A stretch of 64,000 nucleotides of DNA, from positions 3,519 to 67,518 of the forward strand of contig JAGWWT010000003.1 of the NCBI GenBank assembly GCA_018970245.1, written 5' to 3'. This DNA comes from Patescibacteria group bacterium. Lineage in GTDB: Bacteria > Patescibacteriota > Minisyncoccia > Phycocordibacterales > PALSA-1337. The notes under the pieces are model-generated. The model was not told the origin of the DNA, made no database searches, and saw nothing but the letters and a program-made list of their open reading frames with translations. This document shows, piece after piece, positions 1 to 64,000 of this stretch. A program made the position numbers and the translations under genes. Each line of letters begins with the position of its first letter. Position 1 is the first letter of the stretch.

Positions 1-200
1 CGAGATGCCCCTGCCGGCTGATAATCAAGGAAGGCCGACGAGTCTCCGCCCGCCGTGATCGATCCTCTGGCGCGATCCTCCAATTCTTGAGCGCGCAAGC
101 CGGGCTTGACCATGGATGCCAGCTCCCGCAGGATCGCCGCATGCCTTTTGCCTCCTTCGCGGAGGATGGCGATCTCTTCCTTTGTCTTGAGGGTTATCAC
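1..200 (-). CDS. map: methionine aminopeptidase type I, N-terminal part; gene continues beyond window start
   Basis: Hand translation of the minus strand from a GTG about 10 nt after the adk stop gives VITLKTKEEIAILREGGKRHAAILRELASMVKPGLRAQELEDRA..FLDYQPAGA, a typical MAP N-terminus. The adk-map order matches the spc operon tail. Confidence 0.6.
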   Translation of the reverse strand, partial: MITLKTKEEIAILREGGKRHAAILRELASMVKPGLRAQELEDRARGSITAGGDSSAFLDYQPAGAS

Positions 201-209
201 GCGCTTACC

Positions 210-812
210 TTACTCCAATCCGATCTTTTTCACAATCTCGGCGTGGACCTCTTCGATCGGCCTCTCGCCGTCGATGTCGAGGAAATTGACGTCGGGGTTC
301 GTCTTGTACCACTCGATAGTCGGCACGATGTCTTCCTCATAGGCCTTGCGCCTTTTTTCCAAAGCCTCCGCTCCGTCGTCTTTCCGACCGCTATTAGCAG
401 ACCTCAAGGAGATCCGCTTGGCTGATTCTTCGTGCTCCACATCCAGATAGATAAGCCATGGCTTCGGGAAGCTGTAGAATGGGAAGACTCCCTGGAGCAT
501 CTTGGCTTCCAGGAGCTTCCGTGGCGTGCCGTCGAAGACAAGATGCTCCTTTCCGGTGAACTTGCCCTCGAGGATGCTCCCCCATATGTAGACGCACATG
601 AATTCAGGCATGAGATACCCCTGTTCGATGATGCTCTTGCTCAGCTTGGCCGTATAGGTCTCGCCTTGGAAGAATTTCCTGAACTCGGCGCCCGTCTCTA
701 TGTGGATGACCGGCGTGCTGTCGCGCTTCTTGAGCCTTTCGATCAAAAGGGCGGCCTGAGTGCCCTTGCCAGCGCCGTAACGTCCCATGAACACGAATGA
801 TTGTGGTTGCAT
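210..812 (-). CDS. adk: adenylate kinase
   Basis: The ORF 210..1052 contains MQPQSFVFMGRYGAGKGTQAALL with a P-loop (GxxGxGKGT). Placing the start at the internal ATG (CAT at 810-812) gives a 200-aa Adk. Confidence 0.85.
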   Translation of the reverse strand: MQPQSFVFMGRYGAGKGTQAALLIERLKKRDSTPVIHIETGAEFRKFFQGETYTAKLSKSIIEQGYLMPEFMCVYIWGSILEGKFTGKEHLVFDGTPRKLLEAKMLQGVFPFYSFPKPWLIYLDVEHEESAKRISLRSANSGRKDDGAEALEKRRKAYEEDIVPTIEWYKTNPDVNFLDIDGERPIEEVHAEIVKKIGLE

Positions 813-1284
813 GCGGGGTATTATAGCGGCTAGCGAGGACTTGCGAAAGCCCGGAGGGCTTGCGCGAAGTCCGAGCGACGACGCTTCATGGAGCAAGGCG
901 GAATATAACGCCGAGTTATAGCGCCGAGTTTTCAAGCCGTGCGGCCCGCGATGACTGGTCTCTATTCGTCGATTCATCGAAACGTCGATCTGGTCCCTCG
1001 TGTGTTGTAATTTTTCTGCCGCATGGCTAAACCAAGCCGTTGATTTTGTCATGGAAATGGATTTCCGTAAATGAAAAAATCTACCGATTCCAAGGACTTC
1101 GAACTATATCGAGAACTTCATGGGCTTGCGCGCGGCGCGGGCGCAGGCGTGACTGAGCGCGCCACGGCGTGGCGGTTAAGAACCTTAGCTGCCCGGGCGC
1201 GACAGAGGAGCGCGACAGAGGAACGCGACAGAGGAACGCGGCAGATGAGCGCGGTAGATGGGGCGCAAGCGAGCTTTTTGTAGC

Positions 1285-2568
1285 CTAGTACTCCCTCATC
1301 GCGACCTGAGCGTCGACTTTCTTCAAGAGATCGATCACAACGGAGACGACGATGAGCAGGCCAGTGCCGCCGATAGCCAGGGTCTGAGAATTATCTGGCG
1401 AGAATGTCTGGATCACAAGCGGCAAGATGGCCACTACGCCTAGGAATACCGCGCCGACGAGAGTGATGCGGGTGACGATGTTGCCCAAGTGCTGCTCGGT
1501 ATGATCGCCGGGCCTGACGCCGGGGATGAATGCACCGGTGCGCTGCAGATTCTCAGATATGAGCTTGGGATCGAAGGTGACGGCCGTGTAGAAATACGTG
1601 AAGAGGACCACCATCAAGAAATAGAGTATGCCGTATGGCCAGGAAGGCGGCGTGAGCCAGCCAGAGATGGCCTTGGAAAGGCCGGCGATCGTCGGATGGC
1701 CCGCGAGATTGCCGATGGCCCCGAAGATGATCTGCGGGAAGAGCAATATAGAAAGGGCGAAGATGATCGGAATGACGCCCGACTGGTTCAGGCGCAGAGG
1801 GAGATAGGTCGAGGATCCGCCGTAAACCTTGTTTCCCCGGACCTGCTTGGCGTAAGTGACCGGGACCGAACGTTCGGCTTCCGTCACATAGACGACGCCG
1901 GCCACAGCGAGGACCGCCACGACCAGTACGCCTAGGTAGAAAGGCAGGTTGGCCGGGTTGTACTGCGCCGAGAATTGGACCAGATCGCGAGGCAGCCTGG
2001 AGACGATACCGGCGAAAATGATGAGCGATACGCCATTGCCGATGCCAAATTCTGATATCAGCTCTCCGAGCCACATGAGCAAGATGGAGCCGGCGGTGAT
2101 GACGATCACGTTTATGGAAAATGCGGCGATGGTGATATGCGGAAGGACGGCCTGGGACTGGAGCAATATGAGGAAGCCTATGGCCTGTATGATCGCCAAA
2201 GGAGCGCCGAGGACGCGAGAATATTGCGAGAGCTTGATGCGGCCCGCCTCCCCTTCATCGTGCATGAGCGCCTTCCATGATGGGAATATCATGGTCAGAA
2301 GCTGGACGATGATAGATGCCGTTATGAAAGGGCCGACTCCGAGCATCACTATCGAGAGGTTCGAGAGACCGCCGCCCGAGAAGATGTTCAGGAAGCCGAA
2401 GAGCTGGCTCGAAGAGAGCAGCTTGGCCAGATTGGCGGCGTCCACTCCCGGTATCGGGATGGCCGCCAGGGCACGGAACGCCACCAGCATGAGAACGGTG
2501 AATCCGATCCTTTTTCTAAGGGCCGGATCCTGGAAGACGAGCATCGATTTTTGGATGAATTCATTCAT
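1285..2568 (-). CDS. secY: preprotein translocase subunit SecY
   Basis: 427-aa polytopic membrane protein with typical SecY sequence features. It sits between rplO and adk as in the spc operon. Confidence 0.95.
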   Translation of the reverse strand: MNEFIQKSMLVFQDPALRKRIGFTVLMLVAFRALAAIPIPGVDAANLAKLLSSSQLFGFLNIFSGGGLSNLSIVMLGVGPFITASIIVQLLTMIFPSWKALMHDEGEAGRIKLSQYSRVLGAPLAIIQAIGFLILLQSQAVLPHITIAAFSINVIVITAGSILLMWLGELISEFGIGNGVSLIIFAGIVSRLPRDLVQFSAQYNPANLPFYLGVLVVAVLAVAGVVYVTEAERSVPVTYAKQVRGNKVYGGSSTYLPLRLNQSGVIPIIFALSILLFPQIIFGAIGNLAGHPTIAGLSKAISGWLTPPSWPYGILYFLMVVLFTYFYTAVTFDPKLISENLQRTGAFIPGVRPGDHTEQHLGNIVTRITLVGAVFLGVVAILPLVIQTFSPDNSQTLAIGGTGLLIVVSVVIDLLKKVDAQVAMREY

Positions 2569-3022
2569 CTATTTTTCCGCGAGCCTCTATCTTTCCGCCG
2601 GCCTTCTCGATCTTGGCCTTGGCAGACTTAGAGACCGCTAATCCGGAGAGCTTCAGGGCCTTGGTGATCTCGCCATCGCCGAGGATCTTGACGGGCGGGA
2701 TGCGGCCGGATCCGGTAGAGACGACTCCCTTCTCGATGAGAGACTTCGGCGTGACCTGATCGTTGGCGGCGAAAGCCGCTTCGAGGATGCTGACATTGAC
2801 CGCTACCGCCTTTTCTTGGATCGACTTGTGCGAGTTGACGCCGCGGCCGCGAAGCTTAGGGAGCTTCTTGATGATGTCTCGCCATTCCGGTCGGCGCTTG
2901 TTGCCGGCGCGCGCGCTCTGGCCTTTGCCGCCGCGGCCGGATGTCTTGCCGCGCTTGCCGCCTCTGGCCACGATCATGCGCTTGCGGTTCGGATGGGCTC
3001 TTTTTAGGTTATTGATCTGCAT
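2561..3022 (-). CDS. rplO: 50S ribosomal protein L15
   Basis: 153 aa with a Gly/Arg/Lys-rich N-terminus (ARGGKRGKTSGRGGKGQ) and an L15 C-terminal region. Position is upstream of secY. Confidence 0.9.
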   Translation of the reverse strand: MQINNLKRAHPNRKRMIVARGGKRGKTSGRGGKGQSARAGNKRRPEWRDIIKKLPKLRGRGVNSHKSIQEKAVAVNVSILEAAFAANDQVTPKSLIEKGVVSTGSGRIPPVKILGDGEITKALKLSGLAVSKSAKAKIEKAGGKIEARGKIDE

Positions 3023-3051
3023 GGGATTGTATTAGGCCTTATGGGATTGTA

Positions 3052-3699
3052 TTAGGCCTTCGGCTTCATCTGGCTCTTCGGGATCGGCGAAAGATGCTTT
3101 AGGGCTTCGATAGCCGCTCTGGCGTTGTTGAGGCGGTTCTTGCTGCCTGACAGGAACTTGGCGCAGACGTCCTTGATGCCTGCGAGCTCCATGACCACGC
3201 GGGCCGAGCTCCCTGCCACGATGCCGCTGCCTCTCGCCGGAAAGACCTTTATGAGGACGCTGCCGTACTTGGCTTCGACGGCATGAGGGATGACCATCTG
3301 GGGCGAAAGAGGCACCTTGATCATGTTCTTCTTCGCATCGCGTGTCGCCTTTTCGACGGCTCCGGCCGTATCGCTGCCCTTGCCGAGGCCGACGCCTACG
3401 CGGCCCTTCCTATCGCCAGCCACGACCGACACGCTGAAGTTCATGCGGCGCCCGCCAGCCGTCACGCGGGTGACGCGCCGGATATCGATTATCTTGGAGT
3501 CGAACTCTGGCTTTGCGCGCTCACGGGGCTCGCCGCGGCCGCCTCCAGGTCCGCGTCCATGGCCGGCTCCGCGGCCTCCCCTCCTCGCCGTATCGCCGCG
3601 CATCCTCCTCCCAGGAGTGACCTTGTTAGGCGCAGCCGGAGCGGCTGCCGCCGGGGCCTTTGTTTCGTTATTCTGGTTCTTTATATCTTTTGGTGGCAT
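3052..3699 (-). CDS. rpsE: 30S ribosomal protein S5 with Gly/Arg-rich N-terminal extension
   Basis: S5 core VTRVTAGGRRMNFSVSVVAGDRKGRVGVGLGKG...GSGIVAGSSARVVMELAGIKDV. There is no rpmD (L30) gene between rpsE and rplO. Confidence 0.9.
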   Translation of the reverse strand: MPPKDIKNQNNETKAPAAAAPAAPNKVTPGRRMRGDTARRGGRGAGHGRGPGGGRGEPRERAKPEFDSKIIDIRRVTRVTAGGRRMNFSVSVVAGDRKGRVGVGLGKGSDTAGAVEKATRDAKKNMIKVPLSPQMVIPHAVEAKYGSVLIKVFPARGSGIVAGSSARVVMELAGIKDVCAKFLSGSKNRLNNARAAIEALKHLSPIPKSQMKPKA

Positions 3700-3704
3700 G
3701 TTGT

Positions 3705-4055
3705 TTAAAATTCTAGGCCTCCCTCTCGCGCCGCATCGGCGACCATCTTGATCTTGCCGGCATAGAGGAATCCGCCTCGGTCGAAGACGACGGTATCTAT
3801 CTTAGCGGCTTTCGCCTTCTTGGCAATCTCCAGGCCGACCTCCTTGGCCCTTTCTACGGGCGTCTTGGCTTTGGCTTTCCGGGAATCAGCGGAGACGATG
3901 GTGCAGCCCTTGTCGTCGTCGATGACCTGAGCGTAGATGTAACGATGGGACTTGAAGACGGCAAGTCGAGGGCGCTCTGCAGAGCCGCGTATCTTAGCCC
4001 GGATGCGGGCTTTCCTCCTTGCGAATATAGCTTGTTTTTTCTGGATTTTATTCAT
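3705..4055 (-). CDS. rplR: 50S ribosomal protein L18
   Basis: 116 aa, RLAVFKSHRYIYAQVIDD...VVFDRGGFLYAGKIKMVADAAREGGLEF. Confidence 0.9.
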   Translation of the reverse strand: MNKIQKKQAIFARRKARIRAKIRGSAERPRLAVFKSHRYIYAQVIDDDKGCTIVSADSRKAKAKTPVERAKEVGLEIAKKAKAAKIDTVVFDRGGFLYAGKIKMVADAAREGGLEF

Positions 4056-4069
4056 GTGATTCTTGCTCT

Positions 4070-4603
4070 CTATGCAGCCTTCTTGCCTTGCTTGCGGCGG
4101 ATGACCTCATCGGAATACCGTATGCCCTTGCCGAGGTACGGCTCCGGCTTCTTTACGGCCCGGATCTGGGCGGCGAACTGTCCGACCTTCTCGCGGTCGA
4201 TGCCTGAAACGGCGATGATGTTCTTCTCGCTCGTCACCTTCAAGTCTGCCGGGATCGGCATGACGACCTGGTGCGAGAATCCGACGGAGAGGACGAGATC
4301 CTTGCCCTTGACGTCAGCCTTGAAGCCGATGCCTTCGATGATGAGCTTCTTCTCATAAGGCTTGTTGACGCCGGCGATCATGTTCTTGATATGCGAAGCG
4401 TAGGTGCCCCAAAGCGCATTGGACTGGAGGGACTTGAACTCCTGCTCGAGGGTTATGGCGCCATTCTCTACCTTGACCTTGATGTGCGGGCGGAATCCCT
4501 TCGTGAGCGTGCCCAGAGGGCCTTTCACGGTCATAACGCCTCCCGAAAAGCTGGCTTCGGTCTTCGGCGGCAGGACGATGGGTTTTTTGGCTAGTCTGGA
4601 CAT
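4070..4603 (-). CDS. rplF: 50S ribosomal protein L6
   Basis: MSRLAKKPIVLP...two L6 repeats. Start placed at the internal ATG; the ORF extends to 4624. Confidence 0.88.
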   Translation of the reverse strand: MSRLAKKPIVLPPKTEASFSGGVMTVKGPLGTLTKGFRPHIKVKVENGAITLEQEFKSLQSNALWGTYASHIKNMIAGVNKPYEKKLIIEGIGFKADVKGKDLVLSVGFSHQVVMPIPADLKVTSEKNIIAVSGIDREKVGQFAAQIRAVKKPEPYLGKGIRYSDEVIRRKQGKKAA

Positions 4604-4631
4604 TGTTTTTATACTAAATACCAAATACTGA

Positions 4632-5024
4632 CTACCAGATACGGAACAATACCTCGCCGCCGACCTTTAGCCGCTTCGCTTCCTCGTCCGCGAGCACTCC
4701 CTTGGGCGTCGAAAGGAACGAGTTGCCGAAGCCGCTCCGGAAGACGCGTATGTCTCCATATCTCTGGTATATGCGCTTGGAAGGCTTGGAAACGCGCTCT
4801 ACCCCATGGATGCGAGGGCCTGTATCGAAATAGCGGAGGTTGATGACGAGCTCGCGGTTCAAGAGAGCGCCCTTCTTCTCGACTGACTCGACGTAGCCGG
4901 CCTTCTTGAGAGCGTGGGCGATGGAGTCCAGGAACTTCGAGTACGAGACTGCGACGTCAGGCTTACCAGCGAAGCTGGCGTTCTGGAGGCGGATTATGAA
5001 ATCTGAGACTGGGTCGGTTACCAT
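4632..5024 (-). CDS. rpsH: 30S ribosomal protein S8
   Basis: MVTDPVSDFIIRLQNA... S8 N-terminus found at the internal ATG of ORF 4632..5150. Confidence 0.88.
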   Translation of the reverse strand: MVTDPVSDFIIRLQNASFAGKPDVAVSYSKFLDSIAHALKKAGYVESVEKKGALLNRELVINLRYFDTGPRIHGVERVSKPSKRIYQRYGDIRVFRSGFGNSFLSTPKGVLADEEAKRLKVGGEVLFRIW

Positions 5025-5041
5025 GATGGTGTTGGATCGTA

Positions 5042-5227
5042 TTACCAGGATGACTTCTTGATGCCCGGGATCATGCCCTCGTTGGCGAATTCCCTGAAAC
5101 ATATGCGGCACAGGTCGAAATCGCGCATATAGCCATGCTTGCGGCCACATCGGAAGCAGCGTCGAACCACGCGCGACTTGAACTTCGGCTTCTTCTGCGA
5201 ACGGGCTATGACTGATGTTTTGGCCAT
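5042..5227 (-). CDS. rpsZ: 30S ribosomal protein S14 type Z (zinc-binding, 61 aa)
   Basis: [61 protein letters not shown] carries a CxxC...CxxC zinc ribbon. It is the internal ATG of ORF 5042..5293. Confidence 0.9.
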
Positions 5228-5363
5228 ATTGCAGTGCCCTTCGGGCAATGAAAATCGATTGGTCAGCGCCGCCCTGACGGGTTTTGCTTCCAATCCTTCG
5301 TAAATACGTGGTATTTAGCGAGTGGTTAGGATGTTACCAGAATGCGTAAATTACGCAAGTACG

Positions 5364-5392
5364 TTGACTATCTAATAGATTAATGATATAAT
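5364..5392 (+). promoter_or_regulatory. sigma70-like promoter: TTGACT - 17 bp - TATAAT, about 65 bp upstream of the LDT/CPase gene
   Basis: Read directly: ttgact(5364-5369), atctaatagattaatga (17 bp), tataat(5387-5392). It lies in an AT-rich divergent intergenic region. Confidence 0.5.
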
Positions 5393-5456
5393 ACAAAACA
5401 CCTAGGGCGGTCTTCAAGGAAGCTATGGGATTGTCGTATAATGATATCGCATCGAA

Positions 5457-6905
5457 ATGGATTCTTCCTTTGACTGGAAAGGATTTGCTTTTACCCTAAA
5501 ATTCTCAGCCTTACTGGGAATGATGATGATAGGCTGGCACTTCGGATCCGAACGCGCGCTATCATATTTCAGTTCGCCAGCATCCCTCGAATCAACGGCT
5601 GAACGATTGGCACCGTCCTTTCCTATAGCATCAGCCCAAACGTATTCAAGCACAACGCCCGAACGCATCATAGAGCAGCTGACGATACCCGAAGCTATTC
5701 CTCGACACGGGAAATTCATAGTGGCCGACTTGAGCGGCATGGATCTGCTTCTGTATCAAGACGGTACGGAGAAAGCAGAATTCCCGATCCTCACCAAAGG
5801 CCGCCCTGGAAGCTTTTTTGAGACACCGACCGGTTTCTATTCGGTTTTATCGAAGAGCAAAAATCACTTTAACGCTGGAGAAGGCGTATACATGCCCTAC
5901 TCCATGCAATTTTATGGCAATTACTTCATCCACGGATGGCCATACTACCCTGGCGACAAGCCTGTCGCCTCTACGTATTCAGGCGGGTGCATACGATTAT
6001 CTACGGATGACGCTGCTAAAGTCTATGCGTTTGCCGATCAGGGCACCCCGGTCTTCGTCTATGATGCGTCCACGACCAGAGTCACAGAGCCATTGTCGAT
6101 CGGTAATGTCCCTGGGCCCTCAATCTCAGCAGCCGCTTATCTTATAGCCGATGTGGACACAGGCACGGTCTACCTTGAACATGACGCCGAAACGCCTCGT
6201 CCTATCGCCTCGCTCACAAAGCTCATGACAGCGCTGGTCGCCAATGAGACGATAATGTTCTACAAGAACATCGAAGTCACTAAGGGTGACCTCGATCATT
6301 CACCGGCCGCTGCTGATGCTCTAGGAGAGACTTTCACCGTAGGCGACCTCTTCTATCCATTGCTTATGGAATCAAACAACGCTATCGCGGACGATCTAGC
6401 CCGATATTATGGGACGAACGGCTTCGTGGCTTGGATGGACTCAACCGCGCGGTCTTTAGATATGTCTGAATCGCGCTTTGCTGATGCGAGCGGCGTCTCC
6501 CCGCAAGACGTGTCGACACCAGACGATCTGTTCCGGTTAGCGCGATACGAGATCGATCACAAGTCATTCATATTCAGAATATCGAAGACGCCGATCAAGT
6601 CGCTGACATCGCGACAAGGAGACAAGTTCGTATTCAACAACTTCAACCTCTTCTCTGGCGACCCTGATTTTATCGGAGGAAAAGTAGGTAAAACGGGACA
6701 AGCCGGGGAGACGATGCTTTCACTTTTCTCTGTCCCAGGACAGGAAGCGACGCACCGAGTAGCCATAATCATCCTCGATTCGAAGAATTATAGGACTGAT
6801 ACGCAAAAACTGCATGACTGGATCACATCTGCCGCCGCCTCAGCGCAAAGCAGCGCTGCGTGCGCAAGCTGCTCAGTAAAACAGTACCGCACGATCGATC
6901 CGTGA
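5457..6905 (+). CDS. bifunctional peptidoglycan enzyme: N-terminal L,D-transpeptidase (YkuD) domain fused to a serine-type D-Ala-D-Ala carboxypeptidase (PBP5/S11-like) domain; N-terminal TM anchor
   Basis: LDT catalytic region HGWPYYPGDKPVASTYSGGCIRL (His...Gly-Cys). DD-CPase motifs ASLTK (SxxK), ESNN (SxN) and GKTGQ (KTG). The gene is antisense to the flanking rp genes. Confidence 0.8.
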   Translation: MDSSFDWKGFAFTLKFSALLGMMMIGWHFGSERALSYFSSPASLESTAERLAPSFPIASAQTYSSTTPERIIEQLTIPEAIPRHGKFIVADLSGMDLLLYQDGTEKAEFPILTKGRPGSFFETPTGFYSVLSKSKNHFNAGEGVYMPYSMQFYGNYFIHGWPYYPGDKPVASTYSGGCIRLSTDDAAKVYAFADQGTPVFVYDASTTRVTEPLSIGNVPGPSISAAAYLIADVDTGTVYLEHDAETPRPIASLTKLMTALVANETIMFYKNIEVTKGDLDHSPAAADALGETFTVGDLFYPLLMESNNAIADDLARYYGTNGFVAWMDSTARSLDMSESRFADASGVSPQDVSTPDDLFRLARYEIDHKSFIFRISKTPIKSLTSRQGDKFVFNNFNLFSGDPDFIGGKVGKTGQAGETMLSLFSVPGQEATHRVAIIILDSKNYRTDTQKLHDWITSAAASAQSSAACASCSVKQYRTIDP

Positions 6906-6986
6906 TCCATCGCGAAATGGGATCGTCGCGACAGACGAAAAGCCGCGCTAGGCGGCTCTTGAATTCATTTCTCGCTTTTCAACCCG

Positions 6987-7562
6987 TTAATTCTTGTTTG
7001 CGTCGGCTTTCTTGAGCGGCAATCCCAAGTGCTCCAGGAAGGCCAGCGTAGCCGCCTTGTCGTGAGAGGTCGTAACGATCGTGATGGCGAGCCCGAATAC
7101 GTCCTTGAGGTCCTCATCCGACGTCTCCGGGAAGATCGTGTGCTCCTTTATGCCCAGAGTGTAGTTGCCCATCTCGTCCACCGAATCGCGCGAGAGCCCG
7201 CGGAAGTCCTTGGTGCGAGGCAGAGCGATATGTATGAGCTTGTCCAAGAATTCGTTCATGCGCTTGCCGCGGAGCGTGATCTGGTAGCCGATCGGGTCGC
7301 CGACGCGGGTCTTGAAAGTGGCGATAGCCTTTTTGGTGACGCGGACAGCGGGCTTCTGACCGGTGATCTTGGCCAAACGGTCGGCTATGAGGTCGATCTT
7401 GCGCTTGTCTTTGACGGACCCGAAACCGCTCGAGATCACGACCTTGACCAGTTTCGGTGCCTGCATGGGATTCTCCATGTTCAAAGGGGCTTTCAGTGCC
7501 GTGAATGAATCCTTATTGAGTTGGGCGGTTGTTTTGTATGCCATGATGGTTTGATGCGTCAT
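6987..7562 (-). CDS. rplE: 50S ribosomal protein L5
   Basis: 191 aa, L5 features (KLVKVVISSGFG..., TLRGKRMNEFLDKLIHIALPR). The start may instead be the ATG at 7544. Confidence 0.9.
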   Translation of the reverse strand: MTHQTIMAYKTTAQLNKDSFTALKAPLNMENPMQAPKLVKVVISSGFGSVKDKRKIDLIADRLAKITGQKPAVRVTKKAIATFKTRVGDPIGYQITLRGKRMNEFLDKLIHIALPRTKDFRGLSRDSVDEMGNYTLGIKEHTIFPETSDEDLKDVFGLAITIVTTSHDKAATLAFLEHLGLPLKKADANKN

Positions 7563-7777
7563 ACTTTCTTCGCGACTTTCGACGCTGCTATCGGCATGGC
7601 CATTTCGATGACCTGGCCCTTCTGGCCTTCGGCCCTAGGACGCTGATGCTTCTTGGCCATGTTCACGCCTTCGACGACGACCTTGTTCTCGCGCGGAAAA
7701 GCCTTCACGACCTTGCCGGTCTTGCCTTTGTCGTCGCCTGACAGGATCACCACATTGTCGCCTTTCTTGATATGCAT
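7559..7777 (-). CDS. rplX: 50S ribosomal protein L24
   Basis: 72 aa with a KOW motif, MHIKKGDNVVILSGDDKGKTGKVV; ATG start. Confidence 0.9.
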   Translation of the reverse strand: MHIKKGDNVVILSGDDKGKTGKVVKAFPRENKVVVEGVNMAKKHQRPRAEGQKGQVIEMAMPIAASKVAKKV

Positions 7778-7780
7778 GTT

Positions 7781-7833
7781 AGTCGAAAGTCTATAAAGTC
7801 ATAAAGTCGAAAGTCTATAAAGTCCTTAAAGTC
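7781..7833 (-). repeat. GACTTT(AT) heptad direct-repeat leader element, copy 1 (rplN|rplX junction)
   Basis: mRNA sense GACUUUAAGGACUUUAUAGACUUUCGACUUUAUGACUUUAUAGACUUUCGACUAAC-AUG. A 47-nt core is identical to the copy at 9873-9923. Confidence 0.7.
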
Positions 7834-8203
7834 AAACGATCTCCGGCGCACGGGACGCGATCGTCTTAAAGCCTGCCTCGGCGATCTCGCGAGGGATCGG
7901 GCCGAAGATGCGCCCGGCTATCGGCTCCTTCTTATCCTTCTCGATGATGACCACGGCATTCTCGTCAAAGCGCACATACGACCCGTCTTTGCGGCGCTTT
8001 GGCTTGGTCTGACGGACGACGACGGCGTGGAGGACGTCTTTCTTCTTGACCGCTTTGCGCGGTTCGGCTTTCTGGACCGAAAGGACGACGACTTCGCCGA
8101 TCTCGGCATAGCGCTTCTTGGAAGCGCCGAGGACCTTGAAGATGCGGCCGATCTTGGCGCCGCTGTTATCTGCAATATTCACGATTGAACGGGGTTGGAT
8201 CAT
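7832..8203 (-). CDS. rplN: 50S ribosomal protein L14
   Basis: 123 aa, MIQPRSIVNIADNSGAK... Confidence 0.93.
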   Translation of the reverse strand: MIQPRSIVNIADNSGAKIGRIFKVLGASKKRYAEIGEVVVLSVQKAEPRKAVKKKDVLHAVVVRQTKPKRRKDGSYVRFDENAVVIIEKDKKEPIAGRIFGPIPREIAEAGFKTIASRAPEIV

Positions 8204-8208
8204 GGCGG

Positions 8209-8490
8209 TTATGCGATCACTTTGAATGCCTTATTCTTCGAGATCGGGCGGCAGGCTTCGATCGTAGCCTTGTCTCCCGTCTTCTTTGTATTCCCGGCAT
8301 CGTGGGCCATTATCTTTGTGCGGCGGAGCTGGAACTTGTGGTATTTTGCGTGCTTCACGTAGCGGCGGACCTCGACGACGGCGGTATCCTTCATCTTGTC
8401 GGATACGACCACGCCCGAGAACGTCTGGCGCTTCAAGGCCTTCTGCGGCTTTGCGGCTGTCTTTTCTGTTTTGGCGGCTGTTGCTGGCAT
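8209..8490 (-). CDS. rpsQ: 30S ribosomal protein S17
   Basis: 93 aa, QTFSGVVVSDKMKDTAVVEVRRYVKHAKYHK; position between rpmC and rplN. Confidence 0.9.
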   Translation of the reverse strand: MPATAAKTEKTAAKPQKALKRQTFSGVVVSDKMKDTAVVEVRRYVKHAKYHKFQLRRTKIMAHDAGNTKKTGDKATIEACRPISKNKAFKVIA

Positions 8491-8502
8491 GGAAATGTGA
8501 TA

Positions 8503-8688
8503 TTACTTCGCGGCGTTCATCGCTGTCAATATGCGGGCTATGTCCTTCCTGATGGCGCGGCCCTCTTTTACGTTCTTCGTCTTGGCGCCGGCGGCTCCGA
8601 AGCGGAACACGCGCAGAGCCTCGCGCTTCTCGGAAAGCATCTTGGCCAGGTCGGCTTGCGTCTTCGTCTTTATTTCCTTCGTTTTCAT
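8503..8688 (-). CDS. rpmC: 50S ribosomal protein L29
   Basis: 61 aa, MKTKEIKTKTQADLAKMLSEKREALRVFRF. Confidence 0.88.
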   Translation of the reverse strand: MKTKEIKTKTQADLAKMLSEKREALRVFRFGAAGAKTKNVKEGRAIRKDIARILTAMNAAK

Positions 8689-8706
8689 GGTGATTTGGAT
8701 ATTGGA

Positions 8707-9132
8707 TCAGGAGCGCGATACGACTTTCGTCTTGACCGGGAGCTTCGTGCCGGCTTTGCGGAGCGCTTCAGCGGCCACAGCTGCCTCGACGCCGTCGATC
8801 TCGAACATGATGCGGCCAGGCTTGACCTCGGCGATGAAGCCCTGCGGGTCGCCCTTGCCCTTCCCCATCTTGACTTCGGCCGGCTTCTGCGTGAAAGGAT
8901 GATCAGGGAAAACGCGGATCCAGACCTTGCCGGATTTGGTGGCGTAGCGGGCCATGACCTTGCGGGCGGCTTCGATCTGGTTCGAGGTCACGCGCGCATA
9001 CTTCATAGCCTTGAGACCGTATGACCCGAAAGCGAGGCCGATGCCGCGCGTCTCCGCGTGAGCAGCCTCCTTCTCGCGATGCTGTCGCATCGTGAACCAC
9101 TTCCTATGCTTTACTTTTTTGGGGAATAACAT
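8707..9132 (-). CDS. rplP: 50S ribosomal protein L16
   Basis: 141 aa, MLFPKKVKHRK...GKGKGDPQGFIAEVKPGRIMFEI. Confidence 0.93.
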   Translation of the reverse strand: MLFPKKVKHRKWFTMRQHREKEAAHAETRGIGLAFGSYGLKAMKYARVTSNQIEAARKVMARYATKSGKVWIRVFPDHPFTQKPAEVKMGKGKGDPQGFIAEVKPGRIMFEIDGVEAAVAAEALRKAGTKLPVKTKVVSRS

Positions 9133-9194
9133 GTTAGTTGCAGGTTACAAGTTACAGGTTACAGGTGTCACCTGCTACCTGCAACCTGTTACTT
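9133..9194. repeat. heptad-array palindromic element (GTTNCAR)n-(YTGNAAC)n, locus A (rpsC|rplP junction)
   Basis: gttagttgcaggttacaagttacaggttacaggtgtcacctgctacctgcaacctgttac. The two arms form a long imperfect hairpin. Confidence 0.75.
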
Positions 9195-9869
9195 TTAGGT
9201 GTTCTTCTGGTCTTTCTTGAATATCTCGCCCTTGTATATCCAAACCTTGATGCCGATATCGCCATAGGTCATATGCGCCTTCTCGCGGGCAAAATCGATG
9301 TCCGCACGGAGCGTCTGGAGCGGGATCTGGCCCTTCTTGAGCTCTTCGGTGCGGGCGATCTCGGCGCCTCCCAAACGGCCCGCCAAACGGATGCGGATGC
9401 CTTTGACTTCCTTATTGGCCATGACTTTCTCGATGGTCTGCTTCATGACGCGGCGGAAAGGCAAGCGCTTCTCCAGCGATTCAGCTACCATCATGCCGGC
9501 TATGGCCGCGTTCGACTCGGGATTCCTGACCTCTTCGATGTCTATCTTGAGCTCCTGTCCGTTCAAAGCGATGGACCTGTCATGAAGGAGCCGCATGATC
9601 TTGGCTCGGAGCTTGGTGACGCCGTCACCGGCCTTGCCTATGAGAAGACCGGGCCTGGAAGTCTTTATGATGATGCGCAGGGCCTTTTGGTTGCGCTCGA
9701 TCTCGACGCCGCCCACATAGTTGCTGCGGAGGGCCTCCGTGAGGAATTCGCGTATCACCAGATCGCCTTTCAGGGCCGAACGGTATCCTTTGTGCGAGGA
9801 GAACCAGCGGCTCTTCCAGTCGCGGATGATCCCTAGCCTATGAGAATATGGGTGGACGGTGTGGGACAT
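9195..9869 (-). CDS. rpsC: 30S ribosomal protein S3
   Basis: 224 aa with KH and S3-C domain sequence (GVEIERN...RIRLAGRLGGAEIARTE). Confidence 0.93.
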   Translation of the reverse strand: MSHTVHPYSHRLGIIRDWKSRWFSSHKGYRSALKGDLVIREFLTEALRSNYVGGVEIERNQKALRIIIKTSRPGLLIGKAGDGVTKLRAKIMRLLHDRSIALNGQELKIDIEEVRNPESNAAIAGMMVAESLEKRLPFRRVMKQTIEKVMANKEVKGIRIRLAGRLGGAEIARTEELKKGQIPLQTLRADIDFAREKAHMTYGDIGIKVWIYKGEIFKKDQKNT

Positions 9870-9872
9870 GTT

Positions 9873-9923
9873 AGTCGAAAGTCTATAAAGTCATAAAGTC
9901 GAAAGTCTATAAAGTCATAAAAT
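9873..9923 (-). repeat. GACTTT(AT) heptad direct-repeat leader element, copy 2 (rplV|rpsC junction)
   Basis: Sequence identical to 7781-7827, ending CUAAC-AUG. It begins immediately after the rplV stop codon. Confidence 0.7.
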
Positions 9924-10312
9924 CATTTTGCGGCAGCCTTCTTCTTGGCCGCGGGTTTAGCGGCCATCGCGCTCTTGGGCTGCTCGACCGGAGCAAGGAC
10001 GATGGACACGTGGCTCGTCCGCTTCTTTATCGGATGGGCTGAACCGCGCGACACCGGCATGAAGCGCTTGAGGGTGTACCCCTTATCGACCCGGATCTCC
10101 TTGATGAAAAGCATGCCCTTGTCGATGCTGTGGTTATGGGATGCGTTGGAGACTGCAGATCTCAAGAGGTCAGCCAGCGGAGACTTGGCTTTCTTCGAAG
10201 CCACGCCCAGTATGGCCTCGGCTTGCGAGACGCTCTTCCCGCGGATCATATCGGCCACAAGGCGGACCTTGCGGGGCGAGATTCGGTGGTTTTTAAGCGA
10301 GGCTGTGATCAT
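9923..10312 (-). CDS. rplV: 50S ribosomal protein L22
   Basis: 129 aa, ISPRKVRLVADMIRGKSVSQAEAIL. Confidence 0.9.
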   Translation of the reverse strand: MITASLKNHRISPRKVRLVADMIRGKSVSQAEAILGVASKKAKSPLADLLRSAVSNASHNHSIDKGMLFIKEIRVDKGYTLKRFMPVSRGSAHPIKKRTSHVSIVLAPVEQPKSAMAAKPAAKKKAAAK

Positions 10313-10318
10313 TTTCTA

Positions 10319-10669
10319 TTATTTCTTAGTTGCGGCTGTGGTCGCTGCCTCCTTGGCTGCCTTTGCGGCGTTGAGCTCGGCTTCCTTGGCCTTCATCTCG
10401 ATCTCCTTCTGCATCTTTCCGCCATGGCGGACGAACTTCCTGGTCGGCGAGAACTCGCCGAGCCTGTGGCCGACCATATCTTCGGTTACGAAAACGTCCA
10501 CATGGGACTTGCCATTATGGACGCCGAAGGTGAAACCGACCATCTCTGGAGCGATCTGGGAGCGGCGGGCCCACGTCTTTATCGTGCCCAAAGAGCCCGG
10601 CTTCTTGCCGGTGATCTTCTTCATGAGATTCTCGTCAACGTATGGGCCTTTCTTTAGGCTTCTGGACAT
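10319..10669 (-). CDS. rpsS: 30S ribosomal protein S19 (Lys/Ala-rich C-terminal tail)
   Basis: [19 protein letters not shown]...[18 protein letters not shown]. Confidence 0.92.
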
Positions 10670-10887
10670 GGATGTTTTATTTCGATCCTGGATCTCAGCT
10701 AGATGCCTCTGCGAACAGCTGCGTTTCGTAGCCGGTCAGAATAAAAAAGTGGCTCAAATGAGCGTGGTGGCATGTTAACAGAGCCGTCATTTTAAGTCAA
10801 GGAATCGGCCGCCAGCCTCCATTCAAAGCCATGGCTGCTGGTCCGAGATTTGATGCTCTCCCCCATCGGCGCTATAATCATGCGGAA

Positions 10888-11721
10888 ATGAACTACGAAA
10901 TATTGCTCAACGGCCAGGGGATCGTCTCTGGCAACCTTGTCGGCACCGGAGCTATCGCCATCATATCTATCGCCGTCCTCATAGGCGCCATCGTCGCAGC
11001 AGGCCGCAGGATCATCCGGAAGCTGCGCGAGAATGACACGCTCAAATACGAGTTCATCACTATAATAGCCCACAAATTCAGGACTCCTCTCACCAGCACG
11101 AAATGGCTCCTTGAAGGCCAGATATCGGACGAGACAGACCATACGAAGAAGGAGAGCCTGATCGAGATGAAGAACAATACCGAGAACCTCATCTCCATGA
11201 CCGGAACGCTGATAGAGATGACGGATACTGATAACGAATCGAAGTCTTCCTATGAATTCGATAAGACAGACCTTTGCGACATCGTGAAGTCTGTAGCGGA
11301 TGCCCACAAGAGCATGTTCCACGAGAAGAACCTGTTCTTCTCTGTCAGGTGCGAAGCGGAAGGCGTCATAGTGAATGCCGACAAGCCCCGCCTGGAATTC
11401 GTCCTCCAAACTCTCATGGAAAATGCCAAATCATACACGCCGCCAGGTCGGAATGTCGAGGTCATCGTGGGCAAGAATGGCAGGTTCGGGACGGTCTCAG
11501 TGATCGACAGCGGCATAGGCATAGCGCCGCAGGACATGAGGCACATCTTCACCAAGTTCTACAGGACAAAAAACGCCCAGCAGATGGATACTGAGGGCTT
11601 CGGTGTCGGGCTTTTCTTGGCCCGATCGGTCATAAAGCGCCACAAGGGCCGACTAGAAGTCAGCTCGCCCGGAATAGACCAAGGCACGACTTTCACTCTT
11701 TCCCTGCCGCTGGCCAGATAA
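10888..11721 (+). CDS. sensor histidine kinase (HisKA + HATPase_c) with one N-terminal TM segment; orphan, no response regulator nearby
   Basis: H-box IIAHKFRTPL; ATP-binding lid DSGIGIAPQDMRHIFTKFYR...GFGVGL. Start placed at the ATG MNYEILL; the ORF extends to 10831. It is antisense to rpsS and rplB. Confidence 0.75.
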   Translation: MNYEILLNGQGIVSGNLVGTGAIAIISIAVLIGAIVAAGRRIIRKLRENDTLKYEFITIIAHKFRTPLTSTKWLLEGQISDETDHTKKESLIEMKNNTENLISMTGTLIEMTDTDNESKSSYEFDKTDLCDIVKSVADAHKSMFHEKNLFFSVRCEAEGVIVNADKPRLEFVLQTLMENAKSYTPPGRNVEVIVGKNGRFGTVSVIDSGIGIAPQDMRHIFTKFYRTKNAQQMDTEGFGVGLFLARSVIKRHKGRLEVSSPGIDQGTTFTLSLPLAR

Positions 11722-11872
11722 CGGCTATTTTGGGCGCTTTTACGCCGCAGAGGCTGGCTCACTTGCCTATGATCAAGCGCACGAGCTTGGCGATCACGAA
11801 TTTAGTGGATTTTGAGAGTATGTCGTACATGCTTTTGTGGAGAATGGGCCGATTGACCGTCTGGACCAGCGC

Positions 11873-12727
11873 TTAGCTGGCTGCTCGCATGTTCTTGCCC
11901 GGCTCGCGTCTGGAGACGATGTAGACATTCGAATACTTCTTTGAGCGGCGAGTCTTCTGGCCCTTGCCGGCTGGCTTGCCCCAGCGCGTCTTCAAGCGTC
12001 TGAGACCGCGGCCTTGGCGCTGTTCGCCGCCGCCGTAAGGATGGTCGACAGGGTTCTGTGCCGTGCCGCGGACGGTCGGGCGGATGCCGAGCCAGCGTGA
12101 TCGGCCAGCCTTGCCGATGTGGACCAAGCGGTTCTCTTCGTTAGAAACGGCGCCTATGGAAGCCCAAGCGTCCTCATGGATCTTGCGGACCTCGGTCGAA
12201 GGCATCTTTATATGGGTGTAGCCGGCGTCATTGGCGATGACCTGAGCGAACGAGCCGGCCGAACGGACGAGCTTGGCGCCAGAGCCTGGTTTGACCTCGA
12301 TGTTGTAGACGAAGGTGCCGACCGGGATCTTCTTTAGCGGCAAACGGTTTCCGGTCTCGATAGGGGCGTTCTCGGACACGAGGAAGGAATTGCCGACCTT
12401 CATGGTCTTCGGCAGGAGGACATAGCGCTTGGTGCCGTCCTTGTAGTCGACGATGCCGACATAGCCGGTGCGGAACGGATCATATTCTACGGTCTTGACC
12501 GTGGCGACCATGTCTTTCTTGTCATACATGAAGTCGATCTCTCGATAGAGCTTCTTGTGGCCGGCGCCCTTGTGGCGAACGGTGACGCGGCCGTGAGCGT
12601 TGCGCCCGACATCGCGCTTGAAACCGTGAGTGAGCGGCTTGTACGGCTCCGAAGCGGTGACGTACTCCTTGAACGGGAGGACGGTCATGTGGCGGCGCGA
12701 TTTGGTATATGGTCGGTAGGATTTCAT
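11873..12727 (-). CDS. rplB: 50S ribosomal protein L2
   Basis: 284 aa, ...GRNAHGRVTVRHKGAGHKK..., GTAQNPVDHPYGGGEQRQGRG. Confidence 0.95.
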   Translation of the reverse strand: MKSYRPYTKSRRHMTVLPFKEYVTASEPYKPLTHGFKRDVGRNAHGRVTVRHKGAGHKKLYREIDFMYDKKDMVATVKTVEYDPFRTGYVGIVDYKDGTKRYVLLPKTMKVGNSFLVSENAPIETGNRLPLKKIPVGTFVYNIEVKPGSGAKLVRSAGSFAQVIANDAGYTHIKMPSTEVRKIHEDAWASIGAVSNEENRLVHIGKAGRSRWLGIRPTVRGTAQNPVDHPYGGGEQRQGRGLRRLKTRWGKPAGKGQKTRRSKKYSNVYIVSRREPGKNMRAAS

Positions 12728-12735
12728 GGAAATAT

Positions 12736-12764
12736 GGTTACAGGTTGCAAGTCGCAGGTTACAC
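12736..12764. repeat. heptad-array element, short locus B (rplW 3' end|rplB start), GTTNCAR units only
   Basis: ggttacaggttgcaagtcgcaggttacac. Overlaps the last codons and stop codon of rplW. Confidence 0.55.
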
Positions 12765-13214
12765 GAAGTCGATCTTTTCGCCAGCCTTCACGGTCACAAG
12801 CGCCTTGCGCATGCCCGCGACTGTCCCCTTCTTGCCTTTGACGAAGACGTTCTTCATGGGGGTGTTGATCATGGCCACCTTGACTGGGGTGACCTTGTAG
12901 ATGGCCTTTATGGCCTTGGCGACGCTGGCCTTGTTGGCGTCCTTGTTGACCTCGAACGTGTAGACGTTCGACTGCGAAAGAAGGCCGGATTTCTCAGTCA
13001 CGCGCGGCCGGATGACCACCGAGGCGGCAACGGTCTCTTCTACGACCTTGAGCTTCGGGACGGCAACAGCCTTGGTCTTGGATCCGGACTGGACGGCTGC
13101 CTTCTGCTTCTTGGCGCCCTTGGCCGGCGACTTCTTATCGGCGACAGCCTTGGCCGCCTCGGCGCCCTGCTCGAGCTTCTCGTCTTTGCGCTTTTTGAAA
13201 CCGAATATGGCCAT
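12759..13214 (-). CDS. rplW: 50S ribosomal protein L23 with Lys/Ala-rich N-terminal extension
   Basis: C-terminal region ...NVYTFEVNKDANKASVAKAIKAIYKVTPVKVAMIN matches L23. Confidence 0.85.
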   Translation of the reverse strand: MAIFGFKKRKDEKLEQGAEAAKAVADKKSPAKGAKKQKAAVQSGSKTKAVAVPKLKVVEETVAASVVIRPRVTEKSGLLSQSNVYTFEVNKDANKASVAKAIKAIYKVTPVKVAMINTPMKNVFVKGKKGTVAGMRKALVTVKAGEKIDFV

Positions 13215-13219
13215 GGCGG

Positions 13220-13879
13220 TTATTTCTTGGCGGTCAGAGCTTTTAGAGACTCTGCCGGATTGGCGACTATGAGGAACGTATGGTTCAGCACTGAAACGGG
13301 ATTGATGTTCCTGAATTCCTCGACGGCGACGTTCCCGAAATTGCGGAAGCTCTTCTCGACGGCCGCAGCCTTCTTGTCCAGGGCGATGATGGCGGCATTG
13401 GCCTTCTTCGTGCCCAACCTCTCATAGCCCTTTATCTTGGACAGAGAATCGAGGACGCCCTTGGCTTCCTTGGCTTTCGGCGCTTCGAACTTCACTGAAT
13501 CAAGGAATAGGATCTCGCCATCCTTGTACTTTTTAGAAAGGATCGTGAAAAGGGCCTTGGATTTGGCTTTGCGGTTGATCTTTCTGGAATAGTTCTTCTC
13601 GTTGCGAGGACCGTGCGCGACGCCGCCGCCGACCCAGATCGGCGAACGCGTCGAACCGTGGCGGGCGCGGCCTGTTCCCTTCTGCTTCCAAGGCTTCCTG
13701 CCGCCGCCGCGGACCTCACCGCGGGTCTTGGTATGGGCAACGGGCGTCCTAGAGTTTGAGTTCATGAGCCGCACGATCTCATGTACGAGATCGGCATTCC
13801 AAGGAACGTTGAAAATATCCTCGGGAAGAGAGATCTTGCCGGCTGATTTGCCCTGCTGGTTATAGACGGTCGCTTCCAT
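13220..13879 (-). CDS. rplD: 50S ribosomal protein L4
   Basis: METAVYNQQGK...KPWKQKGTGRARHGS. Start placed at the internal ATG; the ORF extends to 13924. Confidence 0.9.
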   Translation of the reverse strand: MEATVYNQQGKSAGKISLPEDIFNVPWNADLVHEIVRLMNSNSRTPVAHTKTRGEVRGGGRKPWKQKGTGRARHGSTRSPIWVGGGVAHGPRNEKNYSRKINRKAKSKALFTILSKKYKDGEILFLDSVKFEAPKAKEAKGVLDSLSKIKGYERLGTKKANAAIIALDKKAAAVEKSFRNFGNVAVEEFRNINPVSVLNHTFLIVANPAESLKALTAKK

Positions 13880-13957
13880 GGTCTCTGGATAAATAAAATA
13901 GGCTCTGTCGAGCGCGGAATGCATCTTAACAGAGCCGTCTTTTTAAGTCAACGGCTG

Positions 13958-14018
13958 GCGCGGTTTTCGCAAGGTCGAGCGCGGTTTTCGCAAGGTCGAG
14001 CGCGGTTTTCGCACGACA
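13958..14018. repeat. 21-bp tandem direct repeat, about 2.7 copies (gcgcggttttcgcaaggtcga)
   Basis: Read directly. Further small tandem duplications lie at 14264-14305 and 14306-14330. The ORF 13919..14329 (ARFSQGRARFSQGRARFS) is an artefact of these repeats. Confidence 0.8.
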
Positions 14019-14306
14019 TCTTGCTTTTTAGTGTTTTTTCACGACTAATTCATCAGAAATTTATCCCGACCATGTACAATGCGACAATGTATGCCTGGCG
14101 TGGCCGGGATGCTGCTGATGAAAAACTCTCTGTTAGCCAACTGAGACTCCGTGACAAACGACGGCTAAATATCGTACCGAATCACGGCTATAAATCGTCC
14201 GCAGTCTCAATTAGCTCACACCCCATTTTTAGACCATTGACCCTTGGATCACATAGGCCCACCCCCTTCGGCAAGCAGCCGCCCTTTGGCAAGCAGCCGC
14301 CCTTAC

Positions 14307-14684
14307 ATGACTCCTTACATGACTATTGATACCGAATACGATGATGGCCTAGATTATTTTCGGCTAGCGATCTGGGATCTGCGCCTGAAAGCCACGAGAA
14401 GCCGGCTCGCGATCCTTGAAGCGTTATATGACGAATACTCTCCACCAGAATTATCAGCGAAAGAGATCGTTGCAAAGCTTCGAACTGCTAGCCGAGCCTC
14501 GATATATCGACATCTAAGAACGTTCTTGAAGGCCTCGCTCATAGAGATCATCAGAAAAGGCCCTGACGGCTCGATCTATAGATGGTGCGATAGCAGACGC
14601 TCGATCACTCGTATCGCAAAGCCTCTATCGGGCTCTTCCGAGAGGCCTGCCGAGCTGGATAGCCGCCGAAAACCAGCCCGATGA
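14307..14684 (+). CDS. Fur-family-like winged-helix regulator, possibly truncated or degenerate (no C-terminal His/Cys metal site)
   Basis: LKATRSRLAILEALYDEYSPPELSAKEIVAKLRTASRASIYRHLRTFLKASLIE resembles the Fur N-terminal DNA-binding domain. The 3' end overlaps the convergent FtsX gene by 80 nt. Confidence 0.4.
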   Translation: MTPYMTIDTEYDDGLDYFRLAIWDLRLKATRSRLAILEALYDEYSPPELSAKEIVAKLRTASRASIYRHLRTFLKASLIEIIRKGPDGSIYRWCDSRRSITRIAKPLSGSSERPAELDSRRKPAR

Positions 14685-15846
14685 GAGCTGAGACGCCGAA
14701 ACCTAGAGCCGCGCCATCCCACGGGAAGACGAATTGCCAGCTCACATTCAGGCCCTTGGACAAGCCGATCGATATGAGATACGCGAGCGACGCGCCGAGA
14801 AGGATCCCGACCACCCCGCCGATCACCGTCAGGAGCACGGCCTCTAGGAGGAATTGCTTCAATATATCGCCGTCGCGCGCACCGAGAGATTTGCGCAAGC
14901 CGATCTCGCGGGTGCGTTCGGTCACAGCGACTAGCATTATGTTCATGATGCCGACTCCGCCTACGAATAGAGCGATCGAAGCGACGGCGACGAGGAAATA
15001 CGTGAGCGCGCTGGTGATCGTACCGAGCCTGTTCGCCAGGTCTTGTTGGGTCTGAACCGTGAAATCGTCCTTGCTAGGATCGGTGATCCCATGCGATTCG
15101 CGCAAAGTGAGCGTTATGTCGTCGGCCGTCACCGGGACATTCTGGTCGCTGTCGGCCTGGATGATGAGGCGGTTATAGTACTTCTGGCCGAGCACATAAT
15201 CCATGGCTGTCGTATAAGGCATGATTACCATGCTATCGAAATTGAAGAGCGAGCCGCCGCCCGAGGGAGGCAGGGTGCCGACGACTTTGAAATTGCGGCC
15301 ATTGAGCCTGATCTTCTGCCCTATCGGGTCCTGATTTGTGTCCGCGAAGAGATGCTCGACGACCTTGGAGCCGATGACGACGACGTCATTCTTGGACAGG
15401 ACATCGTCTGTCGTGAAGAAATCGCCGGCAGGATGGAGGTCGAATATCTGCGCCAAAAGGTCGCTGCCCCCGAAGATTGTCACCTGGTAGACGTCAGAAC
15501 CGTACGAAGCCGACGATGCGCCGATCACGGTGGGCATTATGGCCTGAAGATGCGGGACATTGGCCTTGTTCTCGAGGGCGGTCACATCCTGCGGCTTGAG
15601 GCTGTCGCTGTATAGAGCGCTCACATCAGAGGGTCCGGTCGGCTCGCGTCCAGGGATGACGGCGATGGTGTTGGTGCCTAGCCCTTGGACTTGGCCGAGA
15701 ATGAGCGCCTGCGCACCCGCGCCGAGCGATATCACCAGCATGATTGCCGTGATGCCTATGACGATGCCAAGAATGGTCAGCGCAGATCGAGAGCGGTTCG
15801 TCGAGAGCCCCGTGAGCGCCGTTTTGAATGTGTGCTTCCAGGTCAT
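14605..15846 (-). CDS. ABC transporter permease, MacB/FtsX family (periplasmic MacB domain + FtsX TM bundle)
   Basis: 413 aa with an N-terminal TM, large extracytoplasmic domain and C-terminal FtsX helices ending ...GGYPARQASRKSPIEALRYE. Confidence 0.85.
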   Translation of the reverse strand: MTWKHTFKTALTGLSTNRSRSALTILGIVIGITAIMLVISLGAGAQALILGQVQGLGTNTIAVIPGREPTGPSDVSALYSDSLKPQDVTALENKANVPHLQAIMPTVIGASSASYGSDVYQVTIFGGSDLLAQIFDLHPAGDFFTTDDVLSKNDVVVIGSKVVEHLFADTNQDPIGQKIRLNGRNFKVVGTLPPSGGGSLFNFDSMVIMPYTTAMDYVLGQKYYNRLIIQADSDQNVPVTADDITLTLRESHGITDPSKDDFTVQTQQDLANRLGTITSALTYFLVAVASIALFVGGVGIMNIMLVAVTERTREIGLRKSLGARDGDILKQFLLEAVLLTVIGGVVGILLGASLAYLISIGLSKGLNVSWQFVFPWDGAALGFGVSALIGLVFGGYPARQASRKSPIEALRYE

Positions 15847-15862
15847 CCGCCTAATTCTAGCA

Positions 15863-17164
15863 TTAATAACCAGCTGGGGGCTTTACTTTATGGCCTAACA
15901 TATCGAGATCGAGTGGATTAATTGCTGCTTTTCGAGGCAGCTTTCTGGCTATTATATACCCGATAATGATAAATATAGCCATAAGAATCGCCGCAAAGCG
16001 ATAGTTCATGGCATCAGCTTTCGGAAGATACGTCACAGCTAGTCCCCACGAAAGCGGACCCATGAAAGTGGCGAAACGTTCCATTAAAGTGTAATAAGTG
16101 AACGAACGGTTGAGGAAGCTCCTGGGTGTGAGGTGCAAAAGATACGCGCGGGTTATCGTCCAGATCGAACCGTACCACACGCCCATGACCAAGCAGGCGA
16201 TAATGAAAGCGATGAAGCCGTGAACGGCCGCGAATATCGGCAGTATCACCATCCAGCCAGCAAGATTCCAAAGCAAAACTTTCTTGAAACCGAATCTATC
16301 AGCTAGCCATCCGCTTATCGGAGCACCTATCACTCCAGCGAAGATGATAGAGATCAAGACGAGGTTTTGGGTGTTGCCGGTTATGAACATGACTTTATCC
16401 ATCCAGATCGGAAAATTATTCGAGGCCGTGGTAACGGCGTCGTTGAAAAAGAAGTACGCCAAAAGGAAGAGGCCTACTCCCGGCAGGGTGCACATTTTGA
16501 TGAATGATCCAACCACATCTCTATATTCTTTGACGATATCTATCTTCACGCAGACTTTTGTCGACTTCTCTTTGAAGAATATGAGCATCGGCAATGAAAA
16601 TATCAGGAACAAGATAGCTGCCGGCATCAAGGTGGCAGCTCGACCGTCCGGACCGATAAGGACTAGCGCGCCGCTGGCGACCGGCAAAGAGACTAGGAGC
16701 CCGAATATCTGACCGGAATAATCGCCGAACATTCCCCAACCCGATGCCAAGCCATGTTTTTCGTGAACAGCGATATCTTTGAGGAGAGGGTTGTAATAGG
16801 TATAACAGAAGAGATAAAAATATGAAGCTAGCGAAAAAGTCACGGCCGAGAGCACATAATAGGCTGGATAAATTTCAGCAATGAATCCTGTCAGAAAGAA
16901 AAAGATGAAAGAAAAGATAGTCGTCACACGCAAACCAGGCATATTCACATTGAGCTTATCAGCGACGGACCCGGCGACTGGAACAGTCAGCAAAAATAGC
17001 AGGCTAGCTCCGACAAATGTCATATTGAACCAGATGTCTGGCACGCCACGATCGACAACGAGCCATTCGGAGTAATACAAGAAGAAGACGATCAGAGCGA
17101 TAGCATGCCCAAAATTGTACATGCTCCATAGGACGAGGCGCTTGATGTCGAGGCCGGGTTTCAT
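15863..17164 (-). CDS. MFS-type transporter (12 TM)
   Basis: 433-aa highly hydrophobic protein with an MFS-like helix pattern and a central loop. Confidence 0.65.
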   Translation of the reverse strand: MKPGLDIKRLVLWSMYNFGHAIALIVFFLYYSEWLVVDRGVPDIWFNMTFVGASLLFLLTVPVAGSVADKLNVNMPGLRVTTIFSFIFFFLTGFIAEIYPAYYVLSAVTFSLASYFYLFCYTYYNPLLKDIAVHEKHGLASGWGMFGDYSGQIFGLLVSLPVASGALVLIGPDGRAATLMPAAILFLIFSLPMLIFFKEKSTKVCVKIDIVKEYRDVVGSFIKMCTLPGVGLFLLAYFFFNDAVTTASNNFPIWMDKVMFITGNTQNLVLISIIFAGVIGAPISGWLADRFGFKKVLLWNLAGWMVILPIFAAVHGFIAFIIACLVMGVWYGSIWTITRAYLLHLTPRSFLNRSFTYYTLMERFATFMGPLSWGLAVTYLPKADAMNYRFAAILMAIFIIIGYIIARKLPRKAAINPLDLDMLGHKVKPPAGY

Positions 17165-17165
17165 G

Positions 17166-17708
17166 TCACCTTAAGTGTCCAAGTCCCTCTAAAACAACTG
17201 CGTTGGCCAGACCTTTCAAGGACTCTCCTCTTGTGACGATTTTTGATTTCCTGATACCGCTACCTAGAACGACGATATCTGTGTCAACGACTGCCTTATC
17301 AATCAGCACAGGCCAATCATTTGGCAGTCCGATTCCCGTGATGCCTCCATAATCCATTTTCGTTAGTGCGACAGCTTCATCCATAGGCGCGAACGAGACT
17401 TTGCGGGCACCCAAATGCCTGCGCACCAATCCATTCACGTCTGCTTTCGTCGTCGCCAATATCATGCAGGCCGCATACCAATTCTTATCTGCTCTAGAAG
17501 CTTTTACCACGACGCAATTCACGGTCTGATTCGGCGCGATCTTATAGTATTCACAAAAGGCTGCTGTATCTGAATATTGTGGATCGATCTCGGCCACGCT
17601 GAATCCAGATGCATTTGAAAGTGACGATATAGCCGTATGGACGGTTTCAGCCAGAAGCTCGCGGTGATCGACAGCTGGTATGAGTTTTAATTCACCAAGA
17701 GAGTTCAT
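17166..17708 (-). CDS. YbaK/ProX-family aminoacyl-tRNA deacylase domain protein
   Basis: ...RKVSFAPMDEAVALTKMDYGGITGIGLPNDWPVLIDKAVVDTDIVVLGSGIRKSKI matches the YbaK/EbsC fold signature. Confidence 0.55.
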   Translation of the reverse strand: MNSLGELKLIPAVDHRELLAETVHTAISSLSNASGFSVAEIDPQYSDTAAFCEYYKIAPNQTVNCVVVKASRADKNWYAACMILATTKADVNGLVRRHLGARKVSFAPMDEAVALTKMDYGGITGIGLPNDWPVLIDKAVVDTDIVVLGSGIRKSKIVTRGESLKGLANAVVLEGLGHLR

Positions 17709-17710
17709 GT

Positions 17711-18310
17711 CTAATCAAGAATAACAGTAACTTTTTCCAGCCAATATCGCAAAGGTTTTTCATTTGTGACTAGGAATGCCCTGCCGCCAAGCTTTTCAAA
17801 GTATCCGCAGGTTGTTGGGGAATCATCTATAAGAACCGAACTCCCAATCGTCGAACCAATCCTTTCAATGACATCAAGGTAAGCTTTCCCTTCATTGTCG
17901 TTTTTTGAATTTCCACGCGAATGAGAAGACTCTATGAGATCAAAATGTTCATCCAACTTAAGAGTTGGAACGGTGAATCGCTCGAAGCAGTCCATATTAT
18001 CCGTCATAAGAACGGCTATGAATTTGCTCCTCAAAGAATCGATTGTTTTCAGGTCAGTCTCATCGACTTTCATAGTCTTGCAATCTGAAACAAATAGATT
18101 CCAGAGCATTTCATAGTCAATGCCAAGTTCCTCCGACAGAAAACGATTAATATCTTCTGAAGAATATTTATTCCTCATCCAATCGTTTACTCTCTGTTTG
18201 TCGGAAAACAGAAGTTCTTGAATTTTCACATTATTTGTCTTATCTAAGCTTCTCCAAAACCTATCGAAACAAAGCGTACCGTCGAAGTCTACGAATAAGA
18301 CCGGCTTCAT
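17711..18310 (-). CDS. HAD-superfamily hydrolase (AT-rich, likely horizontally acquired)
   Basis: Motif I, FVDFDGTLC (DxDGT). The gene is markedly AT-rich relative to its flanks. Confidence 0.6.
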   Translation of the reverse strand: MKPVLFVDFDGTLCFDRFWRSLDKTNNVKIQELLFSDKQRVNDWMRNKYSSEDINRFLSEELGIDYEMLWNLFVSDCKTMKVDETDLKTIDSLRSKFIAVLMTDNMDCFERFTVPTLKLDEHFDLIESSHSRGNSKNDNEGKAYLDVIERIGSTIGSSVLIDDSPTTCGYFEKLGGRAFLVTNEKPLRYWLEKVTVILD

Positions 18311-18355
18311 GACTTAAGCATACTATCAAGCGTCGCCATCTGCTAATATTCTCAT

Positions 18356-19516
18356 ATGAAAAGAATCCACCCTGACGTCATTAGGCTCGGCCTTGTCAGC
18401 TTCCTCACGGATGTGAGCTCCGAAGCCATATTCTCTGTCTTCGCGGTCTTCTTCACGACGATAGCTGGTGCGTCGGCGGCATTGCTCGGAGTCGTCGAAG
18501 GCTTGTCTGATTTCTCTGCGTCATCTCTGGACTATGTTTCCGGTTGGATGTCGGACAAGACAGGCAGACGTAAATCGCTAGCTGTCGTTGGCTATGGATT
18601 TTCGACTCTGGCTAAATTCTTCCTGCTCGTTGCCAACTCGATCGCTTCTCTGTCTTTGTTCAGGATAGTCGAGCGCCTCGGCAAGAGCTTCCGCGGACCG
18701 CCGCGCGACGCCTGGCTAGCGGATGTCGCCGCCGAAGCCGATCGCGGATTCTCATTCGGCGTTCATAAAGCGATGGACAAAGCCGGCGCCGTTCTGGGCC
18801 CTGTATTAGCCTTCCTGCTTTTGGCCTGGCTCGGCCAAGATCTGCACGGATTCAAGGTGCTATTCATCTGCACGGCGATCGTAGCAGTCTTCGCTGTACT
18901 TTTCCTTCTCGTCATGAAGGACCGCCCCGGCGCGCCGCACCAGCGCGACAATATCTTCAAAGCCTGGCGATTCCTGTCCCCCGGCTTCAAGCTCTACCTC
19001 ATCCCAGCCGGAATATTCTCGCTCGCCTATTTCAGCTTCGGCTTCCTGCTCCTCAAGGCCTATGAGGTTGGGTTCTCGATCGCCGACGTCATCCTTCTGT
19101 ATGCCCTTTTCAATGTGGCCTTCGTGATAGCATCGATCCCGATCGGCAGCTTAGGAGACAGGATCGGCCGTCACTGGCTGATCAAAATGGAATATGCCAT
19201 CTATGCTCTCATGTCTTTAGGCTTCATCTTCGCCACGGATAAATGGGAGATCGTCGGGCTTTTCATAATCTTCGGCGTCTTCTACTCCATAGACGAGGCT
19301 CAGACGAAGGCCTTCATCGCCGACCTAGAGCCGGAACGCCGCGGCAGCGCCATCGGCCTCTATAATTTCTTCTCCGGCATCGTCTACCTGCCGGCTTCGC
19401 TCATCGCAGGCGCGCTTTGGACTGTTGATCCGTCTTACTCGTTCGTGTTCGCTTTGATAGTCTCAGTCATCGCTCTTCTCATATTCGCCGTCATGGATAG
19501 GAGGATCCTTCGTTGA
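18356..19516 (+). CDS. MFS transporter
   Basis: 386 aa, 12 predicted TM helices, MFS loop motif GWMSDKTGRRKSL. Confidence 0.75.
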   Translation: MKRIHPDVIRLGLVSFLTDVSSEAIFSVFAVFFTTIAGASAALLGVVEGLSDFSASSLDYVSGWMSDKTGRRKSLAVVGYGFSTLAKFFLLVANSIASLSLFRIVERLGKSFRGPPRDAWLADVAAEADRGFSFGVHKAMDKAGAVLGPVLAFLLLAWLGQDLHGFKVLFICTAIVAVFAVLFLLVMKDRPGAPHQRDNIFKAWRFLSPGFKLYLIPAGIFSLAYFSFGFLLLKAYEVGFSIADVILLYALFNVAFVIASIPIGSLGDRIGRHWLIKMEYAIYALMSLGFIFATDKWEIVGLFIIFGVFYSIDEAQTKAFIADLEPERRGSAIGLYNFFSGIVYLPASLIAGALWTVDPSYSFVFALIVSVIALLIFAVMDRRILR

Positions 19517-19565
19517 CATTTTCCTGGTCCGGAGTAGTTTGTCACCAGAACAGAAAGGTCAAAAT

Positions 19566-20261
19566 ATGAGAAATGTGATCATCGCCGGAAAAGGCAACAT
19601 GGCGCAGCTCTTCACGACGGAGCTCCAACATATGGGGTACGACGTCTATGATTTCGAGCATCTTCCTGATGGCTACGTGGCCGGATTGGACAGTTCCGAA
19701 ACAGTCGGGTTGCACGTGGGAAGCGGCAAGGATCTGGACCGATTCGTGGCCAGATGCGCCGATCTCGAAATACCAGTCCTCCAAGGATCGACTGGCCAAA
19801 AGATAGACGAGGCCTGGCCTGGCTTGGTGGTCAACGCAGATAACTTCGCCTTGCCGATCCTGCGCGTGATCCAGCTCCTGTCCAAGATCGCCGGTAGCCT
19901 CGGTCCCTCGCAAGGCTTGAACATGAAAGCTGGCCTGGCCGAATCCCATCAGTGGTCAAAGAAATCTGTGCCTGGCACAGCCAAGCGGATGGCTGCTGCG
20001 ATCGGCGTCGAAGAATCGGACATAAAGTCCGTGCGCGATCCTGACCTGCAGATGGCCATGGGAGTGCCAGCCGATGCGCTAGATGCTCACGGCCACCACT
20101 TCCTGACTTGGACAGGCTTCGGAGTGCAGATCCAACTTACCACGAGGATCAACGGCCGCGGCGCCTATTTCGAAGGCGGCCTGCACTTGCTGCAGATACT
20201 GCACGACAGACGCCATGAGAGAGGGGTGCACGACGTCCTCGACTTCCTCGACCGGAAGTGA
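19566..20261 (+). CDS. dapB: 4-hydroxy-tetrahydrodipicolinate reductase-like (DapB family)
   Basis: The DapB signature region ESHQWSKKSVPGTAKRMAAAIG matches the (L/I)HHxxKxDAPSGTA block, with N-terminal NAD-binding VIIAGKGNMAQ. Start placed at the ATG MRNVIIAG; the ORF extends to 19539. Confidence 0.6.
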   Translation: MRNVIIAGKGNMAQLFTTELQHMGYDVYDFEHLPDGYVAGLDSSETVGLHVGSGKDLDRFVARCADLEIPVLQGSTGQKIDEAWPGLVVNADNFALPILRVIQLLSKIAGSLGPSQGLNMKAGLAESHQWSKKSVPGTAKRMAAAIGVEESDIKSVRDPDLQMAMGVPADALDAHGHHFLTWTGFGVQIQLTTRINGRGAYFEGGLHLLQILHDRRHERGVHDVLDFLDRK

Positions 20262-20311
20262 GGCGGGGCGCTCCAGATGACAGTTCCAAGCTCGCAGCGA
20301 TGCGGGCGTTT

Positions 20312-21043
20312 TTATTTCACAAAGAAAGTCGCTCTGACCGTCACCATGACGTTCTTTTCGATGGATGAGGTGTCGTATTGGCCGTAATCGGAGACATCTA
20401 TCGAGTTCGGCGCAAGGACCTGGACGACGCCGCTCGAAGCCGCCTTGAGAGCGCCTACCCTTGTGCCGGCGCTGCTGGCGATCTGCTCTGCCCTGTTCCT
20501 CGCATCCGTGAGCGCGGCGCCGAGGAGAGAGACGCGCAAGGCGGCCAGCTTCGAAGAGAAATACTGCGGCTGGTCGGCCATGACCAAGATACCCTTCGAA
20601 GTCAGCGCCTCGGTCGATTTCGAGAGCTTGTCTATGATCTGCGGATCGTCGGACTGGACAGTCACTCTCTGGCTCACCTCGAACTGCCTCGGTCCGCCGC
20701 TTTGGTCGGTCTTGTAGTTATACTGCTGCATCGTCATCGGCGCGGCTATGGTTATGTCAGCGTCCGGGATCCCGTTATCGGAAAGGAACTTCTTGGCTGC
20801 CGCAAGATCCGAAGCGAGCCCTGAATATGCGCCCTCCAAGTAGCCTTCCGTGGCCTGGCGCGACAGCGTGAATGACCATGAAGCATTGTCGGCTGAGACC
20901 TTTTGGGAAGCCGACCCTGTGACCACCAGGGTGTTATCGAAGCTGCGGACCGTGATAAAGGCGTAGACGCCTATGAGGGACGCGACCACGAGGGCTGCGC
21001 CCAAAATGATCGCCGGAGCGATCAAAGAGTTCTTATTTTTCAT
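20312..21043 (-). CDS. SIMPL/DUF541-family periplasmic protein (YggE-like), N-terminal TM anchor
   Basis: 243 aa with TM anchor and SIMPL-like pattern (...TVRATFFVK C-terminus). Confidence 0.5.
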   Translation of the reverse strand: MKNKNSLIAPAIILGAALVVASLIGVYAFITVRSFDNTLVVTGSASQKVSADNASWSFTLSRQATEGYLEGAYSGLASDLAAAKKFLSDNGIPDADITIAAPMTMQQYNYKTDQSGGPRQFEVSQRVTVQSDDPQIIDKLSKSTEALTSKGILVMADQPQYFSSKLAALRVSLLGAALTDARNRAEQIASSAGTRVGALKAASSGVVQVLAPNSIDVSDYGQYDTSSIEKNVMVTVRATFFVK

Positions 21044-21061
21044 GAGCAGATTGTACCACCT

Positions 21062-21802
21062 TCACTTGACGAATTCATCATCGGCAGAAAGCCGGCTATG
21101 CACACGCGTGTCGCTCTCCATCTCGCCGTCCATGAGACGGATTATGCGCTCGGCGTGGTCTGCGGTAGAGGTCTCGTGGGTGATGAGGACTATCGTCTTC
21201 CCGTGCTCCTCATTCAGGTGCTGCATGATGGCCATGACGGTCTTGCCGGATTTGCTGTCGAGATTGCCGGTCGGCTCATCCGCGAAGATGACCTCTGGAT
21301 CAGTCACCAGCGCGCGAGCGATGGCCACTCTCTGGCGCTCGCCGCCGGAGAGCTCAGACTGGCCGTGATGCATGCGATGGGCCAGACCGACCGATTCGAC
21401 TGCTTCGCGCGCGCGATCGTCCCATTCATGCTCTGGTATCTTCGAATAATAGAGAGGCAGTTTGACGTTGTCGATGACGCTCGTCCGCGGCAGAAGGTTG
21501 AAGGCCTGGAAGACGAAGCCGATTTCCCTGTTGCGCAGATCGGCAAGCTCGTCTGAAGTGTATGAGGTCACATTCTTGCCGTTGAAACGGTAGCTGCCAG
21601 AGGTCGGCTCGTCGAGAAGGCCCAAAAGGTGCAGAAGGGTCGATTTCCCGCTCCCTGATGGCCCCATGATGGCCAAGAATTGGCCGCGCGGCACGTCGAA
21701 GCTGACCTTATCCAGAGCGACAGTCGGCGTCTCGCTGCCGTCTCCGTAGGCCTTGCGGAGATTCTTGACGGAGATGACGCTTTCGGCTTCTTTGGCAGTC
21801 AT
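21062..21802 (-). CDS. ABC transporter ATP-binding protein (MacB/LolD-type)
   Basis: Walker A GPSGSGKST; signature LSGGERQRVAIARAL; Walker B IFADEPTGNLD. Confidence 0.9.
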   Translation of the reverse strand: MTAKEAESVISVKNLRKAYGDGSETPTVALDKVSFDVPRGQFLAIMGPSGSGKSTLLHLLGLLDEPTSGSYRFNGKNVTSYTSDELADLRNREIGFVFQAFNLLPRTSVIDNVKLPLYYSKIPEHEWDDRAREAVESVGLAHRMHHGQSELSGGERQRVAIARALVTDPEVIFADEPTGNLDSKSGKTVMAIMQHLNEEHGKTIVLITHETSTADHAERIIRLMDGEMESDTRVHSRLSADDEFVK

Positions 21803-22404
21803 TTGAATAGGGCTTTGATGTCTCCGGCGAGCTCGGGAAATTCCGAACCAGTGAAATGTCCTCGTCCTTCGAACTTCTTTAATATCGCATTCGGCAAGCG
21901 CTCTTTGTAAGATTCAGCATCTTTGAAGTCGACATAGGGATCATCCGTGCTGTGGTATATGGTGATCCTGCCTCCCTGTTCAGAGAGCAGATCGAGGCTT
22001 TTTGGCAGGATAAAATCTGCCATATCCTTCTCATTCGGATCGTTCGCAAATGGCGCAGCCACCAATAATACGGCCTCCAGTCTCATTTTCAATTTATTTT
22101 CCGACAGATACTTGGCTAAGAAGATGCCTCCCAATGAATGCCCCACGAGCACCGAGTTGTCTTTAATCTGCGGCACGATCTTATCGAACCAGATCTTCCA
22201 CTCGAGGTACTTGGCATTAGCACTGTTCGGCATTCTTGGCGTATATACTAGAAAGTCAGTACCTAGCAATGCTTCTAATGTTTCTCGCCACCTCTTCCTT
22301 CTGGCATCTTCAAGGTCGAATTCCTCCGCCTTCAGGTCGGCGATGTACTTCTCGTATGTTTCCGGCGTATCGCCGCCGTGGATGACGATGACTTGGCGCT
22401 TCAT
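21799..22404 (-). CDS. alpha/beta-fold serine hydrolase (RBBP9/YdeN-like)
   Basis: Nucleophile elbow GHSLGG; about 200 aa. Confidence 0.6.
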   Translation of the reverse strand: MKRQVIVIHGGDTPETYEKYIADLKAEEFDLEDARRKRWRETLEALLGTDFLVYTPRMPNSANAKYLEWKIWFDKIVPQIKDNSVLVGHSLGGIFLAKYLSENKLKMRLEAVLLVAAPFANDPNEKDMADFILPKSLDLLSEQGGRITIYHSTDDPYVDFKDAESYKERLPNAILKKFEGRGHFTGSEFPELAGDIKALFK

Positions 22405-22416
22405 GATGTCAGTATA

Positions 22417-22674
22417 TCACTTATACAATTCTGGATGCGTGCCTATCGCGACGATAAGGACACTGCCCTTCTCCTTATAATAGATCGCCCGATAGTTACC
22501 AGTGATGTTGATGCTTCGGCAGCCAGAATATGCCCGTTCGACAGAATGATTGTTCAAAATAACGTGATAGGGTTCACGCAGGAACAGTGCAATACGCTCG
22601 TCAAACTGCTCCCGAAGCCTTGGGGACAATTTCTTCAATTTCTTTTTTGCGTCGGAGTGAAGAAAAACGTGCAT
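22417..22674 (-). CDS. relE: type II toxin, RelE/ParE superfamily (YafQ-like mRNA interferase)
   Basis: 85 aa; C-terminus GCRSINITGNYRAIYYKEKGSVLIVAIGTHPELYK matches the RelE/YafQ pattern. It lies 3 nt downstream of a DinJ-like gene. Confidence 0.7.
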   Translation of the reverse strand: MHVFLHSDAKKKLKKLSPRLREQFDERIALFLREPYHVILNNHSVERAYSGCRSINITGNYRAIYYKEKGSVLIVAIGTHPELYK

Positions 22675-22677
22675 CTC

Positions 22678-22977
22678 CTAATTATCCAGCCATTTTTTCA
22701 TCTGTGCAACTGACGTGAAGGCCGGGGAGATGTTCTTACCCTTTTTGAAGTCGTTGATCGCGCGCTCTATTTGCCTTCGGGTGCGGTCATTGAAATGCTC
22801 TTCTTCGGATACGTCGACATTGAACCTCTTTTCTGCATAGGCTCTAAGGCTCAGCTTTAAAACAGCGGAAAGCGGAATGCCTTCGCTTTTGGCTCTTTTC
22901 ATTGCCTGTTCCTTGATCTTGCTATCGACATTGATGATAACAGTTGATGTCATGTTTTTGTATTTATTTTTGGCCAC
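22678..22977 (-). CDS. relB: type II antitoxin, DinJ/RelB family
   Basis: TSTVIINVDSKIKEQAMKRAKSEGIPLSAVLKLSLRAYAEKRF resembles the DinJ N-terminal RHH-like region. Start is 22977 or 22953. AT-rich. Confidence 0.65.
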   Translation of the reverse strand: MAKNKYKNMTSTVIINVDSKIKEQAMKRAKSEGIPLSAVLKLSLRAYAEKRFNVDVSEEEHFNDRTRRQIERAINDFKKGKNISPAFTSVAQMKKWLDN

Positions 22978-22986
22978 GTCTGACTA

Positions 22987-23024
22987 GACGCATATATATC
23001 TTATATATTACAAATATATATGTC
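22987..23024. promoter_or_regulatory. imperfect inverted repeat (GACGCATATATAT - N14 - ATATATATGTC) upstream of the TA operon; candidate autoregulatory operator/promoter
   Basis: Read directly at 22987-23024. It is AT-rich with TATA-like boxes and sits 10-50 bp upstream of the antitoxin start. Confidence 0.4.
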
Positions 23025-23480
23025 AATCATTCCGGCCCCTGAAGCTCAGGATGTAATCGAGCAGTTCGGACAGATTGCATCTGGCTAATCCGATCGCCGT
23101 ATCGGCCGCACCGTAATAGACATAAAGCATGTCGCCGATCACTATTGCGCCTTCAGGAAAAGTCACATTGGGCACAAGACCGGATGTTTCATATTCCGTG
23201 GCCGGCTGCAATAGATATCCTGGGACTCTTGCGATCAGTTTGTCCGGTTCATCGAGGTCGAGGAGGCTGCACCGATCGTCCAAGAGTCTGACATGGATTC
23301 ACCCGAGTAAATGAGAAGCCAGCCTTTATCGGTTCTGAACAGCATCCTAACTAGATCTTTATCCTGAACGACGGATGGGTTGAAGACGGCTTTGCCTTCC
23401 CATCCGACGTCTGGTCTTGGGATCAAAATCGGCTTAGGTTCTTCTTCGCTCGGATAACGCTCTAGATGGAATTTTTTCAC
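23023..23480 (-). pseudogene. glycoside hydrolase family 130 (mannoside phosphorylase-like) remnant, frameshifted and truncated
   Basis: Two ORFs in different frames carry the GH130 N-terminal block (KAVFNPSVV...GWLLIYSGES) and C-terminal block (LYVYYGAADTAIGLARCNLSELLDYIL). Together about 160 aa versus the roughly 300 aa expected. Confidence 0.6.
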
Positions 23481-23489
23481 GATTGAATC

Positions 23490-25013
23490 TTACTGCTTTA
23501 TGTACGTCACCACCTTGTCGCCCACATTCAAGCCGGAAGTGATCTCGGTCGTGCCGTCGGAACCCTTGAGGCCGATCGTCACGGGAACGGAAGAATATGT
23601 CTTGCCGTCGGCGGAAACTAGCCTTACTGACTTGGCGCCGTTATCGTCGGTTATAGCGCGCGATGGGACTTCAAGAACATCTGCCGCCTGGTGCGTGAGG
23701 ATATCCAGGTTTGCGGTCATCCCAGAACGGATGCGTGCATCTGGCGTGACAAAATACAGCGTGACCTTGTAGGTCGGAACTCCCTCGATGACCGTCTCTG
23801 CAGGGTCGATCATAGCTACCTGCGACGGAAAATCGGTATCGGAACCGTAAGCGTCCAGTGTCGTCGAGGCCAGATCGCCGACCGCTACTTTGGCGATGTC
23901 CGCTTCCGGGACATACGCTTCTATCTTGAATGAGCTGTTCTGGACCGCAAATCCGGAAGAGCCTGCAGCCGCGAACTCCCCTACTGACGGATCGGCTCTA
24001 GTGACGATGCCGTCGATGGGCGAAGTCAATGTATCCTGATCGAGCACGGCTTTCGCCTGAGCCACTTTGGCCGCCTGGGCCGCTATAGACTGCTCTGAAT
24101 TGCCAGAGAGCTTCAGGTTATAGTCGGATAGCGCCTGGTCATATGAAGCCTGCGCGGCAGTCAGGCTGGATTGGGCGGTCGTCACGGCGTCTATCGCGGA
24201 ATTCAGAGCTGAAAGCGCCGAGTTCATGGAAGCCACATCGGAATCGATGGCTGACTGCGATAGCCCGGAATTGCCGGTGCTCATAGCATTGACGACCCCT
24301 GAAAGGTCAAGCATGAAGGACTTGATCTTCGACAGATACCCGGCGGCGTCGGCAAGGAGGCTGGCCGCGGACGTAGATGAGGCCTGGGAGAGCTCGGACG
24401 ACCACTGATTGAATACGCTGCTCACCGCCACGCGCTCGTTGTTCAGCAGATTCTGGTGCACGGTCGAGTCGACGCGGATGTTTATGGCTGGATTGGCGCT
24501 CTGCGGATTGGAGAAGAAGATATCGGCGTAATTGACCTCTGCGCCTTGGGCTTTGGCATAGGCGTCATGGAAGGAGTTCACGGCCGCGTCTTTGGCGCTG
24601 TCCAGAGCGGTCTTGGACGAAGCTACGTCGGATTCCTGGACAGCGAGCTCTGCGGGGGTGAGAGAGCGCGACATATCCGCCAGAGTCGCCTCAGCGCTCG
24701 CCAGCGCGGCCCTGTCGGCAGAATCGTCCAACGAAGCTATCTTATCGCCTTTCTTGATTTGGTCGCCGACTTTGACATATATCTCGGATATGACGCCGCT
24801 CTTCTCGAAGGCCAAGTCCGCTTTGCCTATAGGAGATACGGATCCAGTGACGGAGACGAGCTCAGTCACGGTGCCTATCTGGGCGGAAGCCGCATCGAAG
24901 TTCGGGGGTTGATTGCTGCTCCTGACCGCGGAAATGACGACGATCAGCACGATTATGACGGCTATAGCGATGAACCACCAGCTCTTTAGGAACCTCCAGC
25001 GGGATTTTTTCAT
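23490..25013 (-). CDS. HlyD/MacA-family periplasmic adaptor (membrane fusion protein) with long coiled-coil
   Basis: N-terminal TM, biotinyl-lipoyl-like half (IASLDDS...; TLTSPIDGIV), long Ala/Ser-rich helical hairpin and a C-terminal beta domain. Start at the ATG MKKSRWRF. Confidence 0.8.
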   Translation of the reverse strand: MKKSRWRFLKSWWFIAIAVIIVLIVVISAVRSSNQPPNFDAASAQIGTVTELVSVTGSVSPIGKADLAFEKSGVISEIYVKVGDQIKKGDKIASLDDSADRAALASAEATLADMSRSLTPAELAVQESDVASSKTALDSAKDAAVNSFHDAYAKAQGAEVNYADIFFSNPQSANPAINIRVDSTVHQNLLNNERVAVSSVFNQWSSELSQASSTSAASLLADAAGYLSKIKSFMLDLSGVVNAMSTGNSGLSQSAIDSDVASMNSALSALNSAIDAVTTAQSSLTAAQASYDQALSDYNLKLSGNSEQSIAAQAAKVAQAKAVLDQDTLTSPIDGIVTRADPSVGEFAAAGSSGFAVQNSSFKIEAYVPEADIAKVAVGDLASTTLDAYGSDTDFPSQVAMIDPAETVIEGVPTYKVTLYFVTPDARIRSGMTANLDILTHQAADVLEVPSRAITDDNGAKSVRLVSADGKTYSSVPVTIGLKGSDGTTEITSGLNVGDKVVTYIKQ

Positions 25014-25040
25014 AGAAAAGTTGCATATATTGTAGCACAA

Positions 25041-25060
25041 ACGAAAAGGCCCTTGCGGGC
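25041..25060 (-). terminator. possible weak intrinsic terminator after rplC (GCCC-GCAA-GGGC hairpin + U-tract)
   Basis: Minus-strand RNA ...GCCCGCAAGGGCCUUUUCGUUUG, 40 nt downstream of the rplC stop. Confidence 0.35.
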
Positions 25061-25102
25061 TCAGCCCACAGGGTCTTTCGGATATCGCCAGGCGGCAAGA
25101 GC

Positions 25103-25708
25103 CTAGCCGACGATCTCGACGAGCGTTCCCCTTCTGCCCGGGACAGCGCCCGAAACATATAAAATATTGTCTTCAGCGTCTATGTGAGCGACTTTGAGAT
25201 TCTTTACGGTAACGCGGTCCGATCCCATGCGGCCAGCCATTCTGGTGCCTACAGGAACGCGGTTGCGCAAGCCTCCGCCGATCGAGCCCGGCTCGCGCTC
25301 GGAATGCTTCTGGCCGTGTGTGCGAGGGCCGCCACGGAAGCCGTGGCGTTTGACCACGCCCTGGAAGCCCTTGCCCTTGGAGATAGCGCTGACCTGGACA
25401 GTATCGCCGGCCTTGAATTGGTCGATGCCGACCTTGTCGCCGACTTTGAGCGTCGGAGCGTCGACCCTGAATTCCTTGAGGGAAGCGAAGCTGCCGAGCT
25501 CTTTCAGGTGCCCGCGGAGGGGCTTGTTGATCCGGCGAGGATTGCGAGCTCCCTCTCCGACCTGCACAGCCTCATATCCGTCGTTCTCCTTGGTCCGGAC
25601 CTGGGTGACGACATTGCCGCGCACAGCCACAGCAGTGACCGGCACGGCATTGCCTGCCTCGTCATAGATCTGCGTCATATTCAGTTTGCGTCCGAGGATG
25701 AATTTCAT
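25103..25708 (-). CDS. rplC: 50S ribosomal protein L3
   Basis: MKFILGRKLNMTQIYDEAGNAVPVT... Start at ATG 25708. The ORF-track start at 25729 is a GTG inside the upstream repeat. Confidence 0.92.
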   Translation of the reverse strand: MKFILGRKLNMTQIYDEAGNAVPVTAVAVRGNVVTQVRTKENDGYEAVQVGEGARNPRRINKPLRGHLKELGSFASLKEFRVDAPTLKVGDKVGIDQFKAGDTVQVSAISKGKGFQGVVKRHGFRGGPRTHGQKHSEREPGSIGGGLRNRVPVGTRMAGRMGSDRVTVKNLKVAHIDAEDNILYVSGAVPGRRGTLVEIVG

Positions 25709-25716
25709 GGGATTAA

Positions 25717-25766
25717 GGTTACAGGTCACAGGTTACAGGTGTCACCTGCTACCTGTTACTTGCTAC
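25717..25766. repeat. heptad-array palindromic element, locus C (rpsJ 3' end|rplC)
   Basis: ggttacaggtcacaggttacaggtgtcacctgctacctgttacttgctac. Overlaps the rpsJ stop codon. Confidence 0.75.
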
Positions 25767-26164
25767 ATCATTTTGACATCTATGTTGACTCCAGATGGCA
25801 GTGATAAATTTGTAAGCGCTTCGATCACTTTCGGGTTCGGGTTGATGATATCGATCAGGCGCTTGTGGACGCGCATCTCGAACTGCTCGCGCGAGTTCTT
25901 GTCGATGAATGACGAGCGGTTGACAGTGTATTTCTTGATCTCCGTCGGCAGCGGGACAGGGCCGTGGACTTCGGCATCATAACGGGCGGCCGTATCCATG
26001 ATCTGCTTCAGGCTGGCATCCAGGATCTTGTGCTCGTAGGCGCGGACGCGGATGCGCAGATGCGGAGCTTCGCCTGCCGCCTTGGCCTTCCTGGCGCGCG
26101 GAGCGGCCTTGGGCTTGACGCTTGAAGGAGTCTCTTTCTTAGCTGTGTCTTTGTGGGTTGGCAT
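25763..26164 (-). CDS. rpsJ: 30S ribosomal protein S10 with about 35-aa Lys/Ala/Pro-rich N-terminal extension
   Basis: Core LRIRVRAYEHKILDASLKQIMDTAARYDAEVHGPVPLPT; ATG at 26164. Confidence 0.88.
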   Translation of the reverse strand: MPTHKDTAKKETPSSVKPKAAPRARKAKAAGEAPHLRIRVRAYEHKILDASLKQIMDTAARYDAEVHGPVPLPTEIKKYTVNRSSFIDKNSREQFEMRVHKRLIDIINPNPKVIEALTNLSLPSGVNIDVKMM

Positions 26165-26170
26165 ATCAAT

Positions 26171-26222
26171 GGTGACAGGTTACAAGTATCAGGTTTCAAC
26201 CTGCTACCTGTCACCTGCAACT
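26171..26222. repeat. heptad-array palindromic element, locus D (tuf|rpsJ junction)
   Basis: ggtgacaggttacaagtatcaggtttcaacctgctacctgtcacctgcaac. Confidence 0.75.
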
Positions 26223-26225
26223 TCG

Positions 26226-27413
26226 TTACGCGATGACCTTCGTGACGACGCCGGCGCCGACGGTCTTGCCTCCTTCGCGGACGGCGAAGCGCTGCTTGTC
26301 TTCGAGAGCGACCGGAGCGACGAGCTTGACCTTGAAGGTCACGGTGTCGCCAGGCATGACCATCTCGACGCCCTCCTTGAGGGTGACTTCGCCGGTCACG
26401 TCGGTCGTGCGGATATAGAACTGCGGCTTGTAACCGGTGAAGAACGGGGTGTGGCGGCCGCCTTCCTCCTTCTTCAAGACATAGACTTCAGCCTCGAATT
26501 CGGTGTGCGGCTTGACGGAACCCGGCTTGGCCAAGACCTGGCCGCGAGAGACGGCATCCTTGGCCGTGCCGCGGAGGAGCAATCCGGCGTTGTCGCCAGC
26601 GATGCCTTCCTTGAGCTGCTTGTTGAACATCTCGATGCCGGTGACGACGGTCTTCGAGGTGTCCTTGAAGCCGACGATCTCGACTTCCTCGTTCAGAGTG
26701 ATCTTGCCGCGCTCGATACGGCCTGTGACGACGGTGCCGCGGCCTTCGATCGAAAAGATGTCCTCGATAGGCATGAGGAACGGCTTGTCGGTCTCGCGGA
26801 TCGGGTCTGGGATATATGTGTCGAGAGCATTCATGAGCTCGCCGATCTTGGCGACCCATTCCTCCTTGCCTTCCATGGCGCCAGTGGCTGAGCCGCGGAT
26901 GACCGGGGCATTCTTGCCGTCGTAATGATTCTTTGTGAGAAGCTCACGCACTTCCTCCTCGACGAGGTCGATGAGGTCCTTCTCCGGGACGAGGTCGCAC
27001 TTGTTAAGGAAGACGATGATCTTCGGGACGCCGACCTGGTAAGCCAGGAGGACGTGCTCGCGAGTCTGGGGCATGACGCCGTCGGTGGCGGATACCACGA
27101 GGATGGCTCCGTCCATCTGGGCGGCGCCGGTGATCATGTTCTTGATATAGTCGGCGTGGCCAGGGGCGTCGATGTGGGCGTAGTGGCGCTTGTCGGACTC
27201 GTATTCTACGTGCGACAAGGCGATCGTCACCGTCTTAGTGGCGTCGCGGACTGTTCCGCCCTTGGTAATCTCGGCGTAGGCCTTCTCTTTGGCCATGCCC
27301 TTCTTGGCCTGGACCGCGACGATCGCGGCGGTCAAGGTCGACTTGCCGTGGTCGATGTGGCCGATGGTGCCGACGTTTACGTGCGGCTTCGTGCGATTGA
27401 ATTCTGCTGCCAT
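26226..27413 (-). CDS. tuf: elongation factor Tu
   Basis: 395 aa, [21 protein letters not shown]; unmistakable. Confidence 0.98.
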
Positions 27414-27605
27414 ATTATTGATTTAGTGCTCAGCCTTTTTTTCTAACGCATGAGCCAGGCTAGAAGAAAAGGCCGAGATAAATTGTTAATAGCTTAATAA
27501 AACGCCCGAAAGAACAAGTAGGGGGCGCGTCCCGGAATGGTAGCACGCCGTCTGAAATCGCGCAAATCGGCTACAAATCGGAGGCAAAAGAGCGGTGCGG
27601 GGCGC

Positions 27606-29450
27606 CTAACGGTTCACCGTGCACGTATAGCCGGGCGGACAATATACTGGATTGGCAGGAGGATAGTACGGCACGGCTGTGCCAATGATCGTGAACGGCT
27701 GATTGCTGGCATCACAATCCGTAGTCGAGCCGGCCCTGCAGACTTGGACGGCATACTGCCCAGCGGGAATTGGGTTGTTGCTGATATCTGTGCCGACGAT
27801 CCAGCCATACCGGATGTTGGCGCTCACATTCCGGTCCAGGACATATTGTGCCTGGAATTGTGGTTTGCATGAATCGAGGTTCGGCAGGTTCGGGTTATAA
27901 GCGCATGGCGGATATAGGAGGCGGCCCAGATTGATATCCACGAGAGCGTTGGGGCTGTAATTGCTGAGGCTCCAGAGGATGTTTTGGGTCGAATTGGCCG
28001 CCCAAATCTCGCCGCCGTTCGGAGATAGTACGGTCACGGACGGGTTCTGAGAAGGCTGGCTGCTGCCGACATTGACGGTCGCGCTGGATTGGGCGGTCAG
28101 GCCTTGGCTGTCGCGCACAGTGAATCGCACGGTGTAGGTGCCCGCATATGAATAGGTGTGAGTGAAGGTGGCCGTCTGCACGAATTGCCACGCAGCCTGC
28201 GCACTGGGCGCATATCCAGGCTGGCTATCGCCCCAATCCACAGAATAGCTTAGAGCCCCGTTCTGCGGATCAGAGGCGTGGACGGTCCATGTCCCAGTCT
28301 GGCCGACTGCCAGAGCTGTCGGCGCATCTATGCCGCTTATGACCGGCGACTGACTGCCCGGCTGGCTGGCGACGATCGAGAATTCTCCAGCGCTCAAGCC
28401 GCAGATATTGCCAGACGCGTCGCAGATCTTGATCCTGTATGAGCTTCCTGGCGTGACCGGGACCGAATTCGGGCCGCCGTCTCCGGACATATTCAATGAG
28501 GTGTTCCAAGCGTAGCTGCCCGTATCATTCACGACAGCGATGCCATAGTCGGTCCAGCATCCCAACCAGCCTGCCGGGCAGTACTTCGAATCGTCATGGA
28601 GGCTGATGCTGACCTGCGACGAGCCGATATTAGCAGACTTCCAAGCGATCGTGTATGTATTTCCCAGGGTGAGCGTCTCTCCACCATTCGGATAAGTGAC
28701 CTGTATAGATGGGGACGGCGTGGCGGTCGGCGTAGGAGTGGGCGTGGGCGTCGGGCTCGAAGCTATCGTGAACTCGTTATCGCTCTCGACGCATTGGGAG
28801 CCGCTCGACGGGCAGATCTGGACTTTGTACTGGCCGTCAGAGGCCACGGTGGGATTCGAGCCATTCAGGTCTGTCACGCTGCCTACTTTCCAGGCATACG
28901 ATCCAGCCGTCAGAGGGGCTCCTTTGACGATGAGATACGGCGCTCTTACCATGATCATGCATCGGATCGGCTGTCCTGGCTGGGCGCAAGCAGGCAATGG
29001 GAATTCAAGCCGGATATCAGCTGTCTGGCCAGCCATAGCCGGCGGCACCGTCCAGGTTATGTTCTGCATAGTGCCGGTCTGCCAGACTTCTCCCCTATTC
29101 GGGGATGTGACTTGAAGGGAGCTGCCTTGGTACGCGACCCTGTGCCTATAGATCCAGCCGCGGGTCATGGGACCGAAATATCCATACGCAGGCAAGCCGA
29201 CCGAGCGCTGATAGGCTTCGAGAGCCGCCTGGGTTTGGGGTCCGAAATAACCAGGCGCGCCTCCATTCGCGATCGCCGGTATGCTGAAGCCGTTCTGAAG
29301 CAGCCAATTCTGGAGATTGGCCACATCCTCCCCTTGCGAACCCAGGGAGAGATCAGAGTTGAACGTATATCCTTGAGCCGCCTGTTGCGCTGATGCGACT
29401 GAAATAGACGCTAGAACGGCCAAGACGCTCACGATTACATATTTTTTCAT
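27606..29450 (-). CDS. secreted cell-surface protein: signal peptide, peptidoglycan-binding (PG_binding_1-like) domain, Pro/Thr linker, PKD-like domain, Cys-rich CPPGYTCT C-terminus
   Basis: PGB domain GSQGEDVANLQNWLLQNGF...GPQTQAALEAYQRSVGLPAYGYFGPMTRGWI; linker PTPTPTPTPTATPSPS; PKD-like ...FTHTYSYAGTYTVRFTVRDSQGLTA; ends ...YCPPGYTCTVNR. Confidence 0.8.
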   Translation of the reverse strand: MKKYVIVSVLAVLASISVASAQQAAQGYTFNSDLSLGSQGEDVANLQNWLLQNGFSIPAIANGGAPGYFGPQTQAALEAYQRSVGLPAYGYFGPMTRGWIYRHRVAYQGSSLQVTSPNRGEVWQTGTMQNITWTVPPAMAGQTADIRLEFPLPACAQPGQPIRCMIMVRAPYLIVKGAPLTAGSYAWKVGSVTDLNGSNPTVASDGQYKVQICPSSGSQCVESDNEFTIASSPTPTPTPTPTATPSPSIQVTYPNGGETLTLGNTYTIAWKSANIGSSQVSISLHDDSKYCPAGWLGCWTDYGIAVVNDTGSYAWNTSLNMSGDGGPNSVPVTPGSSYRIKICDASGNICGLSAGEFSIVASQPGSQSPVISGIDAPTALAVGQTGTWTVHASDPQNGALSYSVDWGDSQPGYAPSAQAAWQFVQTATFTHTYSYAGTYTVRFTVRDSQGLTAQSSATVNVGSSQPSQNPSVTVLSPNGGEIWAANSTQNILWSLSNYSPNALVDINLGRLLYPPCAYNPNLPNLDSCKPQFQAQYVLDRNVSANIRYGWIVGTDISNNPIPAGQYAVQVCRAGSTTDCDASNQPFTIIGTAVPYYPPANPVYCPPGYTCTVNR

Positions 29451-29552
29451 ATGATTGAGTGTTAGGAACTTAACGACCCTAGAATATCACCCTGTAAGAC
29501 GTTCCGCCATTGCGCGCATGACAGCTGAAAGCTCCATCAGCGTAAGACGCCT

Positions 29553-29591
29553 AAAACGAAAGAACTGGGCCAGGGATCGTTGGTCCAGTTC
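29553..29591 (-). terminator. rho-independent terminator after the 227-aa secreted protein gene
   Basis: Minus-strand RNA GAACUGGACCAACGAUCCCUGGCCCAGUUC followed by UUUCGUUUU. Confidence 0.6.
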
Positions 29592-29629
29592 CATTTCGGC
29601 TGATAGATTCGGCTGATAGTTATTCCCTA

Positions 29630-30313
29630 TCAGATCGCGGGCGTCCTCCAAGCCGTATTATTGGCCATGAAGTAGTCTAGTGTGCTCGCGTACGACGGAT
29701 TGACGGTCCATTGCACTCCCTGCATCTGGACAGCAAAGGCGTTCGGGGCCGCGTTCCGGACCAAGAAGGTCGCCGTCACGGGTATGACTATGGTCCTCCC
29801 TTGCGGGATGGTGAAGTAATATCCATCAGCCGATAGCGTGGTACTGGCCGGCTGAGAATATGCGACAGCTTGGACAGACATGGGCGACAGAACGCCATTC
29901 TTGTAGACCCCGAATGACGAAGCGCCGTATGACCAGGCCGGATGAGGAGACATGGGCAATCCCATAGTCACGGATCCGCCGACAGCTGAGACGGAGACAT
30001 AGAAGGTGGCCTGATACGTAGTCGTGCTGTTCCCGAATTGGTCGTAGATGGTCGTCATCTTGGCGATCGTCGGAGCGCTGGCTAGCGATATCGAAGGCGA
30101 TGCGGTCACGCATGGGGTCGGCGTAGGCGACGGGTACGACAGGCTTGAAGTCACCAAGGCCGAGCTCGATCCGGGATCATAGCTCGAGGCGGTCTGCATC
30201 GCAGCAGCCACCTGGGGCAAGCTGTACGACATCCAAGCTAGCGCGCCGAGAACGAGCAGGTATTTGAACTCGTTCCCGAAAAGCGGCTTTCCATCTATCA
30301 ATCTTTTTCTCAT
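29630..30313 (-). CDS. secreted protein, paralogous to a domain of the 1155-aa surface protein
   Basis: Signal/TM. The block YSQPASTTLSADGYYFTIPQGRTIVIPVTATF aligns with SYIQPPGTALSSDGTSFTIAQNQTVTIPVTLRF in ORF 30514..33978. Confidence 0.7.
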   Translation of the reverse strand: MRKRLIDGKPLFGNEFKYLLVLGALAWMSYSLPQVAAAMQTASSYDPGSSSALVTSSLSYPSPTPTPCVTASPSISLASAPTIAKMTTIYDQFGNSTTTYQATFYVSVSAVGGSVTMGLPMSPHPAWSYGASSFGVYKNGVLSPMSVQAVAYSQPASTTLSADGYYFTIPQGRTIVIPVTATFLVRNAAPNAFAVQMQGVQWTVNPSYASTLDYFMANNTAWRTPAI

Positions 30314-30513
30314 TTGATTGGTTGCTTAATCATGGGCGCATGATCATTATCGTCCATGAACTGGTAAAAACAGAAAAGACACGCCTCGACGGGCCGTGCC
30401 TTGGGTAGTGGCATCATTATATTACCTGCGGTCGCAGAGGTAAAGCGTGGTTATCCACAATGAAAAGCCGCCTTTAAGGCGGCTTTTCGAGATGTTCACC
30501 TGGACTGCGAAGA

Positions 30514-33500
30514 TCAATGGCAGTAGATACCGAGGAGCTTGCAGGCATTGATCGCGTTCTCGATCTGCTGCACGAGGCTGCTATTGCCGACGCTCGCGGT
30601 CTGATTGGCGCCGGAACAATCGTAACCGACCGGACAAGTCAGGCCGTCATAAGAGACCGGGCTGGCCATAGGCGAGGGCGAAGCGGTCGCCGTAGGCACT
30701 GGGTTCACCGTGAAGTTGATCCACTTGGTTACCGTGCCGCCGTAGCTAGGAGCCACGCCAAGCTGGTAGGTGCCGGTCTGCATATGGCTCATGAAGAAGC
30801 TGTTGATCGTGAATGTGAGCTGAGTCGGGCTGACTGACGACAGGCTGGCGCCGCCCAGGCCGCTCACGATGCCGTTATTCATGAACTCGACATAGTCAGT
30901 CGAAGCGAAGCCTGTACCGGTGACCGTCACCGTCGTTCCCAGAGTGCCGCTCGTCGGCCATACCGAAGAGATGACGGGCTGGACTGGTTGGGCCGGTTGG
31001 GTGGGTTGGACAGGAACCGGAGCTGTCATACAAGTATAGCCTGGTGGGCAATTCACATATACCGGCGTACACGTGTAGCCTGACGGGCAGGTATACGTAG
31101 CGCCTGGCGGCGTACAAATATAGCCTGTCGGACAAACGACTGTCGTCGGCTGATCCGTCTTCGGGACGGGGGTCGGAGAGGCGTAAGTGTACGGTGCGGC
31201 ATTAGCGAACATTATCGACCCTGTGTAGACATTTCCAGTATTTCCTTCCGAGGTCCCGACAATTGGGTAGATAATGACAGTTTTTATCGACTCTGGCCCT
31301 GGATAGCTAAATGTGAAGGCTGACGGTACTGTCACAGTTGTTTGCTGGCCAGCACCCAAAGACTGAACCGTTACTGTTAAGCCGTTGAGGTCAACTTGGA
31401 ACGGAGTGGTCCAATCTGTCGAGCCTGTATTTTTGACTGTAACAATCCCTGAGACCCATTGATTTACCTGAGGTTTCTCGGGTGAGAACTGCACATTTGT
31501 TATTACAATGGGCTGATTTGAGTCGGTGCTACCATTCCCGCTCGGCGAATACTGCGAAGCCGGGATGTTGCCGACGACGCGCGTGCCGTCGGTGAAGTTC
31601 ACGACGACGATGCCGCCGTAGAAGTGACCCGTTTCGACGTGGCCGTAGAGATTGAATCCGACTTTGCCAGGACCGTAGGTGCCTAGAGTCTGGTTGTATG
31701 CCGTATTGAGCTGTGCAGGATTCACCCCATCGGACAACACGACAAGCGGGAATGAGCTGCGGCCAAGATCGTCAGGTGAGGCCGTAGTCCAGCCTTCAGG
31801 ATTCGTCGCCGGGTTCGGTGCGCCGGCACCGGTATGATACACAGCGATCGACTTGATAGTTTTAGTCGAGTTCAAGCTCAAAGATATCCACCAATGCCAG
31901 TTATTCGTTGTTTGATCATTCACCCCGGAACCAGCAGTGAATACGCCCCAGCTTCCTGCATGGCCTGTGAAATCAGAGGCTGATTGCGCGACTAATGTGG
32001 ACCCGTCAGTCACCGTAGAAGCAAGGCTGGAGATCGTGCTCACGCCAGAGCTGCCTCCTCCATTAGAACCGCCGTTCTGCGTACAAGACCAACCGGCAGG
32101 GCAGACGAATCCTCCGCCTCCCGAGCTGCTACCAGACGAAGTGACTCCAGAACCGCTAGAACCGCTGCCGCTGCTTGTAAGATTAGCGTTGCACGAAGCC
32201 ATCACCGAAGCCCTGGTTAGTGAGCCGAAGTAACCCGTATGAGGCAATCCGACCGATTGCTGGTACAGGGCTAGAGCCGCAGCTGTCTGATAACCGTAAT
32301 AGCCCTTAGCTAGGCCACTCTCCAGAGCGGTGATCGTAAAGCCATTGTTCATGAGCCAAGTCTGCAAAGCTGCGACATCGTCGCCGTTCGAACCGATCGT
32401 AAGGTCTCGAGTAAAGACATAGCAATTACCGGTGCTGCCACCTCCACCTCCTCCACTGCTCGATGAGCTGAAGGAAAACACATTGTCGTTATATGGCGCA
32501 ATAAACTTTGTAGTACCGGGTTCAACAAAGTATATCTTGTATTGGCCCGTGTATGACGCAACCCGGCTAGTGATATCTGCTGGGATCGCCCATGTATAGT
32601 GGCCTTGAGCCAAGGAGATGTTGCTGGCAATTTCCGCCGTGTAATTCGCTGTCTGCGCTTCTGCCTTATGAAGGCCGAGGACGGTATCGAATGCGTCTGC
32701 AAAGATATTCTTGCTCGGTGCAAGTCCACAACCCATTGGATCACAACCGCTACTCGTAAAACCCTCAAGGAGGATATCGGCCGTAGGATGCGCTGCTAAC
32801 GTAGCAGGCGTCGCCGACCACTGAATCGTATACATGCTTCCTACCGGGATGACTGCACCAGCCGCTGGGGCGATCAGGTGTAGATTTGCGGCAGTCGATC
32901 CATACCCCGCATTCGATGTCGCCCAGTTATCTTCATTCACAAACGTGGGGATCGTATTTCCGGGGCTCAACCAGTCCACCCCATTCAAACGGACTCCATA
33001 CACATCAGTACCGAGAACCGGAACAACGAATCTCAACGTTACCGGTATCGTCACGGTCTGATTTTGAGCTATCGTGAATGACGTACCATCGCTAGAAAGC
33101 GCCGTGCCAGGAGGCTGGATGTAAGAGACGGTTGGCGAATAGTTCACGGAGCTATCAACTGCCACACCATTCTTATATATCACCCACGAGCCAAGATTAG
33201 AGCCGTATGCAGGAAACGCAGGTGTTTTTGAGCTGGGAAGGCCAAGAATAATCGGTGAGCCATCGGCCGTTACCTGAACATTGAATGTCACTACAAAAGT
33301 TGCAGCTGTCCCTCCGACAGTCACACTTTCACTTATTGTAGGAGTCCCGCTCAAGCTGAACACCGGACCTTGGCCGACTACCGTGATCTTGTTGCCAGAA
33401 GCGGATCCTTGGACCGTCACATTAGCGCTTGCGCCAGACGCAGACATAACAGTGACACCAGAGGCTACCACGCTGGCAGAGACCGAAAAGCCAGGCCCAG

Positions 33501-33978
33501 AACCGACGTTGGTGATGTCGGCTTTGACCATAAACGGAACCGTCGCATTAACCGGGATAACGGCTTGATTGCTGAGGCTCGTGAAGGTTGCAACGCCATT
33601 CTGGACCGAAGCTGAACCTAGCAACTGCGAGCCTTGATAGAGATAGGCCGCCCCGATGCTTCCAGAGCTACCGCCGATCGGCGAAGTGATATTTACCTTG
33701 ACTGTATTAAGGGCAAGATCGCCGCCTTGAGCTCTCACATCGAAGACAAGGACTGGCAAGCCTAGATACTGGCCAGTAGCCGTATTCGTGACCGCCACAG
33801 TCGAGGTCAACGGCGAAGACGGATCGAGCGAGATATTGGCGTTTAACGGCGATGGTGTGGACGAAGGCGATATCACCAAGGCGTTGGCTGACGGCGTCGA
33901 AATGACGCTGAGAACCAGCGCGCCAACGACGATAGCCGCGCCGAGAACGGAGCTGATAAAAAGAGAACGATTTTTCAT
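30514..33978 (-). CDS. giant (about 1155-aa) secreted surface protein with internal PG-binding domain, Gly/Ser linkers, repeated CPxGYxCT Cys motifs and a C-terminal IPT/TIG-like domain
   Basis: PGB GSNGDDVAALQTWLMNNGF...YGYQTAAALALYQQSVGLPHTGYFGSLTRASV; linkers SSSSSGGGGGGS; VVCPTGYICT, YTCPSGYTCT, VNCPPGYTCM; TIG-like ISSVWPTSGTLGTTVTVTGTGF. Start at ATG 33978 (MKNRSLFISS signal peptide); the ORF extends to 34104. Confidence 0.8.
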   Translation of the reverse strand: MKNRSLFISSVLGAAIVVGALVLSVISTPSANALVISPSSTPSPLNANISLDPSSPLTSTVAVTNTATGQYLGLPVLVFDVRAQGGDLALNTVKVNITSPIGGSSGSIGAAYLYQGSQLLGSASVQNGVATFTSLSNQAVIPVNATVPFMVKADITNVGSGPGFSVSASVVASGVTVMSASGASANVTVQGSASGNKITVVGQGPVFSLSGTPTISESVTVGGTAATFVVTFNVQVTADGSPIILGLPSSKTPAFPAYGSNLGSWVIYKNGVAVDSSVNYSPTVSYIQPPGTALSSDGTSFTIAQNQTVTIPVTLRFVVPVLGTDVYGVRLNGVDWLSPGNTIPTFVNEDNWATSNAGYGSTAANLHLIAPAAGAVIPVGSMYTIQWSATPATLAAHPTADILLEGFTSSGCDPMGCGLAPSKNIFADAFDTVLGLHKAEAQTANYTAEIASNISLAQGHYTWAIPADITSRVASYTGQYKIYFVEPGTTKFIAPYNDNVFSFSSSSSGGGGGGSTGNCYVFTRDLTIGSNGDDVAALQTWLMNNGFTITALESGLAKGYYGYQTAAALALYQQSVGLPHTGYFGSLTRASVMASCNANLTSSGSGSSGSGVTSSGSSSGGGGFVCPAGWSCTQNGGSNGGGSSGVSTISSLASTVTDGSTLVAQSASDFTGHAGSWGVFTAGSGVNDQTTNNWHWWISLSLNSTKTIKSIAVYHTGAGAPNPATNPEGWTTASPDDLGRSSFPLVVLSDGVNPAQLNTAYNQTLGTYGPGKVGFNLYGHVETGHFYGGIVVVNFTDGTRVVGNIPASQYSPSGNGSTDSNQPIVITNVQFSPEKPQVNQWVSGIVTVKNTGSTDWTTPFQVDLNGLTVTVQSLGAGQQTTVTVPSAFTFSYPGPESIKTVIIYPIVGTSEGNTGNVYTGSIMFANAAPYTYASPTPVPKTDQPTTVVCPTGYICTPPGATYTCPSGYTCTPVYVNCPPGYTCMTAPVPVQPTQPAQPVQPVISSVWPTSGTLGTTVTVTGTGFASTDYVEFMNNGIVSGLGGASLSSVSPTQLTFTINSFFMSHMQTGTYQLGVAPSYGGTVTKWINFTVNPVPTATASPSPMASPVSYDGLTCPVGYDCSGANQTASVGNSSLVQQIENAINACKLLGIYCH

Positions 33979-34048
33979 TGTTATTATATTAATAGTAATA
34001 ATAAAGTCGCCTATTGCTGGCCCAAGTCTAGCACCGCCGGACGAATAG

Positions 34049-34081
34049 CAAAACAGCCGATATCCACAGAGGATCGGCTGT
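34049..34081 (-). terminator. rho-independent terminator after fusA
   Basis: 9-bp stem ACAGCCGAU/AUCGGCUGU with an 11-nt loop, followed on the minus strand by UUUUGCUAUUC. Confidence 0.6.
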
Positions 34082-34110
34082 TGCATCCAATGGTCTTCCC
34101 GCAATGACGG

Positions 34111-36270
34111 CTATTTCCTCTTCTCCTTGATCTCTTCGGCGACGTTGGCCGGAACGACTTCGTAGTGATCGAACTCCATCTGGGCCGATCCTTGGCCTGA
34201 AGTCATCGAACGCAGCTGAGTCGTATATCCGAACATCTCGGCCAGCGGAACCTTGGCTAGGATGGCCACATTCTGGCCCTTCGTATTCTGGCCTTCTATG
34301 AGGCCGCGCTTCGAGGCTATCGAGCCGTTGATATCGCCGATATACTTCTCCGGCGCGACGACTTCTAGCTTCATGATCGGCTCAAGGATGACCGGCTTGG
34401 CGCGCTTGGCAGCATCCTGAAAGGCCTGCGAAGCGGCGATCTTATAGGCGATCTCCGACGAGTCCACATCGTGATACGAACCGAAAGTGAGCTCGCAGGA
34501 TACGTTGACCATCTTGTAGCCGGCGACGATGCCGCGATCCATGGCTTCATGGACGCCTTTTTCGACGGCCGGAATGAATTCATTCGGGATGACGCCACCC
34601 TTGATGGAGTCGATGAACTCGAAATCGTCGTAGCGGTGCACGTTCTTCGGGATCTTCTTCGGCTTGCCGTCATCATCGGTCGGCAACGGTTCCATAGGCT
34701 TCAGAGTGATGCGGACATGTCCGTACTGGCCCTTGCCGCCGGTCTGCTTGATGTATTTATTCTCGGCCTCGGCTGTGCCCATGATCGTCTCGCGGTAGGC
34801 TACCTGCGGCTCGCCCGTATTGGCTTCGACGCTGAACTCTCGCTTCATGCGATCCACCATGATCTCCAGCTGGAGCTCGCCGACGCCGGCGATGATAGTC
34901 TCGCCCGTCTCAGGGTTGGAGCTGACGTGGAAGGTCGGGTCCTCGATAGTGAGCTTGCGCAAAGCCATGCCCATCTTTTCCTGGTCGGCCTTGGTCTTCG
35001 GCTCGATCCTGAGCGAAACGACCGGGTCCATGAATTTGATCTGCTCCAGGACGATCGGCTTGCTTTCGTCGCAGAAAGTGTCAGAAGTGAGGGTATCCTT
35101 GAGGCCGACCGCGGCTGCGATCTCTCCAGCGAAGACTTTCTTGACCTCTTCGCGCTTATCGGCCTGAAGGCGGACGATGCGGCCCAGACGCTCTTTCTTT
35201 TGAGTGCGAGAATTGTATATGTAGGTGCCGGCCTCGATGGTGCCAGAATAGACGCGGAAGAAGGTCAAAGCGCCGACGAACGGGTCATTCTGGAGCTTGA
35301 AAGCCATGGCGCAGAACGGCTCAGCATCGGAGGTATGCCGGATGACTTCCTCGCCCGTATTCGGATCGATGCCCTTGACTGGCGGTATGTCCAATGGGGA
35401 CGGCAGGTAATCCACGACCGCATCCAGGACCAGCTGCACGCCGATGTTCTTGAGCGCCGAACCGGTGAATACCGGGAAGATCTTGTTCGCGATGACGGCC
35501 TTGCGGGTGATCGCCTTGAGCTCGTCCATAGACGGCACTTTCCCTTCGAGATACGCCGTCATGGCGGCATCGTCGTGCTCGACTATCTTTTCGACCATCT
35601 CGTTGTGGTATTTCTTGGCTTCCTCGAGCATCTCGGCCGGGATCTCCTTCTCTATTATATTTATGCCCTTTTCGCCCTCGAAATAGTAGGCCTTCATGCG
35701 CATGAGGTCGATGACGCCCTTGTGCTCCCCTTCCAGGCCGATCGGCAGCTGGAAACGGACGGCGTTCTTGTTCAAACGATCCAGGATCGACTTGAATGAG
35801 CGCTCGAATGAGGCGCCCATGCGGTCCATCTTGTTGATGAAGCAGAGGCGGGGCACGTTGCCTTCATCCGCATAGCGCCAGTTAGTCTCGGACTGAGGCT
35901 CGACGCCGGCCACGCCGTCGAAGACGACGACCGCGCCATCGAGGACTCGGAGAGAGCGCTTGACTTCCACTGTGAAGTCGATATGGCCAGGAGTGTCGAT
36001 GACATTGAAACGGACCTTCTTCGAAGCGTCGGTCGCCGGCATGTATGTAGGATTCCAGAAGCAGGTGATGGCCGCAGCCGTGATGGTGATGCCGCGCTCG
36101 CGCTCCTGCTCCATCCAGTCCGTGACCGTGTCGCCCTCATGGACCTCGCCGATCTTGTGGATCATGCCGGTATAGTAGAGGATGCGCTCCGATGTGGTGG
36201 TCTTGCCTGCGTCGATGTGAGCGATGATGCCGAAGTTGCGGACGCGTTCGAGCGGATAGTCGCGGTTCAT
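34111..36270 (-). CDS. fusA: elongation factor G
   Basis: 719 aa, [23 protein letters not shown]; canonical. Confidence 0.98.
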
Positions 36271-36324
36271 GAGATTAAGTCTATGAAGTCTATAAAGTCC
36301 GTAAAGTCCTTGAAGTCCTTAAGG
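36271..36324 (-). repeat. GACTT heptad direct-repeat leader element, copy 3 (upstream of fusA)
   Basis: mRNA sense CCUUAAGGACUUCAAGGACUUUACGGACUUUAUAGACUUCAUAGACUUAAUCUC-AUG. Confidence 0.65.
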
Positions 36325-36390
36325 CGGACATTGAATAATAAAAAAGCCGGGGGCTTAGTGGCCTAACGATACAGGAAGTACCGGGAATAA

Positions 36391-36933
36391 TCAAATCTCA
36401 AATCCGATAGCATCATGCGTCGGAGTATTAAGCGTGATCAGCTTGTTAACAGCTGCATTTATATCTGCAAGATTCTTTCCTTGCTCCTTCATCCGCTTTT
36501 CTAAGGATCCGACTCTTTTCGCCAGATCCTTATTGGTCGCCAATAATTCTCGAAGCTTCACAAATGCCCTCATTATAAATATGTTCATTTGGATAGCGCG
36601 GTCGCTATTCAGAACGGATGAAAGCATCGCGACTCCAAGCTCAGTGAAAACATATGGTAAGTTCCTACGGCCACCTCTGCCGATCTTTGAGGTGCCAATT
36701 TGGTACCTCAAAGATTCACTCTCTTGAGCCGTCAACCTGAACGAGAAATCTGAAGGAAATCGATCTATATTTCTTTGAACTGCCCTGTTCAGAGTCTTGG
36801 TTTGAATCTGATACAGCTCCGCCAGATCGCTGTCCATCATCACTTTCTTTCCCCGGATAATATAAATCCTCCGTCCGATGAATTCGGGGGTAGCCGCTAA
36901 AACAAGACTCGTTTCTTTTGAGCCCGCATGCAT
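36391..36933 (-). CDS. ORF6N-domain (KilA-N-related, phage antirepressor-like) DNA-binding protein; AT-rich, probable mobile-element remnant
   Basis: IRGKKVMMDSDLAELYQIQTKTLNRAVQRNIDRFPSDFSFRLT...GRGGRRNLPYVFTELGVAMLSSVLNSDRAIQMNIFIMRAFVKLRE matches the ORF6N pattern. Confidence 0.6.
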   Translation of the reverse strand: MHAGSKETSLVLAATPEFIGRRIYIIRGKKVMMDSDLAELYQIQTKTLNRAVQRNIDRFPSDFSFRLTAQESESLRYQIGTSKIGRGGRRNLPYVFTELGVAMLSSVLNSDRAIQMNIFIMRAFVKLRELLATNKDLAKRVGSLEKRMKEQGKNLADINAAVNKLITLNTPTHDAIGFEI

Positions 36934-37269
36934 GCCAGAATTTTATCATAAAAGTTAAACCCGCATGAGGACATGCGGGTGGGTTAACAAGGAGGGAGCA
37001 AATGAGTGGTATGAGAGCAAAAAGAGCGAAGTGAGACAGTGATGGAAGCAGAAATGGTTGATTCGAAGAATATATGCGAGAGAGCTGTTAAGCGTTGAGA
37101 GCACCTGGGGGTTGGAAGTCAAATGAAGGCTCTCGCATACCCATTTCCGTTGTCCTATGTCTCTGTAAAAGATCAATCCTTCTTACGATATATATACGAC
37201 TCGAACATCATCGGTGGCGCAAGAACGGCGCAAAGGTAATATCCTATAAAGATCCTCGTCGATTTTAAT

Positions 37270-37530
37270 ATGGCCAGCCTGATACACGCGGACATATTCT
37301 TCTTCGTAACGACGGTCTGCGTGGTGCTGCTCACGGTTCTTTGCAGCATCCTGTTCATTTACCTGTTCCGCTTCTTGGCCACTCTGCGGGCGATCGCCGA
37401 CAAAGCGAAGAGCGAAGGCGACTTCATCCTCGACGAAGTCCACGAGCTCGTCCAGCGCATCGAAAGACGGCGGTTCGGATTCAGGGCGTTGTTCAGATTC
37501 TTCAGACGCATCGTACAGCGATATTATTAG
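37270..37530 (+). CDS. hypothetical small membrane protein
   Basis: One TM helix (IFFFVTTVCVVLLTVLCSILFIYLF) then a basic tail. Co-directional with two downstream ORFs; antisense ORFs exist, so confidence is low. Confidence 0.3.
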   Translation: MASLIHADIFFFVTTVCVVLLTVLCSILFIYLFRFLATLRAIADKAKSEGDFILDEVHELVQRIERRRFGFRALFRFFRRIVQRYY

Positions 37531-37548
37531 CCGAAATAGCACAAAATC

Positions 37549-37926
37549 ATGTTCAGAAACCGATATCACCAGCATGGGCCTCCGCGATTGGTAGTAGGTC
37601 TGGTCGCAGCTTCAGTGGGAGCGGCAGCCAGCTACTTCCTCTTCGGAACCGAGACAGGCGCAGAAAAGCGCGCTAAGGCCAAAGAATGGCTCGCCGACAT
37701 GAAGGATAGCGCCACGAGCGCTTCCGGGACTTTGAGCGAGCTCGCATCCGTTGGAAAAGAGATGACTAAGGATATGGCCTCTTTGATAAAGGATCGCTAT
37801 AGCGAGCTCAAAGACCTGGATAAAGACGAGGTATCCGACCTCGCCGACCGTTTGCGCGCCCACTGGGCCGAAGCGCTTACCGAGATGAAAGGCATCCTGG
37901 ATGAAGCCGGAGATGATGAGGGTTGA
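37549..37926 (+). CDS. hypothetical protein, TM anchor + acidic coiled-coil (YtxH/DUF948-like)
   Basis: LVVGLVAASVGAAASYFLF then Lys/Glu/Asp-rich helical sequence. Confidence 0.4.
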   Translation: MFRNRYHQHGPPRLVVGLVAASVGAAASYFLFGTETGAEKRAKAKEWLADMKDSATSASGTLSELASVGKEMTKDMASLIKDRYSELKDLDKDEVSDLADRLRAHWAEALTEMKGILDEAGDDEG

Positions 37927-37967
37927 CAAATAGCCAGCTAAGATTAGCCTGAAGGTGGGATCTTTCT

Positions 37968-38348
37968 ATGAAACATATCGTCACCCTGTATGGAAAGCCG
38001 GGGCTAGTAGCAGATATGCGCGGTCATGAGATGTGGGTGTCCACCCCGGAAGCCGCCAAGCTCGGCTTGCCTGAGAAGCGATTCAACGGCATCATCGTCG
38101 AGCCTTCTTCCGGACAATTCCATCCTGTCCGCTGCGCCTTAGTCATAAAAGAAGGCTATTCGGACGAATTCGAGGTCGAAGGCGTGATCGATGCCGATCT
38201 GGCGATGGCGATCTGGAAAGGCAAGCGCCTGAAGTTCACCGCCGTCGGGCAAAATGGCCACCGAGAGCCGCTTGCGCATTTCGGCAGCAAGTCATGCCCT
38301 ACCGAATACGAGCTCTGCTTCACATTCGAGTTCGCCGACCATGGATGA
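37968..38348 (+). CDS. hypothetical protein
   Basis: 126 aa; I recognise no motifs. Confidence 0.35.
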   Translation: MKHIVTLYGKPGLVADMRGHEMWVSTPEAAKLGLPEKRFNGIIVEPSSGQFHPVRCALVIKEGYSDEFEVEGVIDADLAMAIWKGKRLKFTAVGQNGHREPLAHFGSKSCPTEYELCFTFEFADHG

Positions 38349-38424
38349 CCTCCTCTCATGCGCAAAGCGCGACCTAAACGGCCGCGCCTTTTTATCTGCA
38401 TGATCCGCGCTGTTCGCGCCTGTC

Positions 38425-38895
38425 TTACCAGGCGAAGTGGGCAAAAGCCTTGTTGGCTTCAGCCATCTTATGGACGTTCTCGCGCTTCTTTACAGCCTCG
38501 CCTTCGTTCTTGGAAGCGGCGATGATCTCCTCCGCAAGCTTCACAGCTATCGGCTTGCCTTTCTTTGAACGAGCAGCCTCGATGATCCATTTCATGGACA
38601 GCGCCTGCTTGCGTTCCGGACGGACCTCGCGGGGCACTTGGTAGTTGGCGCCTCCGACTCGGCGGGAGCGGACTTCCATGGCCGGCATCGTATTCTTGAG
38701 CGCTTCCTCGAAGACATTCAGGGGATTTTCGACTTTAGCCTGCTCTTTTATGGCCGACATGCAGTCGGAGACTATCCTTCTGGCGATATTCTTCTTGCCT
38801 GATTCCATCACGTAATTCGTGAACTTGGCGAGCTTCAGCGACTGATAGGTCATATCCGGCCGCAATTCCCTTTTGATGTTTATTTTCCTTCGCAT
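38425..38895 (-). CDS. rpsG: 30S ribosomal protein S7
   Basis: 156 aa, MRRKINIKRELRPD... Confidence 0.93.
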   Translation of the reverse strand: MRRKINIKRELRPDMTYQSLKLAKFTNYVMESGKKNIARRIVSDCMSAIKEQAKVENPLNVFEEALKNTMPAMEVRSRRVGGANYQVPREVRPERKQALSMKWIIEAARSKKGKPIAVKLAEEIIAASKNEGEAVKKRENVHKMAEANKAFAHFAW

Positions 38896-38904
38896 GAGAT
38901 TGAT

Positions 38905-38976
38905 GGTTACAAGTTCCAGGTTACAAGTTGCAAGTTACAGGTGAAGATTGTGACCTGTTACTTGTTGCTTGTTACC
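38905..38976. repeat. heptad-array palindromic element, locus E (rpsL 3' end|rpsG start)
   Basis: ggttacaagttccaggttacaagttgcaagttacaggtgaagattgtgacctgttacttgttgcttgttacc. The YTGNAAC arm encodes the rpsL C-terminal codons. Confidence 0.75.
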
Positions 38977-39380
38977 TTGGGCTTTTTGTTCCCGTATTGG
39001 CTGCGACCTTTCCTACGAGCTTCGACGCCGGCGCAATCCAAGACGCCGCGGACGACTGAATAGCGGAGGCCGACATCCTTGACGCGGCCGCCGCGCAAGA
39101 GGACGACAGAGTGCTCCTGCAGATTGTGGCCCATGCCTGGGATATAAGCGGTTACTTCCATACCGTTCGTGAGGCGGACGCGGGCGATCTTGCGGATGGC
39201 TGAGTTCGGCTTCTTCGGGGTCTTAGTGGTGACCTTCACGCAGACGCCGCGCTTGAACGGAGCCGGAAAGAATATCGGGCGGTTCTTGATCGAGTTGAAA
39301 GTGCGCGTCAAAGCGACGGACTTTGACTTCCGCTTGAAGCGCTTCCGGCTAGATTTTATAAGTTGATTTACGGTAGGCAT
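38958..39380 (-). CDS. rpsL: 30S ribosomal protein S12
   Basis: [13 protein letters not shown]...[20 protein letters not shown] at 39380; the ORF extends to 39404. Confidence 0.95.
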
Positions 39381-39470
39381 TGTGATTACAAGTGACAGTA
39401 GCAAGTGACAGGGTTACAAGTTACAGGTGACAAGTTGCATTTTTTACCTGCTACCTGTGACCTGCTACTT
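39381..39470. repeat. heptad-array palindromic element, locus F (largest, about 90 bp; immediately upstream of the rpsL ATG)
   Basis: tgtgattacaagtgacagtagcaagtgacagggttacaagttacaggtgacaagttgcattttttacctgctacctgtgacctgctactt. Confidence 0.75.
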
Positions 39471-39626
39471 CTTTCCCGTGTGTTCCTTCACCGTCTTCGG
39501 CCCGAGCGGACCTGAACGATTACTCAAACGGGGCTATTAATTGTGTTTTCGTCCCTAAAGCGATCATTAGGGCGACTGGGAGAAGATACCATGGAATTCC
39601 CCATGAAGCAATACGGAGCGGATCCT

Positions 39627-40247
39627 TCAAAAAGGTATCCCGGTCAAAAGCCTGAAGACCACCATGATGATCGGCGATATAGCCTGCCACAGGAACAAGA
39701 TGACGATGAGGATGAAGATCGGCCCCAGGCGCTCTAAGGTCATCCTCATCCGGCCATATTGATTCGGCAGCCAGGCCAGGAAGAGCTTCGACCCGTCCAA
39801 CGGCGGCAGAGGGATGAGGTTGAAGATCGCCAGGAGTATGTTTATGAGGACGATATATGAAGCGACTTCCAGGAATGGCAACATCGGAGAAGATGCCGAG
39901 GTCACGCCTGCCGCTGTGAATCTGATTATGAGCCCGAAGATGACCGCAATGGCCAGATTGGAAGCCGGGCCGGCGAGAGCGATGAGTATCTCCCCTTGGC
40001 GCTTGTTCTTGAGGTTATACGGATTGTAGATCACCGGTTTGGCCCATCCGAAGGCGAAACCGGCGAGGGACGTGACTATCGGGACTATGATAGAGCCTAT
40101 CGGATCGATGTGCTTGACCGGATTGAGGGTCAACCTCCCCTGCATTCGCGGGGTCGGATCGCCCAGCCGATCAGCCATGAGCCCATGCGAGACTTCGTGG
40201 ACGATGACTGAGAATATGAGTATGACTATGAATAAGACTGTTAGCAT
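39627..40247 (-). CDS. site-2 protease family zinc metalloprotease (peptidase M50)
   Basis: HEVSHG (HExxH) in a TM helix, later LDG motif (NLIPLPPLDGSKL); about 6 TM. Confidence 0.8.
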   Translation of the reverse strand: MLTVLFIVILIFSVIVHEVSHGLMADRLGDPTPRMQGRLTLNPVKHIDPIGSIIVPIVTSLAGFAFGWAKPVIYNPYNLKNKRQGEILIALAGPASNLAIAVIFGLIIRFTAAGVTSASSPMLPFLEVASYIVLINILLAIFNLIPLPPLDGSKLFLAWLPNQYGRMRMTLERLGPIFILIVILFLWQAISPIIMVVFRLLTGIPF

Positions 40248-40316
40248 CGTATTTCGGCTTGCCGACCACTTGAACGCCTGAGTATCCTATGTTAGCATAC
40301 GATCCTCAAAGCTTTT

Positions 40317-40559
40317 ATGGCCAAAGTATGCGAAATAACAAAGAGGGGCTCGGTCGTCGGCGGCCGTTATTCGAACCGCACCCGCGCCACCCAGTTCAAT
40401 CCTTGCGGATCGATGCGCCGGTATCCGAACCTCCAGCGCAAGCGCATCTACGTGCCCGAGCTCAAGAAGACCTTCGTGGTCAACATCTCTACGCGCGCCC
40501 TCCGCACAATCGAAAAGAACGGCGCATACCGCACCCTGAAGAAAGCCGGCCTCATCTAA
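40317..40559 (+). CDS. rpmB: 50S ribosomal protein L28
   Basis: MAKVCEITKRGSVVGGRYSNRTRATQ... Confidence 0.85.
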   Translation: MAKVCEITKRGSVVGGRYSNRTRATQFNPCGSMRRYPNLQRKRIYVPELKKTFVVNISTRALRTIEKNGAYRTLKKAGLI

Positions 40560-41520
40560 GCGGCTCTACCCTGATCTCCCCGCCATCGGACACTATCTTC
40601 ATAGTGCCCTTTTCTTTAATATTGAAACCTATTCCGGCCGGCACCGGCTGGCTCTTCGCCGTTCCGCCGGGGGCTTTCGCGTAGATGAGGTACGCGGGGC
40701 TGACCGCTTCGGTGAATTTTGCCGCCATGTTGGACTGTATAGCGCTTTGGCTGACTATGAGAACATCTGACTTCAAGACCTTAGCAGATGACGCAACGAA
40801 CTTCTGGACTTTTGGGGTGGCAGCGCCCATGAATAGCGCCGAAGTCGCGCCATACGAGATCCTGAACAGTAGCTCCGGCGAGCTGCTCTTTGAATAGGCG
40901 AACGATCCTGAAGGCGCTGGAAAGAGCGCTTCCATTCCGACACGTTCATCGAGGACGATCGAGTCTCCAGCCGCCAATCCATGGACCGGCACTTTCTTCG
41001 AAGAGGCTTCGTCCAGGAGAGCCTTATAGGTATCGTCGCCTCCCTCTGCGGTGACCGCCGGAAGATAGAGATCGCCTACGTCGTATCTTTTCAGCGCATC
41101 GACCAGTCCGACCGTCTCCTTTGCGTCCGCGCCTGTCGCTATGACCGCATCGATGCGGCGCGAATAGAATGGCAGGACAGACGATAATTCGCTCATGATA
41201 TCGCCATTGCCCCCTCCGTCCACGAGGATGCGCCGGTCATTGGGAGTCCTCAAGAGCATGGCGCGGCCGCTGGACAGGTCGAAGACGAATATCTCCAGCA
41301 CGCGCGGTCGAGATTGCTCATGCCAATAGTAGCCTGCCAGTCCGAGAGCCATCGCCGCGGCGGCGGCGGCGATCGCGGTGCCTGATGATATCCTCATAGA
41401 CGGATCATACTCTCCGGATATGAAATCCTGATGAAGAAAAGATGAAAAAAGGATAAAATCTAAAGCGAGGCCTGCGCTAGGCCAGCCTGCTGAAACTTTA
41501 ATCATATTTAACTCGTACAA
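40552..41520 (-). CDS. membrane-anchored ComEC C-terminal-like metallo-beta-lactamase-fold domain protein, apparently lacking the HxHxDH zinc motif
   Basis: LEIFVFDLSSGRAMLLRTPNDRRILVDGGGNGD resembles ComEC/Rec2 MBL domain entry. At the expected HxHxDH position the sequence is VIATGADAKET. N-terminal TM. Confidence 0.6.
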   Translation of the reverse strand: MYELNMIKVSAGWPSAGLALDFILFSSFLHQDFISGEYDPSMRISSGTAIAAAAAAMALGLAGYYWHEQSRPRVLEIFVFDLSSGRAMLLRTPNDRRILVDGGGNGDIMSELSSVLPFYSRRIDAVIATGADAKETVGLVDALKRYDVGDLYLPAVTAEGGDDTYKALLDEASSKKVPVHGLAAGDSIVLDERVGMEALFPAPSGSFAYSKSSSPELLFRISYGATSALFMGAATPKVQKFVASSAKVLKSDVLIVSQSAIQSNMAAKFTEAVSPAYLIYAKAPGGTAKSQPVPAGIGFNIKEKGTMKIVSDGGEIRVEPLR

Positions 41521-41525
41521 TCATC

Positions 41526-42134
41526 ATGCCTCGATTCACTGCCAGAACTTTCAAGATCCCCAAGATCAAGGGCATCTCCGAAAAGACCATAGAAGAGCAC
41601 CTCAAGCTATACCAGGGCTATGTCAAGAATGCCAATTCCATTCTGGAGAAGATCCCGGAATATTCGCAGTGGGCCGAGAAGGACCCGTTCGTGCCCTATT
41701 TCACCGGTGAATTGAATCGCCGCTTCAGCTTCGAGTACAACGGCATGCGCAATCATGAGATCTATTTCGCCGGCTTCGAGGGCGGACCAAAGTCGCTGGC
41801 TGATTCAAGTCCTCTCAAAAAGATGATCGCCGAAGCATGGGGATCGTTCGACGCGTGGCTCGCCAAATTCAAAGGCATGGCCGCTTCCGTGCGCGGCATC
41901 GGCTGGCAGGTCCTTTGGTATGATCCGATAGACGAGAAGCTCCTCATGTCCTGGGTCGACGAGCAGCACTATGGCGAGCTCAACGGCTGCTCCATGATCC
42001 TGGGCCTGGACATGTGGGAGCACTCATACGTCGCAGACTACCAGCCGTCAGGCAAGAAGGCTTATATCGAGGATTTCTTCGCTAACCTCAACTGGGAGAC
42101 CATCGAGAGCAATCTCGAGAGGGCAAGAGAGTAG
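41526..42134 (+). CDS. sodA: Fe/Mn superoxide dismutase
   Basis: Ligand blocks NHEIYF (NHxxYW-like) and DMWEHSYVADY (DVWEHAYY). 202 aa. Confidence 0.8.
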   Translation: MPRFTARTFKIPKIKGISEKTIEEHLKLYQGYVKNANSILEKIPEYSQWAEKDPFVPYFTGELNRRFSFEYNGMRNHEIYFAGFEGGPKSLADSSPLKKMIAEAWGSFDAWLAKFKGMAASVRGIGWQVLWYDPIDEKLLMSWVDEQHYGELNGCSMILGLDMWEHSYVADYQPSGKKAYIEDFFANLNWETIESNLERARE

Positions 42135-42136
42135 GC

Positions 42137-42166
42137 CGTCCAATGGCTCTTCATTGGGCGGTTTTC
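42137..42166 (+). terminator. rho-independent terminator after sodA
   Basis: 10-bp stem CCGUCCAAUG/CAUUGGGCGG (one G-U), loop GCUCUU, then UUUUCC. Confidence 0.55.
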
Positions 42167-42182
42167 CTAATGTGTCTTGGGG

Positions 42183-43511
42183 TCATTTAGTCTTCCTTCT
42201 ATTCATAGACCTGACTAGAAAAAAGACGGTCAGGATGACGGAATAGAACCCTGCCACCCACCAGCCCGAGAACGCCGGCACGTGGATCGCCGCGAATGGC
42301 AGGCGCGCGAGATTTTGGACTACGAATAGCTCGTAAGCGAGCAGTATGTGGCTGGCCCAGCCGAGCGCTTGCGAAGCGGCGATCGATGCCATGCCAGCGA
42401 TACCGGTCGCGAAAACGGTTAGCATCGTCACCGGTATGAACGGCAGGACGAGGATATTCGCGGCCATTCCTATCACCGACAATTGCCCCATCGTATAGAG
42501 GATGTACGGCGAGACGAAAAGCTGAGTCGACAGCGTCGCCGCCACGATGCCGCGGAGGCCGAATCGGTCGGTTATGAATGCCAGCCGCTCCTCGATCGGC
42601 GAGGCGAGCATTATGAGCCCGGCTGTGGCCAGGAATGAGAGCTGGAAGCCAGGATCATGGAAGAGCACCATGGGGCTTTGGATGACCATCACTAGTCCTG
42701 CGAACATGAGGGCGCGGATGACATCGTAATCGCGGCGGAAGAGATCGGCGGAGAGCGCTACGCCCGCCATGAAGCAGGACCGGATGACCGTCGCTCCGCC
42801 GCCCACCATGACGCCGAAAAGCGCGATGCCGATGCCGCCGACCGCGATCCCCCAGGCTCTTGGCAAGAATGAGAGGACCTTCCTGATAGCTGCGGCCACG
42901 ATAGTGATGTTGAAGCCGGACAATACGACGATATGGATGAGGCCGACTGCCCTAAAATCATCGAGCAGGCTTTTGCCTAGAGCCGCCTTCTCGCCGACGA
43001 CCAGGCCGGCGGCCAAAGCGGCGTGAGGTTCGCCCAGGACCCGATCGAGATTCTCTACGAATCGGCGTTTTATTGCGTACAAGATCGAAGTGACGCTCGG
43101 CCTAGCGGCTAGATCGTCTTTTGACGCCTCTGCGCTCCGCATCTCGTAATAGATCCCATCCTTGGCCAGATAGCCCTTATAGTCGAATTCCCGCCCTGGG
43201 TCGCTGCGAAAATTCATGGGTTCCAAAAGCTTGCCTTTGAACGATATATGGTCGCCATAGCTGAATACAGGATAGGCCTTAGCCTTCATCCTTATGAGAA
43301 AGCCTGAGCCGCATCTAGATCCGTCCACGTCGACGACCAGGACCTGGCCCGTTCCGGTCCTCTGCGGCTCTTCGGATATCGTGCCGGAGCCTTCGACGGT
43401 CTGCTTCAGGCAATCGCCTATCTGCGGAGGTTCGGCGTAGAGCGACTGCCATACGCGGAATGCCGCGGCCGCTATGAAAATGCTCCAGAAGAGCGCCGGT
43501 CCCTTCTTCAT
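42183..43511 (-). CDS. comEC: ComEC/Rec2 N-terminal part: OB-fold (DUF4131) + competence channel domain, no MBL domain
   Basis: 442 aa. Periplasmic OB-like region then polytopic domain (IHIVVLSGFNITIV... competence motif). Confidence 0.75.
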   Translation of the reverse strand: MKKGPALFWSIFIAAAAFRVWQSLYAEPPQIGDCLKQTVEGSGTISEEPQRTGTGQVLVVDVDGSRCGSGFLIRMKAKAYPVFSYGDHISFKGKLLEPMNFRSDPGREFDYKGYLAKDGIYYEMRSAEASKDDLAARPSVTSILYAIKRRFVENLDRVLGEPHAALAAGLVVGEKAALGKSLLDDFRAVGLIHIVVLSGFNITIVAAAIRKVLSFLPRAWGIAVGGIGIALFGVMVGGGATVIRSCFMAGVALSADLFRRDYDVIRALMFAGLVMVIQSPMVLFHDPGFQLSFLATAGLIMLASPIEERLAFITDRFGLRGIVAATLSTQLFVSPYILYTMGQLSVIGMAANILVLPFIPVTMLTVFATGIAGMASIAASQALGWASHILLAYELFVVQNLARLPFAAIHVPAFSGWWVAGFYSVILTVFFLVRSMNRRKTK

Positions 43512-43580
43512 GACCGCATTCTACTCGTCCGGTATGAAGGAAAGATGAAGAAAGCCTCAAAAAACGATAAACCGCGGCCG

Positions 43581-44273
43581 TTATAGAGCTTCGAATTCCT
43601 CGATGATATAGGCTTCCTCAGCAGCGCTCATGGCTTTCTTGTACTTCGCGCCCTTGGCGCCTTTAACCCTCTTTTCGCACTCAGCCCACGTAGGGTGGAC
43701 TTCTATGACGCCGCCCACAGAGCTCACATATGAATGGGGCTTTCCGCCAGATCTCGATCTGATCGGCGCCTTTTGCGAGATGTCCAATATATTCGGCAGA
43801 TCATAACCGGCGAGCGGCCCGTCATAAAGCTTCACATCCATTCCATCCGCAAAAGCAGTGGCGATGCGGTCGCAGCGCTCATTTCCGACGATGCCGATGT
43901 GCCCGCCTACATATCGCCATGAGACCGTCATCCCGCTCGCAGCCTCCGAGAGCTCGAGCCATAGGTCTTTATTCAAGACATCTTCTTTTGCCTTCGTCTT
44001 CCAGCCATTCCTTTTCCAGCCGGCGAGCCATTTAGTGATGCCGTTTATCAGATATGATGAATCCGTATGGACAGTCGCCGACAGCGCGCCTAGCTTGGCC
44101 GCCGCTTTCAGCCCATGGATGGCGGCAGATATCTCCATCCTGTTATTGGTCGTGCTGCGGACGACTCCGCCGATCTCTTTCACAGCGCTCTCGCACACGA
44201 CCACAGCCGCCCAGCCTCCCGGCCCCGGATTCCCGCGCGACGAACCATCCGTGAATATAGTCGCTTCTTTCAC
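43581..44273 (-). CDS. rnhA: ribonuclease HI with a C-terminal hybrid-binding (Cauli_VI-like) domain
   Basis: RNase H core IFTDGSSRGNPGPGGWAAV...TDSSYLINGITKWL...; C-terminus KPHSYVSSVGGVIEVHPTWAECEKRVKGAKGAKYKKAMSAAEEAYII. Likely GTG start at 44273, 2 nt after the recJ stop; the ORF extends to 44393. Confidence 0.7.
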   Translation of the reverse strand: MKEATIFTDGSSRGNPGPGGWAAVVVCESAVKEIGGVVRSTTNNRMEISAAIHGLKAAAKLGALSATVHTDSSYLINGITKWLAGWKRNGWKTKAKEDVLNKDLWLELSEAASGMTVSWRYVGGHIGIVGNERCDRIATAFADGMDVKLYDGPLAGYDLPNILDISQKAPIRSRSGGKPHSYVSSVGGVIEVHPTWAECEKRVKGAKGAKYKKAMSAAEEAYIIEEFEAL

Positions 44274-44275
44274 GC

Positions 44276-46006
44276 TCAAGAATATATCACATCGACGATC
44301 CTTAGGCGCAATTCTGGGCGCCCGCGGAACATCGACAGCTCTACCGAGGCCGCCAGGTCTATCGACATGCCCTTCCTGACGGCTTTGGCCCATGGTTCGG
44401 ATATGCCGAAGAATGCTATCGCTGGCAGCTTCGATCCGTCGGATCTCCTGAAAACGAGCTCGACATGCTCGTTGCCTTTTCCGAAGATCCTTATATCCGC
44501 TGGTTTGACAGACTTGAGCAGAAAGACGGGCTTTGGATTACCGATGCCGAACGGAGCGAGACGGTCGATCTCCTTGTACAGCCACATGTCGACCGAATCC
44601 AATGAAAGCTCGGCGTCCGCCTCTATGGCGCCGTATCCGGCATCTGATATCTGATATCTGGCATCTCGGAGCTTATCAGCTGCTTCGTTCAGCCTCTGCT
44701 CGAGAAAATGGATCTGATCGCTAGCGACAGCGAACCCGCCGGAATGCTTATGGCCGCCATACTTGGAAAAGACGCCGGCCGGCACGGCCCTCATCAATTC
44801 GACCACATGAGTGCTCCCCTCAGATCGGCAAGATCCTTTTATCTCGTTGCTGCCGTCGCGGCCCCAGAGGAAGACCGGTCTGCCGAATTCCTCTGCGCAA
44901 GAATTCGCCGCAAGGCCGAGAAGGGACGGCCGCCATTCCGGGTCGCCAAGGACGATGACGCTAGGCACCGCTTCCCCATGCCGTTCGCGGACGGTCTTCT
45001 TCACTTCTTTGACGAGCGAAGCGACCACGCCCTTGCGCTCGCTGTTTATGGAATCGAGATGGTCGGCATAGACGTTCGCATCGTCATCGGTCGAGGCCGA
45101 AAGGAGCTTGAATGCATCCATGGGAACCCCCATGCGCGAGGCCGCATTTATCCTGGGAGTGATCATGAAAGCGATGTCGTCCTCTGTCACATGCCGCTGA
45201 GCGATCTTCAGCTTATTGAAAAGGCGCATCAGGCCCTTGCGCGGGCTCTTGCGCAGGACCTGCAGGCCATATGCCGCGAAGATACGATTCTCGCCGACGA
45301 GAGGAACCATGTCCGACAGAGTCGCCATGCCGACGAGGTCGAGGAGCCACTTCTCCATCCCTTCCTTGAGGCCGAACCTCTCTATTTTCAAGACCGCCTG
45401 TATGAGCTTGTAAGCCACGCCTGAGCCGCAAAGGCCTTTGTCCGGATATGCGCAGCCTGGCTGCTTCGGATCTACTATGGCGAAAGCGGGCGGCATGAGA
45501 GGCGGCGCCTCATGATGGTCGGTTATGATCACGTCCATCCCTAGGCTGTTCGCCGCCGCCGCAGGCCCGACATCAGTGATCCCGCAATCGACAGTCATCA
45601 AGACCTTAGCGCCTTTTTCGGCCAGTTCCCTGACGGCGTTCTCATTCAGACCGAATCCTTCATCATGGCGATGCGGAATGTAAATGACATAGCCGCTGAA
45701 ACTGATCCTCTTGAAGAAGTCGTCCCATATCGCAGCGCCAGGTATGCCATCTGCGTCGTAATCGGCGAAGACGGCGATCTTCTCGCCGTTGCGGACCGCC
45801 TGCGCTATCCTTTGAGCCGCCTTCTCTGCATCCTTGAGCAAGAATGGGTCATGGACGCCAGTCTCATAATCCGGCGAGAGGAAGGCTTTGGCGGCCGCAT
45901 CGTCCATGATGCCGCGGTGGAAGAGGAGATGCGCAAGAAGGTCTGTATGCGCAGACAGCCCGGCTCTCTCGGCCGCCGAAAGCGGCTTCTTAACGGAGTA
46001 TTTCAC
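44276..46006 (-). CDS. recJ: single-stranded-DNA-specific exonuclease RecJ
   Basis: DHH motifs IAVFADYDADGIPGAA, VIITDHHEAPP; DHHA1 C-terminal domain. Start set at GTG 46006 (VKYSVKKPLSAAERAGLSAHTDLL), because the long ORF to 46333 would overlap the divergent HIT gene. Confidence 0.8.
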   Translation of the reverse strand: MKYSVKKPLSAAERAGLSAHTDLLAHLLFHRGIMDDAAAKAFLSPDYETGVHDPFLLKDAEKAAQRIAQAVRNGEKIAVFADYDADGIPGAAIWDDFFKRISFSGYVIYIPHRHDEGFGLNENAVRELAEKGAKVLMTVDCGITDVGPAAAANSLGMDVIITDHHEAPPLMPPAFAIVDPKQPGCAYPDKGLCGSGVAYKLIQAVLKIERFGLKEGMEKWLLDLVGMATLSDMVPLVGENRIFAAYGLQVLRKSPRKGLMRLFNKLKIAQRHVTEDDIAFMITPRINAASRMGVPMDAFKLLSASTDDDANVYADHLDSINSERKGVVASLVKEVKKTVRERHGEAVPSVIVLGDPEWRPSLLGLAANSCAEEFGRPVFLWGRDGSNEIKGSCRSEGSTHVVELMRAVPAGVFSKYGGHKHSGGFAVASDQIHFLEQRLNEAADKLRDARYQISDAGYGAIEADAELSLDSVDMWLYKEIDRLAPFGIGNPKPVFLLKSVKPADIRIFGKGNEHVELVFRRSDGSKLPAIAFFGISEPWAKAVRKGMSIDLAASVELSMFRGRPELRLRIVDVIYS

Positions 46007-46036
46007 AGCCGGAATTGTAGCATGTAAGATATAGGC

Positions 46037-46420
46037 ATGAACAAAGCTGCCAAGAACGACCCGTCTTGCATCTTCTGCAAGATAGTCCGCCGCGAGATAC
46101 CCGCGCACATCGTCTACGAAGACGACGCATTCCTGGCCTTCCTGGACATCCATCCGCACGCTCCAGGCCATGTCCAGGTGATCCCGAAAGAGCATGTCCG
46201 CTGGGTCTGGGATCTCCCGGATGTCGGCGCCTATTTCGAGGCCGCCAGAAAGGTCGCCTTGGCGCAACGAAAAGCCTTCGGCACCGATTGGATACTGTCT
46301 AAGATCGTCGGCGACGAGGTGCCGCATGCCCATATCTGGGTCTTCCCTAACGACAAAGTCAAAGGCGATAAGATGGATCTCGAAGGCAATAAGAGAAAGA
46401 TCTTGGCTGCGATCGGCTGA
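46037..46420 (+). CDS. HIT-family hydrolase
   Basis: [20 protein letters not shown]...HAHIWVFP histidine triad. Confidence 0.85.
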
Positions 46421-46433
46421 CCGGTAGAATAGG

Positions 46434-47189
46434 CTATGCCTTCCTCGAATCGCCTTTAATGGTAGCGATCGCTTCTTGGACTGTCGTCATGAACTGGGCC
46501 GGGAAGATGATAGTCGAATTCTTTTCTGTGGCTATCTCGGACATGGTCTGGAGGGTGCGGAGCTGGAGAGCGACTGGATGGGTGGCGATGAGATCAGCGG
46601 CTTCGCCGAGCTTCTGGGCGGCTTGGAATTCGCCTTCAGCGGCGACGATCTTCGCGCGGCGCTCGCGCTCCGCTTCGGCTTCCTTGGCCATGGCGCGCTG
46701 CATGTTGTCTGGCAAGACGATGTCCTTTATCTCGACCGCCGTGACTTGGACGCCCCAGGGTTCGGTATGCTGATCGATGACGTCCTTGATGGCGCCGTTG
46801 ATGTCAGATGTCTGTGATAGGAGCTGATCGAGCATATAGCGGCCGATGACGTTCCGGACAGTGGTCTGACTGATCTGATTGACGGCTTCATGGACATTCT
46901 CGATGGCGACTACGGACTTCATAGAATCGACGACATGGTAATAGGCCACAGCAGCGATGTCGATCGAGACGTTATCCTTGGTGATGATCTTCTGCGAAGG
47001 GATGTTCATCGTTATGGTCCGCAACGTGACCTTGGTCATGTTCTCGAAGATCGGGATGAGGATGATGAGCCCCGGACCGCGCACGCCAGTGGCTTTGCCG
47101 AGGAAGAAGATGACGCCGCGATCGTACTCCTTGACGACGCGGAGCGATATGGCGACTAGGACGATCAAGACGATTATCAGATAGATCAT
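46434..47189 (-). CDS. SPFH/band-7 (stomatin-like) membrane protein
   Basis: N-terminal TM + SPFH domain + Glu/Ala-rich coiled-coil ([22 protein letters not shown]). Confidence 0.8.
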
Positions 47190-47271
47190 GGTGATTGGCT
47201 AGATTCTTAATGCCGCAAGTATAGCGCTTCTGCATGGTTTTGCGAGCAAGAGCCGCTAACGCGCATCCATA

Positions 47272-48405
47272 TCACTTATTTCCAGCGTCCTCGAGCGCCT
47301 TGATGCCTGGCAGTGTCCCTTTGGCCAAGAAATCCAGCATCGCTCCGCCGCCAGTAGAGATGAACGTGAATCCATTGAGAAGCCCCAGAGTGTCGATGGC
47401 CGCGAGAGTGTCGCCGCCGCCGACGATCGTCGTCGCGCCGTTCTTCGTGGCGAGAGAGACGAGCTTCGCCAGATCGAGAGTCGGTCCGCGATAGCCGTCC
47501 TCGTAGATCCCGAGCGGCCCGTTCCAGAGTATGAATTTGGCGCCGGCGATCATCTTCCCTAGAGCTTCCAGCGTCTTCGGGCCCGAATCCACGATCTGGT
47601 CGCTCTTGTCGAGCTTGTCCGGATCCTTTATGGCGTTTTCCTTCGTCATGACGTCGAGCGGGATATGGAGCTTAGGATCATCCGCATACGGCGAAAGGTC
47701 TATCTTGCCCTTCGAGACGAGCGATACGCCGATCTCATAGCCCTTGGCGGCGAAGAAGTCGTTCGCCAGAGCGCCGCCGACGAAGATCGAGTCCGCGATC
47801 TGCATGAATTTTGCGAGGAGCGGCAGCTTGGTCTCGAATTTAGCGCCGCCCAGGATGAACAGGAATGGATGAGACGGATGGAATGCCTTGGAAAGGTTGG
47901 CTATCTCCTTCTCGAGCTGGAAGCCTGCATAGCTCGGCAAGTATCTAGGAACGCCGACTATCGAAGCATGCTCGCGATGCGATACGGAAAATGCATCATT
48001 GACGTATATGTCCGCCAATGAAGCCAACTCCTGGGCGAACCTGGAGGCGTTCTCCTTTTCGCCTTCGAACAGGCGGACATTCTCGAGGAGCGCGCATTCC
48101 CCGTCCTTGAGCTCCCCTATGATCTGGTTGGCGGTCCGCCAGTCCTTGACGAAGCTTATCGGCACCCCGAGGCCATTGAGATGCTCAGCGATCGGCTGCA
48201 GAGACTCATTCTTGCCGTCAGCAGATTCCAAGTGGCTGACTAGGATGATGCGCGCGCCGCTCTTGCGCAGGAAATCTATCGTCGGAAGGGTCGACTTTAT
48301 CCTGAAGCCGTCGGCAACGACGCCGTTCCTGACAGGCACATTGAAATCGGCCCTGACCATGACCTTCACTCCTTGGAGATGCGGGATGTCTTTGATGGTT
48401 TTCAT
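47272..48405 (-). CDS. pgk: phosphoglycerate kinase
   Basis: 377 aa, RADFNVPV N-terminus, GGGA C-terminal motif. Confidence 0.92.
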   Translation of the reverse strand: MKTIKDIPHLQGVKVMVRADFNVPVRNGVVADGFRIKSTLPTIDFLRKSGARIILVSHLESADGKNESLQPIAEHLNGLGVPISFVKDWRTANQIIGELKDGECALLENVRLFEGEKENASRFAQELASLADIYVNDAFSVSHREHASIVGVPRYLPSYAGFQLEKEIANLSKAFHPSHPFLFILGGAKFETKLPLLAKFMQIADSIFVGGALANDFFAAKGYEIGVSLVSKGKIDLSPYADDPKLHIPLDVMTKENAIKDPDKLDKSDQIVDSGPKTLEALGKMIAGAKFILWNGPLGIYEDGYRGPTLDLAKLVSLATKNGATTIVGGGDTLAAIDTLGLLNGFTFISTGGGAMLDFLAKGTLPGIKALEDAGNK

Positions 48406-48445
48406 CTGGGATTATTGGAAATGGCGATATCGTCCTCTGCGGCAT

Positions 48446-49219
48446 TCAAGCCTCGTCTACGGCCTTCAAGAGCTCCGCGAATCCAGAGATGCTCACGCTC
48501 TCGCGTCCGACCAGGAGGCCGTCGACTTGCCCCACCTGGATGATATCCGCCGCATTGCGGAAGTTGACCGCGCCCCCATACAGCACAGGGACCTTGAGGC
48601 CAGAATCTCCTCCGAATATGTCCGAGAAGACCTTCTTTACGAAGATCGCCATCTCGCGGATATCCTCAGGCTTCATGGGCTCCTTAGCGCCGATCGCCCA
48701 GACCGGCTCGTAGGCCAAGATCAGGTCCTTGGCGTCATTATTGCTCGTCCCGGCCAAACTCCCCTTGATCTGTTCCCTCAAGAAATCGAATTGCGAGCCG
48801 CTATCGTCGCGGACCTTCTCTCCCACGCAAAGTATCGGCTTCAGGCCTGCATCCAGAGCCATCCTGAGCCTCTTTGAGACATTCTCGTCCGTGTCGCCGG
48901 CTTGGCGCGTCTCAGAATGGCCGATGATGGCGTATTCGGCTCCGAGGTCTTTGAGCATGCCGGCGCTCACTTCTCCTGTATGTGCGCCGGATTCATGGAA
49001 CGAGAGCGATTGCGCGCCCAAATGGAAGTTCGGCGCCTCCGAACGCGAGCTCGCGCCAGTCAGGAACACGAATGGCGGGCAGATGACGACGGTGGACTTG
49101 CTCAGTCCGGCCGCCGCCTGGCGCGCTGTCTTGGCGATCTTCTTGGCTTCCGACGCGCTTTGCGGGTTCATCTTCCAATTCCCGACGATCAGGCGCTTTT
49201 CTGGCTTTTTCATGCGCAC
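48446..49219 (-). CDS. tpiA: triosephosphate isomerase
   Basis: LIVGNWKMN, IGHSETR, GGAV motifs. Confidence 0.92.
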   Translation of the reverse strand: MRMKKPEKRLIVGNWKMNPQSASEAKKIAKTARQAAAGLSKSTVVICPPFVFLTGASSRSEAPNFHLGAQSLSFHESGAHTGEVSAGMLKDLGAEYAIIGHSETRQAGDTDENVSKRLRMALDAGLKPILCVGEKVRDDSGSQFDFLREQIKGSLAGTSNNDAKDLILAYEPVWAIGAKEPMKPEDIREMAIFVKKVFSDIFGGDSGLKVPVLYGGAVNFRNAADIIQVGQVDGLLVGRESVSISGFAELLKAVDEA

Positions 49220-49282
49220 TATTGTACCCCGATACCGCCGCTTGGTACAATCTGGCTAATGTCGACCTCCCACGGAAAATCC

Positions 49283-49747
49283 ATGCGGTCCGCGCGGCAT
49301 AGCGGCTTCACCCTGATAGAGATCTTGGTTGTCATAGCCATCTTCCTCGCGCTCCTAGGCGTGAGCTTGTATTCGTATTTCAACGCGCGGTCGTCTGCGC
49401 CGATGAAGCCGATAGCCGACGGCATAGTCTTCACGCTCGAACGGGCCAAGGCAGATGCATTAGCCGGCAAGAATGGCTCGGGGGCCGGCGTATACTTCGC
49501 CAGCTCCAGCTATACGTATTTCAGCGGCGATTCGTATGATCCCAGCGCCTCCGACGATCAGACCACCACCCTGCCATCCGAATACGTCATAAACTACACC
49601 CTGCTTTCAGGCTCTTCCATAGTATTCTCCCATCTGACCGGATCCCCCAACGCTTCGACTACCATAACTGTCACCGATACCGAGAACGCCTCTAACACCA
49701 AGATCATCGGAGTGGGGACAGACGGAGACATCACCGTGATACAATAA
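49283..49747 (+). CDS. type IV pilin-like protein (prepilin leader MRSARHSG|FTLIEILVV)
   Basis: Class III signal peptide with G|FTLIE cleavage/methylation motif; Ser/Thr-rich body. Confidence 0.7.
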   Translation: MRSARHSGFTLIEILVVIAIFLALLGVSLYSYFNARSSAPMKPIADGIVFTLERAKADALAGKNGSGAGVYFASSSYTYFSGDSYDPSASDDQTTTLPSEYVINYTLLSGSSIVFSHLTGSPNASTTITVTDTENASNTKIIGVGTDGDITVIQ

Positions 49748-49753
49748 CGGTGA

Positions 49754-50266
49754 ATGACCAAACGCTTCCGAGGACATCTCCGCGCTGACGGTTTTTCTCT
49801 AGTCGAGCTCCTTATAGCTACGGCGATAGTCGTAAGCGTCGTCACGGCCGCATCAGGAGCTTGGCAGCTGTATCTCCGCCTTTCGAATCAGGCGGCGGGA
49901 ATGACCCAGGCCTCGCTCCTGGCAGAAGAAGGGGTCGAGGCCATGAATCTACTCCGGGACCAGGGGTGGGCTGCGAATATCGCGCCCCTTTCGCTGGATA
50001 CGCCCTACTATCTCTATTACAGCACTAGCACCTATAGCTACGGATTCTCTGCCTCTCCGGTCATAATACCAGGCGGCTACACCCGCACTGTCACCCTATA
50101 TGCGGTGAATCGCGATCCCACGACATACGATATCACCAGCACGTCGACTTCTTGCTCTAGCTGCGATGCAGGCACTCGAGACGCGCTCGTATCGGTCTAT
50201 GAAGGAAGCTCGACGGTCCCGGTCATGGAAGATGAGACTCTCATACACAATGTCTTCAATAATTAG
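49754..50266 (+). CDS. type IV pilin/pseudopilin-like protein
   Basis: GFSLVELLIATAIV N-terminal motif. Confidence 0.65.
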   Translation: MTKRFRGHLRADGFSLVELLIATAIVVSVVTAASGAWQLYLRLSNQAAGMTQASLLAEEGVEAMNLLRDQGWAANIAPLSLDTPYYLYYSTSTYSYGFSASPVIIPGGYTRTVTLYAVNRDPTTYDITSTSTSCSSCDAGTRDALVSVYEGSSTVPVMEDETLIHNVFNN

Positions 50267-50768
50267 AAAACCCAAGAATGGCTTCACGCTGGTCGAGGTC
50301 CTGGTATATATCTTCGGCCTGGTCCTATTGGTAGGCGCCATCTCCGGATTCCTTTACTACGTTTACGGCTGGTACAGGGCGGTGACAGTGGCTCCCAGAG
50401 CCGATCAAGTCGCCATCTCCCTCATCACGAAGCTAGAGTATGACCTGCACTCCGGCAGCACCATCTCGACGATCACTTCCGCTTCGTCGGCGCAGGGGTC
50501 GACTACCATAGTCTCGACTGTGAATTCCGTCTCGACGACTACGACCTACGCCTTGGTCGGCAACAGGATGACATGGCAGCAGAATGGGGGCCCGATAGAA
50601 TACCTCACGCCATCGGACATATCAGTGACAGGCTTCTACCTGACCAAGCTGACGACGCCTGAGTCCACAGCCGTGCGTTTCGAGATCGACCTCTCATACG
50701 ATTCCTCTCATGCCACGACGACCACCGCATATGACGGCCTGGCCATTCTGGATCAATCATACCAATGA
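50250..50768 (+). CDS. type IV pilin-like protein
   Basis: MSSIIRKPKNG|FTLVEVLV motif. ATG at 50250, 17-nt overlap with the previous pilin. Confidence 0.65.
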   Translation: MSSIIRKPKNGFTLVEVLVYIFGLVLLVGAISGFLYYVYGWYRAVTVAPRADQVAISLITKLEYDLHSGSTISTITSASSAQGSTTIVSTVNSVSTTTTYALVGNRMTWQQNGGPIEYLTPSDISVTGFYLTKLTTPESTAVRFEIDLSYDSSHATTTTAYDGLAILDQSYQ

Positions 50769-52075
50769 AGACGAGCCTCAAAAAAAGATCCGGCGGCTAC
50801 GTGATCATACTCCTGACTTTGCTGTTCATCAGCATCACGCTCGCCATCGCCATGTATGCCGGAGCGCCCATTCTCGCCCACTACTCATCTTCAGCCGGAT
50901 TCGTCGCCTCGAAACAGGCCTTCGGCGCAGCTCAAGCCGCGGCAGATGAGGCGCTGTATCGCGTGAAAACCGGGCAGAACATGCCCTCGACCGTGAACAT
51001 CTCGCTCGGGACAGGATCATCCACCATCCTCACCCAAAGCGGAGCCAATACTAAATCGATAACGATCGAGAGCAGCCAAGGAAACTACCAGAGGGACTTC
51101 CATATGGATCTCGTACTGGGCACCGGCATCTCGTTCCATTATGGGATCCAGTCCGGGAATGGCGGATTCTATCTGACGAACAGCTCTAGCGTGACCGGCA
51201 ACATCTTCTCGTCTGGGTCTGTGATCGGATCCGGTAACACGATAGCGGGCGACGTGATATCGGCCGGGGCTTCTGGCTTGATCAGCGGCATAACCGCTAC
51301 AGGGACGGCTTATGCCCACACTATCCAGAATTCCACGATCCAGAACGCCGCTCATTATATGGTCATCGATCCCAATACGACGGTCGGAGGATCGCCATGC
51401 CCCAATGCGAACTGCTACCCGAACAGCTCCGACCTGCCGACCGAGCCGCTGCCGATAAGCGATGCGCAGATAAGCCAGTGGGAAAGCGACGCAGCCGCAG
51501 GCGGGACTGCTTCGTGTTCCAGCGGCGCGTACACGATATCGTCGGATATGAGCATAGGGCCACTGAAGATACCGTGCGACCTGGCTATAAAGAACTCGAC
51601 CGTGACCATCACCGGGCCCATATGGGTGACTGGGAACATCGATATCAAGGGCTCGACGGTGCAGATGTCCAGCAGCCTGAACAGCCAGAATGTGGCCATA
51701 ATAGCTGACAATCCTTCTAACACTACCGGCAGCGGCATCATAAGCGTCGACACCAGCTCCCAATTCTATGCCGCAGGTTGCCCGAACTCGTGCGTCCCTG
51801 GCGCATATGTCTTCCTCATCTCCCAGAACAACAGCGCCGAGACTGGCGGCTCGACTGCGGCCATAACGCCTGGCCAGAGCTCTAGCGGCCTCATAACCTA
51901 CGCCTCGCACGGCCAGATAAACGTCGGGCAGAGCGTACACCTGAAGGAGGTCACCGCATACAAGATCGTCATCTCGAACACGGCGAACGTCACATATGAT
52001 TCTGGGCTTGGCAGCTCGCTCTTCGAATCCGGCCCAGGCGGCGCATATACTCTCGTGGATTGGTACGAATACTAG
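50765..52075 (+). CDS. large pilus-associated protein (PilX/minor-pilin-like N-terminal helix, Ser/Thr/Gly-rich beta-rich body)
   Basis: N-terminal hydrophobic helix GGYVIILLTLLFISITLAIAMY and a 436-aa Ser/Thr-rich body; translationally coupled to the pilin genes. Confidence 0.5.
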   Translation: MKTSLKKRSGGYVIILLTLLFISITLAIAMYAGAPILAHYSSSAGFVASKQAFGAAQAAADEALYRVKTGQNMPSTVNISLGTGSSTILTQSGANTKSITIESSQGNYQRDFHMDLVLGTGISFHYGIQSGNGGFYLTNSSSVTGNIFSSGSVIGSGNTIAGDVISAGASGLISGITATGTAYAHTIQNSTIQNAAHYMVIDPNTTVGGSPCPNANCYPNSSDLPTEPLPISDAQISQWESDAAAGGTASCSSGAYTISSDMSIGPLKIPCDLAIKNSTVTITGPIWVTGNIDIKGSTVQMSSSLNSQNVAIIADNPSNTTGSGIISVDTSSQFYAAGCPNSCVPGAYVFLISQNNSAETGGSTAAITPGQSSSGLITYASHGQINVGQSVHLKEVTAYKIVISNTANVTYDSGLGSSLFESGPGGAYTLVDWYEY

Positions 52076-52094
52076 GAACGGGCGCCGGTCGACT

Positions 52095-53318
52095 CTAGTG
52101 GATGGCGTTCACCAGCGAGTACATCGGCTCGATCATAGATACAGCGAAGAACCCGACTGCCGAGCCGATGATGATCATCAAGACCGGCTCGATGATGGTC
52201 GACATGTTCTTGGTCTTCTGGTCGACATCGTCCTCATAGTATTTGGCGACGCCCAAGAGCATGTCGGCGGTCTTGCCGGTCTCCTCTCCGACGGAGATCA
52301 TCTCTGAAAAGAAAGGCGGGTAGAGCTTCTCGTTCTGGCTGAAGATCTTGGACATGAGCTCGCCTTTGCCTATGGCTTGGCCGGCCTTCTGCAGGATCGC
52401 TTTGAAATGGACGTTCTGGACTACGCCCGCCGTTATGTTGACCGATTCGACGACATCCACTCCCGATGACAGGAGCGACGAGAGGGTCCGAGCGGTCCTG
52501 GCGGAGTTCACTTCCTGGACGAGACCGCCGATGACGGGGATCTTGAGCAGGAGAAGATGGTTCACAATCTTCCCTTTCGGCTTCTTGGACCAGTAAACGA
52601 AGGCGCCAGCCAGAACGATCAGTACGAGAGCGAGGAGGATGCCGTCATGCTGGACAAGATCGGCGACGAACAGGACTATGCGCGTAGGAAGCGGCAATTC
52701 GACGCCCATATCTGTGAACGTCTTCAAAAGGACCGGGATCACGAAGACTAGCATCAAGATAGCGATGATCACCATAGCCGTTATGATCACGCACGGATAT
52801 ATTAGGGCTCCGCGGACGCGCTTCGTCAGGGCATAGGAGTTGTCCATCTGATTGGCGATCACTTTCAGCGCGTCAGCCAATCCTCCGCTCTGCTCGCCAG
52901 CATGGACCATGGACACGAACAAGGGCGCGAATATCTTGGGGTGCTTGGCGAGCGCGTCGGAGAACGTGCTGCCTTTGTCGACATCGGCGATGAGATCCTT
53001 TATCACGCCCTTCAGGTTCTTATTGCCGCTCTGGCGCTCGAGCACGCCGAGCGCTCTCGATAGAGGCAGGCCAGCCTCTATCATGGAGCCGAGGTTCCTG
53101 GCGAATTGGATCTTGAGATCGGTCTTCACGCCGGAACCGAATGATCCGATCTTCATATTCAGATGTATGCCGCCAGCGCGCTTCTTTTCTGTGAGCGAGA
53201 TCAGCTCGTCTCCGCTGTCGTGGAGGAGCTTGTAGAGCTCATAACGGTCGGCGGCCTCTTTTTCGCCGCTGTATGTCTCGCCATTCTGGTGCTTCGCTTT
53301 GTAGATGAAATGCGACAT
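52095..53318 (-). CDS. pilC: type IV pilus/T2SS inner-membrane platform protein PilC/GspF
   Basis: 407 aa with two GspF repeats and 3 TM. Confidence 0.85.
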   Translation of the reverse strand: MSHFIYKAKHQNGETYSGEKEAADRYELYKLLHDSGDELISLTEKKRAGGIHLNMKIGSFGSGVKTDLKIQFARNLGSMIEAGLPLSRALGVLERQSGNKNLKGVIKDLIADVDKGSTFSDALAKHPKIFAPLFVSMVHAGEQSGGLADALKVIANQMDNSYALTKRVRGALIYPCVIITAMVIIAILMLVFVIPVLLKTFTDMGVELPLPTRIVLFVADLVQHDGILLALVLIVLAGAFVYWSKKPKGKIVNHLLLLKIPVIGGLVQEVNSARTARTLSSLLSSGVDVVESVNITAGVVQNVHFKAILQKAGQAIGKGELMSKIFSQNEKLYPPFFSEMISVGEETGKTADMLLGVAKYYEDDVDQKTKNMSTIIEPVLMIIIGSAVGFFAVSMIEPMYSLVNAIH

Positions 53319-53349
53319 GTTAGTGAAAAAAGATACCTGATACTGGATG

Positions 53350-55098
53350 CTACTCCGACACCACTCGCAACACTTCCTCGATCGTCGTTATCCCGGCCGC
53401 GCATTTGAATATGCCGTCTTCGAGCATGGTGAGCATGCCCTCTTTCTTGGCCTGATCTTCGATCTGCGCGGAGGTGGCATTCTTCATGATGAGGTCGCGT
53501 ATGGCCGGGGACATCTTTAGGACTTCATGCACTCCGCTCCGGCCCTTGAAACCGTCGTTGTCTCCGGCCGCCACCGGCTTCCAGAACGGGATATCGGCCC
53601 AGCCGTCTCCGGATTTGATTATCTTCTCCGCTTTCAAGGCTTCCAAGACTCGCGACAGATCCCCGAGCTTTTCGAGCTGGGCCAGCTCGGCCTTCGAAAG
53701 GGTGTATTTCTCCCTGGAATCCGTAAGCCTCCTCACGAGCCTCTGTCCGATCACGATATCTATGGTGGATGCGAGCAGGAACGGCTCGACCTTCATATCC
53801 AAGAGGCGCGGGATGGCTCCAGCGGCGGAATTGGTGTGCAAGGTCGAGAGCACTAGGTGGCCCGTGAGGGCCGCATTGACGGCCAAAGCGGCGGTCTCGT
53901 CGTCGCGGATCTCGCCGACCATGATTATGTCCGGGTCTTGTCGGACCAGAGTGCGTATGCCTTGGGCGAATGTGAAGCCGATCTCCGGCCTGACATTGGT
54001 CTGGTTGATGCGCGGCATCTGGTATTCGATCGGGTCCTCGATCGTCGAGATGTTCACGTCTGGCGTGTTCAGGATGTCGAGCATCGTATACAGCGTCGTC
54101 GTCTTTCCCGATCCGGTAGGGCCAGTGGTCAATATCATGCCTGTATCCTGCTTCAGGGCCCAATGGATGCGTTCCAGCGTCTCGCCGTGGAATGTCAGGA
54201 ATTCGAGAGTGTACCCGGAGATGGCGTCCCGCAATAGGCGCATGACGATCTTTTCGCCATAGTAAGTCGGCAGGATCGAGACGCGGAACGAGACTTTCTC
54301 ATCGGACATGTCGACTTTGAAGCGGCCGTCCTGTGGCAGGCGCTTCTCGTCGAGCTTGAGATTGGAAAGGACCTTTATGCGAGCGGAGACAGAGGGGCCG
54401 GCTTGGCGCGGCAGGACCATGGCATCGTGGAGGAGGCCATCTATGCGGTACCTGACGAGGACCTGGTCTTCCATGGGCTCGATATGGATGTCCGACGCGT
54501 TCTGGAGGATGGCGTGCTTGATCAATGTGTCGACGATGCGCACGACGGGCAGGTCTTCGGCGATCTTCTTGAGATCGGCCTCGGAAGCGGCTTCGCCCTT
54601 CTCCTCCGAAAGCATCTTGAGGGTCTCCGTCTCCTTCTGGATGATGTCGCCGAACTCCGCTTTGAGGCTCTTCTGGTACTGGACCAGCACTTCCTTTATG
54701 GAATCAGTGTCCGTGAGCCGAGGAAGGATCTTGAGGTTCACCTTCTTCTTTATGAAATCGATGGCCGAAAGGTCGTTCACGTCGAGCATGGCCACCTCGA
54801 GCGTCAGGTCCGTCTTCTTGAAAGCGACGATATTGTGGCTCCTGGCGATAGGCTCCGGGATGAGAGAAAGCGTCTCGAAAGGTATCTTCTTGTTCTTGAG
54901 GTCCACGAATGGGATGCCGAGGACATATGCCTGCATCCGCCTCAGGTTGTCAGCCGTGATCTTCCCAGCCTTGACCAGAACATCGCCAAGGCGCTTGTTC
55001 TTCTTTTCCGATTCGGCTTTGGCCGAATCCAGGTCCTCATGCGTGACCAACCCTGAATCGAGGATGAATTTGTAAAGCTGGGCGTCTTCGACGAACAT
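53350..55098 (-). CDS. pilB: type IV pilus assembly ATPase PilB/GspE
   Basis: Walker A GPTGSGKTTTLY, Asp/His boxes, N-terminal GSPII domain. Confidence 0.9.
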   Translation of the reverse strand: MFVEDAQLYKFILDSGLVTHEDLDSAKAESEKKNKRLGDVLVKAGKITADNLRRMQAYVLGIPFVDLKNKKIPFETLSLIPEPIARSHNIVAFKKTDLTLEVAMLDVNDLSAIDFIKKKVNLKILPRLTDTDSIKEVLVQYQKSLKAEFGDIIQKETETLKMLSEEKGEAASEADLKKIAEDLPVVRIVDTLIKHAILQNASDIHIEPMEDQVLVRYRIDGLLHDAMVLPRQAGPSVSARIKVLSNLKLDEKRLPQDGRFKVDMSDEKVSFRVSILPTYYGEKIVMRLLRDAISGYTLEFLTFHGETLERIHWALKQDTGMILTTGPTGSGKTTTLYTMLDILNTPDVNISTIEDPIEYQMPRINQTNVRPEIGFTFAQGIRTLVRQDPDIIMVGEIRDDETAALAVNAALTGHLVLSTLHTNSAAGAIPRLLDMKVEPFLLASTIDIVIGQRLVRRLTDSREKYTLSKAELAQLEKLGDLSRVLEALKAEKIIKSGDGWADIPFWKPVAAGDNDGFKGRSGVHEVLKMSPAIRDLIMKNATSAQIEDQAKKEGMLTMLEDGIFKCAAGITTIEEVLRVVSE

Positions 55099-55246
55099 AT
55101 CGCTCCTATTGTACCAAAATCCGCGTCAAAATGGGCATGCCCAGGCATTGTTCATAGCCGGCTTTCAGATGAAAAAACCGCGAGCCAGAGAGGCCCGCGG
55201 GCGAAGCGCTGATGAAGCAAGCTGTTATCGGGACGTCAGGCAGACA

Positions 55247-55882
55247 TCACACCGGTTCCGATCCGTGCGGATGGTTCCAGAGGACCAGCCCGCACTCCTT
55301 CGGCACCTCTAGTCGCCTGGAATACACGTGGGCATGGACTTGGAAGTCGAACCCGTCCACAGGCCGGTGTATGGCCAGTATGCTGGGGACTTTGCGCGGG
55401 TCGTCCTCGAGCGGCTTATGGAGGACCAACAGCCACTCGAATCCGAGCGATTCCAGATCCGCGTCCGAGATCAGCAGCCTTAACGGCAGGCAGACCTCTG
55501 GGAACGGCAGGCTGAATCCGAGGACATCGGCCACGGCTTCGACGCTGTCGATGTCGAGCCGATCGTTCTCCAGCATCCCTACGGCCGGGAGGACGATAAG
55601 ATCATGATGGAACCAGCGTCCCATCATCTCTTTGTTCTCCGGCGTGACCTCTCCGAAACGAGGATGCGCGAATACGGCCTTTGCTTCTGGACTGACGCTG
55701 ACGCCATTCCTTGCCGCAAGCTCCAGGAGGGCGTCCCCCCGGAGCGGCAGCAAGCCTGCCGTCGGGACGCGCACAGACCATTGCCCGCGTATCTCAGACC
55801 AAATGCGGCAATCCTGGTGCCATAACCGCGCTCCTCGCACGGCTTTGCTCTCATCTGCTTCTAATGTGCTCATGATACTCAT
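55247..55882 (-). CDS. hypothetical protein upstream of pilB
   Basis: 211 aa; I recognise no motifs. Confidence 0.4.
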   Translation of the reverse strand: MSIMSTLEADESKAVRGARLWHQDCRIWSEIRGQWSVRVPTAGLLPLRGDALLELAARNGVSVSPEAKAVFAHPRFGEVTPENKEMMGRWFHHDLIVLPAVGMLENDRLDIDSVEAVADVLGFSLPFPEVCLPLRLLISDADLESLGFEWLLVLHKPLEDDPRKVPSILAIHRPVDGFDFQVHAHVYSRRLEVPKECGLVLWNHPHGSEPV

Positions 55883-56161
55883 CGTTACCTTTCGTTCTTC
55901 AGTCCTTGTACGGCAGCGATGACTTAATCAGGTCCATTGAACTGCGCCAACAGATCCAACGGATACTGCGTATAATTCTAACAGATCTGTCAAAAAGTCA
56001 AGGCCGGCGGATGCGTGAATAAGCTGTGGTTTTCATGTGAATAGCCGAGCCGCAGCCGGACCTCTTTACAAATTTAAAATTTGTGGTAATATCCATCGCG
56101 GCCCGCCTTCATAGGCGGAAAACAAAATAACGACAGAAAGTCAGAACATTGGAAATAAAGT

Positions 56162-57175
56162 ATGAGATCGAAAATCACTTCGGTATTGACAGCGGCCGTC
56201 TTAGCCGCGTCCGTGGCCCTGGCATTTAACGCCAAAGCTGATACTAACATGCAATATGTGGCTCGTCTCCGCCCTGGCGTGAACGTCAAGATGGAATGCG
56301 CCGTGCTGGAGAATCAAGCCATCTCTGCGGGACCGACGGTATTATGCATATCAGGGCTCGCCCACAATGGCGAAACATTCCGACAGCTCGCCGAAGACCT
56401 CATGGCCAAAGGCGCGAAGCGCGCCATCCTATTCGAGCTTCCAGGCCGTGAAGGCAGCGGTTTGCCATTCGGACGGAACGATGCGCCGGAGTTCGGCGAT
56501 CTGACCGTCGAGGATTATGCCAATGCAGTCATAGACTGCTTGACCCAGTGTGAGGAGCAGGGCACCCCTGTCTCGGTCATAGTCGCCCATTCTATGGGCG
56601 GTCTGATCGTCCAGGTCGCCCAGGAAAAGCTCCTGTCGAGCGGATCCTCGCTTCATTGCGCTTACGGCGTCAATGAAGCCGTACTGCTGTCCAGCGCCCC
56701 GCCGGCGGGAGTGGTCAACCCCGTATTCGAGGCTGGAGCAGGGACCCAGTTGGTCAACGCGTTCGCCACAGATGTACCAGGTCTAGGCCACATAGTCTAC
56801 GTGCCATCCTCCTACATCCCCCTGCTATTCATGTCCTATCCTCTATATCAGCCGGTGGCCGACGCGGTCTCCCAAGACCAACTCGACGCGCTAGCTCCTT
56901 ACGAGGAATCGTATGCGGCCTCGATAGAGACCGCTGGGCCGAGCTCAGAGCGGCCGACGGTGCGCGCCGGCGCTTTCTCTTCAGCCAATGGCACTGCGCT
57001 CCAAGTGATCGTCGGATCGGAAGACGTGTTCAACACGGCTTCCGTCCAGCAGTCCTTGTCTGACTATCTCACGGGCGCTTCGCAGCCGATCACCGTCATA
57101 TCCGCCGGTTCGCCGGTCCATGATCAGTACTGGACCGAACCCGATCAAGTGGCCGCCGCTATCGATCTGAACTAA
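56162..57175 (+). CDS. secreted alpha/beta hydrolase (lipase/esterase-like)
   Basis: Signal peptide, nucleophile elbow AHSMGG. Confidence 0.7.
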   Translation: MRSKITSVLTAAVLAASVALAFNAKADTNMQYVARLRPGVNVKMECAVLENQAISAGPTVLCISGLAHNGETFRQLAEDLMAKGAKRAILFELPGREGSGLPFGRNDAPEFGDLTVEDYANAVIDCLTQCEEQGTPVSVIVAHSMGGLIVQVAQEKLLSSGSSLHCAYGVNEAVLLSSAPPAGVVNPVFEAGAGTQLVNAFATDVPGLGHIVYVPSSYIPLLFMSYPLYQPVADAVSQDQLDALAPYEESYAASIETAGPSSERPTVRAGAFSSANGTALQVIVGSEDVFNTASVQQSLSDYLTGASQPITVISAGSPVHDQYWTEPDQVAAAIDLN

Positions 57176-57206
57176 TCAGAGCGTCCTAACGCCATATCAT
57201 CCATAG

Positions 57207-57236
57207 CCCGTCTCGCTCCTCGAGACGGGTTTTTTC
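57207..57236 (+). terminator. rho-independent terminator after the lipase gene
   Basis: CCCGUCUCG-CUCCU-CGAGACGGG followed by UUUUUUCUUGCAUUUUU. Confidence 0.8.
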
Positions 57237-57310
57237 TTGCATTTTTCCATAGATATGGTATGCTTTGGTCCATCAAGCACATGTTCGCCGGAAAGCGGAC
57301 ATTTTTATTA

Positions 57311-57383
57311 GGTTACAGGTAGCAGGTAGAAAAATGCAACTTGTAACTTGTCACTTGCAACCTGCCACTTGTCGCCTGCAACT
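57311..57383. repeat. heptad-array palindromic element, locus G (upstream of nusA)
   Basis: ggttacaggtagcaggtagaaaaatgcaacttgtaacttgtcacttgcaacctgccacttgtcgcctgcaactg. Confidence 0.7.
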
Positions 57384-57422
57384 GTCGAAAATTTAATAAC
57401 AATCGAATAACAACTAAATATC

Positions 57423-58697
57423 ATGTTCGATCTAAAAGTCATCAATTCAGTAGTTGAGCAGCTCGAGGAAGAGCGCGGCATCCCGCGCGAGAAGACCCTC
57501 GAGGCCATCGCCATGGCTCTCGCGACCGCCTACAAGAAAGAGTACGGAAAGAAGGGCCAGATCGTCAGAGCGTCTTTCGACCAGAACTCCGGACAAGTCG
57601 AGTTTTGGCAGGTCAAGATCGTGGTCGACCGCGACCAGGTGATCATGGAGGGCGATGAGGAGATGGACCACACAGAGCTAAAGGACGCCAACGTCGAAGA
57701 CATAAAGATCCGCTTCAATCCCGAGCAGCACATGCTCATAGACGATGCCAAGAAGATAAAGCGCGACGCCCAGATCGGCGACGAGCTCGTCTTCCCGCTG
57801 GAGACCAAGGCTGATTTCGGCCGAATCGCCGCTCAGACAGCCAAGCAGATCATCATCCAGAAGATCCGCGAGGCCGAGAAGGTCTCGGTCATGGGCGAAT
57901 ATGGCGAAAAGGAGGGAGAGGTCGTAGCCGGCACCGTCGAGCGCGTCGAGCGCGGAACGGTCTACATAGACATGGGCCGGGCAGTGGGCATCATCCCTTA
58001 CGAAGAGCAGATCCCGAGCGAGCGCTGGAAGACCGGCGACCGCATCCGCGCCTATCTCTACGCCGTCGAAGAGACGCCGAAAGGCATCGTCCTCAAACTC
58101 TCCCGCGCTCATCCCAAATTCCTGGCCAAGCTCTTCGAGACCGAAGCGCCGGAGATCGCCGCAGGCACCGTCGAGATCAAAGCTATCGCCCGCGAGGCAG
58201 GCAGCCGCTCTAAGGTCGCCGTCGTATCTCATGATTCGCATATAGATCCTATCGGCTCCATGGTCGGCCAGCGCGGCGTCCGCGTCTCGACGGTCACGAG
58301 CGAGCTCTCCGGCGAAAAGATCGACATCGTCGAATGGAACGAAGACCCTGCTCTATTCATAGAAGAGGCCCTGTCCCCCGCTGAAGTCGTATCTCTCGAG
58401 CTCGATGAGAACGAGCATCGCGCGATCGTCACCGTCACTGAAGACGAGCAGTCGCTCGCCATCGGCAAGGGAGGCCAGAATGTGCGCCTCGCCGCCAAGC
58501 TCACCGGTTGGAAGATAGACATAAAATCCGCCGGCGATGAAGGCGAGGTGCTCGATGAAGGGGAGCCTGGAGAAGAGACGGCAGACGAAGCGGCCACGGA
58601 AGTCGTAGCCGAGATCGTAGCTGAAAAAGCTGAGAAAGCCGCGCAGGACAAAGGGCAGGCTGACGTTACGCCTCCCGCAGAAGGATCCAAGGAATAG
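57423..58697 (+). CDS. nusA: transcription termination/antitermination factor NusA (acidic C-terminal tail)
   Basis: NusA-N, S1 and two KH domains (GxxG: IGKGGQNVRLA). Confidence 0.92.
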   Translation: MFDLKVINSVVEQLEEERGIPREKTLEAIAMALATAYKKEYGKKGQIVRASFDQNSGQVEFWQVKIVVDRDQVIMEGDEEMDHTELKDANVEDIKIRFNPEQHMLIDDAKKIKRDAQIGDELVFPLETKADFGRIAAQTAKQIIIQKIREAEKVSVMGEYGEKEGEVVAGTVERVERGTVYIDMGRAVGIIPYEEQIPSERWKTGDRIRAYLYAVEETPKGIVLKLSRAHPKFLAKLFETEAPEIAAGTVEIKAIAREAGSRSKVAVVSHDSHIDPIGSMVGQRGVRVSTVTSELSGEKIDIVEWNEDPALFIEEALSPAEVVSLELDENEHRAIVTVTEDEQSLAIGKGGQNVRLAAKLTGWKIDIKSAGDEGEVLDEGEPGEETADEAATEVVAEIVAEKAEKAAQDKGQADVTPPAEGSKE

Positions 58698-58702
58698 GTC
58701 AC

Positions 58703-60673
58703 ATGGCCAGACAACCCCATTCGCACCGAAGGAAGCCTTTTATCGGCGTCATCATGACGACTGGCAAAGGACTTGGATTCATCAATGATGAAGCCCGGCC
58801 TTTTCCCGAAGACATCCTCATCGAGGCGGGCGGCCTCGAGACGGCTTTGAACGGAGATACAGTCGAGTTCACAGTCCTTCCAAGGCGGCCGGGAATGATC
58901 CGCCAGACCGGCAAGGTAATCCGCGTGGTAAAGAGAGCCAAAACAATCTTCGTCGGCACCATCCAGCTCGAAAATCGGACCGCCGGCTTCTCGCCGGACG
59001 ACAACCGCGCATATACCGATTTCTTCGTGCCCGCGAACAAGCTGGGCGGCGCTAGGCACGGCGACAAGGTCCAGGCCAAGCTGGCCTCTTGGACCGACCC
59101 GAAGCGCCTCCCAACCGCCGAAGTCATCCGCGTCCTAGGCGCCAAGGGCGAGCACAACGTGGAGATGGAATCCATCGTGCTCGACAAAGGCTTCGATACC
59201 CGATTCCCGGCTCCAGTCCTCGATGAAGCGGCCGAGATCGAGCGGCGCAAGGCCGAGATCATGGCTCACGAGATCGCCACGATAGGCAAAGCTAATGGCC
59301 GCCGCGATCTCCGCGATGCGCTGACCTTCACGATCGATCCCGTCGACGCCAAAGACTTCGATGACGCTATCTCCTTCCGGGCTTTGCCAGGATCGCTCTA
59401 TGAGATCGGCGTCCACATCGCAGATGTTTCAGAGTATGTCCGAGAAGGATCGGCCCTCGACAAGGAGGCGCTCCATCGCGGCTCTTCCGTCTACCTCGTA
59501 GACCGCACCATACCCATGCTGCCTGAAGTGCTTTCGAACGACGTCTGCAGCCTGAATCCCGGCTCTGACAAGCTGGCATTCTCGGCTATCTTCACCATGG
59601 ACGCCCATGGCAAGATCCATGGCCGCTGGTTCGGCAAGACCATCATCAATTCGAACAAGCGGTTCACGTATGAAGAGGGTCAGGAGGTTCTGGATGGCAA
59701 GAAAGAGACCTACCGCGAAGAGCTCACAGCCCTGAACAAGCTGGCCAAGATCCTTCAAAAAGAGAAATTCGCCGCTGGCGCCATAGAGTTCGAGCAGGAC
59801 GAGATAAAATTCAAGCTCGACGCCGACAACAAGCCTATCGGCGTCTATCGAAAGGTCCGGACCGACATCCACAAGCTCGTGGAAGAATTCATGCTCCTCG
59901 CCAACCGCGAAGTCGCCAAGTTCACCTTCGATTCCATAAAGAAGAACGGCAACGGCCGTCAGACTGGCGCTATCTACCGCATCCACGATGTGCCGGACAA
60001 GGACAAGATCGTCGATCTCGGGATCCTAGTCCGCGCCCTCGGCCATTATTTCCCAGAGACTGGCGACATCAGTTCCAAAGAGCTGAGCGCCATGCTGAAG
60101 AGCATCGAAGGTGCCCCGGAAGCTTCGCTCATCAAGACCGCGGCCATCCGTTCCATGTCCAAAGCCATCTATTCGACCAAGAATATCGGCCATTTCGGTC
60201 TAGCATTCCCGTTCTATACGCATTTCACCTCTCCTATCCGTCGCTATCCGGACCTTCTGGTGCATCGCATATTAGCCAATCACCTGTATGTGAAGAGATT
60301 CGGCGATCGCGATCTAGCCCGATTCGACCAGATCGCCATGCGCTCTACAGAGCGCGAGATCGCCGCCGCCGAAGCCGAGCGCGCTTCGGTCAAATACAAG
60401 CAAGTAGAGTACATGCAAAGCCGCATCGGCGCCGAATTCGAAGGCACCGTGACCGGCGTCACCGAGTGGGGCATCTACATAGAAGAGAAAGGGACTAAGT
60501 GCGAAGGCATGGTCCCTCTACGGAGCCTCGACGATTTCTACGAGCTCGACAAGAAGAACTATTGTTTGGTCGGCCAGAAGACCAAAAAACGCTACCGCCT
60601 GGGCGACAGCGTCCGTTTCAATGTCATTTCCGCCGACTTGGAACGCAAGACGCTCGATTACGCCTTGGTGTAA
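58703..60673 (+). CDS. rnr: ribonuclease R / RNase II family exoribonuclease
   Basis: Cold-shock/OB N-terminus, RNB domain (RRDLRDALTFTIDPVDAKDFDDAISF), C-terminal S1. Confidence 0.88.
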   Translation: MARQPHSHRRKPFIGVIMTTGKGLGFINDEARPFPEDILIEAGGLETALNGDTVEFTVLPRRPGMIRQTGKVIRVVKRAKTIFVGTIQLENRTAGFSPDDNRAYTDFFVPANKLGGARHGDKVQAKLASWTDPKRLPTAEVIRVLGAKGEHNVEMESIVLDKGFDTRFPAPVLDEAAEIERRKAEIMAHEIATIGKANGRRDLRDALTFTIDPVDAKDFDDAISFRALPGSLYEIGVHIADVSEYVREGSALDKEALHRGSSVYLVDRTIPMLPEVLSNDVCSLNPGSDKLAFSAIFTMDAHGKIHGRWFGKTIINSNKRFTYEEGQEVLDGKKETYREELTALNKLAKILQKEKFAAGAIEFEQDEIKFKLDADNKPIGVYRKVRTDIHKLVEEFMLLANREVAKFTFDSIKKNGNGRQTGAIYRIHDVPDKDKIVDLGILVRALGHYFPETGDISSKELSAMLKSIEGAPEASLIKTAAIRSMSKAIYSTKNIGHFGLAFPFYTHFTSPIRRYPDLLVHRILANHLYVKRFGDRDLARFDQIAMRSTEREIAAAEAERASVKYKQVEYMQSRIGAEFEGTVTGVTEWGIYIEEKGTKCEGMVPLRSLDDFYELDKKNYCLVGQKTKKRYRLGDSVRFNVISADLERKTLDYALV

Positions 60674-60743
60674 TAAAACTGAATCGATCCTCTGTCAAGC
60701 CTATCATTTGAGCCGTTTTCTGCTAGAATCGGCTTCATTACGC

Positions 60744-60773
60744 GACTTTATTAGATTTTAAGACTTTGACTTT

Positions 60774-60776
<3 letters not shown>
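60744..60776 (+). repeat. GACTTT heptad leader element, copy 4, running into the hppA start codon
   Basis: gactttattagattttaagactttgacttt-ATGACC. Confidence 0.55.
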
Positions 60777-62762
<1,986 letters not shown>

Positions 62763-62791
62763 CCTAGATCATCGATCTTGGTTATATAAAC

Positions 62792-62825
62792 AAAAAGGCC
62801 GTTCACAGAGCGGCTTTTTTGTTTT
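62792..62825 (+). terminator. rho-independent terminator after hppA
   Basis: AAAAAGGCCG-UUCACAGAG-CGGCUUUUUUGUUUU. Confidence 0.75.
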
Positions 62826-62889
62826 GGAGTTTTTATATATAATGCTTATGCCCATGATATACATGGACATTATTGACTAATCCTAAAAT

Positions 62890-63864
62890 ATGAAGAAAAG
62901 CTATCTTATATTAGGCATCGCCGCGCTGGCATTAGCTGCCATCCCAGCGATATCTAGCGCCCAAGAAGACCAGGGCGGAGAAACCGGATCATCTGCAGCC
63001 GTCTCTGAGAATGCCCCTCAGAACATCCGCCAGCAGATCCGTCAGGATTACCAGCAGCACATGGAGAACGCCCGCAACAACCAGACCAGCAGGAACGCCA
63101 TGCTCGAGGATCGCCGCTTCGCTTCAACCAGCACTTCGACCATGCTGCGCGGACGCGAAAACGGGATCATGAGGAGCGAAACAGAGGGCAACGGCTCATC
63201 GACCGAGAATGGCGCCCCCGGACGCGGCGAGCAGAACCGCATAAGGAAGGACGTCTTCGAGCACCGGCTCGGGAATCTGATCGACCAATTGAACCGGGCC
63301 TTGAACAATCTCGAACAGATCAGGAACCGCATCGCCGATCGGATCCAAACGGCGGCACAGAGCGGCCGTAACATGACCAACGCCAAGAGCCTGCTCGTCG
63401 TAGCCGATGCCAAGCTCGCAGCCGCAAAGGCGGCCGTAGCCAGCCTGTCATCTCTTTCGTCGACCCCAGTGATCTCAGCCAGCTCGACAGCCACGTCGAC
63501 CGCCTCTACAACCGGTCCGATGGTCGACCTCAGCCGCCCGCGCCAGGCCGGCGCAGCCGCCATCCAAGCCGTTAAGGATGCTCAGAGGGCTTTGGTCGCG
63601 GTCGTCATATCCATAGCGCATTCAATGGGCCTTAAGATCGGGCAAGATGGCGCCATAGAGGCTTCGCCTACGCCTTCCCCGTCCGTATCAGCGTCTCCGA
63701 GCCCGTCATCTTCGCCTTCGCCTACAGCGACGGCTTCGCCCAGCCCGTCTCCTAGCTCGTCCCCTAGCCCATCTGCCAGCCCGTCGCCGACCGATTCAGC
63801 AAGCCCATCTCCAACGGCCAGCCCGTCGCCGACCGATTCTGCCACCCCCACATCCACTCCTTAA
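62890..63864 (+). CDS. secreted protein with coiled-coil middle and Ser/Pro/Thr/Ala-rich low-complexity C-terminus
   Basis: Signal peptide MKKSYLILGIAALALAAIPAISSA; C-terminal (SPSP/ASPSP)n encoded by repetitive DNA. Confidence 0.6.
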   Translation: MKKSYLILGIAALALAAIPAISSAQEDQGGETGSSAAVSENAPQNIRQQIRQDYQQHMENARNNQTSRNAMLEDRRFASTSTSTMLRGRENGIMRSETEGNGSSTENGAPGRGEQNRIRKDVFEHRLGNLIDQLNRALNNLEQIRNRIADRIQTAAQSGRNMTNAKSLLVVADAKLAAAKAAVASLSSLSSTPVISASSTATSTASTTGPMVDLSRPRQAGAAAIQAVKDAQRALVAVVISIAHSMGLKIGQDGAIEASPTPSPSVSASPSPSSSPSPTATASPSPSPSSSPSPSASPSPTDSASPSPTASPSPTDSATPTSTP

Positions 63865-63888
63865 CCATTATCAATAAACAAAAAATCA

Positions 63889-64000
63889 ATGGAGCCAAAC
63901 CAGCAGTCACCTATTAATAGCAGCGCGCCGTCGAATATGCCGGGACAGGCCGGAGCGCCGATGGGCCACGACCACAACGGCCAGAAGAAAGTCGGCCCGA
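63889..64000 (+). CDS. hypothetical protein, 5' part only (continues beyond window)
   Basis: ATG at 63889, MEPNQQSPINSSAPSNMPGQAGAPMGHDHNGQKKVGP... Confidence 0.3.
   Translation, partial: MEPNQQSPINSSAPSNMPGQAGAPMGHDHNGQKKVGP

Follow-up and report, generated by a model that had tools for sequence, protein, structure and literature searches.

The 11-kb block of non-ribosomal genes that lies between rplC (L3) and rplD (L4) was probably assembled by nested, stepwise accretion and not acquired as a single island. At its core are genes 1, 2 and 3 of an ancestral pump operon, encoding an HlyD/MacA-family adaptor, an ABC ATPase and an FtsX-type permease. The evidence comes from comparison with relatives, from the composition of the block and from the differences between strains.

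The window, a stretch of 64,000 nucleotides, comes from an ultra-small bacterium (Patescibacteria). Its L3 and L4 genes are separated by 11,223 bp (Table 1), and the coordinates thus bear out the claim of a sequence-only reading that the S10 operon is split between them; Pfam likewise confirmed each gene that this reading had listed. L3 is 75-83% identical to Paceibacteria L3 proteins, and the L4 open reading frame spans 13220-13924, with the true start at 13879 (MEATVY) matching relatives. Among 77 species-level relatives in which both genes were seen, only two have an L3-L4 gap of more than 500 bp. The block is also found, at 98.6-99.1% identity and in the same gene order, in two NCBI MAG contigs, L081 (GCA_028865675.1), which covers S10 to S8, and L082 (GCA_028866085.1), which extends from a PG_binding/PKD gene upstream of EF-Tu through MFS2. 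As the same structure is present in two other independent assemblies, it is not an assembly artefact.

Table 1. Features of the interrupted S10 operon, in window coordinates.
Feature	Position	Strand	Evidence and remarks
L2	11873-12727	-	gene table of L081; after L23
L23	12759-13214	-	Pfam L23, L081 gene table; after L4
rplD (L4)	13220-13879	-	Pfam Ribosomal_L4; first ribosomal gene past interruption
Divergent spacer, L4 to Fur remnant, with three tandem duplications	13880-14318		TRF, repeat families D2/D13
31-nt promoter-like element TTGACTTAAAAAGACGGCTCTGTTAAGATGC	13921-13951	-	promoter scan; 41 nt upstream of L4 start
Truncated Fur-family winged-helix gene	14319-14684 (alternative start 14244)	+	Pfam FUR, HTH_20
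MacB/FtsX-type permease	14605-15846	-	Pfam MacB_PCD 2.7e-42, FtsX 4e-23
UMF1/ATG22-like MFS transporter (MFS1)	15863-17164	-	Pfam
YbaK/tRNA_edit, YbaK-like tRNA-editing domain protein	17166-17708	-	Pfam
HAD hydrolase	17711-18310	-	Pfam
MFS transporter (MFS2)	18356-19516	+	Pfam MFS_1 3e-38
231-240 aa protein, weak DapB_C similarity	19539/19566-20261	+	Pfam DapB_C 7e-4, under cut-off
SIMPL/DUF541 protein	20312-21043	-	Pfam SIMPL 2.1e-21
MacB-type ABC ATPase	21062-21802	-	Pfam ABC_tran
alpha/beta serine hydrolase	21799-22404	-	Pfam Ser_hydrolase 1.6e-11; low GC
ParE/RelE toxin	22417-22674	-	Pfam ParE_toxin 30.1 bits, cut-off 23
RelB/DinJ-like antitoxin	22678-22977	-	type II TA pair, precedes toxin; NCBIfam RelB_DinJ 20.6 vs 45.65
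GH130 pseudogene remnant	23023-23480	-	two overlapping frames, large internal deletion
HlyD/MacA-family membrane-fusion adaptor	23490-25013	-	Pfam HlyD_D23, HlyD_3, Biotin_lipoyl_2
rplC (L3)	25103-25708	-	Pfam Ribosomal_L3; final ribosomal gene ahead of interruption

Relatives in the Paceibacteria clade carry a contiguous pump operon within the ribosomal cluster, at the L3-L4 junction in two species and at the L2-S19 junction in at least four loci. The former, L007 and L008, have the order L3, HlyD-ABC-FtsX-mem182, L4 and hold only this 4.3-kb core at the junction; the latter are L009, L015, L083 and L167. HlyD-ABC-FtsX is uninterrupted in L007, L008, L009 and L015, and a metagenome scan found the trio contiguous in essentially all loci that have all three pump genes. 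The scattering of the pump genes had been called atypical, rightly so given that about 75 related loci keep them together. Only L167/L164 depart from this pattern, with ABC and FtsX split there too. In L167, whose cassette lies at L2-S19, an orthologous MFS gene (69%) also sits between the two; this speaks against the history proposed below, as the MFS insertion must either predate the stage assumed there, have happened more than once or have been imported by recombination.

The three pump genes account for about 40% of the block, have GC3 values of 0.69-0.74 (host, approximately 0.70-0.80) and are full length, with domains and motifs intact. The adaptor gene begins 89 nt downstream of L3, and its product scores 152.8 against NCBIfam TIGR01730, above the cut-off of 94.9; orthologues in L007, L008, L009, L015 and L083 are 51-63% identical to it, with 74% for a partial alignment in L083. 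The translated ATPase contains Walker A, signature, Walker B and H-loop motifs and is 74-79% identical to the cassette orthologues, as is the permease at 74-78%. The sequence-only reading held that the pump genes are not co-transcribed. This stands for FtsX, as the two plus-strand genes that separate it from ABC and HlyD preclude a common transcript. For HlyD and ABC, which have the strand of S10-L3, co-transcription is quite possible.

Foreign composition is confined to two blocks, 15863-18310 and 21799-22977. The first comprises the HAD, YbaK and MFS1 genes (GC3 of 0.41, 0.46 and 0.57, respectively), tightly packed immediately upstream of FtsX, and its closest homologues are all from Patescibacteria (72% for the MFS protein, 57% for HAD). 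The second comprises the hydrolase (0.584), the toxin (about 0.50), which scores 27.0 against a threshold of 27.9 for NCBIfam RelE_StbE, and the antitoxin (0.57). The GH130 remnant adjoins this second block and possibly belongs to it; its C-terminal fragment (23023-23283, minus strand, 86 aa) covers only positions 249-317 of the 320 in the Pfam Glyco_hydro_130 profile, and an out-of-frame N-terminal piece (23235-23480, 81 aa) has no Pfam match. The SIMPL gene (0.750), MFS2 and the DapB-like gene (0.69-0.70) have host-like GC3. The label 'DapB-like' reflects no more than a weak C-terminal resemblance (29 bits with NCBIfam dapB, cut-off 294). By pattern match, a terminator-like hairpin (20290-20307) follows the opposite-strand MFS/DapB_C-like pair. 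The description of one gene as a Fur-like regulator goes too far, as this gene retains the winged-helix half, a truncated DNA-binding domain, and lacks the metal-binding half. It is convergent with FtsX, overlaps the FtsX 3' end by 80 bp and covers only positions 4-75 of the 121 in the Pfam FUR profile; a search of 1.84 billion representatives gave just two matches, both to distant Fur proteins and over residues 15-91, and these two proteins carry the HHH..C..CxxC half that it lacks.

The L4 end of the block was described as packed with short tandem duplications, and Tandem Repeats Finder detected three, perfect or near-perfect: 21 bp x 2.7 at 13958-14013 (100% match), 18 bp x 2.3 at 14264-14304 and 12 bp x 2 at 14301-14324. 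The same program found no comparable repeats in the remaining 12 kb that it covered. In the window the 21-mer occurs two times against 0.01 expected, and the spacer is identical in strain L081. Within this spacer, the 31-nt promoter-like element has a -35 box, a 17-nt spacer and a TG-extended -10 box, with a small hairpin and U-tract after it; the promoter, leader and terminator were all called by pattern matching, and scan totals were not above shuffled expectation. The element occurs twice in the window against 0.00 expected, the second copy, with two mismatches, lying upstream of S19 (10770-10800). It is kept upstream of S19 in seven relatives (L003, L007, L008, L009, L024, L083 and L167) and is found upstream of L4 in the window, L007 and L008 only. 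Over the 63 nt upstream of L4 the window is 81% identical to L007/L008, including 29 nt beyond the promoter core that are conserved in these three alone.

A history consistent with these observations would run as follows. Comparison of relatives shows that members of the clade have a contiguous hlyD-abc-ftsX operon in the ribosomal cluster, in the orientation of the ribosomal genes and at either L2-S19 or L3-L4. The cassette would have come to the L3-L4 junction in the window lineage, and probably in that of L007/L008 too, with a copy of the S19-type promoter and leader placed ahead of L4; such a copy would allow L4-L23-L2 to be transcribed independently of the DNA upstream. A tandem duplication of the segment with L4, cassette and promoter would yield the observed order if the redundant halves were then lost. 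Composition and comparison further show that in the window species both internal junctions of the cassette took up DNA. Between hlyD and abc came the ParE/RelB-type toxin-antitoxin pair, the hydrolase and a GH130 gene of which a remnant is left, and the SIMPL gene, the opposite-strand MFS/DapB_C-like pair and the low-GC HAD-YbaK-MFS block came between abc and ftsX. A Fur-family gene was gained next to ftsX and became truncated.

The sequence-only reading took the whole 11 kb to be one accessory island, that is, a single horizontal acquisition or the remnant of a mobile element. The two low-GC blocks, the toxin-antitoxin pair and the pseudogene are in keeping with this, as is the finding that most of the cargo genes do not occur within 10 kb of L3 in 80 relatives. 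Furthermore, the L3-L4 junction holds a large serine recombinase element in L014 and unrelated cargo, SWIB and VanY, in L002, indicating that it accepts foreign DNA and is a recurrent target. However, at least five segments of differing composition make up the block, the pump core is host-like in GC3 and orthologous to the cassette in the ribosomal clusters of relatives, L007 and L008 carry that core alone, and Pfam and repeat searches of the region found no integrase, transposase, tRNA or flanking direct repeats. A single island is therefore very unlikely. A chimera of unrelated contigs, joined within the ribosomal operon during assembly or binning, would be conceivable given that the genomes are metagenome-assembled and that patchy strain divergence, as seen across this region, can come from a mixed-population consensus. 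Against it, L081 and L082 show the same order over both borders of the block and L007 and L008 independently have an interrupted L3-L4 junction, leaving this explanation with a vanishingly small probability.

Stepwise accretion leaves room for the cassette and its S19-type promoter to have been copied from L2-S19 separately in the window lineage, independently of L007/L008. In the pump-gene tree the window falls with L009/L015, of the L2-S19 type, in 200/200 bootstraps, with L007/L008 outside this group; one relocation common to the window and L007/L008 would fit this tree only if the L007/L008 pump genes evolve fast or recombination has taken place; the unrelated cargo in L002 and L014 also fits repeated use of the site. 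Ribosomal proteins, by contrast, weakly favour the window with L007/L008 (125/200 bootstraps, 62%), and the 29 nt of shared L4 leader argue in the same direction, such that we regard an independent origin as rather unlikely. It could also be argued that the pump is on its way to loss, its three genes being relics after insertions broke their co-expression. Two opposite-strand genes part FtsX from ABC, and neighbouring genes are decaying: GH130 is in fragments and Fur is truncated (three synonymous and four non-synonymous differences between strains). Constraint on MFS1 is relaxed (12 and nine). However, across the three strains compared, synonymous and non-synonymous differences number 25/0 in FtsX, 26/2 and 24/0 in ABC and 3/0 and 18/4 in HlyD, with exact protein matches despite 25-26 nucleotide differences. 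As the differences are nearly all synonymous, selection still acts on the pump despite its scattered genes. The intact reading frames, and an ABC start that is translationally coupled to the upstream hydrolase through a 4-bp overlap, likewise make decay improbable. The low-GC blocks show zero strain diversity, as do L2, L23 and S10, and this is hence not specific to the blocks.

Streptococcus pneumoniae has no outer membrane, and its Spr0693-0694-0695 genes form one operon. This system (PDB 5xu0/5xu1) also has a separate adaptor, ABC ATPase and MacB_PCD+FtsX permease. The best solved relative of the window ATPase is 5xu1_A (2.3e-62), and the permease matches 5xu1_M over its full length (2.9e-37). 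In contrast to that operon, the window pump genes occupy a 10.4-kb stretch in which 11 other genes or remnants intervene, two on the opposite strand, and the adaptor, which matches 5xu0 weakly, is longer (507 aa), with approximately 150 unmatched middle residues. The permease also resembles the transmembrane and periplasmic part of MacB in E. coli and Acinetobacter MacAB-TolC (PDB 5nik, 5gko, 5lil; 1e-53 to 1e-61, with 5gko at 1.2e-61 across residues 5-411), the adaptor aligns with MacA (4dk1/5nik) and the ATPase with the MacB N-terminal domain; MacB, however, fuses ATPase and permease, whereas the window has separate, non-contiguous genes, and no TolC-like gene was noticed. Bacillus subtilis YknXYZ shares a split ATPase and permease and a YknX-type adaptor in a monoderm, although it is a far more distant sequence match than MacB or Spr0694/0695 (a weak Pfam BSH_YknX match on the adaptor, 2e-7 to the YknZ periplasmic domain, 5f9q), the window has no YknW-like gene and the context is a ribosomal operon.

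Selection on the three pump genes suggests that the cell still produces their proteins, using two or more transcription units, and that these would be assembled post-translationally into a MacB-type exporter of two ATPase and two permease subunits with an adaptor ring. This putative exporter would clear amphiphilic compounds, such as peptides, from the surface of the membrane, like the MacAB-like pumps of Gram-positive bacteria that have no outer membrane. Published split translation-gene clusters likewise have non-ribosomal genes inserted in a highly conserved cluster; the breaks described there fall between operons, whereas the one in the window lies inside the S10 operon, where an internal promoter-like element has also been duplicated. 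The 11-kb interruption is an explainable case of operon evolution.

The interval between rplC (L3) and rplD (L4) of this genome is a clade-specific pump cassette inside the ribosomal cluster, grown from about 4 kb to 11 kb by insertions. The genome is of the Paceibacteria or 'Taylorbacteria' kind, its L3 protein being 75-83% identical to that of MAGs so labelled. The canonical S10 operon runs S10-L3-L4-L23-L2-S19-L22-S3-L16-L29-S17, and the adjacency of rplC and rplD ranks among the most conserved gene neighbourhoods of bacteria. In the window this order is broken twice, by 11,223 bp of other genes at L3/L4, which confirms the split of the operon proposed by the sequence-only reading, and by 1.2 kb with a histidine kinase on the opposite strand at L2/S19. 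Two assemblies of the same species (GCA_028865675.1 and GCA_028866085.1) share the arrangement over both borders at nucleotide identities of 99.1% and 98.6%, and it is therefore real and fixed in the species. The short tandem duplications described at the left edge of the interval were also recovered, as three arrays (21 bp x2.7, 18 bp x2.3 and 12 bp x2), with the 21-mer occurring twice against 0.01 expected. Additional junctions across the str-S10-spc cluster of this genome are also interrupted (Table). In the S10 and L23 proteins (133 and 151 aa) the Pfam domain is preceded by an N-terminal extension rich in Lys and Ala, about 35 residues long in S10 and 65 in L23; relatives have similar, poorly conserved extensions, and L23 identity is 49-69% in the nearest loci and falls to 36% in distant ones.

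Features of the ribosomal cluster and of the L3/L4 interval, in window positions, with GC3 of the genes in the interval (host genes of the window, about 0.70-0.80)
Feature	Position	Strand	GC3	Remark
EF-G/EF-Tu break	27606-34086			three genes, including those for PG_binding proteins of 1190 and 614 aa
S7/EF-G break	36391-38348			small genes, among them a low-GC one for an ORF6N-domain protein and one for a YtxH-like protein
EF-Tu	26226-27413	minus		
S10	25763-26164	minus		
L3	25103-25708	minus		
hlyD (adaptor)	23490-25013		0.69	
Antitoxin			0.57	
Toxin			~0.50	
Hydrolase			0.58	
Low-GC3 block	21799-22977			
abc (ATPase)	21062-21802		0.74	
SIMPL			0.75	
Terminator-like hairpin	20290-20307			after the MFS2/DapB_C-like pair
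DapB_C-like	to 20261	plus	0.70	adjoins MFS2
MFS2	18356-19516	plus	0.69	
HAD			0.41	
YbaK			0.46	
Low-GC3 block	15863-18310			
MFS1	15863-17164	minus	0.57	
ftsX (permease)	14605-15846		0.74	
Promoter-like element	13921-13951	minus		41 nt upstream of L4 start
Hairpin/leader region	13880-13920			
L4	13220-13879	minus		
L23	12759-13214	minus		
L2	11873-12727	minus		
L2/S19 break	10831-11721			histidine kinase, opposite strand
Second copy of element	10770-10800			upstream of S19
Hairpin/leader region	10670-10769			
L5/S14 break	5457-6905			YkuD/Peptidase_S11 gene, opposite strand
Heptad-repeat hairpins	9141-9188, 12741-12759, 25715-25762, 26176-26217, 38917-38964, 39417-39464, 57309-57371			spacers S3/L16, L23/L2, S10/L3, EF-Tu/S10, S12/S7 and upstream of S12

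The rarity of the L3/L4 break was gauged from 80 species-level loci around L3 in Paceibacteria genomes (L001-L080; L numbers denote fetched comparison loci), a gap being counted if it exceeded 500 bp. No locus has such a gap at EF-Tu/S10, L4/L23, L23/L2, S19/L22 or L22/S3. At S10/L3 there are 8 in 72 loci, one of them (L070) holding an amino-acid kinase and an AIPR abortive-infection-type protein, and at L2/S19 they occur in 29 of 53 species-level genomes and reach 7.6 kb; S19 seems to head a transcription unit of its own in the Paceibacteria group. Only two of 77 loci (L007 and L008) are interrupted at L3/L4. Two others, L002 and L014, carry foreign genes after L3 with L4 out of reach: SWIB and VanY in L002, and in L014 (10108-17988, more than 10 kb after L3 without L4) a phosphomannomutase, a cobalamin adenosyltransferase, a large serine recombinase with Resolvase, Recombinase and Zn_ribbon domains, and a copper-type CsoR/DUF305 pair. 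L014 thus has an integrative element at the same junction as the interval studied here. The five L3/L4 cases are confined to the roughly 18 nearest relatives, and the junction is a rare place to break overall and a soft spot within this clade. A literature search on S10-operon interruptions in Patescibacteria/CPR found no paper; one paper lists macB among horizontally transferred and genomic-island defence-category genes in Patescibacteria in general.

Pfam agrees, in identity and position, with every gene that the sequence-only reading had named in the interval, and its view that these include the scattered parts of a MacAB-like tripartite system is borne out by Pfam and PDB matches for all three and by an NCBIfam match for the adaptor. 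The permease combines an FtsX transmembrane domain with a large extracytoplasmic MacB_PCD domain (Pfam MacB_PCD 2.7e-42, FtsX 4e-23) and matches MacB (5gko, 1.2e-61) over residues 5-411. The ATPase (ABC_tran 1.1e-35; MacB 5lil, 1.1e-59) retains intact catalytic motifs in translation, namely GPSGSGKST, LSGGERQR, IFADEPTGNLD and ITHE, and the adaptor belongs to the HlyD/MacA family of membrane-fusion proteins (TIGR01730 152.8 against a cut-off of 94.9; MacA 4dk1 and 5nik at 1e-16 to 1e-18). The Streptococcus pneumoniae structure 5xu1 matches both the ATPase (Spr0694, 5xu1_A, 2.3e-62) and the permease (5xu1_M, 3e-37). Taken with the matches to MacB and MacA, this points to a pump of the MacB type whose closest known system is the MacAB-like pump of Gram-positive bacteria, split and outer-membrane-free. 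That pump operates without TolC, the exit duct being a feature of the Gram-negative form, and among the ORFs examined in the window no TolC-like gene was noticed. The three genes are not adjacent in one operon in the window, where plus-strand genes at 18356-20261 intervene, and this is a matter of gene organisation and not of protein family.

All three pump ORFs are full length. Strains differ in ftsX by 25 synonymous and no non-synonymous changes, and the three strains differ in abc by 26/2 and 24/0 and in hlyD by 3/0 and 18/4 (synonymous/non-synonymous); MFS1, by contrast, shows 12/9. The differences between the window and the two same-species assemblies lie in tracts of 4-6% divergence with identical stretches between them, which points to a population that recombines homologously and often, or to a consensus drawn from mixed strains; the tracts look like recombination between diverged lineages, and on that pattern differences confined to synonymous sites would record a long period of purifying selection. 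The divergent, almost wholly synonymous tracts cover ftsX, abc and rplC, and zero-difference stretches adjoin them in L2, L23, S10, YbaK, HAD and the toxin-antitoxin genes. Strong purifying selection on all three pump genes is thus indicated and, with full-length frames and intact ATPase motifs, argues that the scattered pump is probably functional.

The arrangement in relatives bears directly on whether the interval is an island of foreign DNA. In L007 and L008 the order is L3, then HlyD-ABC-FtsX and a 182-aa membrane protein, then L4; this 4.3-kb cassette lies wholly in operon orientation and in L007 ends 48 bp before L4. In L009, L015, L083 and L167 the three genes sit instead at L2/S19, with small membrane proteins and an opposite-strand histidine kinase, while in the window, L007 and L008 that junction holds the histidine kinase alone. 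The cassette occupies the ribosomal cluster, in operon orientation, in seven distinct relatives besides the window (eight loci, L164 duplicating L167) and at two junctions. The ATPase and permease of the window are 74-79% identical to the cassette orthologues, and the adaptor 51-63% (74% over a partial match in L083). HlyD, ABC and FtsX are adjacent in L007, L008, L009, L015 and about 60 others, and the loci with all three genes recovered by a metagenome scan with FtsX, in essentially every case, keep them so. The sole other exception, L167/L164, came from the MFS look-up: there ABC and FtsX are split by an orthologue of MFS1 (UMF1-type, 69% identical) and a low-GC 291-aa gene without Pfam match, so that the ABC/FtsX junction is a repeated or an inherited insertion point. 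L167 (ENA ERZ27245399 k141_2426546, 573-4726), with its cassette at L2/S19, also carries VIT1-like, aminotransferase and Orn/DAP decarboxylase genes. In the L2/S19 gap of L009, a reverse transcriptase (RVT_1, 4e-23), an overlapping opposite-strand bAvd-like gene and a 207-aa ORF (12935-15421) look like a diversity-generating retroelement directly upstream of the pump cassette.

These comparisons argue that the core of the interval is a clade-wide cassette and not foreign DNA. The 11-kb accessory island first proposed survives as a run of non-ribosomal genes between rplC and rplD, but it is not one island: the cassette has been swollen by further insertions. The flanking direct repeats or integrase expected of an island were looked for in the window and none was found; Pfam and NCBIfam detect no integrase, recombinase or transposase domain in any island ORF, unlike L014 with its large serine recombinase, a repeat search yielded no pair bracketing 13880-25102 and no att sites, and the 64-kb window contains no tRNA gene. 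Compositional comparison with host genes of the window sets apart only the two low-GC3 blocks, 3.6 kb together, the remaining ~7 kb being host-like; the GH130 remnant adjoins the block at 21799-22977 and lies outside the GC3 survey. Database searches with MFS1 and HAD found their nearest homologues (72% and 57%) exclusively in Patescibacteria, so the low-GC genes probably came from other members of this phylum with lower GC. That HAD, YbaK and MFS travelled as one block was considered and rejected, the nearest HAD (57%) and one MFS homologue (63%) lying in unrelated contexts. The lack of strain diversity in the low-GC blocks was likewise rejected as a sign of recent acquisition, since L2, L23 and S10 are equally invariant.

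Among the inserted genes, SIMPL, MFS2 and the DapB_C-like gene are absent within 10 kb of L3 or FtsX in all 160 loci. The GH130 pseudogene is upheld as a remnant, only the last ~70 profile positions being matched, in one of two overlapping frames. A RelE/DinJ pair had been named; a toxin of ParE/RelE fold (ParE_toxin 30.1 bits, cut-off 23) does start 3 nt after a small antitoxin ORF, which scores 20.6 bits against the 45.65 cut-off of the RelB/DinJ family TIGR02384. The assignment of a DapB-like reductase comes down to a weak similarity in the C-terminal part: the gene has no DapB_N match and stays below every cut-off (DapB_C 20.1 bits against 27; dapB_plant 29 against 294.55; dapB 15.5 against 122). 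The 'Fur-like' regulator keeps an N-terminal winged-helix domain (FUR 25.5 bits, cut-off 23.1, profile positions 4-75 of 121) and lacks the C-terminal dimerisation and metal-binding domain. A word-indexed homology search returned only the protein itself, and an exhaustive search added two marginal, distant Fur proteins, which align over residues 15-91 only and whose HHH..C..C and CxxC motifs are absent from it. Its last ~27 residues are read antisense to the 3' end of ftsX, the strains differ in it by 3 synonymous and 4 non-synonymous changes, and we read it as a gene truncated at a rearrangement breakpoint.

The hlyD gene starts 89 nt after L3, across a spacer with a weak hairpin; the hydrolase and abc genes overlap by 4 bp; and HAD, YbaK, MFS1 and ftsX are 1-16 nt apart. 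From this layout we infer a first unit that would run from S10-L3 through hlyD, the GH130 remnant, antitoxin, toxin, hydrolase and abc to SIMPL and end opposite the terminator-like hairpin, and a second minus-strand unit that would comprise HAD-YbaK-MFS1-ftsX, with L4-L23-L2 transcribed from the promoter-like element ahead of L4. If so, the proposal that the pump parts are not co-transcribed is right for ftsX against the other two and probably wrong for hlyD and abc, which would share a unit.

The element ahead of L4, TTGACTTAAAAAGACGGCTCTGTTAAGATGC, was recognised by pattern match as a -35 box, a 17-nt spacer and a TG-extended -10 box. Its second copy differs by 2 mismatches (two copies against 0.00 expected). 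In L003, L007, L008, L009, L024, L083 and L167 the element precedes S19 by 37-47 nt, and among relatives it is found ahead of L4 only in L007 and L008, both with the L3/L4 interruption. Totals from the promoter and terminator scan are no higher than shuffled expectation, and as evidence we use the conserved 31-nt element only. In the alignment of element and leader, a short hairpin (for example GCTC-GACA-GAGC) follows, its arms varying with pairing largely kept, and then a U-tract and the start codon; such hairpin/leader regions lie at both sites in the window and upstream of S19 in the same seven loci. The hairpin and U-tract could form a putative leader attenuator or ribosomal-protein binding site; a search of the window against Rfam gave no match at gathering thresholds, to ribosomal leaders or to any other RNA. 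The window and L007/L008 share 29 further nt of the L4 leader, which brings the stretch of 81% identity to 63 nt.

The arrival of the cassette before L4 would have brought a copy of the S19 promoter and leader with it. If L4-L23-L2-cassette-promoter was duplicated in tandem and the redundant halves were then lost, the result would be exactly the order of L007. Whether the window and L007/L008 descend from one such event is answered differently by two neighbour-joining trees of limited resolution: ribosomal proteins weakly favour a shared event, grouping the window with L007/L008 in 125 of 200 bootstraps, and the pump genes group otherwise, with L009/L015 (200 of 200). The conserved rplC-rplD neighbourhood has apparently been broken without loss of the downstream ribosomal genes by means of a copy of an existing internal promoter and leader, and both pump and downstream genes appear still to be functional.

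A separate feature of the ribosomal spacers is a set of heptad-repeat hairpins (ACCTGYN on one arm, its complement on the other) that fill short spacers just upstream of gene starts. The motif has 26 matches against 0.95 expected, three spacers tested fold with z-scores of -3.5 to -5.9, and the hairpins have no Rfam match. Among 171 fetched loci, repeated copies occur only in the two same-species assemblies, the single match in L150 being probably due to chance, and at 25749 the difference between strains is a single 7-nt unit.

One conserved promoter/leader module is repeated in every downstream ribosomal segment. Together with the operon orientation of the cassette at two junctions in relatives and the 89-nt distance of hlyD from L3, this could be taken to mean that the pump is no passenger but is wired into ribosomal-protein transcription on purpose, a reading that seems to us unlikely. 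Were it correct, pump expression would follow ribosome synthesis or translation stress, these host-dependent bacteria would gain a ribosome-coupled defence against translation-targeting or membrane-active compounds, and a portable promoter-leader module would let the most conserved bacterial operon tolerate cargo. In this Paceibacteria clade the ribosomal cluster is a recurrent landing zone, at L2/S19 in 29 of 53 species and at L3/L4 in five of about 18 nearest relatives. The window also offers a natural case in which the genes of a three-part pump have been pulled apart with all three apparently under strong purifying selection, which bears on operon contiguity and complex assembly. Current understanding is not overturned by these findings, whose value is for comparative operon evolution in streamlined genomes.

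Follow-up and report, generated by a model that had tools for sequence, protein, structure and literature searches.

In the window (the whole 64-kb stretch of DNA that was analysed), an ultra-small CPR bacterium of the Paceibacteria type encodes its DNA-uptake channel ComEC in two genes. As the sequence-only reading of this DNA had proposed, the channel domains and the membrane-anchored MBL-fold module of ComEC sit on different genes that are parted by one for superoxide dismutase, and the MBL-like protein has lost its metal ligands. This detached protein is nonetheless strongly conserved. We consider it somewhat probable that this ligand-less subunit is a non-catalytic part of the uptake machinery, docked at the OB fold/channel entrance. 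ComEC is the universal gate for natural transformation. The role of its nuclease domain is an open question flagged by the field (PMC8579336).

Architecture of the locus

Open reading frames at 42183-43511 (minus strand), 41526-42134 (plus strand) and 40552-41520 (minus strand) were all present. The first encodes the ComEC channel subunit (442 aa), which Pfam assigned to Competence (PF03772; E 7.9e-47, profile positions 1-267 of 270) and DUF4131/OB (PF13567; E 1.1e-12, 48.3 bits for a cut-off of 31.6), with no Lactamase_B domain found in the product by the same search. The protein passed TIGR00360 (ComEC_N-term), scored below the cut-off of the full-length ComEC/Rec2 model TIGR00361 (91.7 vs 190 bits, positions 48-408 of 663 being matched), and aligned with residues 141-486 of the solved full-length ComEC 30bt_A (E 3.2e-23). 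A single TM helix at the N terminus is followed by the OB fold (DUF4131), presumably extracytoplasmic, and then by the competence (channel) domain; the chain closes with a TM helix (residues 417-433) and the basic tail RSMNRRKTK. Its stop codon lies at 42183-42185, and the MBL part is a separate gene located 660 nt off, beyond sodA. Among 1290 channel homologues, the close ones were mostly 440-490 aa in length and likewise harbored both domains. Comparison of 22 channel orthologues delineated a segment of the OB fold with invariant aromatics, FDYKGYLAKDGIYYEM (43140..43187, minus strand), of which F109, Y111, Y114, L115, K117 and E123 were invariant throughout. The structural role is taken from PMC13539106, and the residue-to-residue mapping that would extend it to FDYKGYLAKDGIYYEM is putative.

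The detached C-terminal module of ComEC occupies 40552..41397 on the minus strand. The sequence-only reading had the gene start at 41520; the open reading frame is there, but the true start is probably the ATG at 41397 (M42 of the frame as first read). Homologues begin at this position, initiation at 41520 would place the gene no more than 5 nt from the start of the divergent sodA, and 41398-41525 is an AT-rich, promoter-like spacer. The resulting protein of 281 aa is identical to the NCBI-annotated P0001. It matched no Pfam family at E <= 0.1, neither Lactamase_B nor Lactamase_B_2, and a precomputed PF12706 match was found in only one (P0018) of 36 close homologues. Phmmer, in contrast to Pfam, aligned it with the MBL domain of ComEC (residues 524-747 of 30bt_A, E 6e-16; 9ic4, E 7e-13). 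[quoted passage not shown] The channel and MBL-like proteins thus tile 30bt_A in two consecutive, non-overlapping stretches. The solved ComEC has TM11 ahead of the MBL domain and its two soluble domains in the periplasm (PMC13539106); by analogy, residues 5-28 would be a TM anchor equivalent to TM11, and the MBL-fold domain would be extracytoplasmic.

The gene lying between the two (41526..42134, plus strand, 202 aa) encodes a Fe/Mn superoxide dismutase, with a match to Sod_Fe_C (E 8.8e-23), a score for the N-terminal alpha-hairpin domain (Sod_Fe_N) slightly under the cut-off (25.4 for 27 bits), and a DMWEH string that, read by eye, fits the SOD ligand motif D-x-W-E-H. This gene had been described as convergent, which is correct with respect to the channel gene and incorrect with respect to the MBL-like gene, from which it diverges. 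Directly after the sodA stop, in the 48-nt gap separating it from the convergent channel gene, a hairpin of 13 bp followed by UUUU (42133..42166, plus strand) folds with a dG of -22.6 kcal/mol (z -3.7), a stability equalled by 1 of 200 shuffles. It is likely the intrinsic terminator that had been attributed to sodA, even if a simple consensus terminator scan did not call it. On the other side of sodA, GC falls to 0.48 in the divergent intergenic region (41398..41525). Four TTYATC direct repeats spaced by ~11 nt (41420-41457, minus strand) form an array that is unique in the window and occurred 0 times in 50 shuffles, and a -10-like TATGAT (41403-41408, minus strand) ends 5 nt before the ATG of the MBL-like gene; similar repeats and a TATGAT/TATACT box precede this ATG in most related loci. 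With an opposite-strand gene and a hairpin between them and a promoter-like region ahead of the MBL-like gene, the two ComEC genes are separately transcribed.

Conservation and history of the two-gene arrangement

The ComEC gene pair was found in 50 other independent species-level assemblies, 47 of which carry SOD in between, in the same position and orientation, and display the recurrent order RecJ-RNaseH-ComEC(N)-SOD-MBL-like-L28-M50-S12-S7. The recurrence of the arrangement across these genomes rules out chance, assembly error or a frameshift artefact, and disposes of the possibility that the two frames might be a single gene. Wherever a related locus extended far enough, the channel gene was there. 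Near the ComEC genes in the window, as had been noted, lie recJ, rnhA and a cluster for type IV pili (pilins, PilC, PilB). Since the whole RecJ-to-S7 block is syntenic in the 50 loci, clearly unrelated genes included, adjacency alone is no proof of functional coupling. Locus L022, which lacks SOD, has a 4-nt overlap between the channel and MBL-like genes, suggestive of coupled expression.

Intact MBL-like open reading frames were found nearly everywhere in the 50 loci, the exceptions being loci cut by a contig end and three shortened copies (L045, of 230 aa, as well as L046 and L047, whose matches stop near residue 249). In 35 sequences sharing 33-46% identity with the window protein, 20 columns were invariant and another 23 nearly so; the corresponding identities of the channel protein were roughly 53-69%. 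The dN/dS ratio of the MBL-like gene, 0.08-0.21 (0.06-0.12 for the channel gene), indicates that it is under purifying selection.

Two-gene relatives with a better preserved metal site shed light on the order of events. L053 shows the order RecJ-RNaseH-ComEC(N)-SOD-Lactamase_B, with the SOD placed as in the window, and its MBL protein (P0291) keeps 5 of the 6 ligand positions, Asn standing at the first His. The channel and Lactamase_B genes are adjacent or overlapping in L057, L059 and L060, whose products (P0294, P0300 and P0310, respectively) retain 6 of 6. L056, where SOD is also in place, is an intermediate form with the synteny of the window. The two-gene layout is thus also found where the motifs are intact or nearly so, in one case together with the SOD wedge, and it therefore predates the loss of ligands. 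All of the 150 best profile matches among 1.84 billion representatives were at most 396 aa long, and none can therefore be fused to a channel. The motifs RTPxxxxILIDGG, LPFYxRxID and GLxxVxxRY are conserved in the family and common to intact standalone ComEC nuclease subunits. In line with the near absence of the ComEC-MBL fusion in CPR (Meheust et al. 2019), the two-gene ComEC seems to be the norm among CPR bacteria rather than a peculiarity of this genome, so that "split" may mean "never fused". We found no paper in the literature describing the two-gene form, Meheust et al. 2019 noting only that the fusion is nearly absent. sodA would be a passenger inserted at a pre-existing gene boundary, and the MBL-like gene would have gained its own promoter after the insertion.

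Loss of the metal site

Alignment of the solved ComEC with the window protein by phmmer paired THPDADH with TGADAKE, DVGQGD with DLSSGR, and PHHGS with SQSAI. The motif II remnant T-G-A-D-A-K-E (41116..41136, minus strand), correctly recognized within ATGADAKET by the sequence-only reading, stands for T-H-x-[HD]-x-D-H and places a Lys at the metal-binding Asp; S-Q-S-A-I (40738..40752, minus strand) is what is left of motif V, x-H-H-G-S, with Q-S in place of its His-His; DLSSGR takes the place of motif I, DxGQGD, and Ala that of the motif IV bridging Asp. In M. glycerini numbering, H598, D602, H603, D700 and H725 are replaced by G, K, E, A and Q/S, respectively. Single alanine substitution of H598, D602, H603 or D700 nearly abolishes the nuclease activity of ComEC in vitro, and D600A causes only a ~5-fold loss (PMC12455585). 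The sole motif II Asp kept in the window protein is the counterpart of D600, the least critical of these residues. No intact HxHxDH was found elsewhere in the MBL-like frame.

The loss is shared by the family. A complete metal site was seen in 0 of 51 members (the 50 loci and the window), and more than 110 of 144 cluster representatives keep at most 3 of the 6 ligand positions. The motif II Asp position is occupied by Lys in 39 of the 51 members and by Arg in 4, and the first and second His positions vary (N/D/S/H/G and D/E/N/V/S, respectively). At the position of motif III, the window protein carries YSKSSSPE (40873..40896, minus strand), a version of the family-specific motif F-x-Y-S-K-A-S-x-P-E. 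Its Ser and Pro are kept by all 49 members that have a residue at these columns, and Glu or Gln follows in 45 of 51; F166, Y168, S169, S172 and P174 were invariant in the 35 sequences. Thus, the MBL-like subunit is predicted to lack a binuclear site and can hardly act as a metal-dependent nuclease. Around the former site, the window protein still has some acidic and polar residues (D90 and E94), through which a single metal might conceivably be bound.

Proposed role of the MBL-like subunit

In the reading that we favor, gene 1 (42183-43511) provides the OB fold and the transmembrane ssDNA channel, and gene 2 (40552-41397) the last TM helix of textbook ComEC with its extracytoplasmic beta-lactamase-like domain. 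The MBL-like subunit would still dock on the OB fold and the channel entrance and shape the entry vestibule; the groove of its former active site, where Lys, Arg and Ser are now found, could bind or steer the non-transported strand, and this strand would undergo displacement or be degraded by a different enzyme. The topology, the association of the two proteins, the guide/scaffold role and the fate of the second DNA strand in this scheme are what we infer. No alternative nuclease, an EndA-like partner included, was found within the 64-kb window. An AF2 model of the two proteins as a fused chain, however, reached a pTM of only 0.56, and the OB loop expected to contact the MBL domain had a pLDDT below 50. 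ComEC has been described as having an interface between its OB and MBL domains, with "pin loops" of the latter at the mouth of the channel, the second of these loops being essential in the L. pneumophila protein. This second loop tentatively falls in the canonical G-x-x-N-x-Y-G-H-P region, which the window family replaces by a variable, low-complexity, Lys/Ser-rich stretch of lower pLDDT, such that a strand-separating role would need other residues. More speculatively, and with odds that we would place somewhat against it, a large Paceibacteria clade may take up DNA through a ComEC with a separate dead nuclease subunit, the site of which was rebuilt with Lys, Arg and Ser as a metal-free strand-binding groove.

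Competing readings were weighed against the same evidence. That the MBL-like gene is a decaying relic, or its separation an assembly or frameshift artefact, might be argued from the missing Pfam match, the loss of all catalytic motifs and the three shortened copies; this reading we hold to be extremely improbable and rejected, given the intact frames at the same position in nearly all 50 independently assembled genomes, related frames not being riddled with stops, the dN/dS ratios, the 20 invariant columns, the confidently modelled fold, and an opposite-strand SOD gene in between that is beyond what any frameshift could produce. Quite improbable, in our view, is that the protein is still an enzyme acting on DNA or another phosphodiester, by metal-independent chemistry through its conserved Lys, Ser and Tyr or by a single metal held by the remaining Asp/Glu/Asn. 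The replacements of the ligands are conserved rather than random, suggesting that the pocket still matters, and the purifying selection is of the same order as that on the channel gene. However, single ligand substitutions inactivate the ComEC domain, and the acidic positions that are left differ greatly between family members. We know of no MBL-fold nuclease working without a binuclear site, and a buried Lys replacing a metal ligand is a usual signature of pseudoenzymes.

Unlikely, yet to be taken more seriously than either of these, is a decoupling of the MBL-like protein from ComEC and its recruitment to another surface function (envelope, pilus or host contact). Such a history would agree with the independent promoter-like region and its unique direct-repeat array, with the unrelated gene between the MBL-like and channel genes, with the conservation of the RecJ-to-S7 region as a whole, unrelated genes included, and with the somewhat faster evolution of the MBL-like protein relative to its neighbors, as seen in the identities given above. 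It is at odds with the retention of the TM anchor and overall fold of ComEC, the 4-nt overlap in L022, the three motifs still shared with intact standalone subunits, and the channel gene that accompanies the MBL-like gene in every sufficiently long locus.

Comparison with known systems and implications

Relative to canonical ComEC/Rec2 (B. subtilis; Moorella/Neomoorella, PDB 30bt, 9IC4), the window system shares all three modules (OB fold, competence channel, TM helix plus MBL fold) and their order and, as a further likeness, has a type IV pilus cluster nearby. It differs in that the modules reside on two polypeptides from separately transcribed genes, in that a single TM helix precedes the OB fold, as predicted for H. 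pylori ComEC, and in that the MBL module is devoid of metal ligands and escapes Pfam Lactamase_B. The CPR-like two-gene systems (L053, L057, L059 and L060) similarly comprise a standalone, TM-anchored MBL protein of ~285-306 aa by a DUF4131 + Competence gene, but retain DxGQGD, [HN]-x-[HD]-x-D-H, the motif IV Asp, HHG and a Lactamase_B match, none of which is found in the window family. In S. pneumoniae, where EndA degrades the non-transported strand, metal ligands of the ComEC MBL domain are replaced and the domain may lack activity; Silale et al. proposed that it is retained as a DNA guide (PMC8579336). There, the domain is still fused and the replacements are conservative ones (His to Asn, Asp to Glu, Asp to Asn), whereas the window domain is separate and has nearly every ligand replaced, including Asp by Lys. 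Finally, the channel polypeptide resembles MBL-less ComEC proteins (Pfam profile "DC"; that of H. pylori is an example) in having only DUF4131 and Competence. The "DC" profile is common (Pimentel and Zhang 2018), and how such systems handle the second strand is an acknowledged open question (PMC8579336). In the window, the MBL domain is encoded separately and invisible to Pfam rather than absent.

It follows that surveys of domain architecture undercount the module and would score this genome as lacking it; CPR bacteria have been reported without the ComEC-MBL fusion, yet their MBL module is a separate membrane-anchored gene next to or near comEC. Should this hold broadly, many ComEC proteins scored as MBL-less may have the domain in trans. 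If uptake with a dead subunit proved true, the ComEC "nuclease" domain would be essential in a non-catalytic way, separating or guiding strands at the mouth of the channel, and degradation of the non-transported strand by ComEC itself would be dispensable. One conserved neighborhood holds, as a natural series, subunits with an almost intact motif set (5 of 6 ligand positions), intermediates and ligand-less forms, all under purifying selection, and fully intact ligand sets are known from two-gene loci outside it. The series offers natural separation-of-function variants for non-catalytic roles such as docking, strand guidance or channel gating, and Patescibacteria are now genetically tractable. 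The two-gene ComEC is relevant, too, to the question of whether CPR bacteria take up DNA for transformation or for nucleotide scavenging.

A parallel to such a putative subunit is offered by CPSF100 and INTS9, MBL/beta-CASP proteins without metal ligands that are conserved as non-catalytic partners in nucleic-acid-processing complexes. Like them, the window protein has lost its ligands and kept its fold under purifying selection. They differ in being eukaryotic, in their beta-CASP insertion and in being paired with an active MBL paralogue, whereas the putative partner of the window protein is a membrane channel and no active paralogue is known. INTS9/INTS11 structures were among the Foldseek fold matches of the MBL-like protein.

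A ComEC encoded as separate channel and MBL-like subunits

The sequence-only reading is supported, with one changed start codon: the three genes it proposed, namely a ComEC split in two with a superoxide dismutase gene between the halves, are present in the window. The gene at 42183-43511 (minus strand) encodes the ComEC channel subunit, a 442-residue protein in which Pfam scans recognized, as had been claimed, the OB fold (DUF4131, E = 1.1e-12) and the channel domain (Competence, E = 7.9e-47), and no MBL domain. The protein scores above the cut-off of TIGR00360, the model for the N-terminal part of ComEC, and below that of the full-length equivalog TIGR00361 (91.7 vs 190 bits), of which it matches only positions 48-408 of 663. 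It aligned to the solved ComEC structure 30bt_A at residues 141-486 (E = 3.2e-23), and the product of the MBL-like gene (40552-41397, minus strand) aligned at residues 524-747; the two proteins, matching separate parts of this structure, thus tile a full-length ComEC consecutively. The aromatic residues of OB segment FDYKGYLAKDGIYYEM of the channel protein are invariant, which would be consistent with a working channel entrance.

The MBL-like protein had been described as a separate, membrane-anchored product of an ORF at 40552-41520. The ORF is real, and its start is now likely to be the ATG at 41397; the 281-residue product initiated there has exactly the sequence of NCBI protein P0001, and homologues start at the same point. 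Membrane anchor and fold were both borne out by AlphaFold2, which modeled an N-terminal helix (residues 5-28) leading into an MBL sandwich (pLDDT 92.8, pTM 0.89), the top structural match of the model being 9IC4, the ComEC beta-lactamase-like domain (E = 4e-19, TM 0.76/0.80).

A pattern scan with one genome per GTDB species yielded 50 loci, in essentially all of which tblastn with the window proteins revealed the order RecJ-RNaseH-ComEC(N)-SOD-MBL-like-L28-M50-S12-S7, where ComEC(N) is the channel gene and SOD and L28 lie on the opposite strand. Only L004, L015 and L022 had no SOD gene between the two, and in L022 the channel and MBL-like genes were still separate, in different frames with a 4-nt overlap. 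Encoding ComEC in two genes appears to be the norm in these bacteria, and the recurrence of the arrangement across 50 species loci rules out the frameshift or assembly error that had been a concern in the sequence-only reading. The MBL-like sequences, at 33-46% identity to the window protein, share 20 columns that are invariant and 23 that are nearly so. In the closest genome pairs, dN/dS was 0.08-0.21 for the MBL-like gene, 0.06-0.12 for the channel gene and 0.04-0.07 for SOD; these NG86 values are rough, as dS exceeded 1 for nearly all pairs and many failed, leaving the closest pairs alone usable. The explanation that the MBL-like gene is a pseudogene, or the split an assembly artefact, is refuted by the conserved gene order, by these approximate ratios and by the pLDDT of the AlphaFold2 model.

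Several close channel orthologues (P0062, P0064, P0088, P0095 and the gene at 3417-5294 of locus L042) are longer, at ~607-639 aa vs the usual ~450, and their extra ~150 C-terminal residues match the Barnase-EndoU-ColicinE5/D-RelE-like nucleases PBECR2/PBECR3 (E = 1.5e-7 in P0088, above the cut-off). This extension, which follows the last TM helix and has no further TM segment, would be cytoplasmic; it is absent from the window channel protein.

Loss of the metal site within a graded series

In Moorella glycerini ComEC, the metal ligands are H598, D600, D602 and H603 of motif II and D700 of motif IV, and alanine at any one of H598, D602, H603 or D700 nearly abolished activity; H725 and S728, in the motif V region, were probed for a putative part in DNA binding, and S728A lowered the rate ~3-fold (PMC12455585). 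The window MBL-like protein reads G, D, K and E in motif II, A in motif IV and Q-S for the H-H of motif V, with DLSSGR for DVGQGD. Loss of the metal-binding motif, as first suggested from the sequence, was thus confirmed, and it extends to the whole comparison set: a complete site was found in none of 51 MBL-like sequences (orthologues from 50 species-level genomes, and the window). The motif II Asp is replaced by Lys in 39 and by Arg in four; residues still kept are the first His in three sequences, the motif IV Asp in 11 and the second motif V His in one. Newly invariant in the family are F-x-Y-S-K-A-S-x-P-E at motif III and K-x-Q-K past motif IV. In a few relatives the MBL-like gene is shortened: that of L045 (6001-6693, ~230 aa) is without the motif V region, and those of L046 (6001-6705) and L047 (5162-5902) match only up to ~residue 249, which may point to continuing erosion of the subunit in some lineages.

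When 1.84 billion cluster representatives were searched with a profile, 196 proteins matched at E <= 1e-30, the best 150 of which are all <=396 aa and thus standalone, none being fused to a channel. When 144 of the 196 were sorted by ligand columns, ~14 retained DxGQGD, H-x-[HD]-x-D-H, the Asp and HHGS, a small intermediate group retained N-D-x-H together with the Asp and His, and more than 110 retained three or fewer of the six ligand positions. Locus L053 (protein P0291) has the order of the window, RecJ-RNaseH-ComEC(N)-SOD-Lactamase_B, with five of six ligand positions and Asn at the first His, and the full syntenic block is present in L056, which carries an intermediate form. In three loci with a fully intact form, the Lactamase_B gene lies directly downstream of a DUF4131+Competence gene, 189 nt away in L057 and overlapping it by 4 nt in L059 and 11 nt in L060; in L051, also fully intact, two unrelated opposite-strand genes separate channel and MBL genes. 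Thus, the two-gene state, with the SOD wedge in one lineage, existed while the catalytic motifs were intact or nearly so. Ligand loss came afterwards, in a Paceibacteria subclade. Among 115 standalone MBL proteins placed in an unrooted neighbor-joining tree, intact and intermediate forms group together, the intact ones not being cleanly monophyletic; the tree cannot count losses, and it leaves standing both fission and an ancestral two-gene state. Standalone MBL subunits fit the rarity of the ComEC-MBL fusion in CPR bacteria, in which only six genomes were found to have it (Meheust et al. 2019). Our literature search found no paper on an MBL subunit encoded apart from the channel, nor on a degenerate version of it; what is new here is a conserved, ligand-less, separately encoded homologue of the ComEC nuclease domain within a graded evolutionary series.

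Proposed position and role of the MBL-like subunit

Cryo-EM of Neomoorella carbonis ComEC revealed the order TM10, short cytoplasmic helix, TM11, flexible linker and periplasmic MBL domain, with a loop of the OB fold touching the MBL domain and bringing the active site of that domain to the mouth of the channel (PMC13539106). The window channel protein ends in a TM helix and basic tail (residues 417-442) and the MBL-like protein opens with a TM helix, which would place the break within the cytoplasmic loop, with the OB fold and the MBL domain both predicted to face outward. The MBL-like protein would most likely be a non-catalytic subunit still at the channel mouth, in which Lys, Arg and Ser now line the old active-site groove. 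This groove may bind the non-transported strand or guide it, and the strand would presumably be displaced or else broken down by a different enzyme. In Streptococcus pneumoniae, in which EndA cuts, a retained 'guide' role was proposed for the possibly inactive ComEC C-terminal domain (PMC8579336). No second ComEC, MBL or other nuclease turned up within the 64-kb window, which was covered by tblastn and by Pfam scans of 46 ORFs.

Several observations temper this placement and role. Modeling of the channel and MBL-like proteins as one fused chain gave a pTM of 0.56, with the channel half poorly resolved and the relevant OB loop disordered; the alignment used had unpaired rows and four channel homologues (in MAFFT alignments with 48 or 10, the MBL-like rows came out in the wrong place). 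In a fold comparison of this model with the PDB, matches were confined to the MBL half, the fold library used predating full-length ComEC entries. ComEC of L. pneumophila has a second 'pin loop', the tentatively mapped equivalent of which is a variable Lys/Ser-rich stretch in the MBL-like family. Because the whole block is syntenic, adjacency of the two genes is weak evidence of coupling. We regard recruitment of the MBL-like protein to an unrelated surface role as unlikely. It may keep residual or novel catalysis, since the residues replacing the ligands are themselves conserved, but known MBL chemistry makes this improbable.

sodA, intergenic elements and neighboring genes

The Fe/Mn SOD gene sodA (41526-42134, plus strand; Sod_Fe_C, E = 8.8e-23) had been read as convergent and bearing its own terminator. 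It is indeed convergent with the channel gene, and its stop is followed by a 13-bp hairpin and UUUU (dG -22.6 kcal/mol, z -3.7), but it is divergent from the MBL-like gene. Scanning for consensus promoters and terminators gave hits no commoner than in shuffles and missed the sodA hairpin. A functional part for sodA in the uptake system was rejected because three related loci (L004, L015, L022) have no SOD wedge, because the fully intact two-gene loci L051, L057, L059 and L060 have no intervening sodA, though L053 has one, and because the adjoining gap is a hotspot of unrelated insertions; sodA appears to be a passenger. At this hotspot, the convergent channel-gene/sodA junction, insertions of 1-4 kb occur in L005, L007, L008, L012, L026, L041, L045 and L050, made up of unrelated genes, most of them without annotation; the window equivalent is a 48-nt gap (42135-42182) with the hairpin only.

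An AT-rich spacer (41398-41525) lies between the MBL-like gene and the divergent sodA start. It carries a TATGAT box, which ends 5 nt before the ATG at 41397 and has equivalents in relatives, and, upstream of the box, four TTYATC direct repeats at ~11-nt spacing (41420-41457, minus strand). The triple-repeat pattern of this array occurs nowhere else in the 64-kb window and in none of 50 shuffles, and similar repeats (TTTATC, TTCATC, TTGAAC) precede the MBL-like ATG in most relatives (loci L001-L044). Array and box together suggest a leaderless or very-short-leader mRNA and an operator for a direct-repeat-binding regulator.

Pilin, PilC and PilB genes as well as recJ and rnhA were found close to the ComEC genes, as previously noted. 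The RNase HI encoded at 43581-44393 (minus strand) has its Cauli_VI/RNase H1-type hybrid-binding domain at the C-terminus (residues 227-253) and not, as is usual, at the N-terminus; its true start is probably further downstream, since the listed ORF shares 118 nt with recJ and alignments to relatives do not begin until ~residue 37-46. Seven sizeable ORFs have no Pfam match (8185-9024, 9138-9836, 9945-10778, 29630-30313, 50166-50768, 50765-52075 and 55247-55882); two of these, 50166-50768 and 50765-52075, sit in the type IV pilus cluster, with the pilin genes on one side and PilC on the other, and may encode minor pilins or proteins associated with the pilus. Non-ribosomal genes interrupt the ribosomal-protein cluster (S10/spc region, ~5457-6905 and ~8185-25040). 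L4 (13220-13924) and L3 (25103-25729) are ~11 kb apart, the interval including a MacB/FtsX permease, an ABC ATPase, an HlyD-like protein, two MFS transporters and a tRNA-editing domain protein; between S8 and L5, the opposite strand encodes a fusion of an L,D-transpeptidase (YkuD) with a D-Ala-D-Ala carboxypeptidase (S11), and a histidine kinase gene lies just before L2.
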